From NCBI GenBank assembly GCA_963758445.1, contig CAVWVR010000005.1, positions 21,414 to 85,413 of the forward strand: a stretch of DNA of 64,000 nt, given 5' to 3'. This document shows, in pieces, positions 1 to 64,000 of the stretch. How positions within the stretch are numbered: position 1 is the stretch's first letter; every line of letters starts with the position of its first letter. The position numbers were made by a program, and so were the translations under genes. Under the pieces are notes generated by a model, which was not told where the DNA came from, did no database searches, and worked only from the letters and a program-made list of their open reading frames with translations. The stretch is from Terriglobia bacterium (GTDB lineage: Bacteria > Acidobacteriota > Terriglobia > Bryobacterales > Bryobacteraceae).

Positions 1-1
1 T

Positions 2-832
2 GAGCAGCGCGGCACGCCCGCGTTAGCGAAAGCCGGCGTTCAACTTGCCGACACAGGTACGCAGCCGGGCGGAAACATGGAAGGCAAAGAGGTACGTTTC
101 GGCATCGCCAACTCGGCTCTGTTTGCAACGGTGACTACGGACGCAAGCTGCGGCGCGGTCAACTCCACGCACGATAGTTTCACTCCGCTGGGCGGCCTGG
201 TTCCGCTGTTCAACATAGAACTGGGCGAGGTTGTGTTCGGCGGCACAGGCGCAGGACTCTACGGGATGTTGATGTACGCCATCCTTGCGGTGTTCATTGC
301 CGGCCTGATGGTGGGCAGAACGCCGGAATATCTAGGCAAGAAGATCGAGCAGAAGGAAGTGAAGATGGCGATGCTGGCGTTACTGATTCTGGCCACGAGC
401 ATCCTGCTGTTTTCGGGCGCGAGTTCGGTTGTGACGTTCGCCAAGAACAGTTACTGGAACCCGGCGGGCCCGGCTGTGGCCAACCTCGGGAATCCTGGTG
501 CGCACGGTCTGTCTGAAATTCTGTACGCTTACACGAGCGCGACAGGCAACAACGGCAGTGCGTTTGGGGGCATTAGCCCGAACACGCCCTGGTACAACAT
601 CACCCTTGGATTGGCGATGCTATGCGGCCGCTTCCTGATGATCATTCCGCTGCTGGCGGTGGCCGGCTCGCTGGCACAGAAGAAACAGGTGCCCGTTTCC
701 GCCGGAACATTTCCTACGCATGGTCCCTTGTTCGTTGGACTGCTGGTAGGCGTGGTGCTTATTGTAGGTGCGTTGACGTTCTTCCCCGCCCTGTCGCTGG
801 GACCCATTGTCGAGCACTTGATGATGCTCTAG
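2..832 (+). CDS. kdpA: Potassium-transporting ATPase subunit A (KdpA), C-terminal part; gene starts upstream of window
   Basis: Frame is open from nt 2 to stop at 832. Translation matches the KdpA C-terminal region (multi-TM, [16 protein letters not shown] motif). Followed immediately by kdpB and kdpC. Confidence 0.9.
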
Positions 833-844
833 GAGATCGCAAGA

Positions 845-2971
845 ATGCCAACTGAATTGATGGAAAAACCGCCTGCGCCGGCAGCTACTGAGACTCTATC
901 TACGGAGTTGTTCGCTCGCGCGGGCAAACGCTCGCGGCCGTTATTTGATCCGCCGATTGTCCGGCGCGCCATCGTCGATTCATTCGTCAAGTTGAATCCG
1001 AAAACGATGGCGAAGAACCCGGTGATGTTTGTGGTTGAGGTGGGTGCGGTCGTCACCACGGTTTTGCTGACCTCAAACCTCATGCATGGAGCACGCGGGT
1101 TGGGCTTCTATTTGCAGATTGATATCTGGTTGTGGTTCACCGTTCTATTCGCCAATTTCGCGGAAGCCATGGCCGAAGGGCGCGGCAAAGCGCAGGCCGA
1201 TGCGCTGCGAAAGACGAAAACCGAAACGGTTGCAAAGAAGATCAAGGACAACGTAATTCAACAGGTCGGCGCTTCCGACCTAAGGCGCGGCGATGTGGTT
1301 TGTTGCGATCCGGATGACATCATTCCGGGTGACGGCGAAGTGATCGACGGAATCGCCAGCGTGGATGAATCGGTGATTACGGGAGAGAGCGCGCCGGTCA
1401 TTCGCGAATCGGGAGGAGACCGCAGCGCTGTCACTGGAGGAACGCGCGTTCTTTCGGACCAGATAAAGATTCGCATCACATCGAATCCCGGCGAGACGTT
1501 TCTCGATCGCATGATTGCGCTGGTGGAAGGCGCGCAACGCCAGAAAACGCCGAATGAGATCGCGCTCAACATCATGATCGCTGGGCTAACGCTTATTTTT
1601 CTACTTGCCGTGATCACTTTGGCCCCGTTTGCGGCGTATAGCGTCAAGGCGGCTGGTTCAGGGATGGTGCCCAGCGTTATCGTGCTGAACTCATTGCTGG
1701 TCTGCCTGATTCCCACGACCATCGGCGGCTTGCTTTCGGCCATCGGTATCGCGGGCATGGATCGTGTGATGCAGCACAACGTGCTTGCGATGAGCGGCAA
1801 GGCGGTGGAAGCTGCGGGCGACGTCAATACATTGCTGCTGGATAAGACCGGAACCATCACTTTGGGCAATCGTCAGGCGGTGGAATTCATCACCGTTGGC
1901 GGCGCCAGTGAAGCGGAACTTGCGGATTCGGCGCAACTCTCCAGCCTGGCGGACGAAACACCGGAAGGGCGTTCGATAGTTGTCCTCGCAAAGGAAAAAT
2001 ATGGCTTGCGGGGGCGGGAGTTGGCTGAGCACGAAGCCGAGTTCATTGCATTCTCCGCGCAGACGCGCATGAGCGGCGTCAACCTGGATGGACGCCGCAT
2101 TCGCAAAGGCGCCACGGAATCAGTTCGTCATTACGTGGAAGAACTGGGAGGGGTTTTCCCGCCGAAAGCCGCTGAGATTTCGGAAGGCATTTCGCGGCGA
2201 GGAGGAACGCCGCTTGCGGTCGCGGAAGGCAATCGCGTATTGGGCGTGATTTATCTCAAAGACATTGTGAAGGGCGGGATGCGCGAGCGCTTCGACCAAT
2301 TGCGCAACATGGGCATTCGCACGGTCATGATCACGGGCGATAATCCATTGACTGCGGCGTCGATCGCGCAGGAAGCGGGCGTCGACGACTTTCTCGCGCA
2401 GGCGACGCCGAAGGACAAACTCGAGTTCATCAAGAAGGAACAAGCGAACGGCCGTCTCGTGGCGATGACCGGCGACGGGACAAATGATGCGCCGGCGCTG
2501 GCACAAGCTGATGTCGGTCTCGCGATGAATACGGGCACCATGGCGGCAAAAGAGGCCGGCAATATGGTGGACCTGGACAGCAACCCGACGAAACTCATCG
2601 AAGTGGTAGCTATCGGCAAGCAATTGCTGATCACGCGCGGCGCATTGACCACGTTTTCCATCGCCAACGACGTTGCCAAATACTTCGCCATCATTCCGGC
2701 TATGTTCGCAGTGACGTACCCGGCGCTCAACAAGCTGAATATCATGCATCTGCACTCGCCGGAAAGTGCGATTCTTGCCGCGGTTATTTTTAACGCGCTG
2801 ATCATCATCGTTCTGGTCCCGCTGGCATTGCGTGGCGTGCGCTATCGTCCTCTATCCGCGGCTGCTCTGCTGCGTCGCAACCTGCTGGTGTATGGACTCG
2901 GCGGCGTTATCGCACCGTTCCCGGGCATCTGGATCATCGATCGGCTGCTGGGATTGCTGCACCTTGCATAG
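845..2971 (+). CDS. kdpB: Potassium-transporting P-type ATPase subunit B (KdpB)
   Basis: 708 aa with the P-type ATPase phosphorylation motif [10 protein letters not shown] and [12 protein letters not shown]. Position between kdpA and kdpC. Confidence 0.95.
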
Positions 2972-2980
2972 GAAAACAAA

Positions 2981-3562
2981 ATGTTCAAAGAGTTAAGAGC
3001 GGGCATACTGATTACCATCGTGTTTACGGTACTGACCGGCCTGGTCTATCCGCTGGCAATTACCGGACTGGCGCAGCTGATTTTTCCGAGACAGGCCAAT
3101 GGAAGCCTGATGGAACGCAACGGCAAAGTGATCGGGTCGGAACTAATCGGCCAAAACTGGACCAAGCCCGAGTACTTTCATCCACGGCTTTCCTCCGCGG
3201 GTAATGGCTACGATGCCACGGCGTCCAGCGGATCAAATCTTGGGCCCACCAACCCTGCTCTTGTCGATCGACTCAACAAGAGCGCTGCCGATTTTCGCAA
3301 AGAGAATCCGGCTTTCACCGGGGCGATACCGGCTGACGCCATTACGGCTTCGGGCAGCGGACTCGATCCGGATATTACTCCCGCGAACGCCGAAGCACAG
3401 GCGGCGCGCGTGGCATCGGCTCGCGGGGCTTCCGTTGACCGCGTACGCAGTCTCATTAGCGCGTACACTAAAAATCGAACCCTGGGGATCATCGGGGAGC
3501 CACGTACGAACGTTTTGAAGTTGAATTTGGCACTCGACAATGAGATCCCGGTTCATCATTAA
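2981..3562 (+). CDS. kdpC: Potassium-transporting ATPase subunit C (KdpC)
   Basis: 193 aa with a single N-terminal TM helix. Typical KdpC sequence, directly downstream of kdpB. Confidence 0.9.
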   Translation: MFKELRAGILITIVFTVLTGLVYPLAITGLAQLIFPRQANGSLMERNGKVIGSELIGQNWTKPEYFHPRLSSAGNGYDATASSGSNLGPTNPALVDRLNKSAADFRKENPAFTGAIPADAITASGSGLDPDITPANAEAQAARVASARGASVDRVRSLISAYTKNRTLGIIGEPRTNVLKLNLALDNEIPVHH

Positions 3563-3568
3563 GAAGCG

Positions 3569-4660
3569 ATGGGCACTCGGGTAATTGCACGTCCCGATCC
3601 GGAAGAGCTGCTGAGGCGGGTCGAATCCGAGGAGCGGGAAGAAAAACGCGGAAGGCTGAAGGTCTTCCTGGGCTACGCGCCGCGCGTTGGCAAATCCCGG
3701 CGCATGCTGGATGAGGGTTGCCGCCGCAAAAAGCGCGGGCAGGATGTCGTCATAGGCGCGCTCCAGAGGAAAGAGAGTGCGGGCACCGGGTGTTATGTGG
3801 GCTCGCTGGAAATGATCCCGCTTCGACCAGTCGATGGCGGAGTGGCGATGGACACCGATGCCATCATTCGGCGTCACCCGACAATTTGCCTGATCGACGA
3901 ACTCGCGTTCGACAATCCGCCGGGCGCGGAGCGTGAGCATCGCTGGCAGGATGTGGAGCATCTGCTGAACAACGGCATCAATGTTGCAACGGCGGTCAAT
4001 CTCCAGCACATTTCCGAACAGCAGAACTGCGTGGAAGCGATTACGTCCAGGAGAGCGCAAAATTCGGTGCCCGAAAAGTTCGTTCGGGACGCGGATGAAA
4101 TCGAGATCGTCGATGTGCCCGCGCAGGACTTGTGTACTGGTCTAGAAAGCGACGAACAACGGGCGCTAAACAGCCGGCAACTATCTGAACTGCGTGAGTT
4201 GGCGCTGCTCCTGGTGGCGGACGTGATTGAGGCGCAACTGTTGCGCTATCTGGACGGGCATGGCGTCCAACATTCCTGGGGAGCTCAGGAGCGAATCCTG
4301 CTTTGCATCGAAACGCAGCCCAAAGCCAAAGCTCTGGTGGAGAGCGGCAAGCGCAACGCAACCCGTTCGCACGGGCAACTGTTCGCGCTCCATGTGGAGG
4401 ACAAAGAACTCAACCGTGAAGCTCGCGAACAGGTTCAGGAGAACCTGGAATTGGCGCGGCGGTTGGGCGCGGAGATTCACGAGGTGAGCAACCCGGACCC
4501 GATCGGCGCAATTATCGATTTCGCCCGCACTAACCGAATAACTCAGATTTTTGTCGGTCATCCGCGGGGGAATAGATGGCTGCACTGGGGAGAACGGCGG
4601 ATCGACCGCCTGATTCGTGAAGCTGAAGGGATGGATGTCCGAATCTTTCCCCAGTCCTGA
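3569..4660 (+). CDS. KdpD N-terminal sensor domain + universal-stress-protein (Usp) domain protein; no histidine-kinase domain
   Basis: The RGRLKVFLGYAPRVGKSRRMLDEG motif is a degenerate KdpD N-domain P-loop. The C-terminal half is Usp-like. No HisKA/HATPase_c motifs (H-box, N/G1/G2 boxes) are present. Confidence 0.8.
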   Translation: MGTRVIARPDPEELLRRVESEEREEKRGRLKVFLGYAPRVGKSRRMLDEGCRRKKRGQDVVIGALQRKESAGTGCYVGSLEMIPLRPVDGGVAMDTDAIIRRHPTICLIDELAFDNPPGAEREHRWQDVEHLLNNGINVATAVNLQHISEQQNCVEAITSRRAQNSVPEKFVRDADEIEIVDVPAQDLCTGLESDEQRALNSRQLSELRELALLLVADVIEAQLLRYLDGHGVQHSWGAQERILLCIETQPKAKALVESGKRNATRSHGQLFALHVEDKELNREAREQVQENLELARRLGAEIHEVSNPDPIGAIIDFARTNRITQIFVGHPRGNRWLHWGERRIDRLIREAEGMDVRIFPQS

Positions 4661-5732
4661 AAGCACAGAGCATAAACGCGGCAAGTTGCGCATCTTTCTG
4701 GGCTACGCCGCGGGTGTGGGAAAAACCTACAAGATGCTCGAAGAGGCGCAGCGGCTGAAGGCAGAGGGTATCGATGTCGTGATTGGCTACTTCGAGCCGC
4801 ATGCGCGCAAGGACACGATTGCGAAGACGCAGGGGCTTGAGACCGTTCCGCGCAAAGCTATTTCATACCGACGCTCGACCTTTGAAGAGATGGACACGGA
4901 CGCAGTCCTTCGGCGCAAGCCTGCGGTCTGCGTTGTCGATGAGTTCGCACACACAAACGTCCCGGGATCGGAGCGCGCCAAGCGGTACGAGGATGTCCAC
5001 GTGCTCCTGGATGCCGGTATTGATGTGCTCACTACGCTGAACGTGCAGCACCTGGAAAGTTTGAACGACCAGGTCTGGCAAGTAACCGGTATTCGCGTTC
5101 GCGAGACCATTCCAGACTGGGTGGTGGAAAAGGCGGACGAAATCGTGATGGTTGACGTGCCGCCGCGAGCGCTCATTCATCGGCTGGAGCGCGGTGTCGT
5201 CTACGGGCACGATAAAGCGCAGCGAGCGCTAGAAAACTTCTTCACCGAGACGAATCTGACGGCCTTGCGCGAACTGGCTCTGCGACAGACGGCGCATCAA
5301 CTGGAAGGCAATATCGACCGCTTGAAGGAGAAGCCTTCGTCGCAGCGGGAACCGAAAAACTCGTCAGAACGCGTGATGATTCAGCTCAACGCCGTGCCGC
5401 AGGCCGCAATGCTGCTTCGGCGCGGAAAACGGCTGGCGGATTATCTTGAAACCGATTGCATCGCCGTCTATGTTGCACGCGACGAACGCTGGTCCGATCT
5501 TTCGCCTGAGCAGCGCGATGTTCTGGAAAAGCAGATGAACTTTGCGAGGAACATGAGGATCGGAGTGGAAACGCTGGTCGGCAAAGACATAGCGGAAACA
5601 CTGACGGACTTCGCACGCCAGCAGCAGGTAACGCAGCTTATCATCCTCCGCGGCATGCCCGATACGCATCGCATTGTGAATAAAGCGCACAATATGGTGG
5701 TTACGGTGATTTCGGAGCGCAAACGGGCTTAG
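4617..5732 (+). CDS. Second KdpD N-terminal/Usp domain paralog (sensor-only, no kinase)
   Basis: RGKLRIFLGYAAGVGKTYKMLEEA is a canonical KdpD N-domain P-loop, and the C-terminal region is Usp-like. It overlaps the end of the preceding paralog. The true start may be the internal ATG near 4635. Confidence 0.8.
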   Translation: MKLKGWMSESFPSPESTEHKRGKLRIFLGYAAGVGKTYKMLEEAQRLKAEGIDVVIGYFEPHARKDTIAKTQGLETVPRKAISYRRSTFEEMDTDAVLRRKPAVCVVDEFAHTNVPGSERAKRYEDVHVLLDAGIDVLTTLNVQHLESLNDQVWQVTGIRVRETIPDWVVEKADEIVMVDVPPRALIHRLERGVVYGHDKAQRALENFFTETNLTALRELALRQTAHQLEGNIDRLKEKPSSQREPKNSSERVMIQLNAVPQAAMLLRRGKRLADYLETDCIAVYVARDERWSDLSPEQRDVLEKQMNFARNMRIGVETLVGKDIAETLTDFARQQQVTQLIILRGMPDTHRIVNKAHNMVVTVISERKRA

Positions 5733-5885
5733 TAGGGAGTCTTCTTTGGATTGGATTGATATTGCGATTAAATGCTGTATCAATTCTCCGTGTGCGACGA
5801 AGCTCTACGACCGGCACAAAGAGGAACCCTCGCTCGATGAATATGAGAAGGTGGGGGTCTGATCAAACTTGACCAGCTGATTCTT

Positions 5886-6497
5886 TTGTTAGTCGGTTGG
5901 GTACTCGGCTTTCCAAGTGCACTCCTACTTGATTGGCTCCGCCGCCTCCTGCGTAGACGTGAGCTGAAGAGAGTCATCAGAACGGAAATGGTTGAGCTGC
6001 AGTACATGATGGCGATGAACGCCTATCTGATGCGCAGCGATGCAGGGCCGCTAACGAATGCCTTTCTCGACTGGATCTGCCCTATTGCCCGAAACTATCA
6101 CGGCCCGGCAGCATCGCCCGAGCTGGCCGACTTCATCGTTCAACTTCGAAACCTATCTGAACAGGAGCGAGAAGCCGTTTTCAAAGCACGTTACAAGGCT
6201 AATCGAGGCTTGTATCCGAAGCAGCAGTGTTTGCCGTTTGTAACAGCCCACTTCGGAGAGCTTTCGGTTTTTCCTTTACAATTCCAAGCGGCCATACTGC
6301 GCGTGAAAGGGCAGCTCGAATTATTCAATCAACACGTTGCTTTTGTACAAAAACGGCACGACATGACGTTTACCGTTACGAAGGAACAGTACGAACGCGT
6401 TGCAAACGACTTCCGCGACGGAATCGCCCAACTCGCCTACATGGCGGAGCAAATCGCAACCGCAATTTCGGATCAAGCCATTTTGAAAGGCAGGTGA
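5886..6497 (+). CDS. Hypothetical protein with an N-terminal TM helix, in a low-GC pocket
   Basis: 203-aa ORF with a TTG start and no recognisable motifs. Local GC is about 40-48% versus about 60% in the flanks. Confidence 0.35.
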   Translation: MLVGWVLGFPSALLLDWLRRLLRRRELKRVIRTEMVELQYMMAMNAYLMRSDAGPLTNAFLDWICPIARNYHGPAASPELADFIVQLRNLSEQEREAVFKARYKANRGLYPKQQCLPFVTAHFGELSVFPLQFQAAILRVKGQLELFNQHVAFVQKRHDMTFTVTKEQYERVANDFRDGIAQLAYMAEQIATAISDQAILKGR

Positions 6498-6663
6498 ACT
6501 GACGATAGTACAGGTAATCCCGCTAGAGCAGGAATGTCGTACACACCTCAAATGCCGTTTGAACAAGTAAGGCCGAGTCGAGCCCCGCCAAGTCCGGGGC
6601 GGCTCAGGGGAAGGGATGCCATTGAGGCTGACGTTTGAAAACGCGCGAGCACCGAAATTGATT

Positions 6664-6694
6664 GATATAACAGCTTTCTCATAGAGTCGGCAAC
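6664..6694. promoter_or_regulatory. Motif copy A, GATATAACAGCTTTCT-N9-GGCAAC, 28 bp upstream of the MFS transporter start
   Basis: An exact 16-mer plus GGCAAC at identical spacing is repeated at 9053-9083. Confidence 0.5.
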
Positions 6695-6721
6695 CTGTCC
6701 TATTAGGTTCCATCCAACTTT

Positions 6722-7921
6722 GTGAAGGAGCTTTGGATGGCAACTGCCGAACTCACACTACAAGATGCTCAGACGACAACTTCGAACGCCGCCTGGTGGG
6801 CGGTGGTCTCGCGATTCTTTCTGCACGGCCTAATCGTGTCCACGTGGGTATCGCGGATTCCCACCATTCAAAGTGCGCTAGGGTTGACGAACGCCACTCT
6901 CGGACTCAGTCTGCTGGGAACGGCTGTCGGGTCGGTGGTCGCAATTCCCGCGACGGGTTGGCTGGTGGGGCGCATCGGCAGCAAGCGTGTCGCTGGCCTA
7001 AGCACGGTTGGCTTCGCGCTCGCTTTGGTTGCTCCGGCTTTTGCCTACAACGGACTTACTCTTTTCCTGTCTCTGATTCTCTTCGGGGCAATGGCGGGAG
7101 CCAACGACGTTTCCATCAATGCGCAAGGAGTTGCGCTCGAACAGGCACTGGATACTCCCGTGATGTCGCGTTTTCACGCGATGTTCAGCATCGGGGGAAT
7201 GATGGGCGCGGCCGCAGGTGGGTTGATTGCCTTGCGCGAGGTTTCCCCACGGCCTCACTTCCTGGTACTGTCGGTCGTATTCGTGCTGGCCGGCATTCTT
7301 ACCGCGCCCTATCTGTTCGAAGCGCACGATCACAAAACAGAGCAGACGCATTCGATGCGATTGCGCCACATTCCTTTGGTGCTGGTGGTGCTTGCTGTCA
7401 TCGGCACGTGCATGTTTCTCTCAGAGGGCGCGATGGCGGATTGGTCAGGCGTCTACTTGAAGCAGGCTCTGCATGCCGACCACGCGCTTGCGGCTTCCGC
7501 CTACGCTGTTTTCTCATCCGGCATGGCGTTGTTCCGGCTTCTCGGCGACGGCATTACGAAGCGCCTTGGGCCGGTGCGCACGGTTCGCGCAGGCGCGTTG
7601 ATCGCTGCTACCGGCCTGACACTCGCGCTAACGTCCCACTCCGCAATGGCAGCTCTCCCGGGATTTGCACTCACGGGCGCAGGATTCTCCGTTATTGTTC
7701 CGCTGGTGTTCGCGGCCGGCGGTAGAGTCAAACAGATTCCCAGCGGGTTCGGCATCGCCATGGTGAGCGGTTCCGGTTACTTCGGCTTCTTATTCGGGCC
7801 GCCGCTCATCGGTCTGCTTGCGCAGGCAACATCGTTGCGCCTGACTTTGTTCCTGGTGGTTGCGCTCACGCTGGTAGCGGCGACGTTGGCGAATGCAGTG
7901 CGCCCGGCGGATGCGCAGTAA
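6722..7921 (+). CDS. MFS transporter
   Basis: 399 aa with about 12 predicted TM helices and a glycine-rich MFS-type composition. Confidence 0.8.
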   Translation: MKELWMATAELTLQDAQTTTSNAAWWAVVSRFFLHGLIVSTWVSRIPTIQSALGLTNATLGLSLLGTAVGSVVAIPATGWLVGRIGSKRVAGLSTVGFALALVAPAFAYNGLTLFLSLILFGAMAGANDVSINAQGVALEQALDTPVMSRFHAMFSIGGMMGAAAGGLIALREVSPRPHFLVLSVVFVLAGILTAPYLFEAHDHKTEQTHSMRLRHIPLVLVVLAVIGTCMFLSEGAMADWSGVYLKQALHADHALAASAYAVFSSGMALFRLLGDGITKRLGPVRTVRAGALIAATGLTLALTSHSAMAALPGFALTGAGFSVIVPLVFAAGGRVKQIPSGFGIAMVSGSGYFGFLFGPPLIGLLAQATSLRLTLFLVVALTLVAATLANAVRPADAQ

Positions 7922-7927
7922 TCACGT

Positions 7928-9043
7928 CTAGGCGGCGTCAATTTCGGCGCCGCACGATTTACGGACGATCAACTCGCCGTCAAGCAAGACCTCTCGCGGC
8001 GGCAGATGAGGGCTACGGATGCGGTCCAGCATGGTGCGTAAGGCGGCTTCGCCAATCTCGCGAGTCGGCTGGCGAATCGTGGTCAGCGGCACGGGCAAAA
8101 GACTTGCGTACGACACATCGTCTATGCCGACAATCCGGATATCCTCCGGAATCTTCATCTTCCTCGCGAGAAAGACCTGCATGAGCTGGCCGGCCACGCG
8201 GTCGTTCACGCAAACGAAGGCATCTATCGCGTCGCGCTTGCCTTTGCCGCCAGACAGCTTGGGATTCTCCTGGTCCGCTTGCGCCGCCTCGACCATGGGC
8301 CGCAAACCATGGACGACCAGCGCTTCTTTGTATCCGGAAAGCCGATCCTCAATGCTGGATGCGATGCCGTGATGACCGAGAAAACCAATGCGCCTGCACC
8401 CCAGATTGATCAGGTGCTCTGTCGCGACATAAGCGGCCTGTCGATTGTTCAATCCAACCAGGTCCGGACGATTGCGTTCCGGAGTTTTCGAAGCGCGCCG
8501 GTCAAGCAGCACAACTGGAATTTTGGCCTCCCGAAGAGCGGAGAGAATGCGCGCGTTCACCTTCGTTGCCTCGCGTTCATATTCCAAGGGCGCGAAGAAG
8601 ACGCCGGACACTTGTTTGGATATGAACTGTTGGCACAGGCTCCAGGCCTGCTGCGGCTTAGTCGTCTGGGTTCCGGCATTTCCCCACAGCAGCGCGTGCT
8701 CAGGGGCTTCGGGAGCGCGCGCGATGCCCTGACATATCGGCTCGAATATCTCTGTTTCGCCGAGATCGGGTATTAACAATCCGAACAGATGCGGCCGGGG
8801 CTGGTGCTGAAGATCGCGAACATAGGTGCCGGATCCGGCGACGCGGTCCACCAACTGCAGGTTCTGAAGCTCGCGAATGGCACGCCCGACGGTGATGCGC
8901 GAAGCACCGGATTTGTTGACCAGCGCGGCCTCGCTTGGGAGTTTCTGACCCGGCTTATAGCGCTCCGCAAGAATATCGGCTTTGAGTGATTCAAACAGTT
9001 CCTGATACTTCGGAATAGGCCGCTCTGAACGCGTACTACGCAT
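7928..9043 (-). CDS. Transcriptional regulator with a GntR-type N-terminal HTH and a LacI/periplasmic-binding-protein-like C-terminal sugar-binding domain
   Basis: N-terminal YQELFESLKADILAERYKPGQKLPSEAALVNKSGASRITVGRAIRELQ is a GntR HTH. The remainder is a PBP-like fold typical of LacI-family ligand domains. Confidence 0.8.
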   Translation of the reverse strand: MRSTRSERPIPKYQELFESLKADILAERYKPGQKLPSEAALVNKSGASRITVGRAIRELQNLQLVDRVAGSGTYVRDLQHQPRPHLFGLLIPDLGETEIFEPICQGIARAPEAPEHALLWGNAGTQTTKPQQAWSLCQQFISKQVSGVFFAPLEYEREATKVNARILSALREAKIPVVLLDRRASKTPERNRPDLVGLNNRQAAYVATEHLINLGCRRIGFLGHHGIASSIEDRLSGYKEALVVHGLRPMVEAAQADQENPKLSGGKGKRDAIDAFVCVNDRVAGQLMQVFLARKMKIPEDIRIVGIDDVSYASLLPVPLTTIRQPTREIGEAALRTMLDRIRSPHLPPREVLLDGELIVRKSCGAEIDAA

Positions 9044-9052
9044 GCGGAATCA

Positions 9053-9083
9053 GATATAACAGCTTTCTAGCCGCTACGGCAAC
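9053..9083. promoter_or_regulatory. Motif copy B, GATATAACAGCTTTCT-N9-GGCAAC, 10-40 bp upstream of the GntR-type regulator start and about 160 bp upstream of the HAD gene
   Basis: Same 16-mer and GGCAAC spacing as at 6664-6694, on the same strand. Confidence 0.5.
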
Positions 9084-9241
9084 TGAGGCAGTGCATTTCC
9101 ATCTAAAATGTAGGAGAGGACGTTGCACCTCGTAAACGATCCTTCCTTCCCTGTTCGCTAGGAAGCGCGCCGGAGACTGTTTAGCCCGGCGACTCACTGC
9201 CAGCGTTTCTCTTTTCAATTTTTAAAAAAAGGAGTATCTTT

Positions 9242-10054
9242 ATGACCCCCTCAGGGAAACAATATCTATTCGTTAGCGATTTCGACCAGACGTTGAGCTT
9301 CAACGATTCCGGCCTGGTTCTAAGTAAGATGATCGGCGTTGACGGCTTTGAAGAGCGTGTGAAAGGTCTGGCCAACCTCCACCTTGTGCAACAGGGCGGC
9401 GAACTCGCCTACTTGCTGCTGCACGACCCGCAATTCCGCTGCGTTCGCAGGGACCAGCTTGCAGCCGTGGGTAAACAGATTCGTCTCAAAGAGAATATCG
9501 ATCTACTCTCTGACGCGCTCAAAGATCTGAACGGCAATGAGTTCAAGTTCCACGTGGTTTCGGCGGCACCGGAAGAAGTTGTGAAGTCGGCGCTCGAAGG
9601 CATTGTTCCGGCCGATCACATTCACGGCACGCGCTTCCGCTATAACGATGCGGGTGAAATCGAAAGCATCGTTCGGCTACCGGCCGGGTACGGCAAGGTT
9701 GCGGTGGTGGATGAACTTAGAACGCAGATGAAAATCGGACATGACAGCGTTGTCTACGTCGGCGACGGCAGTTCGGACGTTCACGTCATGCTGCACGTGA
9801 ATCGCCTGGATGGCTTAACCATCGCGGTCTCGGAGAATAAGTACCTGACTCCGATCGCGAAACGGACCATTCTCAGTGAGGATGCGTCCAGCGTTCTAGT
9901 GCCCATGCTGGAAGATCTGTTTGGCTGGACTGCTGCGCAGATTCGCACTTTTTTCCAGGCACGAGGCTTGACGCTTCAGGAATGGGATAAGGTTCGCACC
10001 GATACGATTACATTGGGCCGCACGGCCACACCGGTGGCGGCGGCGATTAACTAA
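9242..10054 (+). CDS. HAD-superfamily hydrolase (HAD-IB/phosphoserine-phosphatase-like)
   Basis: N-terminal FVSDFDQTL is HAD motif I (DxD). YVGDGSSDV is motif IV. An AGGAG ribosome-binding site precedes the ATG. Confidence 0.7.
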
Positions 10055-10061
10055 GTGAAAG

Positions 10062-10988
10062 CTACTGCCGCCTCCGCGCAGCGGTAGCAGACGGGAATAG
10101 GGTCCTATCCGCCAGCGCGACTTGCGCCTTTCGCGCCTGTTCTGACCCGGGGTACTTCTGAATCAGCGCGCGCAGTTCCTGTACGGCCTGCGTGCGCTGC
10201 CCGCTCTTGGCCAGGGCCACGCCTTTCATGTAAGCCGCATCTTTGGTTCGAGGATTCTGGGGATAGCGCTCCAACACCGCATCAAACGCGTGAACAGCTC
10301 CCTTGTAATCGGTTTGGTTATACGCGATCTCACCCAGATAGAACTGGGCGCTGGCGGCATATTCGGTATTCGGAAAATAAGTCAGATACTGCTGATATTC
10401 CTGCACGGCTAACGGAACATTCCCGGTCTGTTGATCGCGTCGGGCATCGGTGAACAATTGGGCTGCACTTACGCCCGCGGGCGGAGCGCTTGCCCCGGGT
10501 TGGCCGGTTCCAGGTGACGAACTCAGGCCCGGAGCGCCCATCGCGCTAGGAGGGCCTGTCTGGGAGCCAGGAGCCGCCGGTGGATTCTGCATGATCTGGA
10601 TCTGATTCTTCACGTCAGTAATTTTGGCGTCCATGCGCTCCAGTCGCGCGCCCAAATCGGCTAGCGCATCACGCAAGGAGCGTACATCCTCACTGGTCGC
10701 GTCAACCTTAGTGCCCAGATTAGTCACCGGTCCAAGTGAACTGACGACTGTGTTCCGCAGCACGTCTTGCATGCCCGCAACCTGGTCCGCGGTGTGGCGC
10801 GTGTCGGCCGCCATCTGGCCCAATGCACCATTCAGCACATCGATCTTCGACTTCAAATCGTCCTGCTGCTTCTGCAGAGTGTCGAATCGATCTTCCAGTG
10901 CACGCTGTAAAGCCAGCAGATCCTTGTTTACCGCAAAAGAGAAGCCGGAAAAAGTCAATGCCAGAACGGCCAGACGCAGAAATTTCAT
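10062..10988 (-). CDS. ybgF: Tol-Pal system protein YbgF/CpoB (coiled-coil + TPR)
   Basis: Signal peptide, an N-terminal coiled coil and C-terminal TPR repeats (YQQYLTYFPNTEYAASAQFYLGEIAY...). It is the last gene of the tol-pal cluster. Confidence 0.75.
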   Translation of the reverse strand: MKFLRLAVLALTFSGFSFAVNKDLLALQRALEDRFDTLQKQQDDLKSKIDVLNGALGQMAADTRHTADQVAGMQDVLRNTVVSSLGPVTNLGTKVDATSEDVRSLRDALADLGARLERMDAKITDVKNQIQIMQNPPAAPGSQTGPPSAMGAPGLSSSPGTGQPGASAPPAGVSAAQLFTDARRDQQTGNVPLAVQEYQQYLTYFPNTEYAASAQFYLGEIAYNQTDYKGAVHAFDAVLERYPQNPRTKDAAYMKGVALAKSGQRTQAVQELRALIQKYPGSEQARKAQVALADRTLFPSATAARRRQ

Positions 10989-11089
10989 TGAGTTAACTCC
11001 TCATGAGAGAGGGACGGATGAGAGCCGTCCCTGTTTCACGCTTGTCTTCAGTGTAAGTGAAGCAGCGGATATTTCTCCGTACGCAGGCG

Positions 11090-11857
11090 CTACTGGCCAG
11101 CCGAGAAATGGTCTCGCCGATTACGCGCGTAGCAATCCTCGCTAGCGTCCGTGCAGATGGGACGTTCTTTGCCGTAGCTGATGGTCTTCAGCTTGTCGGC
11201 GGGAACTCCCATGCCAACCAGCGCTTCCTTGGCTGCCGATGCGCGTCGATCTCCCAGCGCCAAATTGTATTCAGCCGACCCGCGCTCGTCGCAATTGCCT
11301 TCAATCTGAACAATGAAGTTCGGGTCCATGGAGAAGATCTGCTTCAGCGCGGTCGCATCCTGCTGAAGAATGGGCTGATCTTCGGCGCGGACATCGCTCT
11401 TGTCGTAATCGAAATGAATATCCTGCACCTGCTGTTGCAAGATCTGCACGGCAGTTAATTGGTTGGTCGGCGCTGCCACGGGGGCGGGCGGAGGAGCCGT
11501 GCTGACAGTAATGGTCGCTTCCGCATCTGCTGTGCCGCCCGGGCCAGTTGCGCTCAGATGATAGGTGGTTGTCTGAGTTGGATAAACGGCTCTACGGCCA
11601 TTCGGGCTGACTGGGCCGATCCCTTCGATCGAAACGTTCGTTGCGTCGGTAACGCTCCAACGCAGAGAGGATGGCTGGCCTGCATTGACCGTCGTCGGCT
11701 CCGCGGTGAAGTAATTGATAGCCGGCTTATTGGCCACAGTCGTCGGCGTGGGCGCCGGCGGTGGAGGTGGTGGCGGTGGCACTTTCTTGTGACATCCAGC
11801 CGCGAAAACCAACAGGAGCGTTGACAAAGCAATCGGCAAAGCTCTGCGTTGTGCCAT
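11090..11857 (-). CDS. pal: Peptidoglycan-associated lipoprotein Pal (OmpA-family)
   Basis: Lipobox LVFAAGC, a proline-rich linker and a C-terminal OmpA-like domain (NFIVQIEGNCDERGSAEYNLALGDRRA). The chosen start is an internal ATG at 11857 that gives the lipoprotein signal peptide. Confidence 0.85.
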   Translation of the reverse strand: MAQRRALPIALSTLLLVFAAGCHKKVPPPPPPPPAPTPTTVANKPAINYFTAEPTTVNAGQPSSLRWSVTDATNVSIEGIGPVSPNGRRAVYPTQTTTYHLSATGPGGTADAEATITVSTAPPPAPVAAPTNQLTAVQILQQQVQDIHFDYDKSDVRAEDQPILQQDATALKQIFSMDPNFIVQIEGNCDERGSAEYNLALGDRRASAAKEALVGMGVPADKLKTISYGKERPICTDASEDCYARNRRDHFSAGQ

Positions 11858-11903
11858 GGTAATGAGTCGATCCTCTACTTTCATTTGACTTCTAGCTACT
11901 TTA

Positions 11904-13286
11904 CTACTGCTCCGCATTAACCCAGACCGGTTTCTCGTTGCTACCGCTCTGCGTGAGCGGATGCTTGCCCGTTCCGTCCGCATTCATGACCCAGATCTGC
12001 GACTGCCGGCCGCGCTTGGAGGCATAGACAATATGCGCTCCATCCGGGGCAAAACCGGGATTTTCATTTCTTCCCTCGTTAGACGTCAATTGGGTCACTT
12101 GCTGATTTCCCACATCCATCACGAAGATGTTGTAATTGCCCGGTTCGAATCCCTTGGTCCAGGCGAACGCGATATGGTCGCCATCGGGACTCCACGCTGG
12201 ATTCGTCGCCTCGCCCGTTCCCGCGGAGATCCGTTGCACGTCCGTTCCTTCGACGCTCATATGATAGATCTGCGGCAATCCGCTGCGCCCGGAGACATCC
12301 ACCAAGTCAGTCCCGGTTTTCGGATTGATCTTCGGTTCCACCTCAATCACACCTGAGGCGGTCAAGCGCCGCAATCCGCTGCCATCTGCGTTGGCCGTAA
12401 AGAGCTGCGCATTTCCCCCCGCCGCGGTGGACGAGAAGACGACGCGTTTAGAATCCGGCGTGAACGTGACAAACGCATTCATAGACGCCCGTTGATTGTA
12501 AAACGGCAGCTTGCGCCCGCTATCGAGTGAGAACATCTGAATCGCCGGAAAGCCCACTGCCCAGGTGGTGAACGCAACAATGCGACCGTCGGGCGAGGCA
12601 GAGGGAAACGTCGAAATCGAATGATAATTGGTCAATTGCCGCTGAGCGGTGCCGTCCCAGTTCATCACCCAGATCTCTTTGGAACCGGAACGGTCGGATA
12701 CAAAGACGATCCTGGTTCCCACTAAGCTCTTGCCGCCGAACTGCGCCAATATATCAGCCGCATAGCGGTGCCCGGCATCGATAGCGCCTTCGCGCGTCAT
12801 GGGCGCAGTGTAGATCTTCCCGAATACTTGCGCCTGCTGTAGCGTGGCGATTGAAGTGGACGTGCTGTAGAACCAGCCGAAGGCGACAAACATGCCTCGA
12901 TCCTCGGCGCCGTAGCCGATGCCCAAGTAATTGGCCGAGACGGGCGGGAGACTCCAGTCCGTCAGGCGATTTGCCATCATTGTCACCGCGCCTCGGCTAG
13001 GCGGAGCAACCCCGGCAATCAAATCCGAAGGCTGCTGCGGAACTTGCAACGGGTAAAACGTCTTCGGAATAAAGTTGATCAAAGGCGAGCCTTCCAGATC
13101 GCTTCTGACAGTCTGATTGAAGTCGCCGATATATGCCGTCGCCGCCCCAGAGGCGCGGAAATCAGTCACCGCAATATGCGGCTTGCCGGGATTCTTTTCA
13201 ATGGTCCCCTGAACCTGTTGCCCGAGTAGCCAGCCCAGGCCGCTAACGGCGAGAAGTGCAATTGCAAGTATGAATGTGCGCATCAC
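11904..13286 (-). CDS. tolB: Tol-Pal system beta-propeller protein TolB
   Basis: 460 aa with a signal peptide, a TolB N-domain and C-terminal beta-propeller repeats (SPDG motifs). Confidence 0.9.
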   Translation of the reverse strand: MMRTFILAIALLAVSGLGWLLGQQVQGTIEKNPGKPHIAVTDFRASGAATAYIGDFNQTVRSDLEGSPLINFIPKTFYPLQVPQQPSDLIAGVAPPSRGAVTMMANRLTDWSLPPVSANYLGIGYGAEDRGMFVAFGWFYSTSTSIATLQQAQVFGKIYTAPMTREGAIDAGHRYAADILAQFGGKSLVGTRIVFVSDRSGSKEIWVMNWDGTAQRQLTNYHSISTFPSASPDGRIVAFTTWAVGFPAIQMFSLDSGRKLPFYNQRASMNAFVTFTPDSKRVVFSSTAAGGNAQLFTANADGSGLRRLTASGVIEVEPKINPKTGTDLVDVSGRSGLPQIYHMSVEGTDVQRISAGTGEATNPAWSPDGDHIAFAWTKGFEPGNYNIFVMDVGNQQVTQLTSNEGRNENPGFAPDGAHIVYASKRGRQSQIWVMNADGTGKHPLTQSGSNEKPVWVNAEQ

Positions 13287-13298
13287 GTAAGTTGAAAA

Positions 13299-14108
13299 TC
13301 AACGTAAGTTAAAAGTGAATTGAGCGGAGATAGAGTTCTCCGTTATTTGCGGCGGAAGCGGCGGCAGGGGAGTAGCCTGATATACCGCCCGCAGCGCCGT
13401 GTTGTCGATGGACGGATTGCCGCTGCTCTGAACTATCTGCGGATTCCGCACGCTGCCGTCGCGCATGATGATGAAGGCGACGATAGCGGGCGCCATCTGC
13501 GTGCGAGCCGCCAGGCCATTTGTGTTCCAGTTCTGCGCGATCCGGTCGCGGATCATCTGCGCATACCAACCCAGCCGATTGCTGCCTAACGGCGTATTAG
13601 GCCCAACTCCGACCTGGCCGCCGCCGCTGGGTCCGCCATACATTGGGTTCGAAAGCGCCTGCTGTTGCGCGAACACCTGGTTTCGTGGTGTCGGCTGCTG
13701 ATAGGTCTGTTGCTTGGTTGGACGCGGCGCTTCCTTCTTGATTTTGTCGGGAAGCTCAAATGCGTTCTTGTCCGGAACGGGCTGCTTCTTCTCCAACGTT
13801 TGTTTGGCGGGAGCAGTGGGAACCTGCGATTCTGTGTCATTCGCTACCGGATTCGGCGGCGCTTCGTGCCGAGGAATGGGGATGTTGTGTACAGGCGAAA
13901 CGGAATACGCCGGTCCGCCGGCCGAATTCACATCGCCCAACGTTTCCGGGTGCTGATTTAGCCAGAACCAGCCAAAGAACAATAGCGCAACCACGCCGCC
14001 ATGCACCAGCAGAGACCCGAAAAACGGAGTCCCCAGCGGATCTCGTTCGTCCAGTAAATCGAGCGGTTCAGCCATTGTTTTAGCGCCGCTGCCGCGCCAC
14101 TTGATCAA
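13299..14108 (-). CDS. tolA: TonB-family energy-transducer protein in the TolA position
   Basis: N-terminal TM helix, Pro/Gln-rich spacer and a C-terminal TonB/TolA-like domain. Located between tolR and tolB. Confidence 0.65.
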   Translation of the reverse strand: MIKWRGSGAKTMAEPLDLLDERDPLGTPFFGSLLVHGGVVALLFFGWFWLNQHPETLGDVNSAGGPAYSVSPVHNIPIPRHEAPPNPVANDTESQVPTAPAKQTLEKKQPVPDKNAFELPDKIKKEAPRPTKQQTYQQPTPRNQVFAQQQALSNPMYGGPSGGGQVGVGPNTPLGSNRLGWYAQMIRDRIAQNWNTNGLAARTQMAPAIVAFIIMRDGSVRNPQIVQSSGNPSIDNTALRAVYQATPLPPLPPQITENSISAQFTFNLR

Positions 14109-14523
14109 TGGGCGCGGTGACCATCTTCACCTCGAACTTCGCCTCGCCGAGTTCCGCCACAATCTGCGCGATCGGATCCCAAGGCGTTTGCTTGTCGGCA
14201 CGAACATAGACGGCCGTGGCCCCGCGGAATCTCTGCCGAATCGCATCTGCCATTTCGTGGATGTTTACCGGCTTCTCGTTGAGCAGCGTCTCCCCGTTTT
14301 TGTTGATGTTAATGACGGGCAGATCCTGCGTGGTGTTCTGGACGCGCCGCACCTGCGGCACCTGTATGTCGAGACCGAACTCCATCACGTTTGCCGTGAT
14401 CATGAAGATGACCAGCAACACCAGGACCACGTCAACCAGGGGAACAATGTTGATTTCCGACATGACGGTTGGCCCGCCAAATCGTCGTCCCCGCCTGCCG
14501 CCTTCGCTGAAAGAAAAAGCCAC
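14080..14523 (-). CDS. tolR: Biopolymer transport protein TolR/ExbD
   Basis: EINIVPLVDVVLVLLVIFMITA is the ExbD/TolR signature. Confidence 0.85.
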   Translation of the reverse strand: MAFSFSEGGRRGRRFGGPTVMSEINIVPLVDVVLVLLVIFMITANVMEFGLDIQVPQVRRVQNTTQDLPVININKNGETLLNEKPVNIHEMADAIRQRFRGATAVYVRADKQTPWDPIAQIVAELGEAKFEVKMVTAPIDQVARQRR

Positions 14524-14526
14524 GAT

Positions 14527-15204
14527 TTAGCCGCCGAAATCCCGCTCCGCCAGATTCTGAAACTCAATGGCGAAGTCTTCCATACGCGTGCCCATCTCCT
14601 TGATGCGTGTCCCGAAGACGTTGTAGAAGATAGCCGCTGGAATGGCTGCTGCCAGACCAATAGCCGTCGTCACCAGCGCTTCTGAAATGCCCGGTGCGAC
14701 AGCGCGCAGGCTCGCGCTTCCCGCACTTCCGAGCCCCTGGAACGCATCAATGATTCCCCACACCGTTCCGAAGAGACCGATGAACGGCGACACCGAAGCG
14801 ACCGTCGCCAGCCAGTTCATGTTCATCTCCAGCTTAGTGACTTCTTCGCTTATTCCTAACTGCAAACTTCGTTCGATGGCAGGTTTATTTACCAATGCGC
14901 CGCGTTGCTTGATCTGCCTTTCAATCTCGCCATAGCCGAAATCGAACACTGCCACCAGCGGCGCAGAAGTGAACTGCTCACTGGCCATGGCTACCGCTTG
15001 CAAGTTACCAGCCTTTCTGAAAGCACGCAGAAAATTTCGATTCTCGCGCCGGGCGCGGCCAAAAATGCTGCCCTTGGAAAACGCGATCGTCCAAGAGAAC
15101 AGCGAAAAGAGAATCAGAATGACGATGACTGCTAACGGAATGGGTCGTAAGTTTTGAATGAGGTCCCACAGGGAAAGATCTGCAGGAAGCAGCACAAAGG
15201 GCAA
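14527..15204 (-). CDS. tolQ: Proton-channel protein TolQ/ExbB (MotA family)
   Basis: 225 aa with three TM helices. MotA/TolQ/ExbB family, first gene of the tol-pal cluster. Confidence 0.85.
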   Translation of the reverse strand: MPFVLLPADLSLWDLIQNLRPIPLAVIVILILFSLFSWTIAFSKGSIFGRARRENRNFLRAFRKAGNLQAVAMASEQFTSAPLVAVFDFGYGEIERQIKQRGALVNKPAIERSLQLGISEEVTKLEMNMNWLATVASVSPFIGLFGTVWGIIDAFQGLGSAGSASLRAVAPGISEALVTTAIGLAAAIPAAIFYNVFGTRIKEMGTRMEDFAIEFQNLAERDFGG

Positions 15205-15307
15205 TATCAGCGTGTCCTTTCGGTTACTTCTCTTTCAATTATAAGAAGCTCTGAATTTTCGCTAACTGATTGGAAGCATGCGCACAGCCGTACGTTTCCT
15301 GCGGAGA

Positions 15308-15341
15308 GATTAACTTCCCTTCGCCTTAGGATTAACTTTCC
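15308..15341. promoter_or_regulatory. AT-rich direct repeat GATTAACTT(C/T)CC x2, spaced 22 bp, in the divergent tolQ/recN intergenic region
   Basis: 9-mer exact repeat at 15308-15318 and 15330-15341, two helical turns apart. Confidence 0.35.
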
Positions 15342-15351
15342 TTTGGATATA

Positions 15352-15361
15352 CGTGCGCACG
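15352..15361. promoter_or_regulatory. Perfect 10-bp palindrome CGTGCGCACG about 50 bp upstream of recN; candidate operator
   Basis: The sequence is identical to its reverse complement and lies in the divergent tolQ/recN promoter region. Confidence 0.35.
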
Positions 15362-15408
15362 GGCCCTAAGTTGGGACGTTGTACTCGGTCGAGAGATAAT
15401 TCGGTCAC

Positions 15409-17088
15409 ATGCTGGTCGAGCTGATCGTTGAGAACTACGCGGTCGTCGAGCAAGCTCGCATTCGTTTTCAGCAAGGCCTGAACGTTCTCACGGGCGAAAC
15501 GGGAAGCGGGAAATCGATTGTCGTGGATTCGCTCGCGCTGCTGCTTGGGGCCAGGGCTTCCAGCGAAACGATTCGCAGCGGGGAAACGAAAGCGCGCGTC
15601 TCCGGTATCTTCGCGCTGCAGGCACGCGAAGAGTTGAATTCACTTCTCCTCGAAGCCGGCATTGAGCATGAGGGCGAGGATGAGCTGATCGTGGAGCGTG
15701 AGATCACAGCAAACGGCAAGTCGCGCGCGTTTGTTGGCAATCGGCCTGTCACGACCGCATTTCTGCGTCGGCTTGCGCCTATTCTCGGCGACATTCATGG
15801 GCAGAATGAGCAGCAATCGCTTTTTTCGACGCAAGCGCAACGCGAGATTCTGGATGAATACGCACGCGCCGCGCCGCTGTTGTCGGTCGTGGCTGCTCTG
15901 TTTGCGGAGTGGCGCCTCTTGGGAGAGAAGCTTGACGAACTCAGCCGCAATGAGCAGGAAAAACTGCGATTGCTCGATCTTTGGAAGTTTCAGGCCAAGG
16001 AGATCGAGTCTGTCGCACCCAAGCCCGGCGAAGACTCCGAACTCGAAGCCGAGCGCAAGATCCTGCAGAACGTTACGCGTTTGCAGGAGAGCGCCGCCCA
16101 CGCGTTTGCGGCATTGTATGAATCGCCGGAGAGCGCGACGACACAACTCGGTCACGCCGGCAAACGACTGGATGAATTAGTTCGCATCGACCCGGCGATG
16201 ACAGAGACCGCGGCCGCGCTGAAGCAGGCATCTGTTCTGTTGGAAGAAGCGTCTTACTCGCTGCGCGACTATCTCGGTCGCCTGGAAGCGGATCCCACGC
16301 GCCTGGAAAATATCGAAAGCCGCCTCGACGCGATTGATCGTCTCAAGCGAAAGTACGGCCGAACGATCGAAGAAGTGCTGGCATTTCATGACGAGGCCGC
16401 GCGGCAGGCTGATGAAGTGGAAAACGCCGCGGAGCACCGGGCAACTTTGGAAAAGCAGCGTGCCCAGTTGGCAGAGCATTACGAAAAGAAGGCGGCAGAC
16501 TTGACTGAGGGGCGGACACGCGCGGCGGCGAAGCTCAGCAAGCAGGTGGAAACAGAACTGAAAGCGCTCGCGATGGCTGGAACTCGCTTTGAAATTGCTG
16601 TCAAGCAAGGCGGCTGGAGCGCACACGGCATGGACGAGATTGCGTTTCTGGTTTCACCCAATCGCGGCGAAGAGCCGAAGCCGCTTGAGAAAATCGCTTC
16701 GGGTGGCGAACTCTCACGCATGGCTCTGGCACTCAAGACCGCGCTCGGCGACGCCGACGATCATCCTGGCGCGCATACGTTGGTGTTTGACGAAGTGGAT
16801 GCGGGTGTCGGGGGCGCCGCTGCCGCAGCGGTCGGGAAACGGCTTAAGGCACTGTCACGCTCGAACCAGGTCATCTGCGTGACGCACCTGGCGCAGATTG
16901 CCGGGTTCGCCGATCATCACTACGCAGTGGCCAAGCGCGAGCGCAAAGGCCGCGTCACTACAGAAGTGCTGGAACTGCCGCGTGAGGAACGTGCGCGGGA
17001 AATCGGCCGCATGCTGTCGGGCGAGCATATTACGCCTGAAGCGCTGAAGCAGGCAGAGCAGTTGATGCAGGCGGGGTCGGCATTTTAG
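15409..17088 (+). CDS. recN: DNA repair protein RecN
   Basis: 559 aa with N-terminal Walker A GETGSGKS, a long coiled coil and a C-terminal SMC-like signature. Confidence 0.95.
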   Translation: MLVELIVENYAVVEQARIRFQQGLNVLTGETGSGKSIVVDSLALLLGARASSETIRSGETKARVSGIFALQAREELNSLLLEAGIEHEGEDELIVEREITANGKSRAFVGNRPVTTAFLRRLAPILGDIHGQNEQQSLFSTQAQREILDEYARAAPLLSVVAALFAEWRLLGEKLDELSRNEQEKLRLLDLWKFQAKEIESVAPKPGEDSELEAERKILQNVTRLQESAAHAFAALYESPESATTQLGHAGKRLDELVRIDPAMTETAAALKQASVLLEEASYSLRDYLGRLEADPTRLENIESRLDAIDRLKRKYGRTIEEVLAFHDEAARQADEVENAAEHRATLEKQRAQLAEHYEKKAADLTEGRTRAAAKLSKQVETELKALAMAGTRFEIAVKQGGWSAHGMDEIAFLVSPNRGEEPKPLEKIASGGELSRMALALKTALGDADDHPGAHTLVFDEVDAGVGGAAAAAVGKRLKALSRSNQVICVTHLAQIAGFADHHYAVAKRERKGRVTTEVLELPREERAREIGRMLSGEHITPEALKQAEQLMQAGSAF

Positions 17089-17106
17089 CTGCGGGGAAAT
17101 CCGTGT

Positions 17107-17400
17107 CTATGCAGCGGAACGGCGAATACGGCGGATGCGGATATCCTTCTCGCGCTTCCGGGTTTGCGCAATATCGTAAGACGACTGCATCCGCATGAGG
17201 GTATCCATCCTCACTCCAAAGGCTTTTTCTATTCGTAGCGCCATGTCTCCGGACAGGCCGGCCTTGCCATTGAGCAAACTCGACAGCGCGGGGCGCGAAA
17301 CCTCAAGCGCCTTCGCCGCGTCGGTGACGGATAGTCCAGCGGGTTCAATGATTTCGGTGCGAATAAAATCGCCAGGGTGCGGCGGGTTCTTCATCGGCAT
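17107..17400 (-). CDS. higA: HigA-family antitoxin (XRE-type HTH)
   Basis: 97 aa with HTH motif VTDAAKALEVSRPALSSLLNGKAGLSGDMALRIEKAFG. Sits directly downstream of the toxin gene, the characteristic reversed Hig order. Confidence 0.8.
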   Translation of the reverse strand: MPMKNPPHPGDFIRTEIIEPAGLSVTDAAKALEVSRPALSSLLNGKAGLSGDMALRIEKAFGVRMDTLMRMQSSYDIAQTRKREKDIRIRRIRRSAA

Positions 17401-17415
17401 GCTTTCCTCATCCTG

Positions 17416-17706
17416 TCAGTGATAGTCTTCCAAATTTAAGTCGCAGATTTCGCGCTCTGCGGGATCAATGATAAAAGTCAAGCGTCGGTTGCGGGTAACG
17501 CTCAAGCTCCACGCCCCTTTGCGGTCGCCCGTCAGAGTATGCGCCTTCCAAGCTGCAAGATTCCGCAACTCCTGCGGGTCTTCCATATTGTCAAGAAACG
17601 CGAGCATCTTTCGCAGCTTGTCTACCGTGTCGGGAGGAACACCTTTTGTACTATCTTCCTCATAGAGCCGTTTCAGGCCTCTATGAACGAAGTTTCGGAT
17701 TTGCAC
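17416..17706 (-). CDS. higB: HigB-like toxin (RelE/ParE superfamily plasmid-maintenance killer protein)
   Basis: 96-aa protein MQIRNFVHRGLKRLYEED...GDRKGAWSLSVTRNRRLTF, a typical HigB family sequence. Confidence 0.8.
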   Translation of the reverse strand: MQIRNFVHRGLKRLYEEDSTKGVPPDTVDKLRKMLAFLDNMEDPQELRNLAAWKAHTLTGDRKGAWSLSVTRNRRLTFIIDPAEREICDLNLEDYH

Positions 17707-17763
17707 GGACGGACTGTAGCCTGTAGCTTAACAGTTGTCACACTTAACCATCGACCGGCAAAG

Positions 17764-19440
17764 CTAAGCCGGTCGCAGCCGCCGCATGGCCGACTCCATG
17801 AACGACCGCGATTCCTGCACACCCAGGAATGCCGTTCCGCCGAAATACATCGCGCCGTACACAATCACGACAACTATGGCCGTCACCAGCGGATGACCCA
17901 TGCCGATCGCAAGCTTGATAAGGTACCCCGCAGCACCAGCCAAAAACGCCGCCAGCCACAGCGATCCTGTATAGCTCGCCGGGAGCGGCGTCCTGCCGAT
18001 CCGTTTTCCCAGGGCATGTCGCAACAACGAAAACTCGACCCATCCCGCTACACCCGCCGAAGCTGTCAGCCCAGCGACGCCCCATTTCGGATCAAGTCCC
18101 AACCAGCGCGGCAGCGGGAATGCGAACAAGAAACCTAGTGCGGTGGTCAGCGCAACACGAACGATTGCGAAGCGCAGCGGCGTCCGCGTATCCAGTAAGG
18201 CGTAAAACGCCGACGAATACAGCCGCCCCAAAGAGGTCGCCAGCAGTCCGACTGAAGATCCGGCCAAGACGGACCATACCCAGGTGGCGTCAGCCTGATG
18301 GAAGCGCCCCGAGACGTAAAGCCCAGCCGCCAGCACATCACCGAGCAGCAGAAAGGCCACCGCCGAAGGCACGATGAAGAACGCAATCCTTCGCAGTCCC
18401 GCCGACAAGCGTTTACGCAAGAATGCCGCTACTTCTTCTTGGGTTCCGACTGCACTCGAAAGCGCCGGCAATTCCGCGGCGGAAACCGACATGCTAAACA
18501 GACTGATGGGCATGACGGAGATCACCTGCGCATAGCCAAAGACGGCTACTGAGCCTGTCGGCAGCCAACTCGCGATGAACGAGTCCACATACGCGCTGAC
18601 CTGCACCACGCCGCGGCTGAGGAACACCGGGCCGAAATTCCGAATCACTGTTCGGACATTCGGAGAAGTCCACTCGAGCGCGGGGCGAAAGCCCGGCAGC
18701 AACTCCAGCACCCGTGGCAACTGAACCAGAAACGACATGGCGCTTCCGGCCACATAGGCCCATGCCGCATAAATGACCAGCAGAGGCACGGGTGAGTGCC
18801 GCAGCGCAATCACAATCACGAGCACCGTCACGTTCATCGCCACCGGCGCCATGTACGACAGCAGAAAGCGCCTGTGGCTGTTCAGCACGCCCAGACACCA
18901 CGCCCCCATGACAGCCAATCCGGTCGCGGGGAACAGAATGCGAACCAGGCGAATCGTCAAGTCACGCGTTTGCCCCTGGAATCCAGGCGCGACGAGATCG
19001 ATAAACAGCGGCGTGAACGATACGCCGAGTGCCACCAGTGCTCCGCAGATCAAAGACAGGATGCCGAACACAGCGGCAGCTACATGCTCGGCCTCTTCGT
19101 CCTCACCGGCCGCGAGTAATTTCGAGTAAACGGTAACGAATGCGGCCGAAAGAACACCTTCTCCAAAGAGATTGCTGAGTAAGTTCGGGATGCGAATGGA
19201 GGCACGAAATGCATCGGCGATCGGGCCAACCCCGAAGTAGCTTCCAAGGACTCGCTCCCGGATGAGCCCGGTGATACGGCTGACCAGGATGCCCAGAGCA
19301 ACCCGCGAGGACGCGCCCAACGCACCGCGATCACGAACCCGCGTTTTCGTCGAAACAGGAACGCCGTTTTCGACATCGGTATCGATCTGGCTGGGCACGC
19401 GGTTCGCGAACCCGTGCGAGATGCGTATTCTAACTATCAA
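17764..19440 (-). CDS. murJ: Lipid II flippase MurJ (MviN)
   Basis: 558 aa, polytopic. Typical MurJ N-terminal region LGASSRVALGILVSRITGLIRERVLGSYFG. Confidence 0.9.
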   Translation of the reverse strand: MIVRIRISHGFANRVPSQIDTDVENGVPVSTKTRVRDRGALGASSRVALGILVSRITGLIRERVLGSYFGVGPIADAFRASIRIPNLLSNLFGEGVLSAAFVTVYSKLLAAGEDEEAEHVAAAVFGILSLICGALVALGVSFTPLFIDLVAPGFQGQTRDLTIRLVRILFPATGLAVMGAWCLGVLNSHRRFLLSYMAPVAMNVTVLVIVIALRHSPVPLLVIYAAWAYVAGSAMSFLVQLPRVLELLPGFRPALEWTSPNVRTVIRNFGPVFLSRGVVQVSAYVDSFIASWLPTGSVAVFGYAQVISVMPISLFSMSVSAAELPALSSAVGTQEEVAAFLRKRLSAGLRRIAFFIVPSAVAFLLLGDVLAAGLYVSGRFHQADATWVWSVLAGSSVGLLATSLGRLYSSAFYALLDTRTPLRFAIVRVALTTALGFLFAFPLPRWLGLDPKWGVAGLTASAGVAGWVEFSLLRHALGKRIGRTPLPASYTGSLWLAAFLAGAAGYLIKLAIGMGHPLVTAIVVVIVYGAMYFGGTAFLGVQESRSFMESAMRRLRPA

Positions 19441-19518
19441 ACAATGGTTCTAAAACCTGAGCTTAACAATTGTCAGCATTCCTGATAGGGTCGGAGTGCA
19501 TCCAATGCAATAGGCAAC

Positions 19519-20958
19519 TTGATGACCCCGGCACTTAGAACCACCAATCGAATGCTGTTGTTGACGTTTCTGGTTGGCTCCTGCGTTTTCGCGCAAAAAC
19601 CGCCCGCCAAGCCAAATCCGCAAAAGATGGATGTATTGCGTCAGCTTAGTGGGTCGTTCGAAGAGATTTCTCAACATTCCGGACGCGCCGTCGTTCAGAT
19701 TTTCGTTCAAAGTTACACGACGCCCGGCGACTCGGAGAGCGGCAACGAATTATTGACCGCCCAAAACAGCAGCGGTTCCGGCATCGTCCTCAGCCCCGAC
19801 GGCTACATACTTACCAACGCGCACGTGGTGAAGAATGCGCACAGCGTCAAAGTGCAGTTGAACATTCGAGCCGCGGCCGACGCGGACGAGGAGGGTGATC
19901 GGACGATGAATCGGCCGTTGCCGGGGACGCTGGTCGGAATCGATCGCGAAAGCGATCTCGCGGTCGTGAAGATCGATCGAAAGAACCTTCCCTACCTTGA
20001 ATTCGGCGATTCCGACGAGCTCAAGCAAGGTCAAATTGTGCTCGCGCTGGGCAACCCGCTCGGCTTAGATAACTCTGTCAGCTTTGGCGTTGTCAGCGCG
20101 GTAGCGCGGCAAATTAAGGTCGACGATCCCATGGTCTATGTGCAAACGGACGCTCCCATCAATCCAGGCAATAGCGGCGGTCCGCTGGTAGACGCGGACG
20201 GCCATGTAATGGGCATCAACACGTTCATCCTTACTCAATCCGGCGGAAGTGAAGGCATTGGCTTCGCAATTCCCAGCAATCTTGCTAAACAGGTATTCGC
20301 ACAACTGAAGACGCAGGGCCATGTTCATCGCGCTCAACTGGGTATCTATGCGGAGACGATTACTCCCGCTTTGTCCGATGGGCTTGATCTCCCGACCGCC
20401 CACGGTGTTTTGGTATCCGATTTGCGATCGGACAGCGCAGCCGATCAGGCAGGTATAAAGGCCGATGACATCATCACAGGTCTCAACGGCCGCCGCATTG
20501 CGAGCGTTCAGGAACTGAACTCCTTGATCTATCGGCTCTCTCCCGGGACAAAGGTCAATCTGCGCGTACAGCGTGGCGGCGAACAACTCGATCTGCCGGT
20601 GGTCACGGAAGAACAATCGGGGGAAGAACTCGACGCGCTTGCCGATATAGTTGATCCTGTTAAGAACGTCGTGCCGGAGCTCGGCATAGTGGGGCTGGAC
20701 ATTAACAAACAGGTTCTGGAACTCATGCCTGATCTGCGCCGACCGGCGGGTGTCGTCGTAGTCGCGCGTAGACCAAGCCCGGCATTCTCCGGAACGGCGC
20801 TGCAGACCGGCGACGTCATCTACGAAATGAATAGGCAAACGGTTACGAACGTCGAAGGGCTGCGTAAAATGGTGGCCCACCTCAAGCCTGCACAACCAGC
20901 TGTGCTACTGGTGGAACGCGAAGGCCACATGATCTACGTTCCATTCGAACTGGATTAA
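19519..20958 (+). CDS. htrA: Periplasmic serine endoprotease DegP/HtrA (trypsin domain + 2 PDZ)
   Basis: Signal peptide. Catalytic-triad context TNAHVV ... GNSGGPL. Two PDZ-like regions in the C-terminal half. Confidence 0.9.
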   Translation: MMTPALRTTNRMLLLTFLVGSCVFAQKPPAKPNPQKMDVLRQLSGSFEEISQHSGRAVVQIFVQSYTTPGDSESGNELLTAQNSSGSGIVLSPDGYILTNAHVVKNAHSVKVQLNIRAAADADEEGDRTMNRPLPGTLVGIDRESDLAVVKIDRKNLPYLEFGDSDELKQGQIVLALGNPLGLDNSVSFGVVSAVARQIKVDDPMVYVQTDAPINPGNSGGPLVDADGHVMGINTFILTQSGGSEGIGFAIPSNLAKQVFAQLKTQGHVHRAQLGIYAETITPALSDGLDLPTAHGVLVSDLRSDSAADQAGIKADDIITGLNGRRIASVQELNSLIYRLSPGTKVNLRVQRGGEQLDLPVVTEEQSGEELDALADIVDPVKNVVPELGIVGLDINKQVLELMPDLRRPAGVVVVARRPSPAFSGTALQTGDVIYEMNRQTVTNVEGLRKMVAHLKPAQPAVLLVEREGHMIYVPFELD

Positions 20959-20974
20959 CACGCCCCTTGCTACC

Positions 20975-21964
20975 GTGAGGAAGGAAATGAATCACGGTCC
21001 TGTCTCTAGTTTCATTGAACATCACTTTCGTCACTTCAACGCCGCCACTTTGGTAGAGGCTTCCGATGCGTTTGTGACGCACTTGGCAAATGGCGGCAAG
21101 ATGTTGCTCACGATGGCCGGTGCGATGAGCACTGCAGAACTAGGCGTTTCTCTTGCCGAGATGATCCGGCAGGAAAAAATCCACGGCATTTGTTGTACCG
21201 GCGCGAACCTGGAAGAAGATGTGTTCAACTTAGTCGCTCACGATTTCTATGAGCGTGTTCCGCATTGGCGCGATCTGAGACCGGAAGACGAGCAGGGTCT
21301 GCTGGAGCGCCACATGAATCGCGTCACCGACACATGTATCCCGGAAGAAGAAGCGATGCGGCGCATCGAAGGCGTGATCCTCAAAGATTGGATGGCTGCC
21401 GACCACAACGGCGACCACTATTTCCCGCACCAGTTTTTCTATCGCATTCTGCAGTCGCCTGATTTGCAGAAGAGCTTTCAAATCGACGTGAAAGATAGCT
21501 GGCTGTACGCCGCCATGGAACGCAACCTGCCCATGTTTGTGCCCGGCTGGGAAGATTCCACGCTGGGCAACATGTACGCTGGCCATTGCATCTCAGGCGA
21601 TGTCAAGAATGTGCACACCGTGCGTACCGGCATCGAGTACATGATTTCTCTTGCCGATTGGTACACCCAAACGTCGAAAGAAAGTTCGATTGGTTTTTTT
21701 CAAATTGGCGGCGGAATCGCGGGCGATTTCCCCATCTGCGTAGTGCCTATGCTGCGCCAGGATCTGGAACGCGAAGACACGCCGCTGTGGGGCTACTTTT
21801 GCCAGATCAGCGATTCCACGACCAGCTACGGGTCATATTCCGGCGCCATACCCAACGAAAAAATCACTTGGGAAAAACTGTCCATCGACACGCCGAAATT
21901 CGTGATCGAATCGGACGCGTCTATCGTCGCGCCGCTTGTGTTTGCTCGAGTCTTGGGTTGGTAG
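20975..21964 (+). CDS. Deoxyhypusine-synthase-like protein (homospermidine-synthase-like family)
   Basis: 329 aa, global similarity to the DHS-like NAD-binding fold (GICCTGANLEEDVF, FQIGGGIAGDFP). Confidence 0.65.
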   Translation: MRKEMNHGPVSSFIEHHFRHFNAATLVEASDAFVTHLANGGKMLLTMAGAMSTAELGVSLAEMIRQEKIHGICCTGANLEEDVFNLVAHDFYERVPHWRDLRPEDEQGLLERHMNRVTDTCIPEEEAMRRIEGVILKDWMAADHNGDHYFPHQFFYRILQSPDLQKSFQIDVKDSWLYAAMERNLPMFVPGWEDSTLGNMYAGHCISGDVKNVHTVRTGIEYMISLADWYTQTSKESSIGFFQIGGGIAGDFPICVVPMLRQDLEREDTPLWGYFCQISDSTTSYGSYSGAIPNEKITWEKLSIDTPKFVIESDASIVAPLVFARVLGW

Positions 21965-22838
21965 CCGTCGCTTCCTGAATCAGGCGTTTCGTTTGCGCCA
22001 GTTCGTTGCCAGCAAGTTGCAGCCGCGGACCGCGAACCCGGCTGTTACCCATCCCAACTTCTTCCTGAACCAGCTTGATGAGCTGCACGAACTTTGGAAC
22101 CGTATCCAGACGCAGTAGCGGCAAGAACCAGCGATAGAGTTCGAACGCTTCGTCGCGCTTCCCTTGCAGCGCGAGATTAAACAGCTCCACCGACTCTATG
22201 GGAAATGCATTCGCTAATCCGGCGATCCAGCCCACCGCACCCGCATACACCGACTCGACGATCACATCATCGACGCCGCAGAAAATCGTGAGCCGGTCAC
22301 CGGCAATGGCACGCAACGCGCTGATACGGCGCACATCGGCGCTCGATTCTTTGATCGCATGCAGGTTCGAATATTCGCCGAGAAGTTCATTGACGTGTTC
22401 GGGCAGAAAATCCGTTGTGTAGGCGATGGGGTTGTTGTAAAGCATCGCCGAAAGAGACGTGGCTTCGAGTACGGCGCCCACGTGCGCCTTCATCTCCCGC
22501 CAGTCGCCGACATAGACATAGGGTGGCAGTACCATGATGCCGCTGCAGCCAACTGATTCGGCAGTTTGTGCGATCGACGCGGCTTCGGCGGTGCCGAGCG
22601 AAGAAATGCCGGAGACCACGAATGCGCGTTCTCCAATTGCCTTGACGCAAGTCTCAAGCACGCGATTCTTTTCTTCTCGTGTCAGTGTCGCGCCTTCGCC
22701 CAGCGAGCCTAAAGCGACTACGCCTTTGCAGCCGTTCTCAATCAGCCATTTGCAATGCGCTGTAAGAAAGCCGAAGTCGATAGAAAGATCCTGATTGAAC
22801 GGCGTCGTGATCGCCGGGATTACTCCTTGCCACTGCAT
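21921..22838 (-). CDS. Dihydrodipicolinate-synthase-family enzyme; candidate 1-pyrroline-4-hydroxy-2-carboxylate deaminase
   Basis: DapA/NAL-family TIM-barrel motifs (GVIPAITTPF, GSLGEGATLTREEK). Last gene of the operon with the FAD/2Fe-2S dehydrogenase subunits. Start chosen at an internal ATG. Confidence 0.7.
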   Translation of the reverse strand: MQWQGVIPAITTPFNQDLSIDFGFLTAHCKWLIENGCKGVVALGSLGEGATLTREEKNRVLETCVKAIGERAFVVSGISSLGTAEAASIAQTAESVGCSGIMVLPPYVYVGDWREMKAHVGAVLEATSLSAMLYNNPIAYTTDFLPEHVNELLGEYSNLHAIKESSADVRRISALRAIAGDRLTIFCGVDDVIVESVYAGAVGWIAGLANAFPIESVELFNLALQGKRDEAFELYRWFLPLLRLDTVPKFVQLIKLVQEEVGMGNSRVRGPRLQLAGNELAQTKRLIQEATATNPRLEQTQAARR

Positions 22839-24013
22839 ACAGCCAATGTTCCCAAACGCGCGGGAAAAACCGGAGGCCGAATAGATTCCGTGCGCCATCC
22901 AAACAGAAAATCCGCTGCCGGCCCGCACACCCTTCCCTGGCACGGCCCCATGCCGCAGCGCGCGTGCAACTTGGCTTCGCGAAATGATGCGACCTGCTGC
23001 AAGCGACTAAACGTGACGTCTTCGCAGCGGCAGACGATCGTGTCCGGGCGTGGAAGCCGCTTCAATTCGTCGCGCACCTCGAACGTAGAATCGAGCGCGG
23101 ACGCAAATGTCTGTGCTCGCATACGGCGGGCGAATAGCTTTCGCGCTTTGTCGATCTGCCCGGCTGCCGCGTAGCCTGCGATTTCACCTTCTACAATCGA
23201 CAGATCGACGCCGCCGACGCCGCCTGCGCTATAAACGTTCTCTACTGAGGTGCTCTGAAATTGATCGACCACAGCAGTTCCGGTGAGGCGACAACCGAGT
23301 AGCGCCGCCAACTCTGTATTCGGACATAGACCGAATGCAACCGCTGCGTAATCGCAGTTTTCCGTCCAGGTCCTCTGACCTCGGCGCAGTCTGACGCTGT
23401 GCAGTTTGCCGTCCCCAAGAGCTTCCTCAATCCAGCAGTCTTGCAGATACGGCACGCCGAGTAATCGAGACTGCAGCGCAATCGCTTGGGCCAATTTGCC
23501 CGGTTCACTAATCAAGCGCGACGCGAACCGAATCAGATTCGCGCGGGGCGCCTGCTCCGCAATCAATTTGATCTGCGCTCCATGGCTGCGGAGGTGCGCC
23601 GCCACGGCCAAGAGCAATGGACCGCTGCCTGCGACTACGATCTTCTTCCCAGCAATCGGCAAACCCGATTTCGCCATGCCTTGGAGCCCACCGACGCCGA
23701 AGACGCCCGGCAATGTCCAACCCGGGAATGGCAGAAAGATCTCGCGCGCACCAGTCGCGATGATGAGCTTGCGCGGGCGCACCTCCCAGGGTTCGGTTCC
23801 CTCGACCACCAGCTTCAACGGATTCGCATCGGCTGATACGACGCGGCAATCGAATACGCCGGAGGGTAAGCGTCGGTCACTGCCGCGCCAGATTTGCCCG
23901 CCCGGGCCGGAATTGTCATCCAAAACGAGAACACGCGCTCCGCTGGCTTCTGCTTTTGTGGCCGCAGCTATGCCAGCCGGTCCGGCGCCGACTACTGCGA
24001 TGTCGGTGCGCAT
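22820..24013 (-). CDS. FAD/NAD(P)-binding oxidoreductase subunit with a C-terminal BFD-like [2Fe-2S] domain (opine-oxidase subunit A / D-hydroxyproline dehydrogenase alpha-like)
   Basis: DIAVVGAGPAGIAAA Rossmann motif. C-terminal CRCEDV...CGMGPCQGRVC cysteine cluster. Start and stop overlap the upstream gene as TAATG. Confidence 0.7.
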   Translation of the reverse strand: MRTDIAVVGAGPAGIAAATKAEASGARVLVLDDNSGPGGQIWRGSDRRLPSGVFDCRVVSADANPLKLVVEGTEPWEVRPRKLIIATGAREIFLPFPGWTLPGVFGVGGLQGMAKSGLPIAGKKIVVAGSGPLLLAVAAHLRSHGAQIKLIAEQAPRANLIRFASRLISEPGKLAQAIALQSRLLGVPYLQDCWIEEALGDGKLHSVRLRRGQRTWTENCDYAAVAFGLCPNTELAALLGCRLTGTAVVDQFQSTSVENVYSAGGVGGVDLSIVEGEIAGYAAAGQIDKARKLFARRMRAQTFASALDSTFEVRDELKRLPRPDTIVCRCEDVTFSRLQQVASFREAKLHARCGMGPCQGRVCGPAADFLFGWRTESIRPPVFPARLGTLAVCSGKE

Positions 24014-24261
24014 TACGTCGTCCGAATCCTCATCCCGGGCCTCACAAAAATTTGGCAGCTTCGGCAATGCGGCTCGTCATCAATCGTCACGCGGCATTCG
24101 AAGCAAATGCCCATGCCGCACAGCGCAGCGCGCGGCTCGCCGCTGATTGAGTGTCGAAAGGCGGTCTCGCCCGCGATGAATACGGCCGCTGCTACTGACG
24201 TTCCCTCGGGAACTCGTAACGCTCGCCCATTCACATCGACGTCAACAAGCTCAGGCATGCA
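24013..24261 (-). CDS. Small (2Fe-2S)-binding subunit
   Basis: About 83 aa with CGMGICFEC...C cysteine pattern. Sits between the two FAD subunit genes. Confidence 0.7.
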   Translation of the reverse strand, partial: CMPELVDVDVNGRALRVPEGTSVAAAVFIAGETAFRHSISGEPRAALCGMGICFECRVTIDDEPHCRSCQIFVRPGMRIRTT

Positions 24262-25384
24262 GCGCATACCGCCGCTCCGGGCTGTATGCCTCACGAGAGA
24301 TTGCGGACTCGCGCCCGAGAATCGAATCGGCCAGCAATCGCGCTGTTGCGAGAGAAGTGGAGATCCCTAGACCTTCGTGTCCCGTCGCCAGATACACATT
24401 CTGATGACCAGGACACGGCCCAATCAGCGGCAGCTTGTCCGGCGTAGCTGCCCGAAATCCCGTCCAGGTGCGAATCGCCGACATCTGTTCCAGCGCCGGC
24501 ATGTATTCAAACGCGCGCTGCAGCATGCGTCGCAGAATATGCGCGTCAATTTGCGGATCTTCCACTCCAAATTGTCGCGATGATCCCAAAAGAATTTGTC
24601 CCGTCATGCGGGGCTGCGCATTGAACGCTACTGAATCGCCCGTGCTCGAATGGGCGCTCTTCAGATACCCGAGTTCAATCAATTGATGCCGCACGAAATT
24701 TGGATAACGATCCGTGATGAGCAAGTGACCTTTCCGAGGCCGCACTTCGACCTCCGGTACAAGCTCCGCAGCCGCCGCGCCTGTCGCGAGTACCGTAAAT
24801 CCCGCCGTAATCCGGGTATCGGAAAGCTTCTCAATTCGTTTGCCCAGGAAAACCGTGATCCGCTCCGATTGCAACAGATATTTCGCCGCGCAAGGCGGAT
24901 AAATCACGCTATCGGCGGGCATCAACAACCCGCCAACCAAACCGCGCCGCAGATTCGGCTCCGCCTCCGCGAGCTGCTGCGAGTCGAGAATCTCAACCGG
25001 TATGCCGCGTTCGGAATAGAAGCGATATTTACGCTCGACTTCCCCAAATTCTTCCTCATCCGCCGCAACCCATAGCGACCCGCACGGAAGATATTCCGCA
25101 TCTTTTGGAAGCTGATCCGCCATTTCGCGCCAGAGTTTTTGCGAATAACTCGTCAGCGCGAACTGCGCATCCGAATCATCCATCACAGCCAAATGACCCA
25201 TGCCAGCCGCTGTCGCGCCGCCGCCCACGACATCGCTTTGTTCACATACGGCAACCCGCAGCCCCGCTTCCGCAAATTCGCGCGCGCAGGCAGCTCCAAC
25301 AATTCCCGCCCCCACAATCAGCGCGTCGAAGGAACCTAAGGCCACTGGATTTAGAATGCCATTTACGTCACTTTCCAAGACCAT
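24251..25384 (-). CDS. FAD-dependent oxidoreductase (DadA / D-amino-acid or D-hydroxyproline dehydrogenase beta-subunit-like)
   Basis: ALIVGAGIVGAACAREFAEAGLRVAVCE is the FAD-binding GxGxxG motif. DAO-family length. Confidence 0.75.
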   Translation of the reverse strand: MVLESDVNGILNPVALGSFDALIVGAGIVGAACAREFAEAGLRVAVCEQSDVVGGGATAAGMGHLAVMDDSDAQFALTSYSQKLWREMADQLPKDAEYLPCGSLWVAADEEEFGEVERKYRFYSERGIPVEILDSQQLAEAEPNLRRGLVGGLLMPADSVIYPPCAAKYLLQSERITVFLGKRIEKLSDTRITAGFTVLATGAAAAELVPEVEVRPRKGHLLITDRYPNFVRHQLIELGYLKSAHSSTGDSVAFNAQPRMTGQILLGSSRQFGVEDPQIDAHILRRMLQRAFEYMPALEQMSAIRTWTGFRAATPDKLPLIGPCPGHQNVYLATGHEGLGISTSLATARLLADSILGRESAISREAYSPERRYALHA

Positions 25385-26324
25385 TCACGTAATCGACTCG
25401 CATACAGGCGGCGAGCCCACGCGCATAGTTATCGATGGCGGTCCACCTTTAGAGTCCGGCACTGTCGCCCAGCAACTCCATGAATTTCGCAGCCATTACG
25501 ATCATTGGCGCTCGGCCATCGTGAACGAACCGCGCGGCTCCGATGCCATCGTCGGCGCTCTCTTGTGCGAGCCACGCGACCCATCGTGCTGTGCCGGAGT
25601 GATCTTCTTTAATAACGTCGGTTACCTTGGCATGTGCGGGCACGGCACTATTGGCCTCGCGGTTACGCTGCAGTATCTCGGCAGAATCCAACCCGGTCTG
25701 CACAGGATTGAAACTCCGGTCGGCATTGTTGAAGCGCTGCTTCACGAAAACAACGAAGTCACCGTTTTCAATGTCCCCAGCTACCGCTCGGCTACTGGCG
25801 TCTCCATCGAAGTGGAAGGTTTCGGAAAAGTCGCGGGCGACGTCGCTTGGGGTGGCAATTGGTTTTTCCTGACTTACGATCTTCCATTCGAGCTCTCCCT
25901 CTCCAATCTCGATCGGCTCTCCGATTACACATGGCGAATCCGGCAAGCACTCAGTCGCGATGGCATCACTGGCGCCGATGGCGGAGAGATTGACCACATT
26001 GAGGTCTATGGCCCTGCTACCCGGCCAGACGCCAACAGCAAAAACTTTGTTCTATGCCCAGGACGCAGTTACGACCGTTCGCCGTGCGGCACCGGCACCA
26101 GCGCCAAGCTTGCATGTCTATACGCCGATGGCAAATTGCGCGAAGGCGAGAAGTGGCGGCAGGAAAGCTTCGTCGGCAGCATCTTCGAAGCCTCATTCGA
26201 AATTCGGGACAGTCACCTCAATCCCCAAATTCGCGGCGCAGCCTTTGTCAACGCCGATTCAAAGTTGATCCTGAATGACCTTGACCCATTTCGATGGGGC
26301 ATCACGGCCGACTGCTTAGAATAA
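25356..26324 (+). CDS. Proline racemase family protein with a Cys/Cys catalytic pair; candidate 4-hydroxyproline 2-epimerase
   Basis: SHTGGEPTRI family motif. Catalytic Cys in MCGHG (aa 94) and in DRSPCGTGTS (aa 244, nt 26085-26087). Start chosen at internal ATG 25356. Divergent from the dehydrogenase operon. Confidence 0.85.
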   Translation: MPFTSLSKTIHVIDSHTGGEPTRIVIDGGPPLESGTVAQQLHEFRSHYDHWRSAIVNEPRGSDAIVGALLCEPRDPSCCAGVIFFNNVGYLGMCGHGTIGLAVTLQYLGRIQPGLHRIETPVGIVEALLHENNEVTVFNVPSYRSATGVSIEVEGFGKVAGDVAWGGNWFFLTYDLPFELSLSNLDRLSDYTWRIRQALSRDGITGADGGEIDHIEVYGPATRPDANSKNFVLCPGRSYDRSPCGTGTSAKLACLYADGKLREGEKWRQESFVGSIFEASFEIRDSHLNPQIRGAAFVNADSKLILNDLDPFRWGITADCLE

Positions 26325-26334
26325 GTAAATCCCC

Positions 26335-29300
26335 ATGAGACAGCTACACGCATGCGCCGCGTGCTTACTGACAGCTTCATTCGCGGTCTTCGCCCAAACT
26401 TACGACACCAAACTATATGGCGACATGAAGTGGCGCGAGATTGGACCTTATCGCGCCGGCCGAACCCGTGCGCTCGCCGGCGTTGCGGGCAAACCGTACA
26501 CGTTCTACATCGGCGCGGTAAACGGCGGCGTCTGGAAGACTACCGATGCCGGCCAGACCTGGGAATCTCTGTTCGACGATCAGCCCACAGGCTCAATCGG
26601 CGCGCTGGCCGTTGCGGAATCTGACCCGAACGTTATCTACGCCGGAAGCGGTGAAGGGCTGGTTCGTCCCGATCTCTCCGTCGGCGATGGTATCTACAAA
26701 TCGACGGACGGCGGCAAAACCTGGACTCATCTCGGCATACGCGATGGGCAGCAGATCCCCCACATCGCTGTTGATCGAACCAATCCGAATCGCCTCTTTG
26801 TCGCAGTTCTCGGACATCCATACGGCCCGAACGAAGAGCGCGGCATCTTCCGCTCCATGGATGGCGGTCAAACATTTCAGAAGGTCTTGTACAAAGGCCC
26901 CGATATCGGCGGCTCGGACGTGAAGATCGATCCGAATCATCCGAACGTTATCTATGCGGGCATGTGGGAATCGCGCCAAGGGCCGTGGGAAAACGGCGCC
27001 TGGACTGGAACAGGCGGCGGTCTGTTCAAATCGACCGATGGAGGCGATAACTGGACGCAGCTCAGTGGCCATGGCCTACCTGACGGGATCGTCCAGGTGG
27101 ACGTGGCCATCTCTCCGTCGAATTCAAATCGCCTCTACGCGACCATCGCTGTTGGCCGCGAGGTAGGGCTGTATCGCTCCGATGATGCGGGTGAGAACTG
27201 GACGCGCGCAACAGAGGATCCTCGTCCGGTTTTGCGCATCGGCGGCGGCGATCTGCCCGTGCCGACTGTGGATCCCAAGAATCCCGATCTCATTTACGTC
27301 TGCAGCACCGTGACCTGGCGTTCCACCGATGCGGGTAAGACTTGGTTCGGACTGCGCGGCGCGCCGGGCGGCGATGATTATCAGAGCCTTTGGATCAACC
27401 CGAACGACACCAACATTCTGCTCCTCACCAGCGATCAAGGCGCGATCGTGTCCCTCAATGGCGGCGTCAGTTGGACCACCTGGTACAACCAACCCACGGC
27501 GCAAATGTTCAAGGTCACGGTCGATAACGGCTTTCCCTGGCGCGCGTGCGGCGGCCAGCAGGATAGCGGCTCGGCTTGCGTCGCCAGCCGCGGCGACGAT
27601 GGTGAAATTACGTTTCACGATTGGCATCCTGCCGGCATAGAGGAGTACGGAACGGCCGCGCCCGACCCGCTCGATCCCGATATCGTATTCGGCGGCAAGA
27701 TCACACGCTACAACCGGCGCACGGGGCAAATCGCAGAAGTGGAGCCGAAGCCGCTCCGCGATTACCGCGTTGTCCGCACGCAGCCGCTGATCTTTTCGCA
27801 AGCCAATCCGCATGTCCTTTTCTTCGGCGCGAATACAATTTTCAAGACGCTAGACAGCGGCCGCAGTTGGACCGAAATCAGTCCTGATCTGGCTCGCAAG
27901 AGCTACGACGTTCCCAGCAGCGTCGGCAAGTACTCCGATACTCCGACGGCGAAGCCCGTGCTGCGCGGCGTTGTCTACGCCATTGCGCCTTCGCCGCTGA
28001 GCATCGACAAAATCTGGGCCGGCACCGACGACGGCCTGATCTGGATCACTTCCGACGGCGGCAAGAATTGGAACAACATCACCCCGCCCGAGCTGAAGCC
28101 CTGGTGGAAAGTCTCCGTTATCGACGCCAGCCACTTCGATTCGGCGACCGCCTACGCTGCCATCAATACGCTGCGTATCGACGATATGCGCCCGCACCTC
28201 TTTCGCACCCACGATAACGGCAAGACTTGGACCGAAATCAACAACGGCATTCCCGACGGTGCGCCAACTGACGTCATTCGTGAAGATCCGAAGCGGAAAG
28301 GGCTGCTCTTCGCCGGCACGGAGACGCAAGTCTATGTCTCATTTGACGACGGTGATCATTGGCAGAGTCTGCGCCTCAACATGCCCGCCAGCTCCGTTCG
28401 CGATCTGCAGATCAAAGGCGATGACGTAGTTGTTGCCACACATGGGCGCGGATTTCTGGTACTCGACGACATCACGCCGCTGCGTCAGATCTCGAAGCAG
28501 GTTGCGGATTCCACCGCGTACTTCTACAAGCCCGAGACAGCGCTGCGCATTCGCGGCGACATGAATCCGCCCACCCCTTGGCCGCCCGAGGTTCCAGCGG
28601 GAAAGAACCCGCCGGACGGTGCAATCATCGATTACTATCTGGGCGACAACACCTCTGGCCCGGTCACGCTTGAAATTTTGGACAGCGCGGGCAAGATGGT
28701 CAGGCGCTACGCGACTACCGATCCTTTACCACCGCCGCCCTCCACTTACCCGGTACCGCTCTACTGGGCGCGTCCACCGCAAGTGCTTTCCGAAGCCACC
28801 GGCCAGCATCGTTTTCTCTGGGATCTCCACTACCCGCCCGCGCCCGGAATGAATCAAGGTCCCGATGCCGATCAAGCCGTTCCGCATAACACGCCGTCCG
28901 CTTTCACCTCACCTTGGGTGCTGCCCGGCACTTACACCGCCAAGCTCACGGCGAATGGCCAAACGTTGACGCAATCTCTTACAGTCGCTATGGATCCGCG
29001 TGTGAAAACGCCCCTACCCGATCTGCAAGCGCAGTTCCGTGTATCGAAACAGCTCTATGAAGCCATGACTGAAACGGGCGACATCATCGAGCAGATCAAC
29101 GCTCTGCAGAAGCGAATTCAGGAGCATAGTCCCTCGGATGCACTCGCTGATTACGGCAAGAAATTGGAAGCCCTGATGGGTCGGAATGGCCCCCGAGGGG
29201 GCGGCGGCTTCGGTGGTGGCGCGAATTCTGCGGCCACTTTCTCCGGTCTTCGCGGGCAACTGGATCGCTTGCTGCACGAATTACAGAACGCCGACGTGGC

Positions 29301-29406
29301 GCCAACCAAGCAACAAGCCGCCGCTTGCGCAGCACGCATACAGAGCTTCACAACGCTCAAAGCTCAATGGACAGCGCTCAAGAACGCTCCTCCAGCCGGG
29401 ATGTGA
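26335..29406 (+). CDS. Secreted BNR/Asp-box repeat protein (GH74 / sortilin-Vps10-like glycoside-hydrolase-like)
   Basis: Signal peptide. At least 11 Asp-box motifs S-x-D-x-G-x-T-W (TDAGQTW, STDGGKTW, SMDGGQTF, STDGGDNW, SDDAGENW, STDAGKTW, TLDSGRSW, TSDGGKNW, THDNGKTW, SFDDGDHW). Confidence 0.75.
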   Translation: MRQLHACAACLLTASFAVFAQTYDTKLYGDMKWREIGPYRAGRTRALAGVAGKPYTFYIGAVNGGVWKTTDAGQTWESLFDDQPTGSIGALAVAESDPNVIYAGSGEGLVRPDLSVGDGIYKSTDGGKTWTHLGIRDGQQIPHIAVDRTNPNRLFVAVLGHPYGPNEERGIFRSMDGGQTFQKVLYKGPDIGGSDVKIDPNHPNVIYAGMWESRQGPWENGAWTGTGGGLFKSTDGGDNWTQLSGHGLPDGIVQVDVAISPSNSNRLYATIAVGREVGLYRSDDAGENWTRATEDPRPVLRIGGGDLPVPTVDPKNPDLIYVCSTVTWRSTDAGKTWFGLRGAPGGDDYQSLWINPNDTNILLLTSDQGAIVSLNGGVSWTTWYNQPTAQMFKVTVDNGFPWRACGGQQDSGSACVASRGDDGEITFHDWHPAGIEEYGTAAPDPLDPDIVFGGKITRYNRRTGQIAEVEPKPLRDYRVVRTQPLIFSQANPHVLFFGANTIFKTLDSGRSWTEISPDLARKSYDVPSSVGKYSDTPTAKPVLRGVVYAIAPSPLSIDKIWAGTDDGLIWITSDGGKNWNNITPPELKPWWKVSVIDASHFDSATAYAAINTLRIDDMRPHLFRTHDNGKTWTEINNGIPDGAPTDVIREDPKRKGLLFAGTETQVYVSFDDGDHWQSLRLNMPASSVRDLQIKGDDVVVATHGRGFLVLDDITPLRQISKQVADSTAYFYKPETALRIRGDMNPPTPWPPEVPAGKNPPDGAIIDYYLGDNTSGPVTLEILDSAGKMVRRYATTDPLPPPPSTYPVPLYWARPPQVLSEATGQHRFLWDLHYPPAPGMNQGPDADQAVPHNTPSAFTSPWVLPGTYTAKLTANGQTLTQSLTVAMDPRVKTPLPDLQAQFRVSKQLYEAMTETGDIIEQINALQKRIQEHSPSDALADYGKKLEALMGRNGPRGGGGFGGGANSAATFSGLRGQLDRLLHELQNADVAPTKQQAAACAARIQSFTTLKAQWTALKNAPPAGM

Positions 29407-29418
29407 CATCCTGAGCAA

Positions 29419-31413
29419 ATGTTCAGATCGTGCCTTACGTTCAGCCTCGTTTTAGGCCTTGCCTTCACGGGCGCGTACGCGCAGCAGCGCCCGGCACCCG
29501 ACCCCAAGCTAGTGGAAAAGCGCAATTCCATCGAGAAGGAACTCGAAGACGTCGCCATCATCGATCGCAAGGTGATGGTTCCTATGCGCGACGGCAAGCG
29601 CATGGCCGCTGATATCTATCGCCCGAAGGACACCTCGAAGAAGTACCCCATCATCTTCGTTCGCACGCCCTACAACTTCAACTTCTGGGACGTGCGGCTC
29701 GGCGCGCCGCGTGACATGAGCGCTGAACTCGATGCGGTCAAACGCGGCTATGCCTACGTCGAAATGAATGAGCGCGGTCACTTCTTCTCCGAAGGCAATT
29801 ACGACATCCTCGGCGCTCCGCTCTCTGACGGCGATGACGAATTCACCTGGATGTCGACGCAGCCCTGGTCGAACGGCAAGGTTGGCGCCATTGGCTGTTC
29901 CTCCACCGCCGAATGGCAGCTCGGCGTCGCAGCGCTCGGCAATCCCGCATTTGCGGCCATGATTCCGCAGGGATTCGGTGCCGGTGTCGGCCGCGTGCAT
30001 CCCTATTTCGAACAAGGTAACTGGTATCGCGGCGGCGCCGTGCAGATGCTCTTCATCGATTGGCTCTACGGCGAGCAGAACACCTTCCGGCCCACGTTTT
30101 CGCGCGACACAACGCAAGACGAACTCATTCGTGTCTCTAAATCGTTTGACCTTGCTCAGCAGCTTCCGCCAGTGGATTGGTCCAAAGCGTTCTGGCATTT
30201 GCCTGAAATGGACCTCATCAAGGCGGTCGATGGTCCGCACGGGATTTTCGCGGATTACGAGCCGGTCCCCACCGGCGGCGCCATGATCAAGCGCACGCCC
30301 AACGATCCGGCCTGGTACAAAGGCGGCCTCTGGCATGACGACAAGACCATCAATGTCCCCGGCTTCTGGTTCATGTCCTGGTATGACGTTTCAGTCGGCC
30401 CCAATCTGGCAGCCTACAATTTCGTGCGTAAGACTGCCAAGCCCGATATTGCCGATCATCAATACGCCGTCATTGCTCCCACGCTCCACTGCAGCTACAA
30501 GCGCGCAACGGAGAACACCAAAGTCGGAGATCGTGTAATGGGCGACGCCCGTCTTGACTATGATGCGCTGACTTACGGCTGGTTCGATCATTTCCTGAAA
30601 GGCGAAGATAACAGCATTCTCGAAAAAATGCCGCGCGTTCGTTACTTCACCATGGGTCTGAATAAGTGGCAAGCTGCGGACACTTGGCCGCCGGAAGGCG
30701 CGGAACCGATGACGATGTTTCTCACCAGCGCCGGGAAAGCAAATACTCTGCATGGCGACGGAACGCTAAATAGCGCGCCGGCATCAAACGACGCGCCGGA
30801 CAATTTCACTTACGATCCAATGAAGCCCGTCCCATCCTACGGCGGCAACGTTTGCTGTGAAGGGAATGCGCTCACAGGCGGTTCGTTCGATCAGCGCAAA
30901 GGGGAAGAGCGCGAAGACATCCTTGTCTATACGTCTGTACCGTTCAAGCAGGATACCGAAGCGAGCGGGCCCATTGACGTGACCCTGTATGTCTCTTCAG
31001 ACGCCAAGGACACCGATTTCACCGTTAAGGTGATCGACGTCTACCCCGACGGGACTGCTTATAACCTCGACGAAACCATCCAGCGGCTCCGCTACCGCGA
31101 TGGTTACGACAAGCCGCTCGTCTGGATGGAGCCCGCTAAAGTCTACAAAGTCGCTTTCCAGCCGATGACGACCAGCAATTACTTCGCCGCCGGGCACCGG
31201 CTTCGAATTGAGGTTTCCAGTAGTAACTTCCCGCGTTTTGACCGTAACTTGAACACCGGCGGCAATAACTATGACGAAGTAACTGGCGTTGTCGCTCACA
31301 ACTCTGTGCATCACTCGCAGCAATATCCGTCACAGATCACGCTAACAGTCGTAAAACACTCGCCCGAAACGAAATCAGCCAAGAGCTTCGGACTCATGTC
31401 CTCCACGAAATAA
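29419..31413 (+). CDS. CocE/NonD-family alpha/beta hydrolase (Xaa-Pro dipeptidyl-peptidase S15-like)
   Basis: Signal peptide. The N-terminal half is an alpha/beta-hydrolase and the C-terminal half a beta-sandwich. Typical CocE/NonD length and sequence ([19 protein letters not shown]...). Confidence 0.8.
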
Positions 31414-31432
31414 GAAGCACCCGGCCGGGCGC

Positions 31433-32587
31433 CTACTTCACGCTGGCCGGGACCTTCAAGTGAATTAAGTTATCGAGCAAGCCCTCGAAGCCGCCCGTGA
31501 CAGTAAGACGCTCGACCTTTTCGACGAGCTTCTCCAGCGTCTCTAGCTCCTTCAAGCGCACAAGAATCGGGTTGTCCTCGAGCAATTTCGCCGTGTTCAA
31601 CAGCGAACGCGTCGCGGCCGTCTCCTCGCGCCGGCGAATCAGGTTCGCCTGCGCCTGCTTCTCTGCGGACACCACCTGGTTCATGATCTCCCGCATGTCA
31701 CCAGGCAAAACGATATCCTTCAATGCGATGGCGCCAACTTGCACGCCCAACGCGGCCATCTCGCTGCGCACACTGGAAGCGGTGCTTGCATCCACCTCCG
31801 TCTTCTCCGCGAGAATTTCTTCGAGCGTCTTCTTGCCGAGTGCCTGACGCATGCTCAGCTGCAGCAAACGATAAAAATAACCCTCGAAGTTGGTGATCGT
31901 CTGCTTCAACTTGGCCGCGTCACTTACTTGGTATTCCGCCACGATGTTCACGCGCAAAGAGACCTTATCGCGAGACAAAATCTCCTGGCCGGGCACCTCA
32001 AGCGTCTGGCGCCGCAGATCGACAATTTCAATCCTCGGACTGCCAATCACTGCCCAGAACGCATGCTTCCCAGGCGGAAGGGTTCTCATCAACCGATTGT
32101 CGAGCAAGAGCAAACCCGTCTTCCCTTCCTCGACAAGAGTAAAAGTGGCGAACGACTCCCGCCCCAATCGCTCGAGCGCAGCAAGCTTCTCGAACGGAAT
32201 GGTCGGCTCGGCGATGACATCGACGATCTCTGCCGTCACCTCCACCAACCCGCGCCAGAAAAGCACTCGCTTCGCCGGCGTCAGCACCTTGTACAGCTTG
32301 CCGTCAGCGTACACCATGCCAACCTGCACGTCGTTCGTCTCAACCAGCGTGAAGTGGCGCTCCGTCACATCGGGCCGCTCCTTTACCAGGTAATCGGTCC
32401 AAGTGCTCTGAAACACGAGATCACGCACGTTGAACTTCTCCAACTGCAAAGACACTCCGGGCCCAGTGAAGACCCGATGCGTGCCCGGCATCAGGATCCC
32501 GACAAAACGCCCGTTCTTTATTACCAGGACTCGCTCCTGATCGCCAACTACAATTCGCTTCCAAAACATACGTGTATCTCCTTTCAA
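31433..32587 (-). CDS. SPFH/Band-7 domain protein (stomatin/prohibitin-like)
   Basis: 384 aa. The C-terminal half has SPFH-family sequence (...AALGVQVGAIALKDIVLPGDMREIMNQVVSAEKQAQANLIRRREE...). Confidence 0.75.
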   Translation of the reverse strand: MKGDTRMFWKRIVVGDQERVLVIKNGRFVGILMPGTHRVFTGPGVSLQLEKFNVRDLVFQSTWTDYLVKERPDVTERHFTLVETNDVQVGMVYADGKLYKVLTPAKRVLFWRGLVEVTAEIVDVIAEPTIPFEKLAALERLGRESFATFTLVEEGKTGLLLLDNRLMRTLPPGKHAFWAVIGSPRIEIVDLRRQTLEVPGQEILSRDKVSLRVNIVAEYQVSDAAKLKQTITNFEGYFYRLLQLSMRQALGKKTLEEILAEKTEVDASTASSVRSEMAALGVQVGAIALKDIVLPGDMREIMNQVVSAEKQAQANLIRRREETAATRSLLNTAKLLEDNPILVRLKELETLEKLVEKVERLTVTGGFEGLLDNLIHLKVPASVK

Positions 32588-32802
32588 AGAGTAAAATGCT
32601 TGTTACTAAGTTCCGTTACTAACTCAACGCCCACAGATTCGTTGCGGAGAAGAATCAGAGTCCGATGCCCCAAGTAAACACACACTTGGGAGGATCGGAC
32701 GGTTTCAATTCCCTGCAGAGCAAGAAATCCGCTGCGATCGATCCGGATCTGAAGAGCCGAAAACGATTGCGGAGCTATGAGTTAGAAACGGATTGTTAAG
32801 TG

Positions 32803-32875
32803 AGTCGATAGCGGGAGTCGAACCCGCGAATCCACAGAGCCCGAGTCTGTTGCTCTACCACTGAGCTATATCGTC
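32803..32875 (-). tRNA. tRNA-Pro (anticodon CGG)
   Basis: Manual fold of the minus-strand sequence GACGATA-TA-GCTC-AGTGGTA-GAGC-A-ACAGA-CTCGGGC-TCTGT-GGATTC-GCGGG-TTCGACT-CCCGC-TATCGAC-T. Cloverleaf with anticodon CGG, U33 and G37. There is one A-A mismatch at acceptor pair 2-71. No CCA is encoded. Confidence 0.8.
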
Positions 32876-33045
32876 GAGGCAGTAGGTGACTGGCCGCACG
32901 CCCGTATGCAGTACTTCAGCGAAGCTGCACGGGCGAGGCTTCGAAATCCCCGTCCTTTGGCATGTGGTCAACATTCGAATCACCTTCCGAGTTTAGAGTG
33001 TAAACAGAAGCGCAAAGTAAGTCAAGTACCCGGAACAAATTTTAA

Positions 33046-34431
33046 TCACTTAGTCGGACTTACTCGAAAGAGCGCGGATGCGTGGGCGCGCAGACTAACG
33101 TGCAGAGTGTCACTATTTCCTAGATCTTTCTTTTCCCAAAGATCGCGAACCGCGAACGCTACGCTCGGCAAACCTAGCGACTGCAATGGGTAATCCACCG
33201 TTTGCGCGCCATCCGCCGTATTGAAAACCGCCACGTAAGCTGAGCCGCGCTCGCCCCGTGCAACCCACACAACCTTTCCCGCATCATCCAGGACCTGTCG
33301 CCCGCCCATAGAATGTTGATCAACCGCAATGACCTCGTCATTCGTCAACAACGCAAGCGTGCCACTGTCCAAGCGTGTCAGATTAGCGCCGATAACCAGC
33401 GGCGAACGGAAGATGCACCACAACGTCATGAGCGTGCGTGCCTCATCGGATGTCAGGGCGCTCTCCCGCGCTTTTCCGAAACCCGGCCGCGGTCCCAGAT
33501 ATCCCAGGGGCAACATGTCCGCGTCCGGCCAATTCCCTGTTCCCACTAATGGCGCCCATCTTGCGGCCATTCCAAACTGCGCCAGCACTCCCTGCGACCA
33601 GTCCGCCTTGGGCCACTGCGCCCAGTGATCCCAAACATCATTGGAAATTCGCCACATCTGCGCGTACTTGCGGAGTTCGTCAATTTGGTTAATCGGAGTC
33701 GGCCCGGGCGAAAGGCTCAACACAATCCGCCGTTTCGTCTTGCGCAGCGCCTCGCTGAACATCCGGATCTCATCGCCTTTGTACGGCGATGAAATGCAAT
33801 CTATCTTTACCAGGTCTACGCCCCAGCTTGCATACAGCGCGGCAACCGAGTCGTAATAGGCTTGGCCTGCAGCATTCGCAGCTACGCCGTAATTATCGGC
33901 ATTCCAACTACACGTATCACCCTTGTTCGCCGCTTCTGCAGCGTGAAACCGCGACCCGGCAATCGGCAAGTTCTTCGCTACCGCCTCTCGCGGGATACCG
34001 CGCACAATGTGGATTCCGAAAAGCAGCTGTCTGCTGTGAATCTCCTGGGCGAGCTTTGAAAACCCGGCGTTTCCGTCAGCCGAAGGAAAACGATTTAGCG
34101 CCGGCGTGTTTCGCCCGTAGCCGTCCATCGTGTACTCGAACGTGCCCGGCTTCGCTTCAGGGTTCTGCAGAAACCAACCCTCATCCACCACCGCGTATTG
34201 CCATCCATGCGCCCGTAGATTCGCAACCATGGAGTCGGCGTTCGCCAGAAATTCTTGCTGAGTGACACTTAGCCCGTATGCGTCCCAACTGTTCCAGCCC
34301 ATCGGCGGAGTCGGCGCAATCAATGGTCCAGTTTGCCCGAACCCAGCGCTTACCTTGAGTAAAAAGAGTGAACAACAGAAGATTCGGCTAAACATTCGAA
34401 CGCAGTCTATCGCAAACATACAAAATCTCAT
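33046..34431 (-). CDS. Alpha-galactosidase, glycoside hydrolase family 27
   Basis: Signal peptide. PPMGWNSWDAYG and DEGWF motifs and GVDLVKIDC are characteristic of GH27 alpha-galactosidases. The true start may be the internal ATG near 34395. Confidence 0.85.
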   Translation of the reverse strand: MRFCMFAIDCVRMFSRIFCCSLFLLKVSAGFGQTGPLIAPTPPMGWNSWDAYGLSVTQQEFLANADSMVANLRAHGWQYAVVDEGWFLQNPEAKPGTFEYTMDGYGRNTPALNRFPSADGNAGFSKLAQEIHSRQLLFGIHIVRGIPREAVAKNLPIAGSRFHAAEAANKGDTCSWNADNYGVAANAAGQAYYDSVAALYASWGVDLVKIDCISSPYKGDEIRMFSEALRKTKRRIVLSLSPGPTPINQIDELRKYAQMWRISNDVWDHWAQWPKADWSQGVLAQFGMAARWAPLVGTGNWPDADMLPLGYLGPRPGFGKARESALTSDEARTLMTLWCIFRSPLVIGANLTRLDSGTLALLTNDEVIAVDQHSMGGRQVLDDAGKVVWVARGERGSAYVAVFNTADGAQTVDYPLQSLGLPSVAFAVRDLWEKKDLGNSDTLHVSLRAHASALFRVSPTK

Positions 34432-34483
34432 AGCCGTACCGATCCTTCACCTGCTAAAAATAGTTTCGACAAGGACAGAAGCC

Positions 34484-35326
34484 ATGCCATGCGATCCCGA
34501 TCTCCTCAAAAATGTACCCATCTTTGCGTTACTGGACGATGACGAACTCGCCGTGTTGGCAAGCCAGGTGGAGCACAAGACCTTTGCTCCCCGCCAGCGA
34601 ATCTACAAAATGAATGACACCAATGGCCAGGCGTATATTCTCCTAGCCGGGCTTGTGCATGTCACTACGGTTGACGAAGATCAGCAGGAAGTCATCGTGG
34701 ATCAACCAGCCGCCGGCGAGTTCTTTGGCTTCGCCTCCATGCTTGACCAAACGCCGCATCAGACAAACGCAACCGCCCTGGATAAGTGTGAATGCATCGA
34801 GGTCGATCGAAACGATATCTCGGTGCTGTTGCAGCGCAAGCCGCTAGCCGGCATGGATCTGCTCGCGGTGCTAGGCCGTCAGTTTCATGCGGCGCAGCAA
34901 CTCGTCCGCATTCGCGCCCGGCGCAACCCGAACGAGGTCATCGAAGAAGAAGCAACCTTTGGTAATCGCGTGGCCGACCGGGTCGCAGGTTTCGGTGGTT
35001 CGTGGACGTTCATCATAAACTTTCTGGTTGCAATAGCAATTTACTCGATCATCAACATTGTGTTAGGCAGGAATGCGTGGGATCCGTACCCGTTCATCCT
35101 GCTGAACCTTTTTCTCTCCATGCTGGCTGCCGTCCAGGCGCCCGTCATCATGATGAGCCAGAACCGGCAGGATCAGAAAGACCGGCTCCGTAGCGAACTC
35201 GATTATGATGTGAATCGCCGCGCCGAGTCGGAGATTCAAGGCTTAGCGCGCAAGCTGAATCTGGTAACCGACAAGCTCGATGATTTAGAAGGATTGCTCA
35301 GAGAAAAGCGGCAGCTGGAAGCATGA
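34484..35326 (+). CDS. Cyclic-nucleotide-binding domain protein fused to a DUF1003-type membrane domain
   Basis: N-terminal cNMP-binding fold (FFGFASML, a glycine-rich phosphate-binding-cassette-like region). The C-terminal half has two TM helices and a charged coiled-coil tail. Start chosen at internal ATG 34484. Confidence 0.65.
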   Translation: MPCDPDLLKNVPIFALLDDDELAVLASQVEHKTFAPRQRIYKMNDTNGQAYILLAGLVHVTTVDEDQQEVIVDQPAAGEFFGFASMLDQTPHQTNATALDKCECIEVDRNDISVLLQRKPLAGMDLLAVLGRQFHAAQQLVRIRARRNPNEVIEEEATFGNRVADRVAGFGGSWTFIINFLVAIAIYSIINIVLGRNAWDPYPFILLNLFLSMLAAVQAPVIMMSQNRQDQKDRLRSELDYDVNRRAESEIQGLARKLNLVTDKLDDLEGLLREKRQLEA

Positions 35327-35382
35327 CGTTGCGCCACGCGCCGCGAATTACTTACAAGTAAGCCGTGGAAGGAACAGCTCGG

Positions 35383-37563
35383 TTATCGGCATTCATCGGG
35401 ACCAGCGATTGCGGCCCACTGCCCCCAAGCCGTGCCTGTATCCGAAGCTGTCACTCGGACCCGTTCTGTTGCCGGCGGGATCGCAATGCGCCAGAAACTC
35501 CATCGCGTGGCGTCATCCTCCATCGGAGCCGTGGCAATCACTTGGCTTGACTTGTCATCAGTCAGCGTTACCGAAAGACCATCCACGCGCGGGCCGTGCA
35601 AAACCGGCAGGATTATGCAGTGATTCGCCGGGATTGAAAACACCGAAGATTGCCACTGCCCGGTGTCCCGGTCGGAGCCGCCCCAACTGCTGTATATTGG
35701 CCCGGCGGGCAATTCGCCTGAAATCACAACTGGAAAACGCGCTTCAGTCCACGGCCCTGAGCCCGACCACGTCAACCCGGCGAGTGCCGGACCTGCGTCC
35801 TTGAGGCTTACAGGAGCAGTGTCTGGAAGTGGAATATTTTCAGCCAGCGGGAACAGACCTCCGCCCGCATCGGCAATATATACGGATAGCTTCTGAACTG
35901 AATACCGGAGGTTCACAAAACCCACCCACCCTAAGGACGGAGGCACGTTGTGCGCCGGTATATCTCGCGGAAACCCCGCCGGAAATCTTTCACCAAGTCC
36001 GACAATCTGACCTTGTTCGTTCGCCAGTATGACCCACCTGTATGTGCGCTGTAAGTTGCTCGGATCCGCCCAACCCGCAACTTCGACGCCCGAGGCCACT
36101 GGGTACATGAATGCGACTGCTCCTGGCATGTGTGCGGTCGAAACGGAAGCATAGCCTCTCACGCTCTTACCTAACCACCGCCCCAGGTATTTGTAGTAAA
36201 TGGAAAGTTTATTTTCCTGCAATTGCCGGTCATACACTCTCACGAACTCAAATGATGGAAATATCATTCGCACCAGAGTGTCGTCCATTAGTCCATTCTG
36301 CAGGCTGAGTGCTACCATTTGGTACTTCGCAAAGTAAGTTGCGTCATCCGCAAGCCAAGGCTGCAAACTGCTAAGTCCGAGCGCCAATACGCCTGCAACA
36401 AACGCGGCAAACACGGGAACTAGCTTGCCAAGACGCGCTCCCAACTCGAATACCCAGAAATAAATCAGAATTGTGACTCCCCAATTCAATAGAGGTATCG
36501 TCAGGTATCGAGGAGCCAATGCCGCCCCCACTCTCGGATCGCTCGGATCCATTCTCCCTGCCGCAGTGATTACGATCGTGGAAAGTGTAAACGCATAGGT
36601 CCCGAAGAAGACCAGAGCGGGGCGAGCGGAAAGCATGCCTCGGCGCCAGGCAATTGTGCCTGCAGTAACTACGCTGAAACAGTTGAACCAGCCAATACAG
36701 ATTCCCATGGTCGGCACTGTCATTTCGGGATAATTGGTTATCTCTGTAAATGGCATTCCGAGATACGCGCCAAGGAATTCAAGGAAGTAGATTGGGTTTG
36801 AAGTCAAGTAAGATAGATGAGTCTCTTTCGAAAACTTATAACCAATGAAGTAAGTTCCACCAATAATAATCGCGGAGGCAATCAGAATCGCTACATCGCT
36901 TGGCTTAACGCGCATCAGTAGCGCTCCGCCTATCAAAATAGGCCAGACCGAGAGGCCATTACCGGAAGAATACGTCGCTACAGATGCGGCGACAATCGCG
37001 TAGGCTAAGTGCTTCTTGTGGCCGCTTTGCGTAAACAGTGCAAGAAAAGACAGCGCGCATACTACCGAAAGTTGTGCCAGCGTCCACTGCATCAAAAACG
37101 GAGTAGCCAGAACCGTGGCGCTTCCCTGCCAGAAGACCACAACGGCGGCTAACAAAATAGCAAGGACTCTGGTGTAGGCGGCAGTCCTCTTTTCTGACCA
37201 GAAGTTCGCCGCAAGCACCGCAAAGGCCAAGCCGTAGGAAAAAAAACTCACCATGATGGGGAGCGTTTGTCGGCCATGCAGCATCAACATGTCCAGTGCA
37301 AAGATGATTTCCGGAAAAATGATCCGGTGCTCATTGTGCTGTCGCCACAAGGCCGGAAGATACAAGTGTTGATAGGCGCCAAGATTTTCTACCGTGCGCC
37401 AGTAATCCCAAACAGGCAATGCACAGTAATAATGGACTATCCGCTCTACTGTTTGAACTCCGCTTAGCACCGCCCAAACAGCCAACACGAAGAGCAACAG
37501 CGCAAGGACATGCCCGCGCAGTTTCTCAAATGGAGCAGAAATCTGATGCTCGTTATTCATCAT
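35383..37563 (-). CDS. Large polytopic membrane protein with a C-terminal soluble domain (possible GT-C-type glycosyltransferase; unassigned)
   Basis: 726 aa. About 12-14 TM helices in the N-terminal 430 aa, followed by a 300-aa periplasmic-like domain. No diagnostic motif recognised. Confidence 0.45.
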   Translation of the reverse strand: MMNNEHQISAPFEKLRGHVLALLLFVLAVWAVLSGVQTVERIVHYYCALPVWDYWRTVENLGAYQHLYLPALWRQHNEHRIIFPEIIFALDMLMLHGRQTLPIMVSFFSYGLAFAVLAANFWSEKRTAAYTRVLAILLAAVVVFWQGSATVLATPFLMQWTLAQLSVVCALSFLALFTQSGHKKHLAYAIVAASVATYSSGNGLSVWPILIGGALLMRVKPSDVAILIASAIIIGGTYFIGYKFSKETHLSYLTSNPIYFLEFLGAYLGMPFTEITNYPEMTVPTMGICIGWFNCFSVVTAGTIAWRRGMLSARPALVFFGTYAFTLSTIVITAAGRMDPSDPRVGAALAPRYLTIPLLNWGVTILIYFWVFELGARLGKLVPVFAAFVAGVLALGLSSLQPWLADDATYFAKYQMVALSLQNGLMDDTLVRMIFPSFEFVRVYDRQLQENKLSIYYKYLGRWLGKSVRGYASVSTAHMPGAVAFMYPVASGVEVAGWADPSNLQRTYRWVILANEQGQIVGLGERFPAGFPRDIPAHNVPPSLGWVGFVNLRYSVQKLSVYIADAGGGLFPLAENIPLPDTAPVSLKDAGPALAGLTWSGSGPWTEARFPVVISGELPAGPIYSSWGGSDRDTGQWQSSVFSIPANHCIILPVLHGPRVDGLSVTLTDDKSSQVIATAPMEDDATRWSFWRIAIPPATERVRVTASDTGTAWGQWAAIAGPDECR

Positions 37564-37703
37564 TAGGGAGAAAGCGTGACAAGATTAGCCACGCTGGCCT
37601 TTATCGCCGAACGAGAAGTTTAGCACCGCTTTGATCGGCAGACAATTCGCCGAGCAATCCCCGGGTGAGCGATAGTTGTAAACGCGCGCCGCGCTAAGTC
37701 AGC

Positions 37704-40700
37704 CTATGGATGCGGCACTAACTGCCAGACCTGGTTAGGTCCACCAAGGTAGTCGTACTGCTGAATGAGCGTTCCATCCGTGCCCGAACCGCCGGTAACA
37801 TCCAGAACGCGGCCGGTGAACTTATTCACGATCGAATAGTATCCATCCACGCCGGTCGGCACAAACGCCCACTTTTGATTGTCTCCGCCCACATAATCAT
37901 ACTGCTGAACATTCGTACCGTTGGCGACATTTGAGTCGACGACATCCAGCACCAGGCCGCTGTGGATGTTCACAATCTCGTAATAGGTGCTGTCAACCGG
38001 AATCAGTTGCCAAAGTTGGTTCGCTCCGCCCAGGTAGTCCCACTCCTGAATGAGCGTCCCGTCTTGAGTAGAAGCACCCGTAACGTCAAGCACTTTTCCC
38101 GTTTCGAAATTCACGATACTGTACTTCTGTGTCGGTATCAGCGCCCAATTCTGGTTCGCGTCCCCCGCCGCCTGATATTGCTGCACGAGCGTGCCGTTCT
38201 GAGTGGCGCCTCCCGTATCATCCAGAAGCAAACCGCTATTCACATTTGTGATTGTGTAAAAACCACTCACGCTTGGCGTCAGAATCCACTGTTGATTGGG
38301 ATTACCCAGGTAAGACCATTGCTGAATCGTAGTACCGTTAACAGTGGACTCGCCGGTAACATCCAATGCCAACCCGCTGTTCAGATTCATAATCACGTAG
38401 TAACCGCCAGGAATGGGCACCAACGCCCACTTCTGATTGTTTGCGCCCAAATTGTCGTATAGCTGAATCGGGGCGCCGTTCGAAATAGAACCGTTCGTCA
38501 CGTCCAATACTCGTCCACTCTGCTGATTTGCGATTTCGTAAACCGCTCCACTGACCCCAGTGAGCGCAACTGTTTGCGATGCGCCGTCTACATTGTCAGA
38601 GATGAGAAGCGTAGCCGTCTCCATGGCCGTCGTGCTCGGCATGTAGGTGACCGTAATCGTGCAGCTCTTGGAGATAACGCCTTGACAATTGTTCGTGAAG
38701 CTGAAGTCCGAAGCGTTCGGCCCCATTATGGAAACCCTATTGATTATCAGCAACACGCTGTTGGGATTTGAGACCGTAATCGTGCCCGATTGACTAGGCG
38801 ACCCGTTAGCCGCATTGAGAACCAGGTTCGTGGGATTAAGCAGCATAGCCGCCGTCGTTAGACCGGCCCCGGGCGGCCCGCTCGCAACGTATGCACCTGG
38901 AAGGCCAACCGGAATGGTGGCTGTGTTGCTGATGAATGCATTTTGCGCGATGTAAAGTTGCGTCGTACCATTTACGGGCAGATCGGACGGCACAACCATT
39001 TGGATATTGTAAATTCCGTAACCCGCCTGCACCAACCCCGCGGTGATAACCTCCGCCGTTTCGCTATTCATCGTAGCCGTAACGCTGTTTACAGCCGAAT
39101 TAAGTACCGGGCCGTACCAGGGCTCTCCTGTTGCCACAGTAAGAACATTTGAATTGATATCCTGCACCGTCCCGAGCCCCGTCCCGGACACCGTGATCAG
39201 TTCGCCAGGTACCGCCGGATTACCCGCCGTGATGGGGCTGCCCGGAGTAACTGCGCAGCAGGTGGATGATGTGTAAGCAGTGATGGTGACCGTGGCGCTT
39301 GCGCTGCTGGTACCTGTGATTGGAATGCCGGTTCCTCCCACCCCGCTCTTAATGGCGGTCAGAATGATGCGCTGGAAAGCGCCTCCCAGTGATGCAGTCA
39401 CATTCGCATCCGGCGCGCCGTTGATCATGTTTACTAAGTTCTGTGCGATCGATAAAAGAGTGTCGGTGGATACGACTGTGTACGTGTAAGTTGCGGAACC
39501 GATCGTAATAGTCGCCGTGTTCCCCGCCGTCACCGCCCCGTCCACCGAAACAACAGCCGTCGGATTACCTGGTTGATGATAGGCATTGATCACCGGCCAA
39601 GGCCGCGGCTGACCGGAAAATGCCGGCGAGCTGAACAAGCCGGGATTCGCGGGCGCAATGTACATCGGTGTCGCGTTCGTCACCGTAACCGATCCGTCGT
39701 TGTGTGCCGTTCGCACATAGATACTGGTGCTGTTACGGTCCGTAACTGCGCTGGCTCCAACAGTGGCCGCGTTCTCATCGCTTCCGTTCACGTACGTAAA
39801 TGGAATTTCCGTGATGATTTGCGTGGGCGACACACTTAGAATCGGCGAAGCGTTGCCGTCCATGAAAACCTCAACTCCGCCCAGCGACGTCGGAAGAGCG
39901 CCAGTCAGAGAAGTCGCAGTCGTGTTGTCCGACAAGTTGCTCCCGTCGATTTCTACCAACATGCCGGCCGCACCCGTTCCCGCATTGCCGGCCGCCAGGT
40001 AACTACCCGAAGCTGTAGCCGTTATGTCCGTCGCGCTCGATGTCGAAGCGGCCAACGTGATCGAGTCAAAAGTCAGGTTTATCGCCTTCGAAGCCAGATA
40101 CACACTACCCGTGCCTACGCCCGCGAATAACGCCGTGGCATTTGGATCACCCGCCCCCGAATTTGAGCTATTGATAGCCTTTGTAATTCCCTGCGCGATC
40201 GTATCCAATGTGTCGCTTTTCACGATCGTGTAAGTGTAAGCAGTTCCTAGAATCGTGATGGTGACGGTATCGCCTGCCGTAATCGCCCCTCCGCTGGGCA
40301 ACGTGAACGTAACGATTCCCTCTTGGCGAATGATTTCGCTCGCCCAGTTCACGGCCGCCCTGGGCGGCAGCGGGGTATCGGCCGGCGTATACACGACAAC
40401 GCGGTCGTTGTACGGGTCGCTCACATACAAGTTCGTGCCATCAAAAGCGAGTGAAGTGGGAGAAGAAACAATGTCCACGCCACTGGTGTTGTCCACCAGC
40501 GTGCTGGTGATGCTGATGTTTGTGCTGGTGTCCTGATCGCTGACGAAATCCACTTGCCCCAGAACTTCATCGGCTGCGGCGCCGTCCTGCGTCGGAATCG
40601 TGTTGTAAATCAGCACCCGATCGTTACCGCCGTCGGCAATAAACAGCCGCGTCCCATCGGACAGCGCGTAGCGTGGGAAGTTCAATGTGTTTTGACAGGG

Positions 40701-41747
40701 CGTGAAATTGTCGCCGCCGCAAAAATAGCTGCTCCAATTAGGTACCGCCGTGGTCAGGTTGGGCTGTCCAATTACCACATCGGCATTCTGATCGTTGCTC
40801 AAATTGAGTTGCCCGTTCACAAACGCCGTGTTCCAGATCAACACTCGGTTGTTTCCCAGGTCGGCAACATAAAGCCGCGTTCCGTCGGAAGTAACTGACG
40901 TCGGATTCAGCAGCAGATTGCCGGCCGTCGTCGGATAGGTCGCGGTGGTAATCGGTGGCTGATAAACGGTGCTGAAATTCGACTGCCCCAGCACCAGATC
41001 CGCCGGCTGATTGTTCTGTGTCGGAATGTGTCTCCAGATCAGAATGCGGTAGTTCTGTGTGTCGGCGACAAACAGAGCCCCGTTTTGAATCCAGACCCCT
41101 TGCGGACCGCGCAGAGAGTTTGAGTTCACAGGTTGCGGAGTCTGGAAGCTCGTAAAACTCGACTGCCCTATTACGATACTCGGCGCCGCATTGTTCGTTG
41201 TCGGAATACTATTCCAGATCAGCACGCGATTGTTGTCGGTATCCGCAATCGCCAGATACGTTCCGTCACTCGCAACAGCCGTGGGCGTCTCCATGCTGCC
41301 CGCTTCTGCAGTGCTTCCATTCGCGGGCACTGCCACCTGAGCGCGCCCCGGATTGTTGCTCACAAAATCAGGCTGCCCCAGGACAATGCTGGCGCTGTAA
41401 CCGCAAAGGCTGCAGACGGCCGGCGTCGAAGTCGCGGGAGTTATGGTAGTCAGATCTGCGTACGGACCGGGAATCTGGCTCGTTGGAAAACCTAAAACTC
41501 GATTGTTCTGCGGCGTGGCGGCAATGCGGTTTGAATCCGCAACCCACAGCGTCCCATTCGCATACGCGAGGCCACTCGCGCCGCCAATCAGATTCGATGC
41601 CGTGCCCTGCTGGCCGGTGGTAAAGTTCTGCGGCTGCCCAACCTCCGCGCGCGCGGCTTGGCCATTTACAAATGTCTTTTGCGCGCTAACTACACCAGAA
41701 AATAGGAAAAAAAGAGAGAGTATGCTCTTTCGCAAACAAAGCCCCAA
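37704..41747 (-). CDS. Secreted 1347-aa NHL-repeat beta-propeller protein with Ig-like middle region and two C-terminal ricin-B (beta-trefoil) lectin domains
   Basis: Signal peptide. Repeated NNRVLIWN / NYRILIW / NDRVLIYN NHL motifs. The C-terminal 280 aa carry six Q-x-W repeats (QKW, QQW, QNW, QLW, QKW, QVW) typical of ricin-B lectin. Confidence 0.8.
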   Translation of the reverse strand: MGLCLRKSILSLFFLFSGVVSAQKTFVNGQAARAEVGQPQNFTTGQQGTASNLIGGASGLAYANGTLWVADSNRIAATPQNNRVLGFPTSQIPGPYADLTTITPATSTPAVCSLCGYSASIVLGQPDFVSNNPGRAQVAVPANGSTAEAGSMETPTAVASDGTYLAIADTDNNRVLIWNSIPTTNNAAPSIVIGQSSFTSFQTPQPVNSNSLRGPQGVWIQNGALFVADTQNYRILIWRHIPTQNNQPADLVLGQSNFSTVYQPPITTATYPTTAGNLLLNPTSVTSDGTRLYVADLGNNRVLIWNTAFVNGQLNLSNDQNADVVIGQPNLTTAVPNWSSYFCGGDNFTPCQNTLNFPRYALSDGTRLFIADGGNDRVLIYNTIPTQDGAAADEVLGQVDFVSDQDTSTNISITSTLVDNTSGVDIVSSPTSLAFDGTNLYVSDPYNDRVVVYTPADTPLPPRAAVNWASEIIRQEGIVTFTLPSGGAITAGDTVTITILGTAYTYTIVKSDTLDTIAQGITKAINSSNSGAGDPNATALFAGVGTGSVYLASKAINLTFDSITLAASTSSATDITATASGSYLAAGNAGTGAAGMLVEIDGSNLSDNTTATSLTGALPTSLGGVEVFMDGNASPILSVSPTQIITEIPFTYVNGSDENAATVGASAVTDRNSTSIYVRTAHNDGSVTVTNATPMYIAPANPGLFSSPAFSGQPRPWPVINAYHQPGNPTAVVSVDGAVTAGNTATITIGSATYTYTVVSTDTLLSIAQNLVNMINGAPDANVTASLGGAFQRIILTAIKSGVGGTGIPITGTSSASATVTITAYTSSTCCAVTPGSPITAGNPAVPGELITVSGTGLGTVQDINSNVLTVATGEPWYGPVLNSAVNSVTATMNSETAEVITAGLVQAGYGIYNIQMVVPSDLPVNGTTQLYIAQNAFISNTATIPVGLPGAYVASGPPGAGLTTAAMLLNPTNLVLNAANGSPSQSGTITVSNPNSVLLIINRVSIMGPNASDFSFTNNCQGVISKSCTITVTYMPSTTAMETATLLISDNVDGASQTVALTGVSGAVYEIANQQSGRVLDVTNGSISNGAPIQLYDNLGANNQKWALVPIPGGYYVIMNLNSGLALDVTGESTVNGTTIQQWSYLGNPNQQWILTPSVSGFYTITNVNSGLLLDDTGGATQNGTLVQQYQAAGDANQNWALIPTQKYSIVNFETGKVLDVTGASTQDGTLIQEWDYLGGANQLWQLIPVDSTYYEIVNIHSGLVLDVVDSNVANGTNVQQYDYVGGDNQKWAFVPTGVDGYYSIVNKFTGRVLDVTGGSGTDGTLIQQYDYLGGPNQVWQLVPHP

Positions 41748-41929
41748 ATGTCAATTCACCCCCGGGACCACTCATGCGGGTCTCGGCAACGTGCCACGGC
41801 CCAAACAACCGTTAGGCCACAGGCTACCTGAGTATAACAGCGGTTAGGACGCGGGCATGCGTCTCCCGGTTGCACCCGATCTAACTCCAATTGCGTGCCA
41901 TTTTGTTCCGCTAATCGCTCTAACAAACA

Positions 41930-42538
41930 ATGACGAAGATCAACTTGCCTCTGCTGTTCGTGCCGCTCATGGCTATTTGCTCCTGCAACAAGCCCGCAAA
42001 CCCGCCGTCTGGCGCTCTCTCAGCATCAACATCAACGGTCAACTCGCCCCCGGCTGATTACACGCCCAAAATCGGTATCGCCGTCAGCACGCCTTCACGA
42101 ACTTGTATGGCCATTCACAACGGTAACCTCATGAACGGCGCTGTTGTGACCTTGGTTTCAGCCATTGCGCCTGTAACCTATACGCCAGCGACCATATCCG
42201 GCGTCTCACAGCAGCCTTGCCCTATCACGCAGAATGTAGATACCACGGTTTCGAACTACAATCTCACCGTCCAAGGTCCCATCCAGAAGCTGACTCCGAT
42301 GATTGCTGTGCTCGGCAGTCCGGCAATCACGATCAACAACAACATCGCGCAAGCCGATCTCGATCAAAACGGAAAATCCCAAAGCTTTCGCGCCTGCAGT
42401 TCAGACAACGGCATACATCTCAGCGTCTGGAGCGGCGCGCCGCTACAAGGAACCATGCTTTGGCAAGCCTTCTACTACGAGTCAGGAAATCCCGGCGTCG
42501 GCCCAGCTTGCACACCGTCTGAAGTGCCCGCGTCCTGA
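41930..42538 (+). CDS. Hypothetical lipoprotein
   Basis: Signal peptide with lipobox LMAICSC. No other recognisable domain. Confidence 0.4.
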   Translation: MTKINLPLLFVPLMAICSCNKPANPPSGALSASTSTVNSPPADYTPKIGIAVSTPSRTCMAIHNGNLMNGAVVTLVSAIAPVTYTPATISGVSQQPCPITQNVDTTVSNYNLTVQGPIQKLTPMIAVLGSPAITINNNIAQADLDQNGKSQSFRACSSDNGIHLSVWSGAPLQGTMLWQAFYYESGNPGVGPACTPSEVPAS

Positions 42539-42543
42539 AAGGC

Positions 42544-43609
42544 TCAGGGCGCCGATTCCTTCAACAGCTCAGCGAGATACTGCTGCCAGACGGCTGCGTA
42601 GGTGTGCGTGCCATGTCCGTGTGTGGCATCGCTGGCCGGAATAAGCACGAACCGGCCATTCTTCACTCGCTGGATGTCTCGCTCCGCGATGCCAAGTTCC
42701 GGCGGATTGATGAAATCGTCCGCTGAGTTAATATGCATCACCCACGCTTTCACTTTTTCCAAATCATGCGATGGGTCGTAATCGCGCGAGGAAGCCACCG
42801 CATAGAGAAGATCATTTGCGTCGGTAGTCTTCCTGCGCTGTTCCACTTGCCTTGCGAGCAGTTCATCCGCCGCATCTGGGGTCGGGCGCGTCCTTTTGCA
42901 TCTGAATCGGAGCCCCGCCCGCAATGATCAACATGTGGATCGCCCCCGTCAAACCTGCCGGCTGCTGCTGATAATCGCCGTGGTTCCATTCCGCATCATT
43001 GGTGATGGAATCCATCAGCATCTTGCGCCAGATGCGGTTGCGTCCCGCAATCGGTTCGGGCAAACACGCCAGCGGCATCATCGCATCCATGAAGTCCGGA
43101 TTGCGCTCGCCCCACATCCACGAATGCATGCACCCCATCGAAGTTCCCAGGATCAGCCGCAGATGATCAACATGCAATCCCTCGGTCACCAGCCGGTATT
43201 CAGCCGTGACCATGTCCGCATAACCGTAGTGCGGAAAATGGCCGCGCAGGCCATCGCTCGGTTTAGACGAATTACCATGCCCGATATCATCCGGCAGAAT
43301 AATGTAGTACTTCGCCGGATCCAGCAACCCGCCGCTGCGCAGCAGCACGTCATGGAACTGCGGCGACAGGAACTGCCGCCCGCTTCCTCCCGTCCCATGC
43401 AGGATCAGCACGGCATTAGTCACATGCCCGGACGCATCCCGCTTCGGCACGCCCAGCGTGAGATAGTGCAGCTTCAAAATCGGCAGCGTTTCGCCATCGG
43501 CAAAGTGAAAATCGTTGATGGCGAAATCGCCCGGCTGGGGAGTCTGAGCAAAAGCGAATGAGCCCAACGCCACGGCCATCAGCAGCACAATTCCGATGAT
43601 TCTCATCAA
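42544..43609 (-). pseudogene. Secreted MetX-like alpha/beta hydrolase interrupted by a frameshift near 42877-42924
   Basis: ORFs 42863-43609 and 42544-42924 are in different frames and together make one alpha/beta hydrolase (GTSMGCM nucleophile elbow; continuous sequence ...QMQKDAP / TPDAADELLARQ...). Either a genuine pseudogene or a sequencing indel in an AAAA/CCCC run. Confidence 0.6.
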
Positions 43610-43639
43610 CGCCCATAGTAAGCTGCTGGTCTAGTCTCC

Positions 43640-46600
43640 ATGCCTAAGAAAAAGGCAGCCGTGCCGAGCTTCCTTAAGCTACAAACGACCTTAAAGCGCG
43701 AGAAAACGTGCCATGTAACCCGGATTGCGTGGTCGAATCGTGGCGATCTGCTTGCCGTTCCCACACAGGACGGTACCGTCGAACTTTGGCTTGCCGGCGA
43801 CGGCAGGCGGACCTTCGAAATAGTGGTGAGGCAAGGCAACTGGACGACGGATGTAGCTTGGGCGCCGGACGACAAGATTCTCGCCACTCTGTCGGGCGAT
43901 GAGCTCGTCAGGCTGTGGAGAGTACCGAACGCTAAGCGCATTTTTTCCCGGCTTGGGGAAAGCGTTCACATCGAAGCAACGGCGTTAGCATGGTCGCCCG
44001 ACGGCAAATTCCTCATAACTTGCAAAGGAACGGCAGTGCAGGCCTGGGATACGGATACCTGGCGCAAGGCGCACGTGGCGGAGATGGGGTCTCCGGCTAC
44101 CTTCCTGGTGTTCTCTAAGGCTGGCCGGCTTGCCATCTGTACTCGCGATGGTGCCGTCTACATAACTGATTCGTCCTTGACACACCAAAGCCTGGCAACC
44201 CAGCACAACCGGCCGGCGGTAACCGCGGCTTGGTCGCCAGATGGCGAGATCCTTGCCTTGGGCCACTCCTATGGAGACCTCCAGACGTTCGATGTGTCAG
44301 TGGGACGCGTCACCCAAACCATCGAAGGGCATACCAAGACAGTTCGCTCTGTGTCTATATCGGCCAACGGGCAACTGCTCGCTTCCAAGTCTGACGACGG
44401 CAAGGTCTGGCTGTGGGATCTTCGGACCGGCATGCCTGTCGAGGGAATCGATGAGCCGTTCGGCGGGGTGAAAGATAGCAGCACAAGAAAGCCGGGGGCA
44501 ATTGCTTTCCATCCGCAACTCCCGCTCTTGGCAACCCTGGATGCGGGTAATCACAACGTTCGGCTTTGGAATGTCGATATTGGCAGCCTTCAGAGCGTTC
44601 CGTTGCCCGCCCAGGAAGCTGATCCGGCAATCCGGTACACCACCGCAAAAATCGTTCTGGTCGGCGATAGTGGGGTCGGTAAGACCGGTCTTGGCTGGCG
44701 GCTTGCCCATGGCGAATTCAAAGAACACTCCTCCACCCACGGGCAGCAGTTCTGGGTTCTGAACCAGCTCCATTCAGTCCGCGCTGATGGAACTGAGTGT
44801 GAGGCTGTCCTATGGGATCTCGCAGGCCAGGCGGATTATCGCCTGACGCATGCCCTGTTCCTGGAAAAAGTGGATGCGGCTCTGGTTCTGTTTGACCCCG
44901 GAAATCAAATCGACCCGCTTAAAGGCGTGCGCTACTGGCTAAACGCTCTGGACCGCGACACCCACAAACCCATACCCAAGATACTCGTCGGCGCACGCGA
45001 GGATCGTGCAGCTTCGACTCTTACACCAGCCGATCTGATGCAGTTTTGCAACGACAAGCAAATTAGTGGCGGCGCCCGGTTCTGCAGTGCCATGACGGGC
45101 AAGGGCATTCAGGAACTCCTGGATAGTTTGAGCGCTGCTGTTCACTGGGACGAAATGACCGCTACCACCACCACCAGTAATTTCAAGCGCGTCAAAGACT
45201 TCGTTCTGAATGCGAAACAGAGTGACGCTACCCGAGTGCTCCTGAGTCCGGCCGAACTCGAACAACAACTGCACGCCGTTGATCGGGCCTGGAAATTCTC
45301 AGCCGCAGAGATGATGACCGCGGTTCACCATCTGGCCAATCATGGCTACGTTTCGATACTGCCAAGGTCGTCTGGCGATCAAAGCATTTTGATGTTCCCG
45401 CAAGTGCAATCTAATCTTGCCGCTTCGTTTGTACTTGAGGCGCGCAGGCATCCCAATGGGCTGGGCGCGCTTGAAGAGACTCGGCTGCTTCGTGGTGAGT
45501 ATCAGTTTCCGGAAATCGCTAACTTGTCGGCCCACGACCGCGAGACCCTCCTCGACTCCACCGTGGCCCTGTTTTTACAGCGCAATATCTGTTTCCGGGA
45601 GCGGCTTGGCCCATCCACCCTCCTGGTGTTTCCGGCGCTTATCAATCAGCGCAAGCCGCCGACGGAATATGCTTTCGCCGACGACGTGTCTTACGTCATC
45701 AGCGGACCAGTGGAAAACGTCTATGCGGCACTAGTGGTTCTTTTGGGCTACACCAACACATTCACCCGTACAAACCATTGGCAGAATCAAGCCGAGTACG
45801 AGATGAATCCGGGCGAGATATGCGGGTTCAGACAAATATCGGAACAGGACGGTGAAATCGAGCTGGTCCACTATTACAGTCCGGAAGCAGGGCCCGAAGT
45901 GCGTTCTCTGTTTCAGGCGCTGTTTGAAGGTTTTCTGCGCAGCCGTAAAGTCACGGTCAAGAAATATGCTCCCGTGTTTTGCCCGGAGTGTCATGAGCGA
46001 GCCGAGCGTGCCGCAGTGCTCAAACGCTTGCGCGACCATAAGCCGTTTTTGTTCTGCGCGAATTGCGGAGCCCAGGTCCGCCTTGTAGGCGAGGATAGCC
46101 AGCCCGGTGTTACCGGTCAGCGAGCCGAAATTTTAACTGCGGACAAAGAGATCGCGCGCCGCCGAACCGCTTTCGAAGCTGCGCTCGGCAGAATCAAGGC
46201 GCTTATTCGGGATAGAAATCAACAACCGACGCCCTCCTGTTTCATCAGCTATGCGTGGGGAGTGTCTGCTCACGAGAAACGCGTGTTGCAGTTAGCTAAA
46301 GACCTGGAGAGGGCCGATGTAAACGTTCTGATCGATCGGCAGAGCAACGCCAGAATCGGCGCGAGCGTGGCCGATTTTGTAGACAAATTGGATGCCGTTG
46401 ATTTCGTAATCGTAGTTGGCACGCCCGAGTACCTGCACAAGTATCAATCGCGAGATCAAAAGTACGGCCATGTTGTCAGCGCTGAAATCGATCTGATTCA
46501 GGACCGGCTAACCGGCTCCAGACGCCACTCGGTACTCCCCGCGCTCCTGGCCGGGGACGGACCTACTTCCTTTCCGCCTCTTCTTCGCGGCGCCGTGCGA

Positions 46601-46750
46601 GGGGATCTGGTTACAGAAGCAAAGTATTTCTCAACCGTTGTCGATCTGATTCTCAGCATGTTCCAACTCCCATTTGAAGATCCGATCATCTCCAACATTC
46701 GGGCCGAATCGAACGTTGAGGATTGGAACTCCTCTGTTAGTCTCGCTTGA
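43640..46750 (+). CDS. WD40 - Roc small GTPase - COR-like - zinc ribbon - TIR-like multidomain protein (ROCO-family with TIR effector domain)
   Basis: WD40 repeats aa ~25-330. P-loop GDSGVGKTG (nt 44663-44689) and DLAGQ (nt 44816-44830). A winged-helix-like COR region aa ~510-770. CPEC...CANC (nt 45980-46066). C-terminal CFISYAWG...VIVVGTPEYL...VVSAEIDL resembling TIR_2 (aa ~865-1000). Confidence 0.75.
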   Translation: MPKKKAAVPSFLKLQTTLKREKTCHVTRIAWSNRGDLLAVPTQDGTVELWLAGDGRRTFEIVVRQGNWTTDVAWAPDDKILATLSGDELVRLWRVPNAKRIFSRLGESVHIEATALAWSPDGKFLITCKGTAVQAWDTDTWRKAHVAEMGSPATFLVFSKAGRLAICTRDGAVYITDSSLTHQSLATQHNRPAVTAAWSPDGEILALGHSYGDLQTFDVSVGRVTQTIEGHTKTVRSVSISANGQLLASKSDDGKVWLWDLRTGMPVEGIDEPFGGVKDSSTRKPGAIAFHPQLPLLATLDAGNHNVRLWNVDIGSLQSVPLPAQEADPAIRYTTAKIVLVGDSGVGKTGLGWRLAHGEFKEHSSTHGQQFWVLNQLHSVRADGTECEAVLWDLAGQADYRLTHALFLEKVDAALVLFDPGNQIDPLKGVRYWLNALDRDTHKPIPKILVGAREDRAASTLTPADLMQFCNDKQISGGARFCSAMTGKGIQELLDSLSAAVHWDEMTATTTTSNFKRVKDFVLNAKQSDATRVLLSPAELEQQLHAVDRAWKFSAAEMMTAVHHLANHGYVSILPRSSGDQSILMFPQVQSNLAASFVLEARRHPNGLGALEETRLLRGEYQFPEIANLSAHDRETLLDSTVALFLQRNICFRERLGPSTLLVFPALINQRKPPTEYAFADDVSYVISGPVENVYAALVVLLGYTNTFTRTNHWQNQAEYEMNPGEICGFRQISEQDGEIELVHYYSPEAGPEVRSLFQALFEGFLRSRKVTVKKYAPVFCPECHERAERAAVLKRLRDHKPFLFCANCGAQVRLVGEDSQPGVTGQRAEILTADKEIARRRTAFEAALGRIKALIRDRNQQPTPSCFISYAWGVSAHEKRVLQLAKDLERADVNVLIDRQSNARIGASVADFVDKLDAVDFVIVVGTPEYLHKYQSRDQKYGHVVSAEIDLIQDRLTGSRRHSVLPALLAGDGPTSFPPLLRGAVRGDLVTEAKYFSTVVDLILSMFQLPFEDPIISNIRAESNVEDWNSSVSLA

Positions 46751-46830
46751 CAAAGGGAAAAATCCAATTTGAGTTTGAATCGCAGAATGCACGGGCGCTT
46801 CCCGCTCCCTTCCGTCGTACAATTCGGGCG

Positions 46831-47286
46831 ATGCCTCTACTCGACAAAATTCAGAAAGACATGGTCGAAGCCATGAAAGCGAAGGAGGAGGCCCGGCTCA
46901 GTGCGCTGCGCATGATCAAGACGGCTCTGAAGAAACACGAAGTGGATTCCATGAAGCCGCTGAACGAAGCCACCGAAATGCAGATCATGGGCACGCTTAT
47001 CAAACAGCGCCATGAATCGGCCGACATGTTCCGCAAAGGCGGCCGTGAAGAATTGGCCGTGCTCGAAGAAGCCGAAATCCGCCTCATCGAAAGCTATCTG
47101 CCCGCAACCGCTTCTCAGGACGAAATGGAAGCCGCCGTTGCCGCCGCGATCTCGGAAACGGGCGCCACATCGTCGAAGCAAATGGGTCTGGTAATGAAAG
47201 CCGCTCAGGCCCGTCTCGCCGGCAAGCGCATTGAGGGCAAAGAGCTGAGCGACCTGGTCAAAAAGAAGCTCACCCCGGCGACTTAA
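46831..47286 (+). CDS. yqeY: GatB/YqeY domain protein
   Basis: 152 aa, MPLLDKIQKDMVEAMKAKEEARLSALRMIKTAL is a typical YqeY N-terminus. Start chosen at the internal ATG. Confidence 0.8.
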   Translation: MPLLDKIQKDMVEAMKAKEEARLSALRMIKTALKKHEVDSMKPLNEATEMQIMGTLIKQRHESADMFRKGGREELAVLEEAEIRLIESYLPATASQDEMEAAVAAAISETGATSSKQMGLVMKAAQARLAGKRIEGKELSDLVKKKLTPAT

Positions 47287-49793
47287 GTCGCCGACTTAGA
47301 AGCCGCCGGAGGGGTAACGTTCGGAACATCCAGCGGCAGCACAGGGTAACCTTCATCGCAGTCGCTAAACGGCTCCGCATTTTTTGGCTGCCCAGTATGG
47401 GCTTGCTGGGCAGCTTGCGACTGCGGCTTGCCGCGGCACACCAGAATCTGCTTCAGGCCCGCCGTGGGATCCGGAACCGCAGGCGCCTTGGCAAGGGGAT
47501 GCTTACCTTTCTTGACCGGCTTCGGCGCAGGAGGGTCTGGCTTCACTAAGCGAACCGTCGCGAATGTATCTCCGGAGCTTTTGATAAAGCAGCCGCCGCA
47601 CTTTGGAAATTCCAGCCTCAAATCCTGGAGCCCGCTTCCCTCCAAAGCGAGGGTGAGTCCATTTTGGGATGAGACTACGCTCAGCTTCGACACTATGGGA
47701 GCAGTCTTCGCAAAAATTGTGGGAGGTATCGGTTTGCTGTCCCGATAAGTATCGGGCCATAGCAACCGGCGCACTTCGACGCTGCTCGAAGTTCGAATAA
47801 GCTCCGTTGGCGCCAGAACTGTTATGGAACTGTCGTCCTGCGCGAAAAAGGGCGCATCGCTCAATCCGAAAATTTTGTCTCCAATGACCACTAACCATGG
47901 GTTTTCCCCACTCCGCCGTTTCAAGGCGGCATTTGCAAGCACTACTCCGGGCATCGACTCCTTGGGTAATAAAACTCCTATTTTGACTTTGCTCAGCGTG
48001 TCGGAATACGGAGTAATATCCAACCATTTGACCGTCAGTTGTTTTTCCTGATAGGCGCGTTGTTCAACCACCGGCTGTTGCCGATTATCCCGTCCTACCA
48101 GGTAAACGCCTTCAGCCGCGAGGATTGCCTTCGCCGGGACATCGAAGGTAAGTGCATCATGCGTTGTTGTTATAGTCGTCGGATTCAAAAACGTGCTGCC
48201 CACGCGGACCAGGGAACCGGGGAGAAAGGTGCCCGTCGCATTCACGTGTACATTACCTTGTCCAATATCCGTGACCGTAACTTCATCGGTGCGTTGTGAC
48301 GTGCTGTAGTAACTGATCGGGTAACATACCGGACCTTGCCGATCCACCGCCCGCCCCAGATAATTCCCCTTCTTGTCTCCTACCCGCCAATGGACGCTCA
48401 CGCAAGCGGTTCCGATCTCCTGAGTCGGCGAACCGTTATTGGGAACCCCTGGGACTGACACTTGTACGAAACTGGTCGAGTCGCCAGGCCGCAGAAAAGG
48501 ATTGCCTAACACGGGGCGAATCTGCCAGGCAAAAGACACGTCAGGGCTGCCGTCTTTGCAAAGACGGGATGGCCGCATCATCGCCACTGTCTCTTGCTGC
48601 TGGACAAGATAGTAAGTCTTGTGCCCCCAAAGAAAGGAGCCACCCACGTTGACAACACCGCCCAAGACCGCACTTATACTTCCCAAAAACGATTTATCCA
48701 CTAAGCTTGCAACGTTGTAAGTACGCTCTTGCGGAAGCAGAGTAACTACACTCGGAGACTCTAATGTCGATTCTGCACATACAGAAATTTCTATTTCTGC
48801 CACCGCGTTCTCTAACTTCTTGTCGTCCGGCGAAGGCGGCGTAACGGTAATCGGGAACCCAAGAGTAAAAGTAGTCTTAGGCTTCCCGTTAGTCTGCAAG
48901 TGATCGCTCACCGCGCCGCCAAGCAGAAGCTGCGTGTTCATGATTTCGTATGAAAGCTGAAGCGATTCGTTGTATGTCGCAAGCGACGAGCCGTTCACAG
49001 TAGGAGGCGCTAACGTTGGGGCTGGTGGTGTGGGCGCCGTCGGAGTGAGGCCCCCGACTGTCGTTGTCGTTCCCGGAGTCGTTGTGGTGGGATTCCCGGT
49101 CGACCCGAACGCAGGCACGCCGGCGGCAGGCGTAAAAGTGGAAGTACCTGGCGTCGGCGGACTGGAGGCGGACAATGCTACCGAAGTCTGGCGAATGTCG
49201 GCTCCCTGCACACCGCCGATGTGACTTAACAGCGTCGACTGATCAACCCCGTGAACTGCCGCTAACTGACCCTGCAGCATGAGAAGTTGGTTCTGCAAAT
49301 ACAAGTCGTCGTAAACCTTGGGGGCTCCCACAACCAGCATCATGCTGGTAACTGATGGCGGCGTTGTTGGGCTGGGCGTTTTGACTGGCTGATTCTCCGA
49401 CCTGCAAACTTCAACCACCACGGAAGCTGGTGCAATCCGGCTCCAGCACGAATTTGTAGCCTTCCCTACTTTGACCAAAGCATCGTTGACCGAATCGCCT
49501 TCTATGTCCACCGACGCTGACTGGATGGCCTGTTCGCGGTCATATGCCGGATCAAACCGAATCTGGAGTCCGGTTGCAGCCGCTAATGCTTCAAACAGAG
49601 CCCGTGGCGGTTGCTCAATTACTTTCAACGTGACGGGGCTATTCAGTCGCTGACTATCTGCCGCCGGAAGTGCCGCTGCCTGCCGCGGGCGTGCCTCCGC
49701 AGCGAGCACACTCATCATCAGCATGAGACAGAACAAGATTGGTGCTTTGGGGAGGTGGGACAAAATAGAGCTCCTATTAACTGCTCGCGTCAA
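47283..49793 (-). CDS. Secreted 836-aa hypothetical protein with an N-terminal STN-like domain and Thr/Pro-rich linker
   Basis: Signal peptide. VTLKVIEQPPRALFEALAAATGLQIRFDP resembles the STN (secretin/TonB N-terminal) domain. A PTTTTPGTTTT linker follows. The remainder is unassigned. Confidence 0.5.
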   Translation of the reverse strand: MTRAVNRSSILSHLPKAPILFCLMLMMSVLAAEARPRQAAALPAADSQRLNSPVTLKVIEQPPRALFEALAAATGLQIRFDPAYDREQAIQSASVDIEGDSVNDALVKVGKATNSCWSRIAPASVVVEVCRSENQPVKTPSPTTPPSVTSMMLVVGAPKVYDDLYLQNQLLMLQGQLAAVHGVDQSTLLSHIGGVQGADIRQTSVALSASSPPTPGTSTFTPAAGVPAFGSTGNPTTTTPGTTTTVGGLTPTAPTPPAPTLAPPTVNGSSLATYNESLQLSYEIMNTQLLLGGAVSDHLQTNGKPKTTFTLGFPITVTPPSPDDKKLENAVAEIEISVCAESTLESPSVVTLLPQERTYNVASLVDKSFLGSISAVLGGVVNVGGSFLWGHKTYYLVQQQETVAMMRPSRLCKDGSPDVSFAWQIRPVLGNPFLRPGDSTSFVQVSVPGVPNNGSPTQEIGTACVSVHWRVGDKKGNYLGRAVDRQGPVCYPISYYSTSQRTDEVTVTDIGQGNVHVNATGTFLPGSLVRVGSTFLNPTTITTTHDALTFDVPAKAILAAEGVYLVGRDNRQQPVVEQRAYQEKQLTVKWLDITPYSDTLSKVKIGVLLPKESMPGVVLANAALKRRSGENPWLVVIGDKIFGLSDAPFFAQDDSSITVLAPTELIRTSSSVEVRRLLWPDTYRDSKPIPPTIFAKTAPIVSKLSVVSSQNGLTLALEGSGLQDLRLEFPKCGGCFIKSSGDTFATVRLVKPDPPAPKPVKKGKHPLAKAPAVPDPTAGLKQILVCRGKPQSQAAQQAHTGQPKNAEPFSDCDEGYPVLPLDVPNVTPPAASKSAT

Positions 49794-50097
49794 AAAGGAA
49801 AAGGACAGGTATCGTTATTCCGTTCACCGGCCGCTGGCAAATAAGTCCGGTAAGCTCACAGGTATCGCCTTCGCTAAACGTTCCTTGTAGTGTTCCACGA
49901 GTGTTCTGTGCTTTCAAGTCATCAAAATTGCCCGTGAACGGCTCGTCAAACTGGAGCAGGGCTGGCGTGGGGCAAGACGGAGTATTCAAAAACGCATAGA
50001 TACCGGGGAAATGAATGACACCCGAGTAAGTTTGCGCGACCGGAGCTGGCGTTGGGCTGGACATAAACGGAATAACCATTTTTTGTTTTAACTCCAT
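49777..50097 (-). CDS. Small hypothetical protein
   Basis: ORF with no recognisable motif and no clear ribosome-binding site. Low confidence that it is expressed. Confidence 0.25.
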   Translation of the reverse strand: MELKQKMVIPFMSSPTPAPVAQTYSGVIHFPGIYAFLNTPSCPTPALLQFDEPFTGNFDDLKAQNTRGTLQGTFSEGDTCELTGLICQRPVNGITIPVLFLFDASS

Positions 50098-50158
50098 AGA
50101 ACATATCGCAAACTCACGCCCGATGGAACATGTGGAGTAATTTGGGTTTGAATCGTAA

Positions 50159-50374
50159 ATGCCGCAATTGCCCGGGAAACAGCTCACGTGGTTGGGCAAA
50201 TACTTGTCCTTGGCCCTAACGCTGCCCGCTTCGGTGTTCGCCGGTTACATCCTCGGCGGGTTCGCCGATCATTTCCTCCACCGGCCTTGGCTCCGCGCGC
50301 TTGGCATCATGCTAGGTATGGCGGCTGGTTTAACGCAAATCGTCCGGGAGCTGTCCCGGGAAGGGCCAAAGTGA
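50159..50374 (+). CDS. AtpZ/AtpI-family small membrane protein preceding the F0 genes
   Basis: 71 aa with two TM helices. Position immediately upstream of atpI and atpB. Confidence 0.55.
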   Translation: MPQLPGKQLTWLGKYLSLALTLPASVFAGYILGGFADHFLHRPWLRALGIMLGMAAGLTQIVRELSREGPK

Positions 50375-50745
50375 CCATCCAACGTCTCTACAACCTCACG
50401 TTGGCCTTTGGTCTGATTGGCTTTGTTTCGTATTGGTGGTTCCAGGGCTTCAACCCCGGCCTGGCTTGCTTATTAGGAGCTTTGGGTTCGTTTGGTAATT
50501 TGTGGCTCTTCAATTGGTTGGCGCGTTCCATGGAACCCGGCACAACTGCCCGAAAGCCGTGGCAGGCTGGCACCTTTGTAGGCCGCTATCTTATACTGTT
50601 CACACTAGGCTATGTTATAGTCAAGTCTTTGGGCGTCAACCCTTTACCGGTAGTCCTGGGTCTGTTCGCCAGTACGGCTGCGGTACTCTTTTCATCGACG
50701 GCCGAAGTCATTCAAAGCCTGTTTAAATCCCGGCGCACGCACTAA
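50371..50745 (+). CDS. atpI: ATP synthase protein I (AtpI)-like membrane protein
   Basis: GTG start overlaps the stop of the upstream ORF (GTGA). About 124 aa with 3-4 TM helices, directly upstream of atpB. Confidence 0.55.
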   Translation: MTIQRLYNLTLAFGLIGFVSYWWFQGFNPGLACLLGALGSFGNLWLFNWLARSMEPGTTARKPWQAGTFVGRYLILFTLGYVIVKSLGVNPLPVVLGLFASTAAVLFSSTAEVIQSLFKSRRTH

Positions 50746-51474
50746 ATGCACGAACTCTGGATCACCAAAATTTTCAATAATACGCTCGCCGGCCCGGCTA
50801 ACGCGGTTCTGAACGGCATCCACTTCCCTTCTTCCGATCCCGCCAATCCCTGGAGCGACTGGATGGTCTGCGAAATCCTGGTCGTTCTCTTCATTCTGGT
50901 TTTTTTCGGCGTTTTGCGTACCCGCCTTTCGGTCGATCGCCCCGGCAAGGCGCAGCACACCATGGAAGTGCTCTACGATTTCGTACACGCCTCTTCGGAA
51001 GAAGTGGTCGGGCACGATGGCCCCCGCTATCTGGTCTTCTTCGGCACCATATTTATCTTCATTCTGTGCCTGAACCTGATCGGCCTGATCCCCGGCTTTG
51101 ATTCGCCCACCATGTACGCCATGGTCCCGCTCGGCTTTGCCGTTTGCACGTTTTTCTTCTACCACTACACCGGTATTCGGGCGCATGGCGCGGGATACAT
51201 CAAGCAATTTCTCGGACCGTTCTGGTGGCTCGCGTTTCTCATGCTGCCCATCGAGATCATCAGCCATTTCGCGCGCCCGTTTTCGCTCACTGTTCGTCTC
51301 TTCGCTAACATGTTCGCCGGTGAGCAGGTTTATCTGACATTCATAGCGCTGACGAAGGTCATCATCCCCGTCATTTTTATCGGCCTGCACCTCTTCGTCG
51401 GCTTTTTGCAGGCATACATTTTCATGCTGCTCGCGATGGTCTACGTTGGCGGGGCCGTTTCGCACGAGCATTAG
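50746..51474 (+). CDS. atpB: F0F1 ATP synthase subunit a
   Basis: 242 aa. The conserved essential Arg is in LTVRLFANMFAGE. Polytopic. Confidence 0.9.
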   Translation: MHELWITKIFNNTLAGPANAVLNGIHFPSSDPANPWSDWMVCEILVVLFILVFFGVLRTRLSVDRPGKAQHTMEVLYDFVHASSEEVVGHDGPRYLVFFGTIFIFILCLNLIGLIPGFDSPTMYAMVPLGFAVCTFFFYHYTGIRAHGAGYIKQFLGPFWWLAFLMLPIEIISHFARPFSLTVRLFANMFAGEQVYLTFIALTKVIIPVIFIGLHLFVGFLQAYIFMLLAMVYVGGAVSHEH

Positions 51475-51564
51475 GGCTTTATCAGCGCTTTCAGTGTGAG
51501 CGCCCGGCGTCCCAACGCACGTGTCGAACCACCTCCTGAAAGCAATTTTCTATAGGAGAAACGA

Positions 51565-51867
51565 ATGAATAAGAAGTTGATGATGCTCGCCGCTAGCTTG
51601 CTGGCTATGGCGAGCCCGATGTTTGCTCAAGGCACCGGAGGCGGGACTGATCCGTCAAACTATCGTTTGGCAGCGGCCTATATCGCAGTAGGGATTGCTT
51701 CTGGTCTTTGCGGTCTCGGCCAGGGCCGTGCTACCGCTGCAGCGGCCGAAGCCATGGCGCGCAATCCCGGAGCGGTTGCGGCCATTCGCATTGCTCTGAT
51801 TCTCGGTCTGGTGCTGATTGAATCGCTCGCGCTCTATGCGCTTGTGGTCACCTACATCGCCAAGTAA
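51565..51867 (+). CDS. atpE: F0F1 ATP synthase subunit c with an N-terminal signal-peptide-like extension
   Basis: Helix 1 is a Gly/Ala-rich GxGxGxA region. The MARNP loop and ion-binding Glu are in VLIESLA. The extra N-terminal 22 aa MNKKLMMLAASLLAMASPMFA-QG look like a cleavable signal peptide. Confidence 0.9.
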   Translation: MNKKLMMLAASLLAMASPMFAQGTGGGTDPSNYRLAAAYIAVGIASGLCGLGQGRATAAAAEAMARNPGAVAAIRIALILGLVLIESLALYALVVTYIAK

Positions 51868-51884
51868 CCAACACTAACTGGATT

Positions 51885-51925
51885 GGGCCTGTCGGCGCTT
51901 TGGTGTCGGCAGGCCCTTTCTATTT
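51885..51925 (+). terminator. Rho-independent terminator after atpE
   Basis: GGGCCTG...CAGGCCC stem followed by TTTCTATTT. Confidence 0.6.
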
Positions 51926-51943
51926 GTCATCATCAAAGTTCAA

Positions 51944-52828
51944 ATGAAAATTCAAGGCATCCTCCCCGCGCTCACCACCTGCTTCGATGAGGAAGGCGAG
52001 CTCTCAAAAGCAAAAACGATTTACAACATCACGAAGCTGAATAAGATCGCGCTCAGCGGTTATGTCGTTTGCGGATCCACCGGCGAAACACCGCTGCTCT
52101 CTACCGACGAACGCGTCCAGCAGATGTCCTGGGTCAGCGAAGCCGCCGCCGAAGGCAAGACGTTAATTGCTGGCGTTGGCGCCGAGAGCGTTCACGAAAC
52201 CGTCCGCCTCTCCAGTCTTGCCGCCGATGCCGGCTTCCACGCTGCGCTCGTTCTTTCGCCGTTTTATTACCGCGTCCAGATGCACAAGCCCGATCTGCAA
52301 CTGCTCTTCTTCCGCTCCGTCGCCGATCGCTCCAAACTCCCCGTTCTGCTCTACAACATTCCGCAAGTCACCGGCTACGATCTGCCCGTCGACACCATTG
52401 CCCAGCTTTCGCATCACCCGAACATCATCGGCATGAAAGACAGTTCCGGCAATGTCGAAAAATTGAAGGAATCCGTTAAAGCCGCCAAGCCCGGCTTTCA
52501 GGTTCTGTCCGGCGCAGGCGTCAATTTTCTCGACGCTCTGCACGGCGGTGCCAGCGGAGCCATCTTGGCCCTCGCCAATCCCCTGCCCTACGCCTGCGTG
52601 ACGGTTTGGGAAGCCTTTCGCACCCGTGAATATGAAGCTGGACAGGATTGGCAAACGCGTATCAGTCCGGCCGGGCGTCTCATCGCAACCAAGTACGGCA
52701 TCCCCGGCCTCAAATACGCAATGGAATTGAATGGGTATTACGGTGGCCCTCCACGCCTGCCGTTTTTGCCTCCGTCCGCAGAAGCTAAAGCAGAAATCGA
52801 GCAGGCCTTCGACGGTCTGCGAAGCTAG
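51944..52828 (+). CDS. Dihydrodipicolinate synthase family protein (DapA/NAL-type aldolase)
   Basis: GILPALTTCFDEEGEL and VCGSTGETPLLSTDER are DapA-family motifs. Whether it is a true DapA or another family member is unresolved. Confidence 0.75.
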   Translation: MKIQGILPALTTCFDEEGELSKAKTIYNITKLNKIALSGYVVCGSTGETPLLSTDERVQQMSWVSEAAAEGKTLIAGVGAESVHETVRLSSLAADAGFHAALVLSPFYYRVQMHKPDLQLLFFRSVADRSKLPVLLYNIPQVTGYDLPVDTIAQLSHHPNIIGMKDSSGNVEKLKESVKAAKPGFQVLSGAGVNFLDALHGGASGAILALANPLPYACVTVWEAFRTREYEAGQDWQTRISPAGRLIATKYGIPGLKYAMELNGYYGGPPRLPFLPPSAEAKAEIEQAFDGLRS

Positions 52829-52862
52829 TTCAAAATCAAGGCGTCTACATTAAAGGAGAACT

Positions 52863-53342
52863 ATGGAACAGGAATTCTTGACCAGACCGGAACCTTCCCC
52901 GCGGGTTTCCGATGCCATGATCGCTATGCGTTTGCCAAGCCTCGTCGTGTTTCTCGCTTCCGCATGTTTTATGTGTGCGCCGATTTTGTACTACGGCGTG
53001 TCGCAGCAAGCGAGTTCCACGAATTGTTGGTTAATCGGCGGCCTTCTTCTGACATCCGCCACGCTGCGCTTGTGGTATCCACTCTCCACAATTAGCTTTA
53101 GCTGGTTCAATATGATCCTGGGTCTTTGGGTGTTTCTCTCGCCTTTGCTCTTGGGCTATACCGACCAAACTGCCTATACCGTTCACTCCATGGCCCTCGG
53201 CGTAGTCATCATCGGAATGTCGCTCGCCTCCGTTTTCGCAAGCAAATTCCGCGGAACGCTGCTGGCCAATGCCTCTGATGATATGGGAGGACTCACACCC
53301 GAAGGCTACCCGCCGCATCAACAACCTCCAGGGCGAATATAA
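52863..53342 (+). CDS. Small membrane protein, possibly SPW-repeat family
   Basis: 159 aa with 4 TM helices and repeated W/SP-containing TM segments (LWVFLSPLLLGY). Confidence 0.4.
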   Translation: MEQEFLTRPEPSPRVSDAMIAMRLPSLVVFLASACFMCAPILYYGVSQQASSTNCWLIGGLLLTSATLRLWYPLSTISFSWFNMILGLWVFLSPLLLGYTDQTAYTVHSMALGVVIIGMSLASVFASKFRGTLLANASDDMGGLTPEGYPPHQQPPGRI

Positions 53343-53351
53343 GGCGAAAAT

Positions 53352-53389
53352 CGGTGCTATGCTGATGTCTGGAAATGCTCATAGCACCG
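53352..53389. promoter_or_regulatory. 10-bp perfect inverted repeat CGGTGCTATG-N18-CATAGCACCG spanning the imuA start codon
   Basis: Left arm at 53352-53361 and right arm at 53380-53389. The ATG of imuA at 53375 lies inside the spacer. Confidence 0.5.
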
Positions 53390-54061
53390 GCCCGGGAAGT
53401 TCATGCCCCAACCCCGCACGTTCTAGCTGACCTACGCGAAAAAATCGATGCTCTGGAGGGTGCGCCGCGCCGCTTCGCCCGCACCATTCCGATCTCCGGC
53501 CTTATTGATGAAGCCCTGCCGGCACATGGCTTGCCCCTCGGCTGTGTCCATGAACTAAAGGGCAATCCCGCCAGCGTCATTGCCTTTGCCGGGTTGCTTT
53601 CCGCCCGCATCCCGCGCCAGGGCGCTGTCCTTTACATCGAGCCCTCCCGCTCGTTCTACCCGCTAGGGCTTCTGCCCTACGGCGTCAACCTCCAGCACTG
53701 GATTCATGTCCGCGCCCGCCGTCCCAAGGATCTGGTCTGGACCATCCTCGAAGCGCTCCGCTGTCCGCAAATTAATGCCGTCCTGGCCGTCCTTCCCTCC
53801 GCCGACCTCACTTTCTCGCGCCGTCTGCAGCTCGCAGCTGAGAGCAGCGGCGCAACCGGTTTCTTGTTCGGAAATATGGCCTCCGCCATCACGCGCTGGC
53901 GGGTTTCTTCTACAAGGAACTTCGGCTGGTCGCTTGAACTTCTTTATAGCCGGGGCGGACGTCCGGGCAATTGGCAGGTGAGTTGGCGCAACGGCCAACT
54001 TGAAACTGCACGCTCTATTCACCGCGGGCAGTTGGTCGCGAAAGAAGCCCTGGCAGGATGA
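53375..54061 (+). CDS. imuA: ImuA (SulA/RecA-fold protein of the imuA-imuB-dnaE2 mutagenesis cassette)
   Basis: 228 aa, gene order immediately upstream of imuB and dnaE2. ImuA-like sequence (LADLREKIDALEG...). Confidence 0.75.
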   Translation: MLIAPAREVHAPTPHVLADLREKIDALEGAPRRFARTIPISGLIDEALPAHGLPLGCVHELKGNPASVIAFAGLLSARIPRQGAVLYIEPSRSFYPLGLLPYGVNLQHWIHVRARRPKDLVWTILEALRCPQINAVLAVLPSADLTFSRRLQLAAESSGATGFLFGNMASAITRWRVSSTRNFGWSLELLYSRGGRPGNWQVSWRNGQLETARSIHRGQLVAKEALAG

Positions 54062-54062
54062 T

Positions 54063-55379
54063 ATGTCTCGGCGTCTGCTTTGTCTATACCTGCCTGACAG
54101 TCCAGCCGAGGTCAAGCAGCGCGTTCTCCACTGGTGCAACCGCTATTCCCCAATCGTGGCTGACGACGGCTCTGGCGGCATCGTTCTAGATGTCACTGGC
54201 TGCGCGCATCTCTTCGGCGGTGAAGAAGCTCTACTCAACGATGTGCAAACCCGCATCCGCCGCTCTGGCCATCGCATTCGCGGCGCAATCGCCGACACTT
54301 TAGGCGCAGCCTGGGCATTGGCCCGCTATTCCCGGCAAGTCATCATCACCGGCAGCGAGTTGCCGCAAGCTTTGAATCCTTTGCCTGTCGAAGCCTTGCG
54401 CCTGCCCGAAGAAGTGACTCGCGCCCTCCGCCGCGTCGGCCTCAACACCATCGCGGCATTTCAAAAAGTGCCCCGCCAGGCGTTGGTCACGCGCTTTGGT
54501 TCCGGCATCTTGTTGCGCTTGGATCAGGCTTTCGGTCAAGCCGAAGAAACCATCACGCCCTATCGCCGTCCTGCACCTTATTCGGCCCGGCGCATGCTCC
54601 CCGAGCCCATCGCAACCACCCCAGCCGTCGAATATGTTCTGCTCGATCTACTCAAAGAGATTTGCACGCGCTTGCAGAAGGAGCATGCCGGTGCGCGCCG
54701 CCTCAATCTCGATTGCTATCGAGTGGACGGAGTGGTCTGCGCCTGCGGCATCAGCACTTCCAAACCGGTTCGTTCCGTCACTCACTTGATGCGCCTCTTT
54801 ACGGAACGGCTTGGCAACATCGACGCTGGCTTTGGCATCGAAACTCTCGTCCTGTCTGTCCCGAATTTTGATCGAGCAGACCCCGGGCAGCTCACGCTTC
54901 CGCAATTCGATCCCGACAGGCTGGAGAACACCCAAGCACTGGATGAATTGATCGACCGCTTGGGCGCGCGCCTCGGTTTTCAGCATGTCACTCGTCTTCG
55001 CATACGCGAAAGCTTACTGCCCGAATATTCCATCGAGTTCCAGCCCGTCACTGCGCCGCAAGCTCCCAGCGCGCTTTGGCCCGAATACCGCGTCCGCCCC
55101 GTCCATTGGGTCGATCCGCCCATGCGCATTGAAGTCGCAACCATCCATCCCGGCGGTTCGCCCGTGCAGTTTCGCATGGGACAAGATCTTCGTCGCATCA
55201 TGAAATCCGAAGGCCCCGAACGATTAACGCCCGAATGGTGGCGCCTCGAACCATTGAAATGGCAAATACGCGATTACTACCGCATTGAAGACGACCGCGG
55301 CTGCCGCTTCTGGATCTTCCAGGAACACGTCGAACTATCTTCCGCCAGACTTTGGTTTCTGCGCGGCCATCTTGCTTAA
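54063..55379 (+). CDS. imuB: ImuB (Y-family-polymerase-like, catalytically inactive scaffold)
   Basis: MSRRLLCLYLPD... Y-family fold without the catalytic acidic triad context. Positioned between imuA and dnaE2. Start at the internal ATG, 2 nt after the imuA stop. Confidence 0.85.
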   Translation: MSRRLLCLYLPDSPAEVKQRVLHWCNRYSPIVADDGSGGIVLDVTGCAHLFGGEEALLNDVQTRIRRSGHRIRGAIADTLGAAWALARYSRQVIITGSELPQALNPLPVEALRLPEEVTRALRRVGLNTIAAFQKVPRQALVTRFGSGILLRLDQAFGQAEETITPYRRPAPYSARRMLPEPIATTPAVEYVLLDLLKEICTRLQKEHAGARRLNLDCYRVDGVVCACGISTSKPVRSVTHLMRLFTERLGNIDAGFGIETLVLSVPNFDRADPGQLTLPQFDPDRLENTQALDELIDRLGARLGFQHVTRLRIRESLLPEYSIEFQPVTAPQAPSALWPEYRVRPVHWVDPPMRIEVATIHPGGSPVQFRMGQDLRRIMKSEGPERLTPEWWRLEPLKWQIRDYYRIEDDRGCRFWIFQEHVELSSARLWFLRGHLA

Positions 55380-55391
55380 GCCAGGCATCGC

Positions 55392-58517
<3,126 letters not shown>

Positions 58518-58537
58518 GATCTCCATTCGGACTTACA

Positions 58538-58867
58538 ATGAGTCGAGTGACCAAAGAGTACGTCGAGCAGCGGGACGGTGCCTTCTACATCGTCGGAACA
58601 CGTATCTCCTTAGATTCGATTGTCGAAGGATTCCGTCGTGGCGAGTCCCCCGAGACCATCTGCCACAACTTTCCGCTGTTGCACCTGGAAGAGGTGTACG
58701 GCGCAATAGCGTACCATCTCGCTAACCAGGAAGCGATTGATTCTTACCTCCTTCATCAAGACGCAAAGTGGGCGGAAGAACGGCGCAACGCTAAACCCCT
58801 ACCAGCGAACCTGCGCGAGCGACTCACCCGCGCCCGGGACGAACTGCAATCCTTTCGCTCGGCGTGA
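58538..58867 (+). CDS. DUF433-domain protein (putative antitoxin-like partner)
   Basis: 109 aa, DUF433-type sequence (YIVGTRISLDSIVEGFRRGESPETIC). 4-bp overlap (ATGA) with the downstream gene. Confidence 0.7.
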   Translation: MSRVTKEYVEQRDGAFYIVGTRISLDSIVEGFRRGESPETICHNFPLLHLEEVYGAIAYHLANQEAIDSYLLHQDAKWAEERRNAKPLPANLRERLTRARDELQSFRSA

Positions 58868-59217
58868 AGCTACGGTTTTTAGCTGACGCCGATTTAAATC
58901 AAGCCATTGTCAACGGAGTCCTCCGCCGCGAACCAAGCATTGACTTCCTCACTGCCAAGGCCGCAGGCCTGCGCGGCTTAAGTGACCTCGAAGTCCTAGA
59001 AATAGCGGCAGCACAGCACCGTGCAATCGTTTCGCATGACATCAACACGATGCCAGCCCACTTTCACGCTTTCACCCACGGCGACAAGCGCCGCCCCGGT
59101 CTGTTTTTAGTTCCTCAACGTCTCGATATCGGAAGAGCGATCGAAGATTTGCTTCTGATTTGGCTGACCACCGAAGCAGTTGAATGGGAGAACCGCATCC
59201 AGTGGATTCCGCTATAA
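58864..59217 (+). CDS. DUF5615-family PIN-like (Mut7-C-like) putative toxin
   Basis: 117 aa. N-terminal FLADADL with acidic residues, typical of PIN-like DUF5615, paired with DUF433. Confidence 0.7.
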   Translation: MKLRFLADADLNQAIVNGVLRREPSIDFLTAKAAGLRGLSDLEVLEIAAAQHRAIVSHDINTMPAHFHAFTHGDKRRPGLFLVPQRLDIGRAIEDLLLIWLTTEAVEWENRIQWIPL

Positions 59218-59250
59218 GTTGCTTTTAGTTTGACCCGCCTTGTAGCTGCT

Positions 59251-62200
59251 CTAAAAGACCAGCTTGGCCGAAAACTGCAGTTGCCGCGCAGTATATAGTC
59301 CGTTCGCGGAAGACGAGCCCGTCGGAAGTTCGAACGTGGGGTTCGGAATGATGCACCCATTCGAACCGGCTGCGACAGCGGCCGAGCATCCTGAGCCGCC
59401 GACCGCCGCGTAATTGAACGCGGTCGCGTTTACTGAGCTGATGTTTGTGTGATTAAAAATGTTGAACGCTTCTGCCAGGAATTGCAGTTGCAGCCGTTCG
59501 CGCAACGCGAAAGAGCGCATGACGCGGAGGTCTACGTTGTGCAGCGAAGGCCCGATGTATACGTTGCGGCCTAGCTGAGGCGGACGGCCTCCCGTGCTTC
59601 CACCTGTGTTGGTGATCTCGCCACCAGTGACGCCGTAATCCACTCCGCCACTCGGAAACCCACTGATCTGGGCGAACAGCGGCTGTCCCGTCGATATCGT
59701 TACGACGCTCGAGAAAGCGAACCCGTCCAGAAGCGCGTGCAAGGGCTTAGCGGAATTTCGAAAGTAAGTCGGCGTCCACACGAAACTCCCAACGAATCGA
59801 TGCCGTTGATCCAGATCGGAAAGTGAATTTTCCTGCTTCTGATTTTTCGGATCGAGCGGCCAATCCGTGCCGAAGAAAGTACCGTTGGCTCCGGCCACCG
59901 CGCCATCGTCAATCGATTTGCTGAACGTATAGTTGAAAAGCATTTCAATGCCATGGCTCATCGGTTTACGCAGTGTCAGAACGAGCCCGTTGTACCAGGA
60001 ATTCACGATGCTGTACCCATTGAGAATCACCCCCGTCTGCGGGTTAAGACGAGTCGTGTAAAACGGAACCGTGATGCTTTCCGCGACAGTTCCGGAAGAG
60101 CTCAGGACATCGTAGGTGTGCGTGGTTGTCGCAGGCGCGATATTTGCATCGGTAAACACCGGCAGATGTTCGCCGCGGCTGAAGAGATATCCGGCTGAGA
60201 ATGCCAGATTCCCCGGCAACTGACGTTCAATGGTGAACTCGCCCTCATGCACCAGCGGATTAACGAAATCGGGAACCAGGCCGTGCGCAAGCTGGGTCAG
60301 CGCCGGTGGTGTGAACGGAGTAACCTGCGGCGCCAGAGCTCCGGCGAAAGGTGCTGCGGGCGCGGGTCCGGGAGGCGTGAAGATCAGGTTCGGAAACGTG
60401 AGAGCCGGACAGGTACTCGGCAGACAATTGGAGGTCTGTTGATAGACGCCGTTTTCCACGCGCAGCGCATAGAAGGTGCTGTTGGAGGTCTTGCCGTAGA
60501 ACATCCCATAGCCAAGCCGCACAACAGTGTCTTTCATCGGCTCCCACGCAATACCAATCCGCGGGCCGAAGTTGTTTTTATCAATGTTCAGCGTTGAGGT
60601 ATATAGAGTAGTCAGCGGCGTCGCAGTATTCGGCCGCGGAGGTTGCGGGACGGTCTGTATTTCATAACGCACGCCCAGATTCAATGTAAGATTGGGACGA
60701 AATTTCCAACTGTCTTCAAAGAATCCGGCGTAGTCGTTGTCGTAAAAGTCGTCCTTTCCAACTCCCGTGATCGGATCGGTGACCTGAGTAAACGAACTGT
60801 AATGCTTGCCGGTGCTGGCGCCCGTGTTGATGCCGTAGACGTCCAGCGCCCAGTTGTCGAAGGCCGTCGCGGGTGCGCCACTGTAGCTGTATACCCCACC
60901 GCCTTGAAACAAGTTGATGGCTACTTCGTGAATGAAGTTAAGGTCAAAACCGGCCTTCATCTGGTGCTTGCCTTTAGAAATCGAAAGCGTGTCGGCAAGC
61001 TGGATGCGATGCTCGTCAGGGAAAGCGGGGCGCGGCAGTGCGTTGGGCATTCCATAAGCCATAACGCTGGCAACCGTAACACTCGGGCCGCCGCTATTCG
61101 CGCCTGTCATTTCGTCGTCCACTCCCCACTGGAAACGCAGGTTGTTCACCATAGTGGGTTTGAGAGTGGAGTCCCAACTCGCGACAAAAAAGCGCTCGTG
61201 AAGAACGATAGGGCCATTTGCAGTAACTGAGTTGTTACTAACCGTAGTGTTCGAGTTATACGAATTCGGCGCGTGGTAATCGTCCAGATCGAAGCCCGCG
61301 CTTAAACGATTTTTTTCATTGAGCTGATAATCCAGTTTGCCGAAACCAATGTCATTCACGCCCGTTCGCGGGTAAGATCCCCGAAGCGAGGACAGATAAC
61401 CGTTGGCCGCGGAGCACTGTGCCGCGCTAAGTGCCGCGGGACAAGCAAGCGGAAATTTAGAAGTACTGATGTAGGTGATCGGGAAAACTTTTCGCGATCC
61501 GTCGTAATTCAAGAAGTAGAACAGCTTGTCTTTGAGGATGGCCCCGCCGACACTTCCGCCGAATTGCTGCTGTTGATGTACCGGCTGCGCAAGAACGCCG
61601 TTGGCCTTGTTGACCGGATCAAGAGCGTTCAGAGCCGGATAGCGCAAATAATAGAAAAGATCGCCGTGCATGCGCGTTTGTACCGGACTTGGTCACCGCA
61701 TTGACAACGCCGCCCGCCGCCTGCCCGAACTCCGCGCTGTAATTGCTGGCGCTTACTTGAAATTCTTGAATGGCATCCAGGCTGTAAATGTAGGGAACGC
61801 CTGTTGTGGCTGAGCTTCGGCCACGTGCCTCCGAGAAAAACGCTTGATTGTTGTTCGCTCCGTCCACGGAATTGTTGTTGTAAAGACCGGAAATGCCACG
61901 GTACGAAACCAACGCTCCATCCGTGGTCACTCCTGGCGTCAGCAGGACAAAGTTGTCCCAACGCCGGCCCACTATCGGAAGATTTTCAACCAGGTTCTCG
62001 TCGACCACTTGCGATTGTTCAGTCTTCTCGGTGTCCACCACAGCAGCTTCACCAGTCACGGTGACGGTTTCCTGCGTGCTCTGAACAGGCAGTTGCAGAT
62101 TGACTTGCAAAGTCTGACCAACTTCGAGCGTCAGATCTTCCCGCACAACCTTGGCGAATCCAGGCTTCGACACACTTACCGTATAGTGGCCAGGCTGCAA

Positions 62201-62440
62201 AAACGTGGCGCTGTAGATCCCGTTTGCATTCGTCGACAGCGACCGGTCAACACCCGTATCGGTCTCGTGCACGATCACAGCAGCATCCGGCACGATAGCT
62301 CCGGAAGGATCGGTAAGAGTGCCGGTGATGGTTCCGGCGGCAGCCGATTGCGCCAACGCCCGGTGCGTCAGCCCACTACCAAGTAACATGCTCAGCGCGA
62401 TCGCGGTGAGGATTCGTTTTGGGAAAGAAAATGTGCGCAA
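59251..62440 (-). pseudogene. TonB-dependent receptor (carboxypeptidase-regulatory-like N-domain + plug + barrel) interrupted by a +1 frameshift near 61668-61675
   Basis: ORFs 61619-62440 and 59251-61671 are in different frames. Joined sequence ...AVTKSGTNA/(L)HGDLFYYLRYPALNALDP is the conserved TBDR motif. Signal peptide and CarboxypepD_reg-like N-terminus. Confidence 0.7.
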
Positions 62441-62540
62441 CAGTCCTCCTTTTCGAGAACTCGACGAGGAGTTTGACAGCGATTAAAAAGACACTACGAG
62501 ATTCGCAGTATACACTACAGCGACAACGCTGGCGGAAGTT

Positions 62541-64000
62541 CTAGCGAACTTGCGGAAAGCCCAGATCCACTTTGCTTGTGCTCGGATCTGGCCAGCGGCT
62601 CGTGACCAGCTTCGCCCGGGTGTAAAACTGCACGCCTTCGGGGCCGTACATGTGAAGGTCGCCGAACAAGGAGGACTTCCAGCCACCGAAGCTGTGATAG
62701 GCAACTGGCACCGGGATAGGCACATTGATGCCGACCATCCCGACTTCAATATCGAACTGAAAGCGCCGGGCCGCACCGCCGTCACGCGTAAAAATCGCGG
62801 TGCCGTTACCCATCGGATGATCGTTGATAATGCGCACTGCATCGTCGTACGTGGGCGCACGAACAACGCTGAGCACGGGTCCAAAAATTTCATCGTCGTA
62901 GCAGCGCATTCCGGGCTGCACATGGTCCAGCAGCGATGCACCAAGAAAAAATCCAGCGCGCTTTCGAGCCTCATGCGCGCGCCCGTCTTCCACAACCGTC
63001 GCGCCTTCAGCGGGAGCATTCTCGATGTAAGACGCTACCCGATCGCGATGCTCGCGCGTAATCAGAGGTCCCATGTCATTGCCATCCTCCAAGCCGGGAC
63101 CAATGCGAAGCTTGCGAACGCGATTGCGGATGGCGGTGATCAGCGGGTCCGCCGCGCTACCAACCGCAACGATAACCGAAATTGCCATGCAACGCTCGCC
63201 TGCGGAACCGTAGGCAGCCGAAACGGCAGCGTCCGCGGCCATGTCCAAATCTGCGTCCGGCAGAACCACCATGTGGTTTTTCGCGCCACCGAGCGCCTGC
63301 ACACGCTTCCCATTGCGCGTACCAGTTTCATAGATAGCCCGAGCCACTGGAGTGGAGCCGACGAAGCTGATTGCTTTCACGTCAGGGTGCTCCAGCAATC
63401 GATTCACTGCGATGCGATCGCCTTGGATCACGTTGAAAACGCCGTCCGGCAGACCGGCCTGCTGCAAAAGTTCGGAAAGGTAGAGACTGACAGACGGATC
63501 CTTTTCGGACGGCTTGAGGATGAACGTGTTGCCGCACGCAATTGCGTTGGCGAACATCCACATGGGCACCATCGCGGGAAAATTGAACGGCGTAATCCCA
63601 GCGACAACCCCGAGCGGCTGCCGAATCTGATACACGTCTACACCGCGACTGGCTTGTTCGGAAAATTCGCCCTTCAGCAGATTGGGAATGCCACAGGCGA
63701 ATTCAACGTTCTCTAGTCCGCGCGCGACTTCGCCAAGCGCGTCAGCAAGGGTCTTACCGTGTTCAAGAGTTAGAAAGCGCGCGATCTTCTGCCGATTGCG
63801 GTCGATTAACTCGCGCAAACGGAACATCACCTCAGAGCGCCGCGACAAAGGCGTCGCACGCCATTCGGGAAACGCAGCTTTCGCTACCGCAACAGCTTGG
63901 TCGACTTCGTCCGCGCTGGCAAAATCAACGGAAGCTTGCGCGTTGCCGGTAGCCGGATTCCAGATCGTGCCAGAACGCCCGGATTTCGATTCGACGGGCT
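62541..64000 (-). CDS. mmsA: Methylmalonate-semialdehyde dehydrogenase (CoA-acylating) MmsA, N-terminus beyond window edge
   Basis: ALDH family with GITPFNFPAMVPMWMF and catalytic Cys in GSAGERCMA. Reading frame stays open to nt 64000 (...NPATGNAQASVDFASADEVDQAVAVAKAAFPEWRA...). Confidence 0.85.
   Translation of the reverse strand, partial: PVESKSGRSGTIWNPATGNAQASVDFASADEVDQAVAVAKAAFPEWRATPLSRRSEVMFRLRELIDRNRQKIARFLTLEHGKTLADALGEVARGLENVEFACGIPNLLKGEFSEQASRGVDVYQIRQPLGVVAGITPFNFPAMVPMWMFANAIACGNTFILKPSEKDPSVSLYLSELLQQAGLPDGVFNVIQGDRIAVNRLLEHPDVKAISFVGSTPVARAIYETGTRNGKRVQALGGAKNHMVVLPDADLDMAADAAVSAAYGSAGERCMAISVIVAVGSAADPLITAIRNRVRKLRIGPGLEDGNDMGPLITREHRDRVASYIENAPAEGATVVEDGRAHEARKRAGFFLGASLLDHVQPGMRCYDDEIFGPVLSVVRAPTYDDAVRIINDHPMGNGTAIFTRDGGAARRFQFDIEVGMVGINVPIPVPVAYHSFGGWKSSLFGDLHMYGPEGVQFYTRAKLVTSRWPDPSTSKVDLGFPQVR

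Follow-up and report, generated by a model that had tools for sequence, protein, structure and literature searches.

The locus considered here raises the question of why a kdpABC operon should end in two consecutive genes for the sensor part of KdpD, neither of which encodes a histidine kinase. It lies in a stretch of 64,000 nucleotides (the window) which, by analogy with related loci, appears to hold the 3' end of a kdp operon of split-KdpD type from a soil acidobacterium of the family Bryobacteraceae, the kinase half being seen in its relatives. We consider it slightly more probable than its negation (about 0.55) that the second of the two proteins, D2, is an atypical serine kinase and that the first, D1, is its pseudokinase-like partner within such an operon. 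The features of the locus are the following:

1-832, + strand: 3' part of kdpA (ORF 77-832), the left edge of the window lying inside the gene
845-2971, + strand: kdpB, P-type ATPase subunit (Pfam E1-E2_ATPase and Hydrolase)
2981-3562, + strand: kdpC (Pfam KdpC, E=1e-73), 6-nt gap to D1
3569-4660, + strand: D1, soluble KdpD-N and Usp protein, divergent paralogue, 363 aa (Pfam KdpD and Usp)
3671-3697, + strand: variant P-loop of D1, GYAPRVGKS
3896-3901, + strand: Walker B DE of D1
4625-4660, + strand: D1/D2 junction, SD-like GAAGGGA at 4625-4631 followed by the D2 ATG at 4635
4635-5732, + strand: D2, soluble KdpD-N and Usp protein, canonical paralogue, 365 aa (Pfam KdpD)
4701-4730, + strand: P-loop of D2, GYAAGVGKTY
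4938-4943, + strand: Walker B DE of D2
5181-5183, + strand: Arg of D2 equivalent to E. coli R190

Residues 308-582 of KdpA from a related locus (L002) match positions 2-826 of the window with 84% identity (tblastn), and whatever lies upstream of kdpA (kdpF, and a kinase or a regulator if present) is cut off by the left edge. D2 was listed as an ORF of 371 aa with a GTG start (4617-5732), and the ATG at 4635, which yields 365 aa and an N-terminus reading MSES, agrees better with the aligned orthologues. The gaps separating kdpA, kdpB, kdpC and D1 are 12, 9 and 6 nt. The D2 ATG and its SD-like motif are located within the 3' end of D1, an overlap of 26 nt which suggests translational coupling; overlaps of 23-26 nt with a GGAGG/GAGGG motif are also present in L003, L006 and L002. 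Given the short gaps, this conserved overlap with its SD-like motif, and promoter and terminator matches in 3400-6800 that did not exceed chance, the five genes are predicted to be transcribed together as one operon. The DNA 3' of D2 (5733-5885) does not code for protein, and the ORF that follows matches no family.

Domain content of the two proteins

D1 and D2 were confirmed to be sensor-domain-only KdpD paralogues without a kinase domain, as the original prediction had stated; both ORFs are present after kdpABC, with 363 and 365 aa, and the two peptide motifs quoted at the time were found in them. Pfam KdpD (PF02702, cut-off 26.1 bits) matched D1 with 185.7 bits (E=9e-55, profile positions 1-209 of 210) and D2 with 315 bits (E=3e-94). 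The Usp domain that had been proposed to follow was matched weakly by Pfam in D1 (E=2e-4) and was not detected by it in D2. The profile-profile alignment of the two families (hhalign) extends over the full length, Usp region included (328 columns, probability 100%), and the AlphaFold (AF2) model of D1 (pLDDT 81) resembles the KdpD USP domain 7JI4 with a TM of 0.84. The same model gave a TM of 0.78-0.81 against 2R8R, a PDB entry that was also matched by sequence, at 2.5e-28 for D1 and at 4e-69 for D2 over residues 14-227. Identity to residues 1-395 of E. coli KdpD averages 42% for D2 and 33% for D1.

With regard to the kinase part, profiles for HisKA, HATPase_c and DUF4118 matched neither protein, and neither has a predicted TM segment or a hydrophobic window above 1.6. 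The profile of full-length KdpD (NF007793/PRK10490, cut-off 1123 bits) matched D1 and D2 at positions 6-369 only, with 213 and 318 bits, which places both outside that family. NF038185 (KdpD_non_kinase) gave 233 bits for D1 and 354 bits for D2, both below its curated cut-off of 550 bits. Metagenome annotations routinely label these genes "sensor histidine kinase KdpD", a domain that neither protein contains.

The arrangement could also be an artefact or a product of decay, in which a full-length kdpD was broken by a frameshift or an assembly error, or a duplicate became a pseudogene. Apart from its odd look, the frameshifted kdpB or kdpA genes of long-read relatives (L001, L027 and L050) are what would favour this explanation. 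However, both ORFs are intact and of a length typical of their families, the arrangement is repeated in more than 100 independent assemblies, both genes show a pN well under their pS, and no frame of the window holds a remnant of a kinase domain. When all six-frame ORFs of the 64 kb were searched with profile HMMs of the split kinase and regulator, the best score was 3.9 bits, and tblastn for these two proteins across the same 64 kb returned nothing. Neither a HisKA or HATPase_c domain hidden by a frameshift nor a full-length kdpD downstream was thus present, and we rejected this explanation as scarcely credible. A pair of 228 and 459 aa encoded at 53375-55379 had resembled a regulator and a kinase and was recognised as part of an imuA-like/imuB/dnaE2 cassette.

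Conservation of the gene pair and the split kinase

The two genes had been regarded as an unusual tandem duplicated pair, a view that could not be upheld. D1 and D2 are 33% identical and therefore do not stem from a recent duplication, and their pairing is the rule in Bryobacterales, an order-level trait of this group of Acidobacteriota: D2 comes after D1 in 69 of 78 genome loci, and of the 37 metagenome loci of the D2 family, 34 have D1 in front of D2. The D1 type was detected in 162 or more species genomes, almost all from Bryobacterales. The pairing has exceptions, such as kdpABC-D1 loci that are without D2 (L012, L020 and L054). Fusions of two KdpD/Usp modules were also found, numbering 19 among the best 150 representatives at 50% identity and occurring in Armatimonadota, Chloroflexota and Bacillota. 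In 13 of these fusions a canonical module is combined with a degenerate one, in 4 both modules are canonical, and in P0121, P0122 and P0124 a D1-like module is followed by a D2-like module. Among the papers covered by a search, none dealt with KdpD paralogues in tandem or with a pseudokinase of the KdpD type, and the pairing of a canonical with a degenerate KdpD-N/Usp protein, recurrent across Bryobacterales, appears to be previously undescribed.

The lack of a kdpE in view, which had likewise been considered unusual, is an edge effect, as the window begins inside kdpA. The one contig on record with an identical D1 is 3.7 kb long, and no record matches the KdpB of the window exactly. In the nearest relative (L006, 75% D1 identity), the genes directly upstream of kdpA encode a kinase of DUF4118-HisKA-HATPase_c architecture and a regulator of OmpR type (Response_reg/Trans_reg_C). 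The same two genes hold this position in 16 other loci, giving 17 of the 37 that have kdpA and enough upstream sequence; in 18 of the 37 they were not found within about 4.5 kb upstream. Kinase and KdpE genes adjoin the operon in L006, L011, L018, L029 and others. These relatives back the earlier suggestion of a kinase encoded elsewhere, and 31 of 37 Acidobacteriota have been tabulated as 'KdpD/Usp + TM/GAF/DHpCA' (PMC11018627 Suppl. Data 2). The membrane histidine-kinase half (DUF4118-HisKA-HATPase_c) and KdpE would then be separate genes controlling transcription and, judging by their position in the nearest relative, would be located just past the left edge of the window.

A division of labour without any D1-D2 complex could be envisaged. 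As a regulatory N-terminal domain detached from the split histidine kinase and working in trans, D1 would tune the kinase/phosphatase activity of the latter towards KdpE, and D2 alone would see to the post-translational inhibition of KdpB. HK-RR-D1 operons devoid of D2 and kdpABC (L063, L064, L071, L073 and L076), of which that of L073 is bordered by unrelated genes, are consistent with such a role, as is the invariant P-loop of D1. Nevertheless, D2 too is found in operons of this kind (HK-RR-D2; L092, L101 and L108), so the linkage to a kinase is not specific to D1, which weakens the case for D1 as the specific partner of the split kinase. In addition, D1-D2 pairs occur without a kinase or regulator nearby, as in L032, and the natural D1-D2 fusions and the conserved overlap of stop and start codons point to a physical pair. 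We consider this division of labour unlikely.

Catalytic residues and proposed roles of D1 and D2

The KdpD N-domain has been known since 2024 as an atypical serine kinase (ASK) that inhibits KdpB at the serine of its TGES motif, S162 (PMC11018627). The isolated N-domain of E. coli KdpD is sufficient for this phosphorylation, which is abolished by mutation of Walker A, D109 or E110 and almost abolished by mutation of the clamp pair W39/R190, and a short Deinococcus KdpD/Usp protein also phosphorylates E. coli KdpB (PMC11018627). The term 'stress-sensing module' used in the original prediction is vaguer than this present knowledge of the domain, and the direct action on KdpB that it had suggested has backing from the published activity and from the TGES motif of the window KdpB. 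The latter protein is 65% identical to E. coli KdpB, with a conserved block around TGES, and the serine of this motif is Ser182 (codon 1388-1390), which equals E. coli S162 and is preceded by E181, the equivalent of E161. The E-S of TGES in the A domain, expected of an ASK substrate, is present, and Ser182 is the presumed target of the KdpD-type serine kinase.

Residues were compared in E. coli KdpD numbering over 64 D1 and 58 D2 family sequences. In the D2 family, G30, G36, K37, T38, D109, E110, H113 and R190 are unchanged in 55-58 of the 58 sequences, and the position of W39 is aromatic. D2 of the window carries GYAAGVGKTY, DE and the arginine corresponding to R190, the residues expected of an ASK, and its Usp region shows an E. 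coli-like RxxxR-x8-xxAVY motif. D2 thus keeps every essential ASK residue and, on residue evidence, is catalytically intact; we infer its kinase activity and its target from the experiments on the E. coli and Deinococcus proteins.

The P-loop of D1 had been described as a degraded Walker-like loop. This does not apply to the loop itself, since GYAPRVGKS is invariant across the family and still fits G-x5-GK[ST], but degeneration is found elsewhere. D1 of the window has R at the position of W39 and G at that of R190, so that the adenine clamp is gone. In the family, the W39 position is occupied by L, F, V or R, R190 is kept in 17 of 64 sequences, the H113 position is variable, E110 is replaced by G or Q in 23 of 64 (about a third), and 14 residues are deleted after the R190 region (hhalign), in D1 of the window as well. 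The Walker A lysine and D109 are retained in D1, and the window protein itself retains the Walker A Lys/Ser and the Walker B Asp-Glu, so that it may have residual or altered catalysis; of the features expected of an ASK, the W39/R190 pair is lacking and E110 is not conserved in the family. The pN of D1 is 0.14-0.16 against a pS of about 0.7 (saturated), values comparable to those of kdpC, and within-family identity is 59% for D1 and 63% for D2. By these measures, D1 is degenerate yet under strong purifying selection. The effect of losing the clamp is read from mutants of the E. coli protein, and nucleotide could be bound in another way by D1.

Alternatively, serine kinase activity could reside in both D1 and D2, which would differ in their inputs or targets, for instance with two signals being integrated on KdpB, or with D1 acting on a new substrate through a remodelled nucleotide pocket. 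The GK[S] and Asp-Glu of the window D1, the strong selection on this gene and the four fusions with two canonical modules would be in line with this. However, the clamp pair whose mutation nearly abolishes E. coli activity is gone from most D1 sequences, and the segment after R190 is deleted. Moreover, the catalytic glutamate is Gly or Gln in 23 of 64 D1 sequences with overall conservation undiminished, an argument for selection on something other than catalysis in D1. Two active kinases seem to us rather improbable.

The pair would also resemble the c-di-AMP-controlled short KdpD of Deinococcus geothermalis and Bacillus if its Usp domain bound c-di-AMP and thereby switched on the serine kinase, with transcription under a c-di-AMP riboswitch instead of KdpDE. 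In other organisms c-di-AMP stimulates short KdpD/Usp proteins, and a gene for a diadenylate cyclase is present in most of the species concerned (PMC11018627); in addition, the modelled Usp domain of D1 is structurally closest to the c-di-AMP-bound KdpD USP 7JI4. In contrast, a search of the 64 D1 and 58 D2 sequences for the S. aureus-type Usp motif SxS-x20-FTAxY gave no match, also when the pattern was relaxed, the motif of D2 being of E. coli type. No Rfam family, the c-di-AMP (ydaO/kimA-type) riboswitch included, reached its gathering score in the kdp loci of L006, L018, L029 and L002, which represent the leaders of relatives. The relatives do have a kinase and a regulator, and a diadenylate cyclase is missing from 29 of the 37 Acidobacteriota in the published survey (PMC11018627 Suppl. 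Data 2). With no such Usp motif found, nor a riboswitch in the four related loci, c-di-AMP control was set aside as very unlikely.

The reading we prefer is that of D2 as the kinase and D1 as its pseudokinase-like partner. When K+ is sufficient, D2 would phosphorylate Ser182 in the TGES motif of KdpB through its Walker A/B site, and this would shut off pumps already in the membrane. D1, an ancient paralogue that has kept both folds and the P-loop, most likely phosphorylates nothing; its role would be that of a non-catalytic, regulatory partner, produced in equal amounts with D2 through translational coupling. The two probably form a heterodimer, as suggested by gene fusion, translational coupling and co-occurrence, and D1 may also connect the pair to the separate kinase half.

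More tentatively, the pair may be an obligate kinase/pseudokinase heterodimer with the degenerate D1 as its signal-receiving or switching element. If so, D1 would supply the control that is given elsewhere by c-di-AMP (short KdpD) or by TM/GAF domains (full-length KdpD), in a phylum mostly without c-di-AMP, and the combination of a canonical with a degenerate module would have arisen more than once in evolution, in the form of tandem genes in Bryobacterales and of fusions in the other three phyla. In a bolder form, D1 would reverse or gate the otherwise 'irreversible' serine phosphorylation of KdpB. A conserved, translationally coupled pair of an intact and a degenerate protein offers a natural, separable test of asymmetric dimers and of signal entry, with relevance above all for the short KdpD proteins of organisms that lack c-di-AMP, i.e. 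most Acidobacteriota.

Comparison with known systems

Full-length E. coli KdpD, which joins a serine kinase and a histidine kinase in tandem, has KdpD-N and Usp domains homologous to D1 and D2, which differ from it in having no TM, GAF, DHp or CA domains. Truncated N-terminal KdpD proteins are indeed known from Deinococcus and cyanobacteria, as the original prediction had stated (PMC5716572, PMC11018627). The KdpD-like non-kinase sensor of Bacillus type (NF038185; truncated KdpD of B. thuringiensis, PMC6488665) shares the two-domain architecture, the length and the position after kdpC. However, D1 and D2 score below the cut-off of that family, and the Bacillus systems use a c-di-AMP riboswitch and are without KdpE.

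With DgKdpD of Deinococcus geothermalis (Q1J2K3; Silberberg et al. 2024, PMC11018627) the pair shares the make-up of a soluble KdpD-N and Usp protein, a length of about 365-390 aa and a gene position after kdpC. The Walker A/B, aromatic and arginine residues of DgKdpD recur in D2, and the TGES target in KdpB is conserved. The differences are that two tandem proteins are present here, one of them degenerate, and that the c-di-AMP-type Usp motif is missing; given this and the lack of the cyclase in most Acidobacteriota, the input is probably unlike that of DgKdpD.

Two KdpD/Usp units without a kinase domain also characterise the class 'KdpD domain, Usp domain x2', which comprises 86 species (80 Bacillota, 4 Nitrospirota and 2 Cyanobacteriota) and appears in a supplementary table only, the main text being silent on it (PMC11018627 Suppl. 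Data 2). The fused proteins described above, among them that of Sporolactobacillus (P0130), are probably members of this class. In contrast to the present pair, this class includes no Acidobacteriota and no split kinase, and its canonical/degenerate asymmetry has gone unremarked.

The split KdpD systems of D. radiodurans (kdpBAC-kdpD-N, PMC5716572), Anabaena and Alicyclobacillus likewise have the N-terminal half downstream of the pump genes, and the TM/kinase half and KdpE are separate, as they are next to the operon in relatives of the window. The kinase and regulator of D. radiodurans are divergent, whereas those of the relatives are co-oriented with the operon, upstream of kdpA. Furthermore, there is a single KdpD/Usp chain in the published split class, against two paralogous ones in Bryobacterales.

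D1 and D2 as kinase-less KdpD paralogues

The original prediction, that kdpABC is followed in the window by two KdpD paralogues (D1 and D2) comprising only the sensor domain, was confirmed by domain matches, by the absence of kinase and transmembrane parts, and by a model of D1. The Pfam KdpD profile (PF02702) is spanned entirely by both proteins (E = 9e-55 for D1 and 3e-94 for D2), and D1 gives a weak Pfam Usp match. In NCBIfam, the non-kinase KdpD-like model NF038185 aligns with both, as does full-length KdpD over its first ~370 positions only, in each case with scores far under the curated cut-offs. Domain-profile searches found no HisKA, HATPase_c or DUF4118 in either protein, and neither contains any hydrophobic stretch: Kyte-Doolittle means over 19 residues peak at 1.32 in D1 and 0.85 in D2, compared with 2.07 in a genuine split KdpD kinase. 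D1 and D2 share 33% identity along their entire length, and profile-profile comparison of their families aligned 328 columns, the Usp half among them, at a probability of 100%. The AlphaFold model of D1 (mean pLDDT 81) shows two alpha/beta domains separated by a long helix, the first superposing on the KdpD N-terminal crystal structure 2R8R (TM 0.78-0.81), which D2 matches by sequence (4e-69), and the second on the KdpD USP domain 7JI4 (TM 0.84). Metagenome pipelines systematically mis-annotate such ~365-aa proteins as "two-component system sensor histidine kinase KdpD", a name referring to a domain that they lack.

The kdp genes of the window and their downstream flank
Window start to 832, + strand: kdpA, 3' part
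845-2971, + strand: kdpB
2981-3562, + strand: kdpC
3569-4660, + strand: D1 ORF, 363 aa
4635 or 4617 (start) to 5732, + strand: D2 ORF, 365-371 aa
5886-6497: ORF, no Pfam or NCBIfam match
6722-7921: MFS transporter
7928-9043, - strand: GntR regulator with periplasmic-binding domain
9242-10054: HAD hydrolase
10062-15204: tol-pal cluster

Gaps of 12, 9 and 6 nt separate kdpA, kdpB, kdpC and D1, and the D1 and D2 ORFs overlap: the D2 start codon lies within the 3' end of D1 (overlap of 26 nt), just after GAAGGGA. A 23-26-nt overlap with a GGAGG-like motif also occurs in three related loci (L003, L006 and L002). A promoter/terminator scan around the gene pair gave no match above chance. The four genes between D2 and the tol-pal cluster (within 5733-10061) look like an insertion, as the tol-pal genes directly follow D2 in L003; GC falls to 0.51 at the edges of this segment.

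Conservation of the pair and location of kinase and regulator

D1 homologues number thousands, the best 120 all having 355-396 aa, and when one genome per species was scanned with an alignment of the D1 family, at least 162 of these genomes contained the D1 type. The best 80 are nearly all Bryobacterales, Bryobacteraceae or Solibacteraceae MAGs, the nearest being L006, a Bryobacteraceae MAG (75% identity). The tandem arrangement is conserved at the level of the order, since D2 directly follows D1 in 69 of the 78 genome loci with enough downstream sequence, and D1 directly precedes D2 in 34/37 evaluable metagenome loci of the D2 family. The remoter D2-like matches, all devoid of D1, comprise either a single KdpD-N gene with a separate kinase gene (~610 aa) after it or a full-length KdpD of ~900 aa. 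Other arrangements are kinase-regulator-D1 lacking D2 and kdpABC (five loci: L063, L064, L071, L076 and L073, the last situated between glnE and a GH57 gene), kinase-regulator-D2 (L092, L101 and L108), kdpABC-D1 lacking D2 (L012, L020 and L054) and D1-D2 standing alone (e.g. L032). In some Bryobacterales, D1 and D2 are non-adjacent, and one of them instead lies behind a split kinase and its regulator, apart from kdpABC, a sign that the pair can be divided between two loci. One metagenome contig (L124:2-2772) has the consecutive genes D2, D1 and D2, perhaps two D1-D2 pairs in tandem. On long-read MAG contigs (L001/L010, L027, L036 and L050), kdpA, kdpB and kdpC are broken into several tblastn pieces, probably through nanopore homopolymer frameshift errors rather than real pseudogenes.

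The lack of kdpE, initially regarded as notable, is most probably an edge effect, as we infer for this genome, the window being cut inside kdpA with the upstream flank of the operon outside it. Searched by tblastn with E. coli KdpD/KdpE and with a split KdpD kinase and its regulator, the 64 kb gave no match, and profile HMMs for the kinase (from 28 split kinases) and for the regulator (from 28 sequences), run unfiltered, scored no more than 3.9 bits on any six-frame ORF of the window. In L006, the genes directly upstream of kdpA, co-oriented with it, encode a DUF4118-HisKA-HATPase_c protein (471 aa) and a Response_reg/Trans_reg_C protein (233 aa). Of the 37 loci that include kdpA and extend 9 kb or more upstream, 17 contain kinase and regulator and 18 lack them within reach (~4.5 kb upstream of kdpA). 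A pair of suitable size at 53375-55379 was rejected, as it belongs to an imuA-like/imuB/dnaE2 cassette. This damage-inducible mutagenesis cassette (53375-58517) comprises an imuA-like gene with no Pfam match, imuB (IMS_C) and dnaE2 (DNA_pol3_alpha, PHP).

Catalytic residues and probable physical pairing

The KdpD N-domain phosphorylates KdpB at S162 (TGES motif), inhibiting KdpFABC at high K+; the isolated domain suffices, and activity requires each of three elements: Walker A (G-x5-GKT), the W39/R190 pair at the adenine, and D109/E110 of Walker B (Silberberg et al., PMC11018627). The target motif is kept in the KdpB of the window (ITGES182APV). Aligned to E. coli KdpD, the D1 family (64 sequences) and the D2 family (58 sequences) differ exactly at the catalytic positions.

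Residues at KdpD positions (E. coli numbering)
G30, G36, K37 (Walker A): D2 invariant; D1 invariant as GYAPRVGKS; window D1 GYAPRVGKS
T38 (Walker A): D2 invariant T; D1 S 61, T 3; window D1 S
W39 (adenine clamp): D2 Y 51, F 2, W 2; D1 L, F, V, R, others; window D1 R
D109 (Walker B): D2 and D1 invariant; window D1 D
E110 (catalytic Glu): D2 invariant; D1 E 41, G 21, Q 2; window D1 E
H113 (conserved in D2): D2 invariant; D1 variable; window D1 F
R190 (adenine clamp): D2 invariant; D1 R in 17 only; window D1 G

The profile alignment also places a 14-residue deletion in D1 after the R190 region. Two D1 sub-lineages lack different essential residues: the kdpABC-linked one, to which the window D1 belongs, no longer has the adenine pair, and the other retains R190, carries Phe/Tyr at position 39 and is missing the catalytic Glu. 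Despite these losses, D1 is not decaying: its non-synonymous divergence from the closest orthologues (0.14-0.16) is far below the saturated synonymous divergence (~0.7), as in D2 and kdpC. Identity among members is 59% in the D1 family and 63% in the D2 family.

Gene fusion, translational coupling and mutual co-occurrence together point to a physical D1-D2 pair. Among the best 150 matches of an exhaustive D1 search against 1.8 billion cluster representatives, 19 (within P0121-P0200) are fusions of 600-824 aa in which the KdpD-N/Usp module is present twice in full; they come from Armatimonadota, Chloroflexota, Bacillota and others, including metagenome bins. Family HMM scores place a D1-like before a D2-like module, as in the gene order, in P0121, P0122 and P0124. 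In 13/19 fusions, a canonical module is joined to a degenerate one, with either of them leading, and in P0136, P0148 and P0151 the degenerate module has lost even the Walker A lysine.

A proposed kinase-pseudokinase pair and known KdpD systems

Residue patterns read through E. coli mutagenesis, together with comparative genomics, lead us to propose that D2 would act as the kinase, with D1 as a pseudokinase-like regulatory partner. The controlling signal is probably not c-di-AMP, given that the S. aureus-type motif SxS-x20-FTAxY (definitions from PMC4686210) was found in 0/64 D1 and 0/58 D2 Usp domains, also with a relaxed pattern, and that four related kdp loci contain no riboswitch or other Rfam family. 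The E. coli-like motif RxxxR-x8-xxAVY, also defined in PMC4686210, occurs in 39/58 D2. Diadenylate cyclase is missing in 29/37 Acidobacteriota surveyed, and c-di-AMP stimulates the short KdpD/Usp of Deinococcus geothermalis, which phosphorylates E. coli KdpB (PMC11018627); a 365-aa truncated KdpD with a c-di-AMP riboswitch is known from Bacillus thuringiensis (PMC6488665).

Split KdpD was described earlier in Deinococcus radiodurans (PMC5716572). A survey of 5495 species found KdpD/Usp alone in 922, KdpD/Usp with a separate TM/GAF/DHpCA kinase in 140, including 31/37 Acidobacteriota, and "KdpD/Usp x2", a class on which its main text is silent, in 86 (Bacillota, Nitrospirota, Cyanobacteriota) (PMC11018627). 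The D1-D2 arrangement is real and well conserved, and most of it is explained by known biology: a split-KdpD kdp operon that retains a short KdpD/Usp serine kinase after the pump genes. The undescribed part is the second chain, D1, an ancient, selected and catalytically degenerate paralogue beside a canonical kinase, an asymmetry that also recurs in fused proteins of other phyla.

What the first reader, a model, noticed from the sequence alone, without database searches (positions are those of the whole stretch)
6664..9083. Identical 31-bp motif GATATAACAGCTTTCT-N9-GGCAAC upstream of both the MFS transporter and its divergently placed GntR/LacI-type regulator
An exact 16-mer followed 9 nt later by GGCAAC occurs at 6664-6694, 28 bp before the MFS start, and at 9053-9083, 10-40 bp before the regulator start codon on the opposite strand. 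It is AT-rich in a ~60% GC genome. The two copies flank exactly the transporter-regulator pair. In copy A the motif sits between TTGATT and TAGAGT hexamers spaced like a sigma-70 -35/-10. Most likely it is the operator of the GntR-type regulator (autoregulation plus transporter control), or a shared promoter core.
Basis: seen in the sequence. Interest (0 to 1): 0.5.

Follow-up and report, generated by a model that had tools for sequence, protein, structure and literature searches.

The report
Operator sites of an AraR-like repressor
The repeated 16-mer is the well-conserved half of a palindromic DNA site where the neighbouring sugar-sensor-type repressor most likely binds to switch off its own gene, a transporter gene and probably a phosphatase gene; this is an ordinary local gene switch, though one conserved across many soil Acidobacteriota.

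Summary
GATATAACAGCTTTCT-N9-GGCAAC occurs exactly twice in the 64 kb window, at 6664 and 9053, both on the + strand. The gene layout was misread. The MFS gene (6737-7921, +) and the regulator (7928-9043, -) are convergent. Copy B lies between the regulator and a divergent HAD-IB phosphatase gene (9242-10054, +).

The regulator has a GntR winged helix joined to a LacI-type sugar-binding domain, the AraR architecture. Orthologous loci were six Acidobacteriota genomes and 80 metagenome contigs, with regulators 43-73% identical. In 71 distinct loci a matching site lies 8-16 nt upstream of the regulator's ATG. Their consensus is an 18-bp dyad, AAnCTGATA|TAACAGCTT. 73 of 75 strong matches in 493 kb lie upstream of the regulator, phosphatase or transporter genes.

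Upstream of the MFS gene, GGCAAC begins a weaker second inverted box; the dyad centres are 33 bp apart in 9 of 9 loci.

The most likely function is autorepression plus transporter repression by an AraR-like local repressor. Binding has not been tested. This is a new member of a known kind, of low to moderate interest.

The parts
6659..6676 (.). Box O1 of copy A. It is an 18-bp imperfect dyad, TGATTGATA|TAACAGCTT, centred at 6667|6668. The right half is strong and the left half degenerate.
   Evidence: PWM score 29.7 bits. The dyad centre was defined. Orthologous sites lie upstream of the MFS gene in 9 loci.
6689..6709 (.). Box O2 of copy A, a weaker inverted box. On the - strand it reads aacctAATAGGACAGGTTGCC. 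Its dyad centre at 6700|6701 is 33 bp from the O1 centre.
   Evidence: It scores 8.2 bits, in the top 0.025% of background scores. An inverted box sits at the same 25-nt start-to-start offset in 9 of 9 MFS-upstream sites.
6690..6717 (+). Candidate + strand promoter for the MFS gene: GCAACCT, 16 nt, TCCAA. It resembles the ECF sigma-E pattern GGAACTT-N16-TCAAA. This is inferred only.
   Evidence: G[CA]AAC followed 16-17 nt later by CATC[CAG]AA is conserved in 9 of 9 MFS-upstream sites. The sigma-E consensus is from PMC1312014. The pattern is not rare in the window: 6 matches against about 2 expected.
6737..7921 (+). MFS transporter gene (394 aa), the presumed target of the repressor.
   Evidence: Pfam MFS_1, E=1.1e-28. 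It is linked to the regulator and phosphatase genes in two different gene orders across loci.
7928..9043 (-). Regulator gene (371 aa). It encodes a GntR winged helix-turn-helix joined to a LacI/GalR-type periplasmic-binding-protein domain, the AraR-subfamily architecture.
   Evidence: Pfam GntR 1.4e-16 and Peripla_BP_3 1.1e-33. PDB matches: AraR C-terminal domain 3tb6 at 1.1e-13, AraR N-terminal domain 4egy at 2.4e-7, NagR/YvoA at 4.8e-9.
9048..9065 (.). Box O1 of copy B. It is an 18-bp dyad, AATCAGATA|TAACAGCTT, centred at 9056|9057, 13.5 nt from the A of the regulator's ATG.
   Evidence: It scores 34.1 bits, the best in the window. The exact 16-mer is kept at this position in five other Acidobacteriota genomes. 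Matching sites occur in 71 distinct loci.
9053..9083 (-). Inferred sigma-70-type promoter of the regulator, read on the - strand: -35 TTGCCG (9082-9077), 18-nt spacer, -10 TATATC (9058-9053). The ATG follows 9 nt later with no Shine-Dalgarno sequence, so the mRNA would be leaderless or nearly so.
   Evidence: The dyad centre is 8.5-16.5 nt from the start codon in most loci. The distances from GTTGC to the site and from the site to the ATG compensate for each other (r=-0.59), and the TTGC-to-ATG distance is 35-36 nt in most loci.
9079..9106 (+). Candidate + strand promoter for the phosphatase gene: GCAACTG, 16 nt, TCTAA. It has the same layout as in copy A. This is inferred only.
   Evidence: GCAAC followed by (CA)TCTAA at N16-18 is conserved in the window's clade.
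9242..10054 (+). HAD-IB family phosphatase gene (270 aa), divergent from the regulator. It is the most constant partner of the regulator across loci.
   Evidence: Pfam HAD 1.2e-11 and NCBIfam TIGR01488 at 55.7 bits against a cutoff of 45. It is adjacent to the regulator in most of the 86 related loci.

Best explanation
The 16-mer is the centre and strong half of an 18-bp palindromic operator with family consensus AAnCTGATA|TAACAGCTT, that is CTG-N6-CAG. The adjacent regulator, a dimeric repressor with the AraR architecture (GntR wHTH plus LacI-type sugar-binding domain), most likely binds it.

At its own gene (copy B), the box overlaps the -10 and start site of a leaderless sigma-70-type promoter. 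A bound repressor would therefore shut off its own synthesis.

At the MFS gene (copy A), the same box is paired with a weaker inverted box that starts with GGCAAC. The two dyad centres are 33 bp, about three helical turns, apart. Two dimers could bind cooperatively over the transporter promoter.

An unknown sugar or sugar phosphate bound by the C-terminal domain would release the repressor. The divergent HAD phosphatase gene shares the copy-B region and probably belongs to the same small regulon.

Copy A probably arose when the MFS gene moved out of the phosphatase operon and took a copy of that control region with it.

Shown: the sequence facts, the domain architecture, the conservation, the position, the dyad symmetry and the locus specificity. 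Inferred: binding by this protein, repression rather than activation, promoter positions, leaderless translation, cooperativity and the effector.
For: 1. Architecture. The regulator has GntR and Peripla_BP_3/LacI domains. It matches solved AraR domains (3tb6, 4egy) and NagR.

2. Phylogenetic footprint.
- The exact 16-mer was recovered in six Acidobacteriota genomes, always at this locus. It lies beside the regulator's start in four, in the regulator-phosphatase spacer but inverted in one, and upstream of MFS in one. Regulator identity is only 43-72%.
- In 37 aligned sites, positions 1-5 and 8-14 of the 16-mer are almost invariant, while the flanks carry almost no information.

3. Retrieval by protein, not by motif. 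80 metagenome loci were fetched with a regulator alignment. Together with the genome loci and the window they give 71 distinct regulator-proximal sites, with mirror pairs kept at +-1 (70/71), +-4 (70/71), +-5 (56/71), +-8 (58/71) and +-9 (44/71). Positions -4 and -1 were not used to select the sites, yet they mirror T12 and A9.

4. Specificity. 73 of 75 hits of at least 20 bits in 493 kb lie upstream of the regulator, phosphatase or MFS genes. The window holds only the two strong sites.

5. Position. The dyad centre is 8.5-16.5 nt from the regulator's ATG in most loci, with no room for an SD sequence. The compensating distances keep TTGC-to-ATG at about 36 nt. About 13% of genes were predicted to be leaderless in Acidobacteria (PMC3160421).

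6. Two boxes at the transporter, one at the regulator. B. subtilis AraR shows the same pattern (PMC1950556). AraR core motifs are also 6 bp apart (PMC3592433). Extra half-sites 7-12 nt from GntR palindromes are a known pattern (PMC4494728).

7. The recognition helix SRITVGRAxREL is almost invariant across all loci, which fits the invariant TG/CA core.

8. The MFS gene is linked to the regulator in two different gene orders: convergent with it, or downstream of the phosphatase gene.
Against: - No binding, expression or transcription-start data exist for any member.
- In the window's clade the left half-site is degenerate: AATCAGATA and TGATTGATA against AAGCTGTTA. The site there is strongly asymmetric.
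- Part of the conservation of GATAT could come from the -10 element rather than from the repressor.
- Box O2 of the window's copy A is weak, at 8.2 bits.
- Where RNA polymerase starts at the MFS and phosphatase genes is unknown. Repression of these two genes is therefore inferred from geometry only.
- In the window's clade the phosphatase promoter region has no second box, and box O1 lies about 185 nt from the phosphatase ATG. Its control by this site is the least certain part.
- The loci are phylogenetically related, so counts of loci overstate the number of independent observations.
Confidence: 0.8

Rival explanations
1. The conserved block is only promoter sequence recognised by RNA polymerase, with no repressor site. 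On the - strand it would be the regulator's -35 and -10. On the + strand it would be an ECF-type -35/-10 for the MFS and phosphatase genes, with the AT-rich 16-mer acting as an UP-like element.
For: - GTTGCC, 18 nt, TATATC, then ATG fits a leaderless sigma-70 promoter. The distances compensate across clades.
- G[CA]AAC-N16-(CA)TCnAA is conserved after both copies and in 9 of 9 MFS-upstream sites. It resembles sigma-E GGAACTT-N16-TCAAA, which has A/T-rich upstream sequences (PMC1312014).
Against: - Promoter spacers and UP elements are not normally kept base for base. Here CAGCTTT, in the spacer of the - strand promoter, is invariant in 31-37 of 37 sites.
- The site has dyad symmetry that extends into positions with no promoter role.
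- It occurs in either orientation in some loci (L056, L171, L175, L122).
- At MFS genes it is repeated as an inverted pair at a fixed offset.
- In 493 kb it is essentially restricted to this regulator's neighbourhood.
Confidence: 0.07
2. The site is bound by a different transcription factor, global or encoded elsewhere, and its position next to this regulator is incidental.
For: No direct evidence links this protein to this DNA. The motif is more asymmetric in the window's clade than is usual for a dimeric repressor.
Against: - The site travels with the regulator gene across 71 distinct loci, down to 43-50% protein identity and through several gene orders.
- It abuts the regulator's start codon.
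- It has the CTG-N6-CAG / GT-N-AC style expected of GntR and AraR DNA-binding domains.
- There are no other strong sites in the 64 kb window.
Confidence: 0.08
3. The two direct copies are the ends of an inserted two-gene cassette (MFS plus regulator). They would be a target-site duplication, attachment sites or a dispersed repeat, with no regulatory role.
For: The copies are direct repeats on the same strand and flank exactly the MFS-regulator pair.
Against: - Copy B is present at the regulator's start in loci where the MFS gene lies elsewhere or is absent.
- Copy A in orthologues has diverged at non-motif positions yet keeps the motif, the fixed-offset second box and the downstream CATCnAA.
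- Similarity ends within about 70 bp, and the spacers differ.
- No mobile-element genes are present.
- The 16-mer is not dispersed.
Confidence: 0.02
4. The motif acts at the RNA level, as a shared 5' leader element of the MFS and phosphatase mRNAs. Both copies have the same orientation as those genes.
For: - Both copies are on the coding strand of the downstream MFS and phosphatase genes.
- The phosphatase leader has further conserved blocks.
- The copy A leader 6695-6740 folds somewhat better than shuffles, z=-2.0.
Against: - Rfam gave no match at E<=1.
- RNAalifold found no consensus structure in the phosphatase leader.
- The motif is palindromic and occurs in both orientations.
- At the regulator it lies upstream of or at the start codon on the opposite strand, where it cannot be part of a sense leader.
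Confidence: 0.03

Closest known systems
Bacillus subtilis AraR and its ara boxes (AraR subfamily of the GntR family)
   Same: - The chimeric architecture is the same: GntR wHTH plus GalR/LacI-type effector domain (PMC1950556).
- The operator is palindromic, with two short core motifs 6 bp apart: TTG-N6-CAA in ATTTGTACGTACAAAT against CTG-N6-CAG here.
- There is a single box at the regulator's own promoter and paired boxes at the transporter promoter.
- The N-terminal P-K-Y arm is conserved.
   Different: - It is not an AraR orthologue. NCBIfam hits are far below every equivalog cutoff.
- No arabinose genes are present. The targets are a HAD-IB phosphatase and an MFS transporter, and the effector is unknown.
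- The operator is 18 bp with an AT-rich TATA centre, and the flanks are AA..CTG rather than ATTTGT.
- The operator overlaps a leaderless promoter.
- The phylum is Acidobacteriota, not Firmicutes.
NagR/YvoA and DasR dre sites (HutC subfamily of GntR)
   Same: NagR is the closest solved DNA-binding domain by sequence (4u0y, E=4.8e-9). It is a palindromic local sugar-catabolism repressor whose operators fit the family's GT-N-AC signature, NyGTNxACNy (PMC4494728).
   Different: The effector domain is a UTRA fold in HutC proteins and LacI-type here. From my own knowledge, the dre consensus has a GT-C-TA-G-AC core, whereas this site has G(A/T)-TA|TA-(A/T)C.
Extra half-site boxes beside GntR-family palindromes (Suvorova et al. 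2015, PMC4494728)
   Same: That study found a weaker additional box 7-12 nt from the main palindrome in many FadR, HutC and YtrA regulons. Here G[CA]AAC(C/T)TG lies 9-10 nt from the 16-mer.
   Different: That study did not cover the AraR subfamily, and Acidobacteria are not mentioned in its text. Here the extra box extends to a recognisable full inverted site at MFS promoters. At the regulator's own promoter it doubles as the -35.
E. coli sigma-E (ECF) promoters, GGAACTT-N16-TCAAA
   Same: GCAACCT-N16-TCCAA (copy A) and GCAACTG-N16-TCTAA (copy B) have the AAC and TCnAA cores at the preferred spacing, with an A/T-rich stretch upstream.
   Different: This is a pattern resemblance only. No ECF sigma factor is linked to the locus in the window. 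The pattern occurs 6 times in the window against about 2 expected. GCAAC is also accounted for by box O2 in copy A and by the - strand -35 in copy B.

Membership tests
AraR subfamily of GntR-family regulators (the protein) | N-terminal GntR-type winged helix-turn-helix | tested here: met
   Pfam PF00392, E=1.4e-16, residues 12-75. AraR N-terminal domain 4egy at E=2.4e-7 and NagR at 4.8e-9.
AraR subfamily of GntR-family regulators (the protein) | C-terminal GalR/LacI-type periplasmic-binding-protein effector domain | tested here: met
   PF13377 at 1.1e-33 and PF00532 at 9.2e-11. LacI-family structures match, and the AraR C-terminal domain 3tb6 matches at 1.1e-13.
AraR subfamily of GntR-family regulators (the protein) | Orthology with AraR itself: arabinose effector and ara regulon | tested here: not met
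   No NCBIfam equivalog is reached; the best hit is RbsR at 121.6 bits against a cutoff of 382. The neighbours are a HAD phosphatase and an MFS transporter, with no arabinose genes. It shares the architecture of the subfamily but is not AraR.
GntR/AraR-type operator (the DNA) | Palindromic site with two core recognition motifs about 6 bp apart, located at the regulator's own gene and at linked target genes | tested here: met
   The dyad centre stands out, with 223 complementary cells against 75-144 at other centres. The 71-site consensus is AAnCTGATA|TaACAGCTTT. 73 of 75 strong hits are at regulator, phosphatase or MFS upstream regions.
GntR/AraR-type operator (the DNA) | Paired, helically phased boxes at strongly controlled promoters and a single box at the regulator gene | tested here: met
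   An inverted second box sits at a fixed 25-nt offset, with centres 33 bp apart, in 9 of 9 MFS-upstream sites. It is absent from 11 of 12 regulator-proximal sites of the same clade. Cooperativity itself is untested.
GntR/AraR-type operator (the DNA) | Specific binding by the cognate protein and release by an effector | not testable with these tools
   This needs EMSA or footprinting and ligand assays.
Leaderless sigma-70-type promoter (regulator gene) | -35 TTGnnn and a -10 about 17-18 nt apart, with the start codon about 7 nt after the -10 and no Shine-Dalgarno sequence | tested here: inconclusive
   The window has TTGCCG, 18 nt, TATATC, 9 nt, ATG. The -10 lacks the usual final T. TTGC-to-ATG is 35-36 nt in most loci and 38-40 nt in the window's clade. 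There is no SD in the 4-10 nt gap. No transcription-start data exist.
ECF sigma-E-type promoter (+ strand, MFS and phosphatase) | GGAACTT-like -35 and TCAAA-like -10, 16 nt apart, dependent on an ECF sigma factor | tested here: inconclusive
   The pattern is present and conserved, but it is not rare by chance: 6 in the window against a mean of 2 in shuffles. Sigma dependence is not testable here.
Dispersed repeat or mobile-element end | Many copies at unrelated loci, with similarity extending as a unit or target-site duplications | tested here: not met
   The window holds two copies only. All six Acidobacteriota hits in the genome collection are at the orthologous locus. The spacers and flanks of the two copies differ.
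Known cis-regulatory RNA (Rfam) | Match to a curated covariance model | tested here: not met
   No match at E<=1 in 6300-9500 on either strand.

The most novel reading that the evidence does not exclude
The 31-bp block could be a two-way control module. Read on one strand, it is a leaderless sigma-70 promoter with an embedded operator for the regulator. Read on the other strand, the same GCAAC is the -35 of an ECF-sigma-type promoter (GCAAC-N18-TCnAA) that drives the phosphatase gene and, after duplication, the MFS gene. A sugar-sensing repressor would then gate an envelope-stress-type promoter. On this reading, the regulator-phosphatase-MFS trio, conserved from Terriglobia to Vicinamibacteria, would be an undescribed module for handling a sugar phosphate or an exported metabolite, with a new effector.
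Probability: 0.1. Interest if true: 0.5.

Novelty: new member of a known kind. Interest (0 to 1): 0.3.

Why it matters
Little is known about transcriptional control in Acidobacteriota, which are abundant in soil and hard to culture. This analysis yields a concrete, testable operator consensus, AAnCTGATA|TAACAGCTT. It also defines a three-gene unit of regulator, HAD-IB phosphatase and MFS transporter that is conserved across many soil metagenomes. It gives a likely example of a leaderless, autoregulated promoter in this phylum. The AraR-type design, previously described in Firmicutes, would extend to another phylum with different targets. None of this changes how such repressors are thought to work. 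The value is in annotation and as a ready-made inducible promoter-operator pair, once the effector is found.

Tried and rejected
- An exact look-up of the regulator protein in public assemblies found nothing, so the source genome could not be scanned beyond the window.
About 280 chance matches are expected in 596 Gb under uniform base composition, by my own arithmetic. The total count is therefore uninformative. Only the placement of the Acidobacteriota hits is.
Neither hexamer is conserved in any of the eight other MFS-upstream regions. The consensus scan found no sigma-70-like site there.
- A sigma-54 reading of GGCAAC is rejected by inspection. In copy B the next GC dinucleotide is 3 nt too far from the GG, and copy A has none at the right distance (sequence).
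- I looked for dyad symmetry inside the 16-mer alone and found none. The symmetry appears only when 5 nt to the left are included.
- I looked for co-variation between the regulator's recognition helix and the variable operator positions. The helix is almost invariant, so there is nothing to correlate.
- Rfam found nothing. RNAalifold on 12 phosphatase leaders found no consensus structure.
- The GC-rich hairpin upstream of copy A (6573-6608) folds no better than shuffles, z=-0.98.
- The functions of the phosphatase and MFS genes could not be narrowed. The phosphatase has no PDB relative at E<=0.01, and the MFS has only weak EmrB matches.
Full report
**Observation.** The exact 16-mer GATATAACAGCTTTCT lies at 6664-6679 and 9053-9068, both on the + strand. 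Each copy is followed after 9 nt by GGCAAC. Allowing 3 mismatches adds only one match in the 64 kb window, at 30605, inside a long ORF. Shuffles give a mean of 0.19 matches, and none of 100 reaches three. The 16-mer is 31% GC in a window of 56.7% GC. An alignment of the two regions shows that the similarity continues: TTCCATC-N-AA follows GGCAAC after exactly 13 nt in both copies, while the spacers differ.

**Genes.**
- 6737-7921 (+) encodes an MFS transporter.
- 7928-9043 (-) encodes a 371-aa protein with an N-terminal GntR winged helix and a C-terminal LacI-type periplasmic-binding-protein domain.
- 9242-10054 (+) encodes a HAD-IB family phosphatase.

Copy B lies in the 198-bp divergent spacer between the regulator and the phosphatase gene, 9 nt from the regulator's ATG. 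A GntR head on a LacI-type body is the architecture of the AraR subfamily (PMC1950556, PMC4494728). The protein matches the solved AraR C-terminal domain (3tb6, 1.1e-13) and N-terminal domain (4egy, 2.4e-7). Its closest solved DNA-binding domain is NagR/YvoA at 4.8e-9. It reaches no NCBIfam equivalog cutoff, so it is not AraR itself.

**Is the 16-mer dispersed?** I scanned one genome for each of 185,579 species for the exact 16-mer. That number is in the range expected by chance for 596 Gb, by my own arithmetic, and most hits are in unrelated phyla and contexts. Six hits are in Acidobacteriota MAGs: three Terriglobia, two Acidobacteriaceae and one Vicinamibacteria. All six lie at the orthologous locus.
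- In L003, L010, L020 and L081 the hit is between the regulator and the phosphatase gene, beside the regulator's start.
- In L056 it is in the same spacer but inverted and close to the phosphatase gene.
- In L103 it is upstream of the MFS gene.

Regulator identity to the window in these loci is only 43-72%. Each locus that contains the MFS gene also has a diverged copy, with 2-3 mismatches, at the other position.

**Unbiased retrieval.** An alignment of five regulator orthologues was used to fetch 80 metagenome loci by protein similarity, 50-73% identical.
- The regulator and the phosphatase gene are divergent neighbours in most loci.
- The MFS gene is convergent with the regulator in the close clade (identity of 57% or more). 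In L145, L159, L171 and L175 it lies directly downstream of the phosphatase gene.
- 37 distinct loci have GATATnnCAGCTTT, at up to 3 mismatches to the 16-mer, within a few nucleotides of the regulator's start. Positions 1-5 and 8-14 are almost invariant and the flanks carry almost no information.
- A 21-nt weight matrix built from these sites finds only the two copies as strong hits in the window, at 34.1 and 29.7 bits.
- Across 87 sequences (493 kb), 73 of 75 hits of at least 20 bits lie upstream of the regulator, phosphatase or MFS genes.

**What the site is.** Dyad symmetry peaks sharply at a centre between positions 4 and 5 of the 16-mer. Positions -4 (A in 31 of 37) and -1 (T in 24 of 37) played no part in selecting the sites, yet they mirror T12 and A9. 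Many loci score on both strands at an 8-nt offset, so they carry full palindromes. Examples are AAAGCTGATATAACAGCTTT in L171 and AAGCTGTTATAACAGGTT in L122. Seventy-one distinct regulator-proximal sites give the consensus AAnCTGATA|TaACAGCTTT, with mirror pairs kept at +-1, +-4, +-5, +-8 and +-9. In the window's clade the left half is degenerate: AATCAGATA at copy B and TGATTGATA at copy A. The core CTG-N6-CAG has the same spacing as the TTG-N6-CAA of the AraR consensus ATTTGTACGTACAAAT and of the ORA1 co-crystal. The recognition helix SRITVGRAxREL is almost invariant in all loci, which matches the invariant core.

**Copy B and GGCAAC.** The dyad centre lies 8.5-16.5 nt from the A of the regulator's start codon in most loci. 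This leaves 4-10 nt with no Shine-Dalgarno sequence. On the - strand the window reads TTGCCG, 18 nt, TATATC, 9 nt, ATG. Across clades, the distance from the 16-mer to GCAAC (7-12 nt) and the distance from the 16-mer to the ATG (4-10 nt) compensate for each other (r=-0.59). As a result, TTGC-to-ATG is 35-36 nt in most loci and 38-40 nt in the window's clade. This is the geometry of a sigma-70-type promoter that produces a leaderless, or nearly leaderless, mRNA. A published survey predicted about 13% leaderless genes in Acidobacteria (PMC3160421). The operator thus overlaps the -10 and the start site of the regulator's own promoter, which implies autorepression. The promoter assignment is inferred. 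The -10 lacks the usual final T and no transcription-start data exist.

**Copy A and GGCAAC.** In all nine MFS-upstream sites the best inverted match to the matrix lies at the same start-to-start offset of 25 nt, which puts the dyad centres 33 bp apart. Seven of the nine are in the top 0.05% of background scores. The regulator-proximal sites of the same clade lack such a box in 11 of 12 cases. In copy A, GGCAAC is the inner end of this second box (6689-6709; 8.2 bits in the window, up to 14.6 bits in L003). Two boxes at the transporter promoter and one at the regulator's promoter is the arrangement described for AraR, where paired in-phase boxes bind cooperatively and repress strongly. Extra boxes 7-12 nt from GntR palindromes are also a reported pattern.

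**The + strand promoters.** Downstream of GCAAC, CATC[CAGT]AA is conserved at 16-18 nt in both kinds of site. In several loci the MFS start codon follows within 1-19 nt. GCAACCT-N16-TCCAA and GCAACTG-N16-TCTAA resemble the E. coli sigma-E pattern GGAACTT-N16-TCAAA. Copy A shares this block with copy B. This suggests that the MFS gene acquired a copy of the phosphatase-side control region when it left the phosphatase operon. The pattern is not rare, at 6 matches in the window against about 2 expected, so I treat the ECF reading as a lead and not a finding. Box O2 covers the promoter whether the MFS promoter uses O2 as a -10 or uses GCAAC/TCCAA, so repression is the expected outcome under both readings. 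Control of the phosphatase gene in the window's clade is the weakest inference, because there is no second box and O1 is about 185 nt from its ATG.

**Rivals.**
- A promoter-only reading does not explain the invariant spacer bases, the dyad symmetry, the sites in reversed orientation, or the fixed-offset inverted pair.
- A different transcription factor is unlikely, because the site follows this regulator through several gene orders down to 43-50% identity.
- A cassette-end or dispersed-repeat reading fails, because copy B exists where the MFS gene is elsewhere, and because the repeat is not dispersed.
- An RNA-level element has no support.

**Verdict.** The element is the operator of an AraR-type local repressor, fused to that repressor's leaderless promoter, and it is duplicated at a relocated transporter gene. 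It is a new member of a known kind and of modest interest.

Noticed in passing
window 6711-6717 and 9100-9106: CATC[CT]AA lies 16 nt after GCAAC in both copies. It is conserved as CATC[CAGT]AA in all nine MFS-upstream sites and in the window's clade of regulator-phosphatase spacers. Together with GCAAC it resembles an ECF sigma-E-type promoter, GGAACTT-N16-TCAAA. The operator model does not explain it.
   Followed up: partly
window 9140-9170 (phosphatase 5' leader): A conserved pyrimidine block CCTTCC(T)TCC is followed by GGAAGC, for example CCTTCCTCCTCGGTCGCCGGAAGC in L003. It is complementary to the purine-rich Shine-Dalgarno region of the phosphatase gene, so it could act as an anti-SD hairpin. 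The L103, L010 and L130 group has CCCTGTTCATCAGGATG at this position instead. RNAalifold found no consensus structure on a poor 12-sequence alignment, and Rfam found nothing.
   Followed up: partly
window 9123-9161: A 12-codon mini-ORF (TTG CAC CTC ... CGC TAG) lies behind a good Shine-Dalgarno sequence (AGGAGAGG, 9113-9120), just downstream of copy B. The GGACGTT block around its start is conserved, but the ORF itself is not (TTA in L003).
   Followed up: partly
L056:1641-1656 (Vicinamibacteria MAG): The exact 16-mer is present but inverted relative to the genes. It lies about 35-45 nt from the phosphatase start and about 150 nt from the regulator start, and there is no GCAAC after it. The same site seems to serve the other gene of the divergent pair in this class.
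   Followed up: partly
L152:3656-3779 (also L156, near its high-coordinate end): Paired sites of 20.4, 17.1 and 15.5 bits lie away from the regulator, upstream of a cupin-type glucose-6-phosphate isomerase gene (Pfam GPI, 8e-35). This hints that the regulon concerns a hexose phosphate.
   Followed up: partly
L140:1736-1751 and L144 (flipped coordinates 4615-4630): In these loci the strongest site (25.8 and 26.6 bits) lies about 330 nt from the regulator, upstream of a roughly 100-aa membrane protein (weak Imp-YgjV match). An ECF sigma factor gene follows. No phosphatase or MFS gene was detected nearby.
   Followed up: partly
window 9738-9753 and L010 (flipped coordinates 7586-7601): A weak matrix hit of about 14 bits (GACATGACAGCGTTGT) lies at the same place inside the phosphatase coding sequence in two genomes. 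This is probably a coding constraint rather than a site.
   Followed up: no
L010 (Acidobacteriaceae MAG, contig_1741): The MFS, regulator and phosphatase genes all show split tblastn alignments in different frames. These are frameshifts, which suggests assembly errors or decay of the whole module.
   Followed up: no
window 4617-5732 and 10062-13286: The flanking genes are unrelated to the module. They are a KdpD-like sensor without a kinase domain (4617-5732), and a Tol-Pal cluster on the - strand made up of CpoB/YbgF, an OmpA/Pal-like protein and a TolB-like beta-propeller. The flanking genes differ between loci, so the three-gene module moves as a unit.
   Followed up: no
window 6664-6694, - strand: Copy A keeps the same -35/-10-like arrangement on the - strand (GTTGCC, 18 nt, TATATC) as the regulator's promoter, but no start codon or gene follows on that strand. 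It might fire a short divergent transcript towards 6573-6608, or it might be inert.
   Followed up: no

Follow-up and report, generated by a model that had tools for sequence, protein, structure and literature searches.

What might a bacterial protein do that joins a predicted beta-propeller to a pair of ricin-type lectin domains? The question is raised by a single gene in the window, that is, the whole 64-kb stretch of Terriglobia bacterium DNA that was analysed, from a soil acidobacterium of the Bryobacteraceae. The original prediction was of a giant secreted protein acting as a surface adhesin or in carbohydrate targeting or, alternatively, as a polymorphic-toxin scaffold. Judged by profile searches, structure predictions and a comparison of about 80 loci, its domain calls held, whereas the toxin scaffold and an implied link to a neighbouring membrane protein did not. 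The explanation that we favour, with moderate confidence, is a glycan-binding protein of several domains, exported through Sec and probably without catalytic activity, in which a constant head is joined to an exchangeable targeting tail.

The gene, its export signal and the propeller

The coordinates of the gene, the domains of its product and the neighbouring gene are given in Table 1. A GGGGGTGA-like ribosome-binding site is located upstream. The database protein P0001 is identical to the ORF product but 1343 aa long, a length that an alternative in-frame TTG start at 41735 would yield. At this size the protein is large only, rather than giant. No paralogs of the gene were found in the window, and a promoter and terminator scan gave no score above shuffled expectation.

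Table 1. Features of the gene, of the encoded protein and of the adjacent gene, in window coordinates.
Feature	Residues	Position	Strand	Basis or remark
ORF	1-1347	37704..41747	-	1347 aa; TTG start; stop codon 37704-37706
Predicted Sec-type signal peptide	1-22	41682..41747	-	Sequence features and family consensus
Six-bladed NHL beta-propeller	~24-465	40353..41678	-	Blade motifs, HMM, structure prediction
Alpha/beta module, copy 1	470-590	39978..40340	-	Beta-hairpin, long helix, beta strands
IPT-like Ig domain 1	~591-705	39633..39977	-	All-beta segment in AF2; duplication reaches into it
Alpha/beta module, copy 2	716-835	39243..39602	-	Duplication, AF2; invariant T-C-C at end
IPT-like Ig domain 2	~836-950	38898..39242	-	Second half of TIGR03437
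ASH / PapD-like (choice-of-anchor-D) Ig domain	964-1055	38583..38858	-	First element of variable tail
Ricin-B beta-trefoil 1	~1066-1205	38133..38552	-	QxW at aa 1105, 1152, 1199; HMM and lobe alignment
Ricin-B beta-trefoil 2	~1206-1347	37707..38132	-	QxW at aa 1244, 1291, 1339; HMM and lobe alignment
Neighbour: polytopic membrane protein		35383..37563		726 aa

In the N-terminus, MGLCLRKSILSLFFLFSGVVSA/QKTF (the slash marks the predicted cleavage site), a basic n-region is followed by a hydrophobic core, with a Kyte-Doolittle maximum of 2.56 at aa 9-20, and by an A-x-A-like cleavage site, VSA/Q; no lipobox is present in it. These features support the signal peptide that had been proposed. The same pattern is retained in the family consensus (xRKxxxxxxxxLxAxxxxAQxF). 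Together with conserved Cys pairs and a composition very poor in K, R, E and H, the predicted signal peptide points to an extracytoplasmic protein, which is probably exported past the inner membrane. No anchor, S-layer motif or outer-membrane secretion signal was recognised in the protein.

NHL repeats, also part of the original prediction, were recovered both by the PF01436 profile, which scored above threshold, and by structure prediction, which gave a six-bladed propeller fold. The blade motif [A]D-x-x-N-[NDY]-R-[VI]-L-[IV]-[WYF] occurs at aa 81, 172, 232, 299, 375 and 447, and two Cys pairs of the propeller, C112/C115 and C343/C351, are invariant. We compared the propeller with the extracellular NHL propellers of the Mycobacterium tuberculosis PknD sensor (1rwi) and teneurin and with the NHL domains of TRIM71, NHLRC2 and SOQ1. 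Its blades are longer than in these and exhibit an extra motif, A-D-x-V-L-G-Q-x-x-F; the two disulfide-type loops and the lack of a kinase, TRIM or thioredoxin partner domain set it further apart. A search of PDB sequences with the head returned marginal NHL matches at most.

The duplicated middle region

The middle of the protein consists of a duplicated pair, in which a small alpha/beta module is followed by an IPT-like Ig domain. This region had been described as long and Ig-like, which was borne out by HMM and structure prediction for the Ig domains; the rest is made of the alpha/beta modules, so that the region is only partly Ig-like. The core of module copy 1 reads GDTVTITI-G-x-YTYTV-x-x-DTL-x-x-IA-x-x-L-x-x-IN, and the T-C-C that closes copy 2 corresponds to the invariant T365, C366 and C367 of family alignment A2.

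The two Ig domains fit the model of TIGR03437 (Soli_cterm, the 'Solibacter uncharacterized C-terminal domain' of Acidobacteria), which matched two stretches of the protein, the better one at aa 831-947 with 60 bits against a cut-off of 29.05. Ig domain 1 resembles the first half of the model, a placement that comes from reading of the sequence. In contrast to the TIGR03437 model, the domain is split here by the inserted module copy 2. It is also not C-terminal, because about 400 aa, comprising the ASH Ig domain and the two trefoils, come after it. Many homologs of the protein carry the JGI label 'TIGR03437 family'. Ig domain 2 closes with the family-wide motif LYIAQNAFISN..IPVG, which marks both the end of the head and the junction at which tails are swapped.

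The alpha/beta modules bear a tentative resemblance to the insertion domain that is exposed on contractile phage tail sheaths and related structural proteins (PDB 9mt4_Q, 9hz7_L, 8fop_T, 9khy and 8kee; Pfam Phage_sheath_domII), although neither a sheath core nor a phage context is present here. The Phage_sheath_domII profile was reached weakly, by 3 of the 36 module sequences (best E 0.018). Two other assignments were considered and set aside: LysM, for which E was at most 1 in only 2 of the 36 sequences and only the first 14-16 profile positions aligned ('YTYTV..GDTL..IA'), and Flagellin_IN, which matched weakly (4 of 36; best E 0.015). A literature search returned no papers on TIGR03437, on NHL repeats of Bryobacteraceae or on secreted NHL repeats of Acidobacteria.

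The ricin-B tail and its exchange among relatives

The variable tail of the protein begins with an ASH-type Ig domain, which is common to some FG-GAP-tailed relatives, and ends with the two ricin-B domains that had been predicted. Both ricin profiles scored above their curated cut-offs and far past chance: RicinB_lectin_2 (PF14200) with an E of 2.1e-97 and 320.5 bits (cut-off 25.6), and Ricin_B_lectin (PF00652) with an E of 3e-32 and 111.9 bits (cut-off 29). The six QxW motifs noted at the outset are in register, with spacings of 47, 47, 45, 47 and 48 aa, as fits three lobes per trefoil. Overall, the ORF, its domain composition and the QxW series were thus confirmed by profile matches and motif spacing, the searches for NHL, Ig-like and Ricin_B_lectin domains all having returned matches. 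Two additional QxW motifs, out of register (aa 1142 and 1234), coincide with the aromatic-position residue.

All six lobes retain a putative sugar-site pattern, D-x12-[QE]-x-[YW]-x6-NQxW (Asp, aromatic, Asn-Gln), which we take to align with the sugar-site residues Asp22, Gln35, Trp37, Asn46 and Gln47 of ricin B. The trefoils may therefore bind glycans, as judged from the conservation of these residues. Tandem trefoils with three lobes of about 47 aa, each ending in QxW, are shared with the ricin B chain and with the CBM13 of Streptomyces xylanase 10A; here, in contrast, the partner is an NHL/Ig head and neither the A chain of a toxin nor a glycoside hydrolase. The nearest relatives of the ricin pair elsewhere are joined to M10, M23 and astacin peptidases, to GH5, GH16, GH32 and GH43, to GDSL lipases and to PI-PLC. 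Such varied partners fit a generic targeting module; because they are so diverse, an attempt to deduce ligand specificity from these relatives failed. The literature on the ricin or beta-trefoil theme yielded general lectin papers alone.

The family comprises 232 loci in GTDB species-representative genomes and is restricted to Bryobacteraceae: for the best 80 of the 232 loci, which belong to 80 different genomes, nearly all titles are those of Bryobacteraceae, Bryobacterales, Terriglobia or 'Acidobacteriaceae' genomes. An ortholog (locus L077) is present in the cultured strain KBS 96. Among the loci listed, yqeY lies divergently upstream in 55, and about 50 have serC and serA downstream. The head, i.e., the first ~950 aa, is 50-78% identical across the family; identity to the homolog P0012, for example, falls from about 74% before aa ~950 to about 18% after it. 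Among 77 tails, about 40 were Big_7-like, 19 were ricin, 7 were FG-GAP, 3 consisted of PCRxxDTR repeats and 8 of other beta-rich repeats; BACON combined with an unnamed repeat is among the tail types. Every alternative tail is a beta-rich module of binding type.

In a tree of the heads, the tail types are polyphyletic. Locus L006, with 77% head identity, yet has a Big_7 tail where the window protein has its ricin tail, and its neighbours (GH27, cNMP-DUF1003, abhydrolase and yqeY) are those of the window. The tail has thus been replaced repeatedly among close relatives, while the head of ~950 aa and its position in the genome were kept; the ricin pair is one of several tails that this conserved, syntenic head can carry.

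The adjacent gene had been singled out as encoding a large, GT-C-like membrane protein. The protein is indeed real, conserved and polytopic, with an invariant HNEHR motif and residue D91 near the N-terminus; it had no Pfam, NCBIfam, PADLOC or PDB-sequence match that would place it among GT-C glycosyltransferases or in any other family. Of about 80 loci, only 5 have its gene together with the family gene, in varying orientation, so it is not a fixed partner and the implied link is weak. A GH27 alpha-galactosidase gene is found two genes off in the window and in loci L001 and L006. A functional link to either protein as a general feature was rejected because these neighbours are clade-specific or sporadic.

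Possible roles of head and tail

In the reading that we favour, the head, with its propeller and two units of sheath-insertion-like module plus IPT-like Ig domain, would mediate a lineage-conserved interaction, and the C-terminal tail would serve as an exchangeable targeting or attachment module that determines where the head acts. In the window genome, this tail would consist of an ASH-type Ig spacer and two CBM13-like trefoils, whose up to six sugar-binding lobes could bind a repetitive glycan by avidity; plant, microbial or own-matrix polysaccharides are candidates. The predicted signal peptide, the six intact-looking sugar-site lobes and the binding-type tails throughout the family are consistent with the surface-adhesin or carbohydrate-targeting role first proposed, and no enzyme or toxin family was matched in the protein or in the tails examined. 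The domain types are known, their combination is uncharacterised, and there is no sign of a new mechanism.

It is also conceivable, if unlikely, that the head is an undescribed propeller enzyme (for example, a lyase, a lactonase or an esterase whose substrate is a polysaccharide or its decoration), with the tails as CBMs that choose the substrate. A constant head with variable CBM-like tails is the classic layout of carbohydrate-active enzymes, ricin (CBM13-type) and BACON domains are typical appendages of these, most of the nearest ricin pairs elsewhere are joined to hydrolases, and the GH27 gene is close by in the window, L001 and L006. This linkage, however, is found only in the window's clade, the usual neighbours being the housekeeping genes yqeY, serC and serA. 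Peptidyl-alpha-hydroxyglycine alpha-amidating lyase (PAL), a catalytic propeller, holds a His-based Zn site in its central cavity. In 65 family sequences, no propeller column contained an invariant or near-invariant His, which argues against a PAL-type Zn site, and reading of the sequence revealed no acidic cluster on the inner strands of the blades. Moreover, the invariant residues of the propeller lie almost all within the repeated structural blade motif, and its best structural matches (TRIM71, NHLRC2 and SOQ1) are non-catalytic NHL domains.

Rather unlikely, in our view, is a structural protein of the envelope or matrix, in which the tail would anchor to the cell's own fast-evolving glycan (O-antigen, capsule or EPS) and the head would point away from the cell; changes of tail would then follow shifts in self-glycan chemistry. 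That each genome has one syntenic, vertically inherited copy amid housekeeping genes would suit such a role, as would repeated tail replacement between close relatives and the resemblance of the middle region to the domain strings of the S-layer proteins SbsB and SbsC and to domains that decorate the surface of phage sheaths and of flagellin. The S-layer likeness, however, amounts to generic Ig stacking (TM-scores of 0.10-0.16 normalised to the query), and the protein lacks any recognised S-layer or anchoring motif.

A scaffold for polymorphic toxins or contact-dependent competition, with the variable C-terminus as effector, is largely refuted and most improbable: what it shares with CdiA and Rhs toxins is the formal pattern alone, i.e., a conserved N-terminal bulk with a C-terminus replaced between close relatives, whereas the variable parts here are repetitive, beta-rich, binding-type domains, the window contains no orphan tail cassettes or tail-like sequence elsewhere, serC and serA lie downstream instead of a conserved small immunity-like gene, and the protein has no T5SS, T6SS, T7SS, Rhs or filamentous-haemagglutinin-type trafficking domain. 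As the original prediction had itself observed, no C-terminal toxin module is present in the protein by profile search; neither the window protein nor six representative homologs matched a family of toxins, nucleases, deaminases or peptidases, the remaining tails (of ~77) being binding-type repeats.

Beyond the glycan-binding reading that we favour, a bolder and distinctly unlikely proposal is that this yqeY-linked single-copy gene encodes a cell-surface recognition device specific to Bryobacteraceae, in which recurrent recombination at one junction, after the AQNAFISN..IPVG motif, would join the constant NHL-propeller head to interchangeable tails that bind glycans or other ligands. The partner specificity of each species, whether for the glycan of its own matrix, for a cell nearby or for a substrate, would then depend on the tail type, by a logic like that of phage receptor-binding proteins or kin-recognition receptors. 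A putative phage-sheath-like decoration module is also present here within a secreted protein of a cellular organism. Acidobacteria abound in peat and acid soils but are poorly understood, and their genomes are rich in large secreted proteins of unclear role. For these bacteria, the locus is a clean case of a syntenic and conserved protein, predicted to be exported, in which the putative binding end is swapped between close relatives and, because cultured KBS 96 has an ortholog, a tractable entry to what they attach to or recognise.

Domain organization of the protein

The open reading frame comprises 1347 codons from a TTG start and is closely preceded, on its 5' side, by the purine-rich GGGGGTGA. 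An identical protein in public databases (P0001) is 1343 aa long, a length that would be matched if translation began at the in-frame TTG at 41735. The N-terminus, MGLCLRKSILSLFFLFSGVVSA|QKTF, was organized like a signal-peptidase-I signal, with all three regions recognizable; its hydrophobic core peaked at Kyte-Doolittle 2.56, and no cysteine occupied a lipobox position. The consensus of 65 homologs showed this pattern as well. Based on these sequence features, the N-terminus is predicted to be a signal of the signal-peptidase-I type.

Both repeat types named in the original prediction were recovered. Six NHL-type motifs were located, at aa 81, 172, 232, 299, 375, and 447, and the Pfam NHL model matched above its curated threshold (E 1.1e-12), placing the protein among NHL proteins. 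The invariant propeller residues were, with few exceptions, those of two Cys pairs and of the recurrent blade motif A-D-x-x-N-x-R-V-L-I-W ... P ... V-L-G-Q-x-x-F; no conserved His was found in the propeller across 65 family sequences, indicating that a PAL-type zinc site is absent. At the other end, two ricin-B trefoils were identified by six in-register QxW motifs (aa 1105, 1152, 1199, 1244, 1291, and 1339; intervals of 47, 47, 45, 47, and 48 residues) and by Pfam matches to RicinB_lectin_2 (E 2.1e-97) and Ricin_B_lectin (E 3e-32), both above curated thresholds. This combination of NHL and QxW motifs with Pfam matches is not a chance pattern. The signature D-x12-[QE]-x-[YW]-x6-N-Q-x-W was kept in all six lobes, at positions equivalent to the sugar-contact residues of ricin B, and up to six predicted sugar sites may therefore be functional.

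The middle region proved to be duplicated in tandem (37% identity, E 2e-14); in each copy, an alpha/beta module of ~110 aa precedes an IPT-like Ig domain, so that its earlier description as Ig-like fits the second element of each copy and misses the first. The second Ig domain matched NCBIfam TIGR03437 ('Solibacter uncharacterized C-terminal domain') over aa 831-947, scoring 60 bits (cut-off, 29); a second matched stretch was also reported, which, on reading the residues, we place on the first Ig domain. The protein thus matches this model, yet breaks its 'C-terminal' definition.

The alpha/beta module is rare (118 cluster representatives at E <= 1e-3 out of 1.84 billion) and occurs as 7-27 tandem copies in a few proteins. 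A profile built from 36 diverse copies matched phage tail sheath and related structural proteins within their exposed insertion domain, at chain residues ~82-190 (9mt4_Q, 3.4e-7; 9zdk_S, 6.7e-6; 9hz7_L, 1.5e-5), with further matches to 8fop_T, Mu 9khy, and A-1(L) 8kee. Very large metagenome proteins (P0225, of 3353 aa, P0262, P0286, P0227, P0283, and P0259) carried 8-27 tandem copies; three of them were scanned against Pfam, with no family significant over any stretch.

Tail diversity at a conserved locus

Relatives of the protein numbered 5592 at E <= 0.001. Close relatives had the first ~950 aa (the head) in common, at 50-78% identity, and differed in their C-terminal ends (the tails), which were ricin pairs, six or seven Big_7-like repeats, FG-GAP/VCBS repeats, BACON with an unnamed 'PCRxxDTR...GYF' repeat, an unnamed ~100-aa 'NPNPI...WVTDGMxFYLQD' repeat, or almost absent. 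Every tail type seen was a binding-type, beta-rich repeat.

When one genome was scanned for each species, 232 family loci emerged, the best 80 of which lay in 80 different genomes. Among these, yqeY was located upstream and divergently in 55 loci, irrespective of tail type, and serC and serA downstream in ~50, which indicates that the family loci are positional orthologs. Tail types were polyphyletic when the heads were placed on a neighbour-joining tree: locus L006, with a Big_7 tail, was nested within the ricin clade of the window and shared its neighbours (GH27, 71%; cNMP-DUF1003, 87%; abhydrolase, 80%; yqeY, 88%); L057, with a ricin tail, fell among Big_7 loci; and L011, with a PCRxxDTR-repeat tail, fell among ricin loci. 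At aa ~950, immediately past the motif AQNAFISN..IPVG, identity between the window protein and its relative P0012 dropped from ~74% to ~18%; relative P0011 retained the ASH domain and diverged beyond it. Together, the polyphyly and these breaks indicate repeated replacement of the tail, with the exchanges confined to one or two junctions. Neither spare tail cassettes nor paralogs of the gene were found in the window.

With the exception of isolate KBS 96 and a Solirubrobacteraceae-labelled MAG, the 80 listed titles named Bryobacteraceae, Bryobacterales, Terriglobia, or 'Acidobacteriaceae' genomes. The locus of that MAG (L047, CBAAAA010000233.1), recorded as 'uncultured Solirubrobacteraceae bacterium' (Actinomycetota), probably reflects a binning error rather than transfer.

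Two unnamed repeats were also noted. One alternative tail family is formed by the ~100-aa unit 'NPNPI..G..TTLSW....V(E/Q)(I/V)H.GSP.G.LF....G...TG.WVTDGM.FYLQD'; the other unit, of ~110 aa, 'PCR(V/I)xDTR...LSYLTVWP.G...P.VSTLN...G....N..IVP......I.V......V.LD..GYF.P', followed a BACON domain in three copies and had no Pfam match in its carriers P0048 and P0100. Tails of these two families were found in one set comprising L038, L050, L051, L064, L075, L076, and L083, and in a second set comprising L011, L013, L018, L019, P0048, and P0100.

Genes surrounding the locus

The adjacent gene encodes a real polytopic membrane protein of 726 aa, as first proposed, whose 'GT-C-like' label stays a guess: no match was found in Pfam, NCBIfam, PADLOC, or PDB sequences. 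Its 92 homologs were mostly unnamed, the few with a source name being Acidobacteria, and shared an invariant HNEHR motif (aa 76-80), D91, R337, and R352. It adjoined the NHL-head gene, in varying orientation, in 5 of ~80 loci (the window, L004, L009, L034, and L061), four of them with ricin tails, and was absent at the ortholog locus L001 (71% identical); it is not a fixed partner.

Features of the window around the NHL-head gene
Feature	Position	Strand	Remarks
tRNA-Pro(CGG)	32802-32875	-	
GH27 alpha-galactosidase and cNMP-binding/DUF1003 genes	33046-35326		adjoin tRNA-Pro(CGG)
726-aa membrane protein	35383-37563	-	
NHL-head gene	37704-41747	-	
202-aa ORF	41930-42538	+	no Pfam or PADLOC match
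1036-aa protein	43640-46750	+	N-terminal WD40 propeller; Roc/Ras-type GTPase, aa 337-499; C-terminal TIR
836-aa ORF	47283-49793	-	no Pfam or PADLOC match

The 202-aa ORF was conserved upstream of the NHL-head gene in L004, L006, and L007 (62-64% identity). In most Bryobacteraceae, the NHL-head gene is followed by serC-serA; in the clade of the window, the GH27 and cNMP-DUF1003 genes take their place, which points to a rearrangement or an insertion close to the tRNA. The gene of the 1036-aa protein, whose TIR domain matched Pfam TIR_2 (3e-9) and PADLOC bSEFIR (1.1e-18), may serve in TIR-based defence or signalling. It is flanked by the abhydrolase gene and yqeY, which are adjacent in L001 (the only related locus with gene calls), and had no homolog in any related locus fetched; it thus looks like a genome-specific insertion.

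Proposed function

The best-supported model is that of an exported, constant head with an interchangeable targeting or attachment tail. Export would proceed through Sec, as suggested by the signal peptide, conserved disulfide-type cysteines, and composition. The head would provide a lineage-specific interaction surface, from which Ig spacers would hold off the tail, here a potentially hexavalent R-type lectin pair predicted to bind a repetitive glycan by avidity. The closest relatives of this ricin pair were fused to many unrelated enzymes, as is typical of a targeting module of generic use. Alternatively, the tail might anchor the protein on the variable surface glycan of the cell itself. The head could also be an unrecognised enzyme with tails acting as CBMs, but no conserved catalytic-looking constellation was observed in it. 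The polymorphic-toxin delivery scaffold initially considered is effectively refuted, as no toxin, immunity gene, cassettes, or trafficking domain was found.

Every domain type in the protein is already known, and neither a new mechanism nor anything surprising to a specialist emerged. Family members are labelled 'RICIN domain-containing protein', 'TIGR03437 family', or 'hypothetical' in databases, and full-text literature searches found no paper describing the family. The annotation is solid and yields a testable lead; two points are modestly new, namely that a cellular protein predicted to be secreted contains a module resembling the insertion domain of phage sheaths, and that tails have been swapped recurrently at a locus that is syntenic and single-copy.

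What the first reader, a model, noticed from the sequence alone, without database searches (positions are those of the whole stretch)
43640..46750. Single-gene WD40-Roc GTPase-COR-zinc ribbon-TIR protein: candidate GTPase-switched TIR effector (possible novel defense/signalling system)
Seen in sequence:
- aa 25-330 carry repeated WD/W-x dipeptides in beta-strand-rich blocks, consistent with a WD40 propeller.
- aa 336-505 have a Ras/Roc-like G-domain: G1 GDSGVGKT (nt 44663-44686) and G3 DLAGQ (nt 44816-44830). No canonical NKxD G4 is visible (nearest is VGAREDR).
- aa ~510-770 look like tandem winged-helix COR-type segments.
- CPEC...CANC is a four-Cys ribbon (nt 45980-46066).
- aa 865-1000 begin CFISYAWG (nt 46238-) and contain VIVVGTPEYL and VVSAEIDL. 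This matches the bacterial TIR (TIR_2) N-terminal FISY motif and the position of the catalytic glutamate (candidate E949, nt 46484-46486).

Established knowledge:
- Roc-COR tandems define ROCO proteins (LRRK2, Chlorobium Roco).
- Prokaryotic TIR domains are NAD+-cleaving effectors in Thoeris, CBASS, Avs/NLR-like and other antiphage systems.

Inference:
- A GTPase molecular switch coupled to a TIR NADase, with WD40 as sensor, would parallel STAND-NTPase/TIR immune receptors but use a different switch. I do not recognise this architecture as characterised.
- No partner gene (ThsA-like, SLOG, or cyclic-nucleotide effector) flanks it. The neighbours are a frameshifted hydrolase and yqeY.
Basis: partly seen in the sequence, partly recalled or inferred. 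Interest (0 to 1): 0.9.

Follow-up and report, generated by a model that had tools for sequence, protein, structure and literature searches.

The report
WD40–Roc–COR–zinc ribbon–SEFIR immune-type protein
This intact 1036-residue gene fuses a propeller "sensor", a Ras-like GTPase switch of the LRRK2/ROCO type and a SEFIR/TIR-type probable NAD-cleaving domain; it belongs to a widespread, untested family that looks like a GTPase-driven bacterial immune receptor, a kind already predicted from genome analysis.

Summary
ORF 43640-46750 (+) is intact, and every motif sits at the stated coordinates.

**Domains**
- WD40 propeller, aa 25-317.
- Roc/Ras G domain, aa 337-499 (Pfam Roc E 3e-19).
- COR domain, aa 505-778. 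It is invisible to sequence models, but the top 23 Foldseek hits to the predicted structure are all ROCO COR domains (E down to 3e-11).
- Invariant 4-Cys zinc ribbon.

**Conservation**
- GTPase motifs are conserved. G4 is a family-specific A-R-x-D.
- E949 is invariant.

**Family**
- About 1,650 clusters at 50% identity, in at least 248 GTDB species across many bacterial phyla and some archaea.
- No conserved neighbouring gene.
- WD40 is the most variable domain.
- The C-terminal position swaps between SEFIR, TIR_2, EAD7, PNP, CHAT and Metallophos.

**Best reading**
A self-contained sensor–GTPase switch–NADase immune protein. This is inferred, not tested.

**Novelty**
The kind is not categorically new. 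Kaur et al. 2021 predicted bacterial Roc-COR conflict proteins with TIR effectors. A Roc-COR-CHAT protease activates Runella gasdermin. bSEFIR depletes NAD+. This gene is a new, uncharacterised variant.

The parts
43640..46750 (+). Complete ORF, 1036 aa plus stop: WD40-Roc-COR-ZnR-SEFIR protein
   Evidence: More than 100 full-length homologues at 41-62% identity.
43712..44590 (+). WD40 beta-propeller (aa 25-317), the presumed ligand sensor. About 7 blades, judged from its length.
   Evidence: Pfam Beta-prop_THOC3 E 3.7e-39; WD40 PF00400 86.9 bits. It is the most variable domain: 38% mean pairwise identity and 3% invariant columns. It is also the most divergent domain between paralogues in one genome.
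44648..45136 (+). Roc/Ras-like G domain (aa 337-499)
   Evidence: Pfam Roc 69.7 bits and Ras 66.4 bits. Best PDB sequence hits are RASEF and Rab11, E 4e-14. Mean pairwise identity 67%.
44663..44686 (+). G1 / P-loop GDSGVGKT (K348)
   Evidence: G342, G345, G347 and K348 are invariant in 100 homologues.
44816..44830 (+). G3 / switch II DLAGQ (D393, G396, Q397)
   Evidence: D, G and Q are 100% conserved. Q397 occupies the Ras Q61-type position (established knowledge).
44993..45004 (+). Variant G4, A-R-E-D (aa 452-455), replacing NKxD
   Evidence: R453 and D455 are 100% conserved and A452 is 95%. It aligns with NKSD/NKAD of Rab proteins.
45152..45973 (+). COR domain (aa 505-778): two winged helices (about aa 537-663) plus an alpha/beta subdomain (about aa 680-776)
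45980..46066 (+). Four-Cys zinc ribbon (C781, C784, C806, C809)
   Evidence: C781, C806 and C809 are 100% conserved and C784 is 97%, with 3 gaps. It is modelled as short beta hairpins after COR. Pfam Zn-ribbon hits are only weak.
46115..46219 (+). Long conserved helix linking the zinc ribbon to the SEFIR domain (aa about 826-860)
   Evidence: Helix at model residues 327-359 and 2-21 of the second model. Conserved motif RTxFEAAL.
46235..46675 (+). SEFIR-type TIR-superfamily domain (aa 866-1012), the presumed NADase effector
46484..46486 (+). Codon of E949, the candidate catalytic glutamate
   Evidence: 100/100 in full-length homologues. 52/53 in class I GTDB loci, but Asp in 24/24 class II proteins, which carry a further C-terminal extension; the tails scanned were four TIR_2 and one EAD7. 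It lies in the long helix after strand C of the model.

Best explanation
The gene encodes a self-contained, ROCO-type (Roc GTPase + COR) immune or 'conflict' receptor.

**Proposed mechanism**
- The variable N-terminal WD40 propeller binds an invader-derived ligand, for example a phage protein.
- Binding releases or alters the nucleotide state and oligomeric state of the Roc-COR module. In the Chlorobium Roco model, this module cycles between dimer and monomer with GTP.
- The change is transmitted through the zinc ribbon and the long helix to the C-terminal SEFIR domain.
- The SEFIR domain then self-associates and hydrolyses NAD+, using the pocket that contains E949. This gives NAD+ depletion and growth arrest of the infected cell (abortive infection).

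**Shown here**
- The domain identities and their order.
- Intact, conserved GTPase motifs and an invariant E949.
- A variable sensor domain.
- Effector swapping within the family.
- Patchy distribution across phyla.
- No conserved partner gene.

**Inferred, not shown**
- Ligand sensing by the WD40 domain.
- GTP-dependent switching.
- NADase activity.
- Phage defence.
For: **1. Architecture.** WD40, Roc, COR fold, zinc ribbon and SEFIR are all confirmed.

**2. The switch looks competent.** G1, switch I (STHGQQFW), G3 (DxxGQ), G4 (ARxD) and G5 (TSA) are essentially invariant in 100 homologues.

**3. The effector looks catalytic.**
- F868, S870, Y871, W873, K934 and E949 are invariant or nearly invariant (97-100%).
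- The nearest characterised relative is bSEFIR, a single-protein defence that depletes NAD+ through its SEFIR domain.

**4. Natural experiment.** In 24 class II relatives the SEFIR-like domain has lost these residues. The W-G pair is deleted, K934 is most often Ala (19/24), and E949 becomes Asp in 24/24. Every class II protein has a further C-terminal extension. The five tails scanned carry TIR_2 (four, E down to 2e-20) or EAD7 (one).

**5. A modular effector slot on the same chassis.**
- PNP_UDP_1 and CHAT occur on close relatives.
- Metallophos, NACHT and TIR_2 occur on distant relatives carried by plasmids.
- These are the standard effectors of bacterial conflict systems (PMC8195603).

**6. 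The sensor is variable.** Mean pairwise identity is 38% for WD40, against 67% for Roc and 60% for COR. The same ranking holds between paralogues in one genome.

**7. Distribution.**
- 248 GTDB species in many phyla carry it, including Methanosarcina and Thermoplasmata. COR identity is about 50% across phyla. Some genomes have more than one copy.
- The family has 1,647 clusters at 50% identity.

**8. Self-contained.** No family recurs in more than 4 of 133 flanking genes from 35 loci.

**9. Precedents.**
- Predicted AP-GTPase/COR counter-invader systems with TIR effectors.
- The Runella Roc-COR-CHAT gasdermin protease.
Against: - No experiment exists for any member of the family.
- The window locus is ordinary chromosome, lying between a decayed hydrolase and yqeY and near ATP synthase, DHDPS and imuB-dnaE2. 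It is not a defence island.
- Only a few of the 133 flanking genes are defence-like.
- No copy was found on phages.
- Eukaryotic SEFIR domains are known only as adaptors.
- E949 could not be superposed on a known catalytic Glu. The weak AbTIR HMM alignment pairs it with a Glu eight residues downstream of the catalytic one, as I number AbTIR from memory.
- COR is recognisable only by fold. TM-scores are about 0.3 and RMSD about 10 Å, because the subdomains are oriented differently.
- G4 lacks the Asn and Lys of NKxD, so nucleotide affinity or specificity might differ.
Confidence: 0.6

Rival explanations
1. Signal-generating receptor. The SEFIR/TIR domain does not kill by depleting NAD+. Instead it makes a nucleotide second messenger (a cADPR isomer or similar). 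That messenger activates an effector encoded elsewhere in the genome, as in Thoeris.
For: - Many TIR domains are signal synthases, including isolated TIR domains from eukaryotic proteins; Roc and COR appear among that paper's figure-legend domain abbreviations.
- The domain chemistry cannot be told from sequence alone.
Against: - No ThsA, SLOG, SAVED or other receptor gene recurs next to the gene in 35 loci or in the window.
- The nearest characterised relative, bSEFIR, acts alone by depleting NAD+.
- Sister proteins carry directly toxic effectors (CHAT, PNP, Metallophos) in the same slot.
Confidence: 0.13
2. Adaptor-only SEFIR. The C-terminal domain is a homotypic protein-interaction module, as in IL-17R/Act1. 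It recruits other SEFIR/TIR proteins, and the protein acts as a GTP-regulated scaffold without enzymatic output.
For: - The best structural matches are the Act1 and IL-17RA SEFIR domains, which are adaptors.
- Class II relatives keep a degenerate SEFIR-like domain in front of another effector, which suggests a structural or adaptor role there.
- One relative ends in EAD7, an adaptor domain.
Against: - In class I, where SEFIR is the terminal domain, E949, K934 and the FISYAWG motif are invariant or nearly so (E949 52/53). These residues are lost in all 24 class II proteins, which carry a further C-terminal extension (TIR_2 or EAD7 in the five scanned).
- Bacterial SEFIR defence depletes NAD+.
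- No second SEFIR/TIR gene is conserved nearby.
Confidence: 0.12
3. Non-immune regulatory GTPase. The protein is a ROCO-type signalling protein for development, stress or cell-cell behaviour in bacteria with complex lifestyles. The TIR/SEFIR domain regulates NAD+ metabolism or signalling outside any conflict with invaders.
For: - The window has a housekeeping context.
- The family occurs in filamentous cyanobacteria, Thiomargarita, Chloroflexota and Planctomycetota.
- The biological role of bacterial Roco proteins is unknown.
Against: - Distribution is patchy and crosses domains of life, with about 50% identity between phyla.
- Paralogues have diverged sensors.
- The effector slot swaps among toxin-type domains.
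- Relatives sit on plasmids next to transposases and NACHT genes.

These features are typical of conflict systems, not of conserved regulators.
Confidence: 0.1

Closest known systems
Prokaryotic ROCO / 'AP-GTPase-COR' counter-invader proteins (Kaur, Iyer, Burroughs & Aravind 2021, eLife, PMC8195603, Fig. 6D). Structural archetype: Chlorobium tepidum Roco.
   Same: A Ras-like Roc G domain is followed directly by a COR domain. A repeat-type sensor lies N-terminal and a variable effector slot lies C-terminal. That slot is reported to hold TIR, caspase-like and other domains or EADs. The COR fold matches CtRoco, LRRK2 and LRRK1.
   Different: - The sensor is a WD40 propeller, not LRR.
- COR is too divergent for Pfam or PDB sequence profiles.
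- An invariant zinc ribbon plus a long helix follows COR.
- G4 is ARxD.
- The effector is the SEFIR subtype.
- I could not see that paper's source data, so I do not know whether this exact family was listed.
bSEFIR single-gene anti-phage defence (Millman et al. 2022; Bacillus sp. NIO-1130; BcSEFIR structures 5Y8E/5Y8F)
   Same: The effector domain is the closest sequence relative: PADLOC bSEFIR E 1e-18 and BcSEFIR E 1.5e-16. Both are single-gene systems. bSEFIR depletes NAD+.
   Different: - In bSEFIR the SEFIR domain is N-terminal, followed by an uncharacterised C-terminal region.
- Here the SEFIR domain is C-terminal, behind WD40-Roc-COR-ZnR.
- Only profile positions 22-185 of 412 match.
STAND/NLR-like bacterial immune receptors with TIR effectors (Avs/AVAST, bNACHT, TIR-STAND-TPR proteins)
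   Same: Both follow the tripartite logic of repeat sensor, NTP-dependent switch and effector. Both are single genes with swappable effectors. A TIR_2-AAA_16-TPR protein lies 7 kb from one homologue.
   Different: The switch is a small Ras-like GTPase with COR, not a STAND/AAA+ ATPase. The NACHT match is insignificant, E 0.033. The domain order is sensor-switch-effector, from N to C.
Runella Roc-COR-CHAT protease of the bacterial gasdermin system (Johnson et al., bioRxiv 10.1101/2021.06.07.447441)
   Same: A bacterial Roc-COR protein with a C-terminal death effector. Members of the present family also carry CHAT in the effector slot.
   Different: - It works with a partner gene (gasdermin).
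- Its effector is a protease.
- The role of its Roc-COR module was not dissected.
LRRK2 / LRRK1 (human ROCO kinases)
   Same: Both have a Roc-COR core fold and a WD40 propeller in the same polypeptide.
   Different: - In LRRK2 the WD40 domain is C-terminal and the output is a kinase.
- Here the WD40 domain is N-terminal and the output is SEFIR.
- There is no detectable sequence similarity in COR.

Membership tests
ROCO proteins | Ras-like Roc G domain with intact nucleotide-binding motifs | tested here: met
   Pfam Roc 69.7 bits against a cutoff of 27. G1, G3 and G5 are invariant, and G4 is a conserved ARxD variant.
ROCO proteins | COR domain recognisable by sequence (Pfam COR models or similarity to CtRoco/LRRK2 COR) | tested here: not met
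   No COR family at E ≤ 10 for aa 501-860. A profile of 13 homologues finds no ROCO chain in PDB sequences.
ROCO proteins | COR fold (tandem winged helices plus an alpha/beta subdomain) immediately C-terminal to Roc | tested here: met
   [not shown]
ROCO proteins | COR-mediated dimerisation and a nucleotide-dependent monomer/dimer cycle | not testable with these tools
   Needs SEC-MALS or cryo-EM with GDP and GTP analogues.
TIR superfamily (Pfam TIR_2) | Score above the curated threshold, and the flavodoxin-like TIR fold | tested here: met
   [not shown]
TIR NADases | Catalytic glutamate at the structurally equivalent position (SARM1 E642 / AbTIR E208) | tested here: inconclusive
   - E949 is invariant and lies in the long helix after strand C.
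- It is replaced by Asp in all 24 class II proteins, which carry a further C-terminal extension.
- It aligns with a Glu of BcSEFIR.
- The weak AbTIR alignment pairs it with a Glu eight residues downstream of E208, as I number AbTIR from memory.
- The tools give no residue-level superposition.
SEFIR domain (Pfam PF08357 / BcSEFIR) | SEFIR signal stronger than canonical TIR | tested here: met
   - Profile against PDB: BcSEFIR E 1.5e-16, against PdTIR 1.6e-5.
- Pfam SEFIR scores 25.5 bits against a cutoff of 23, but covers only profile positions 3-84 of 150, and TIR_2 scores higher in Pfam.
bSEFIR defence system (Millman 2022 / PADLOC PDLC03957) | N-terminal SEFIR domain followed by the family's own C-terminal region (full-length match) | tested here: not met
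   Only profile positions 22-185 of 412 match. The domain is C-terminal here. The published selection rule requires the SEFIR hit to be at the N-terminus.
bSEFIR defence system | Phage defence with NAD+ depletion | not testable with these tools
   Needs an experiment.
STAND / NLR-like NTPases (NACHT, NB-ARC) | STAND P-loop ATPase module | tested here: not met
   NACHT E 0.033 and AAA_16 E 0.13, both below threshold. The G domain is Ras/Roc.
Defence-island gene | Recurrent location next to known defence systems | tested here: inconclusive
   - 133 flanking ORFs from 35 loci contain only scattered defence-like hits: one TIR/ThsB-like protein, mad2/3/8, and TPR-CHAT in three.
- The window has none.
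- Gene calling was a crude ORF heuristic, and no background rate was computed.

The most novel reading that the evidence does not exclude
This family would be a prokaryotic immune receptor class in which a Ras-like Roc-COR GTPase, rather than a STAND ATPase, converts ligand recognition by a WD40 propeller into activation of a SEFIR NADase. If so, it would supply the missing biological function for bacterial Roco proteins. It would also provide a simple enzymatic read-out (NAD+ loss) for Roc-COR switching, the same switch that is mutated in LRRK2 Parkinson's disease. And it would place SEFIR-based and ROCO-based immunity before the origin of eukaryotes.
Probability: 0.5. Interest if true: 0.75.

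Novelty: new variant of a known kind. Interest (0 to 1): 0.6.

Why it matters
Bacterial Roco proteins have been studied for nearly two decades as structural stand-ins for LRRK2, yet their own function is unknown. Nearly all characterised NLR-like bacterial immune receptors use STAND ATPases.

This is a large, cross-phylum family in which a conserved Roc-COR switch is wired to an easily assayed effector (NAD+ hydrolysis). That wiring would let three questions be tested directly:
- Does a small-GTPase switch gate immunity in prokaryotes?
- How does the Roc-COR nucleotide cycle control an output domain?
- What does a WD40 sensor recognise?

The naturally swapped effectors (SEFIR, TIR_2, PNP, CHAT, Metallophos, EAD7) also provide ready-made controls.

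If it is wrong, the gene is just one more multidomain 'TIR domain-containing protein'.

Tried and rejected
- **Phage genomes.** tblastn of the COR-ZnR region found nothing.
- **Promoter and terminator scan of 43200-47400.** No more sites than in shuffled sequence, so it is uninformative for this organism.
- **Literature.** 'bSEFIR' gave 0 papers. 'Roco + phage' and 'Roc-COR + phage' found no experimental study of a ROCO-TIR/SEFIR defence protein.
- **Apparent short forms lacking WD40 (L010, L012, L042).** Each turned out to have a WD40 ORF directly upstream. These are split or frameshifted genes, not a separate architecture.
- **An N-terminal alpha-amylase on P0126.** Probably a gene-fusion or assembly artefact. 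I ignored it.
- **Model coordinates.** They are not available to scripts, so E949 could not be superposed on SARM1, AbTIR or BcSEFIR.
- **STAND/NLR membership.** Considered and rejected.
Full report
**1. Observation**

The window carries one uninterrupted ATG-started ORF, 43640..46750 on the + strand, encoding 1036 aa. Residue 949 is Glu. The ORF has the same G+C content as its surroundings, about 0.56-0.57.

**2. Domains detected by sequence**

- Pfam finds a WD40 propeller over aa 25-317, with E down to 4e-39.
- Pfam finds a Roc (69.7 bits, cutoff 27) or Ras (66.4 bits) G domain over aa 337-499.
- Pfam finds TIR_2 over aa 868-991, at 37.9-40 bits against a cutoff of 28.
- PADLOC matches its bSEFIR model at E 1.1e-18, but only over the SEFIR part of that model, positions 22-185 of 412.
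- NCBIfam adds only small_GTP, at 41.6 bits, just under its 42.5-bit cutoff.
- The 360 residues between the G domain and the TIR domain hit nothing in Pfam except weak zinc-ribbon models. A 13-sequence profile of that region finds no ROCO protein among PDB sequences.

**3. The middle region is a COR domain by fold**

- An AlphaFold2 model of aa 500-862 has mean pLDDT 83.1. It shows two winged helices, an alpha/beta subdomain, a small beta-hairpin zinc ribbon and a long helix.
- Foldseek against the PDB returns only ROCO proteins in ranks 1-23. Alignments cover 211-371 columns, most over 310. The hits are:
  - Chlorobium Roco RocCOR/COR (3dpu, 3dpt, 6hlu), E 2.9e-11 to 1.3e-8
  - LRRK2, E 5e-10
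  - LRRK1, E 1.6e-9
- TM-scores are low, about 0.3, because the subdomains are oriented differently.

So the protein is a true Roc-COR tandem, but its COR domain is too divergent for current sequence models.

**4. The C-terminal domain is SEFIR-type**

- A 21-sequence profile of aa 838-1036 hits the Bacillus cereus SEFIR crystal structures at E 1.5e-16. The best canonical TIR (PdTIR) scores 1.6e-5 and AbTIR about 1e-3.
- The bacterial SEFIR defence protein is reported to act alone and to deplete NAD+ through its SEFIR domain.

**5. Conservation**

In 100 full-length homologues:
- G1 (GxxGxGKT), G3 (DxxGQ, including Q397) and G5 (TSA) are essentially invariant.
- A switch I block, STHGQQFW, is also essentially invariant.
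- G4 is a family-specific [GA]-A-R-x-D, with R453 and D455 at 100%. The guanine-specifying Asp is kept, while the Asn and Lys of NKxD are replaced.
- The four zinc-ribbon cysteines are invariant.
- In the SEFIR domain, F868 is invariant, S870, Y871 and W873 are 97-99% conserved, and K934 and E949 are 100% conserved.

By domain, mean pairwise identity is 38% for WD40, 67% for Roc, about 60% for COR and 53% for SEFIR. Between paralogues of one genome, WD40 is again the most divergent domain. This is the pattern of a diversifying sensor on a conserved switch.

**6. Family, distribution and context**

- More than 2,400 proteins match the full-length query. Over 100 of them are full-length, at 41-62% identity. 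NCBI names some of these 'TIR domain-containing protein'.
- A COR-ZnR profile finds 1,647 clusters at 50% identity, 628 of them at E ≤ 1e-30, among 1.84 billion representatives.
- The family occurs in 248 GTDB species. These include Acidobacteriota, Bacteroidota, Chloroflexota, Cyanobacteria, Planctomycetota, Thiomargarita, SAR324 and Nitrospinia. They also include the archaea Methanosarcina and Thermoplasmata. COR identity is about 50% across phyla, and several genomes hold two copies.
- Flanking genes differ from locus to locus. Among 133 flanking ORFs from 35 loci, no family recurs more than four times. Only a few are defence-like: TPR-CHAT, one ThsB-like TIR and mad2/3/8.
- In the window the neighbours are a split alpha/beta hydrolase and yqeY, with large secreted proteins further out. 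Beyond those lie ATP synthase subunit a, DHDPS and an imuB-dnaE2 pair. This is an ordinary chromosomal context.
- No copy is found in phage genomes.

**7. A modular effector slot**

- Among the GTDB loci, 53 proteins (class I, which includes the window protein) end in the SEFIR domain.
- Another 24 proteins (class II) have a degenerate SEFIR-like domain. F868 is replaced by Tyr (23/24), the W873-G874 pair is deleted, K934 is most often Ala (19/24), and E949 is replaced by Asp in 24/24.
- All class II proteins have a further C-terminal extension. Of five tails scanned, four carry a canonical TIR_2 domain (E down to 2e-20) and one carries EAD7 (E 4e-20).
- Other close members carry PNP_UDP_1 or CHAT in that slot. 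One carries an N-terminal TIR_2-nSTAND1 module.
- Distant relatives, about 30% identical in COR-ZnR, lie on Nostoc and Calothrix plasmids (two conjugative, one mobilizable). They have the same WD40-Roc-COR chassis with Metallophos, NACHT or TIR_2 at the C-terminus. They sit beside transposases, an integrase and NACHT genes.
- The loss of the conserved SEFIR residues in the proteins that carry a further C-terminal domain is the best available indication that those residues, E949 included, serve the effector function in class I.

**8. Mechanism (inferred)**

- The WD40 domain senses an invader-derived ligand.
- Roc-COR changes its nucleotide and oligomeric state.
- The zinc ribbon and the long helix transmit the change.
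- SEFIR domains assemble and hydrolyse NAD+, arresting the infected cell.

I give this reading 0.6. The rivals are:
- a Thoeris-like signal synthase with an effector encoded elsewhere (0.13; no conserved partner gene argues against it);
- an adaptor-only SEFIR domain (0.12; the class I versus class II residue pattern argues against it);
- a non-immune regulatory GTPase (0.10; the distribution and the effector swapping argue against it).

**9. Comparison with what is known**

- Kaur et al. 2021 (PMC8195603) described prokaryotic counter-invader systems centred on the 'AP-GTPase' (Roc) plus COR. Those proteins have fast-evolving N-terminal LRRs and at least 24 different C-terminal domains, including TIR, caspase-like domains and EADs.
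- Kaur et al. 2020 defined the EAD domains.
- The protease that activates Runella gasdermin is a Roc-COR-CHAT protein.
- Papers on immune PNP and TIR effectors list Roc and COR among the domain abbreviations of their architecture figures; the PNP paper's figure shows eukaryotic homologue architectures.
- I found no experimental work on a WD40-Roc-COR-SEFIR protein.

The finding is therefore a new, uncharacterised variant of a predicted kind. Four features distinguish it:
- a WD40 sensor;
- a cryptic COR domain followed by an invariant zinc ribbon;
- an ARxD G4 motif;
- a SEFIR-type effector.

**10. Limits**

- All function is inferred.
- Structure models rest on shallow alignments of 13 and 21 sequences.
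- Flanking genes were called with a simple ORF heuristic.
- Class assignment used phmmer with the window's own domains as queries.
- The catalytic equivalence of E949 remains unproven. One weak alignment to AbTIR pairs it with a non-catalytic Glu. Spacing arguments relative to SARM1 rest on my own recollection of that sequence.

Noticed in passing
window 42544-43609 (-): An alpha/beta hydrolase (Abhydrolase_1, E 7e-10) is split into two overlapping ORFs, 42863-43609 and 42544-42924. Its start lies only about 30 bp from the start of the WD40-Roc gene, on the opposite strand.
   Followed up: partly
window 53375-58517 (+): A probable mutagenesis cassette: a 228-aa ORF, then an ImuB-like protein (IMS_C, 54000-55379), then a DnaE2-type polymerase III alpha (55392-58517).
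   Followed up: partly
window 37704-41747 (-): A 1347-aa secreted-looking protein with NHL repeats and five ricin-type beta-trefoil lectin repeats (RicinB_lectin_2, E 2e-97).
   Followed up: partly
window 47283-49793 (-) and 35383-37563 (-): Two long ORFs of 836 and 726 aa have no Pfam match at all. The first begins with a signal-like sequence and has a Thr/Pro-rich stretch.
   Followed up: no
P0001 (Logan contig, 5.7 kb) versus window 43640-46750: The only near-identical database protein differs from the window protein at two residues, T864P and E930D. The exact protein is therefore apparently not in the collection.
   Followed up: partly
L067 6452-11813; L048 and L075 (same contig, DATFGQ010000114.1): - **L067:** a tandem pair, with a full-length copy followed after 42 nt by a copy lacking WD40 (Roc-COR-SEFIR, 726 aa).
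- **L048 and L075:** a class I and a class II paralogue lie about 18 kb apart on one Blastocatellia contig.
   Followed up: partly
[not shown]
   Followed up: no
L063 6599-9065; L010, L012 and L042: Several homologues are split into a WD40(-Roc) ORF and a downstream Roc/COR-...-SEFIR ORF. These are frameshifts, assembly errors or real gene fission. In L063 a stop separates Roc from COR.
   Followed up: partly
L001 19763-23050 (-): In an Acidobacteriota MAG, a 1095-aa TIR_2-AAA_16-HEAT/TPR (STAND-type) protein lies 7 kb from the homologue. An IS-type DDE_3 transposase lies directly upstream of the homologue.
   Followed up: no
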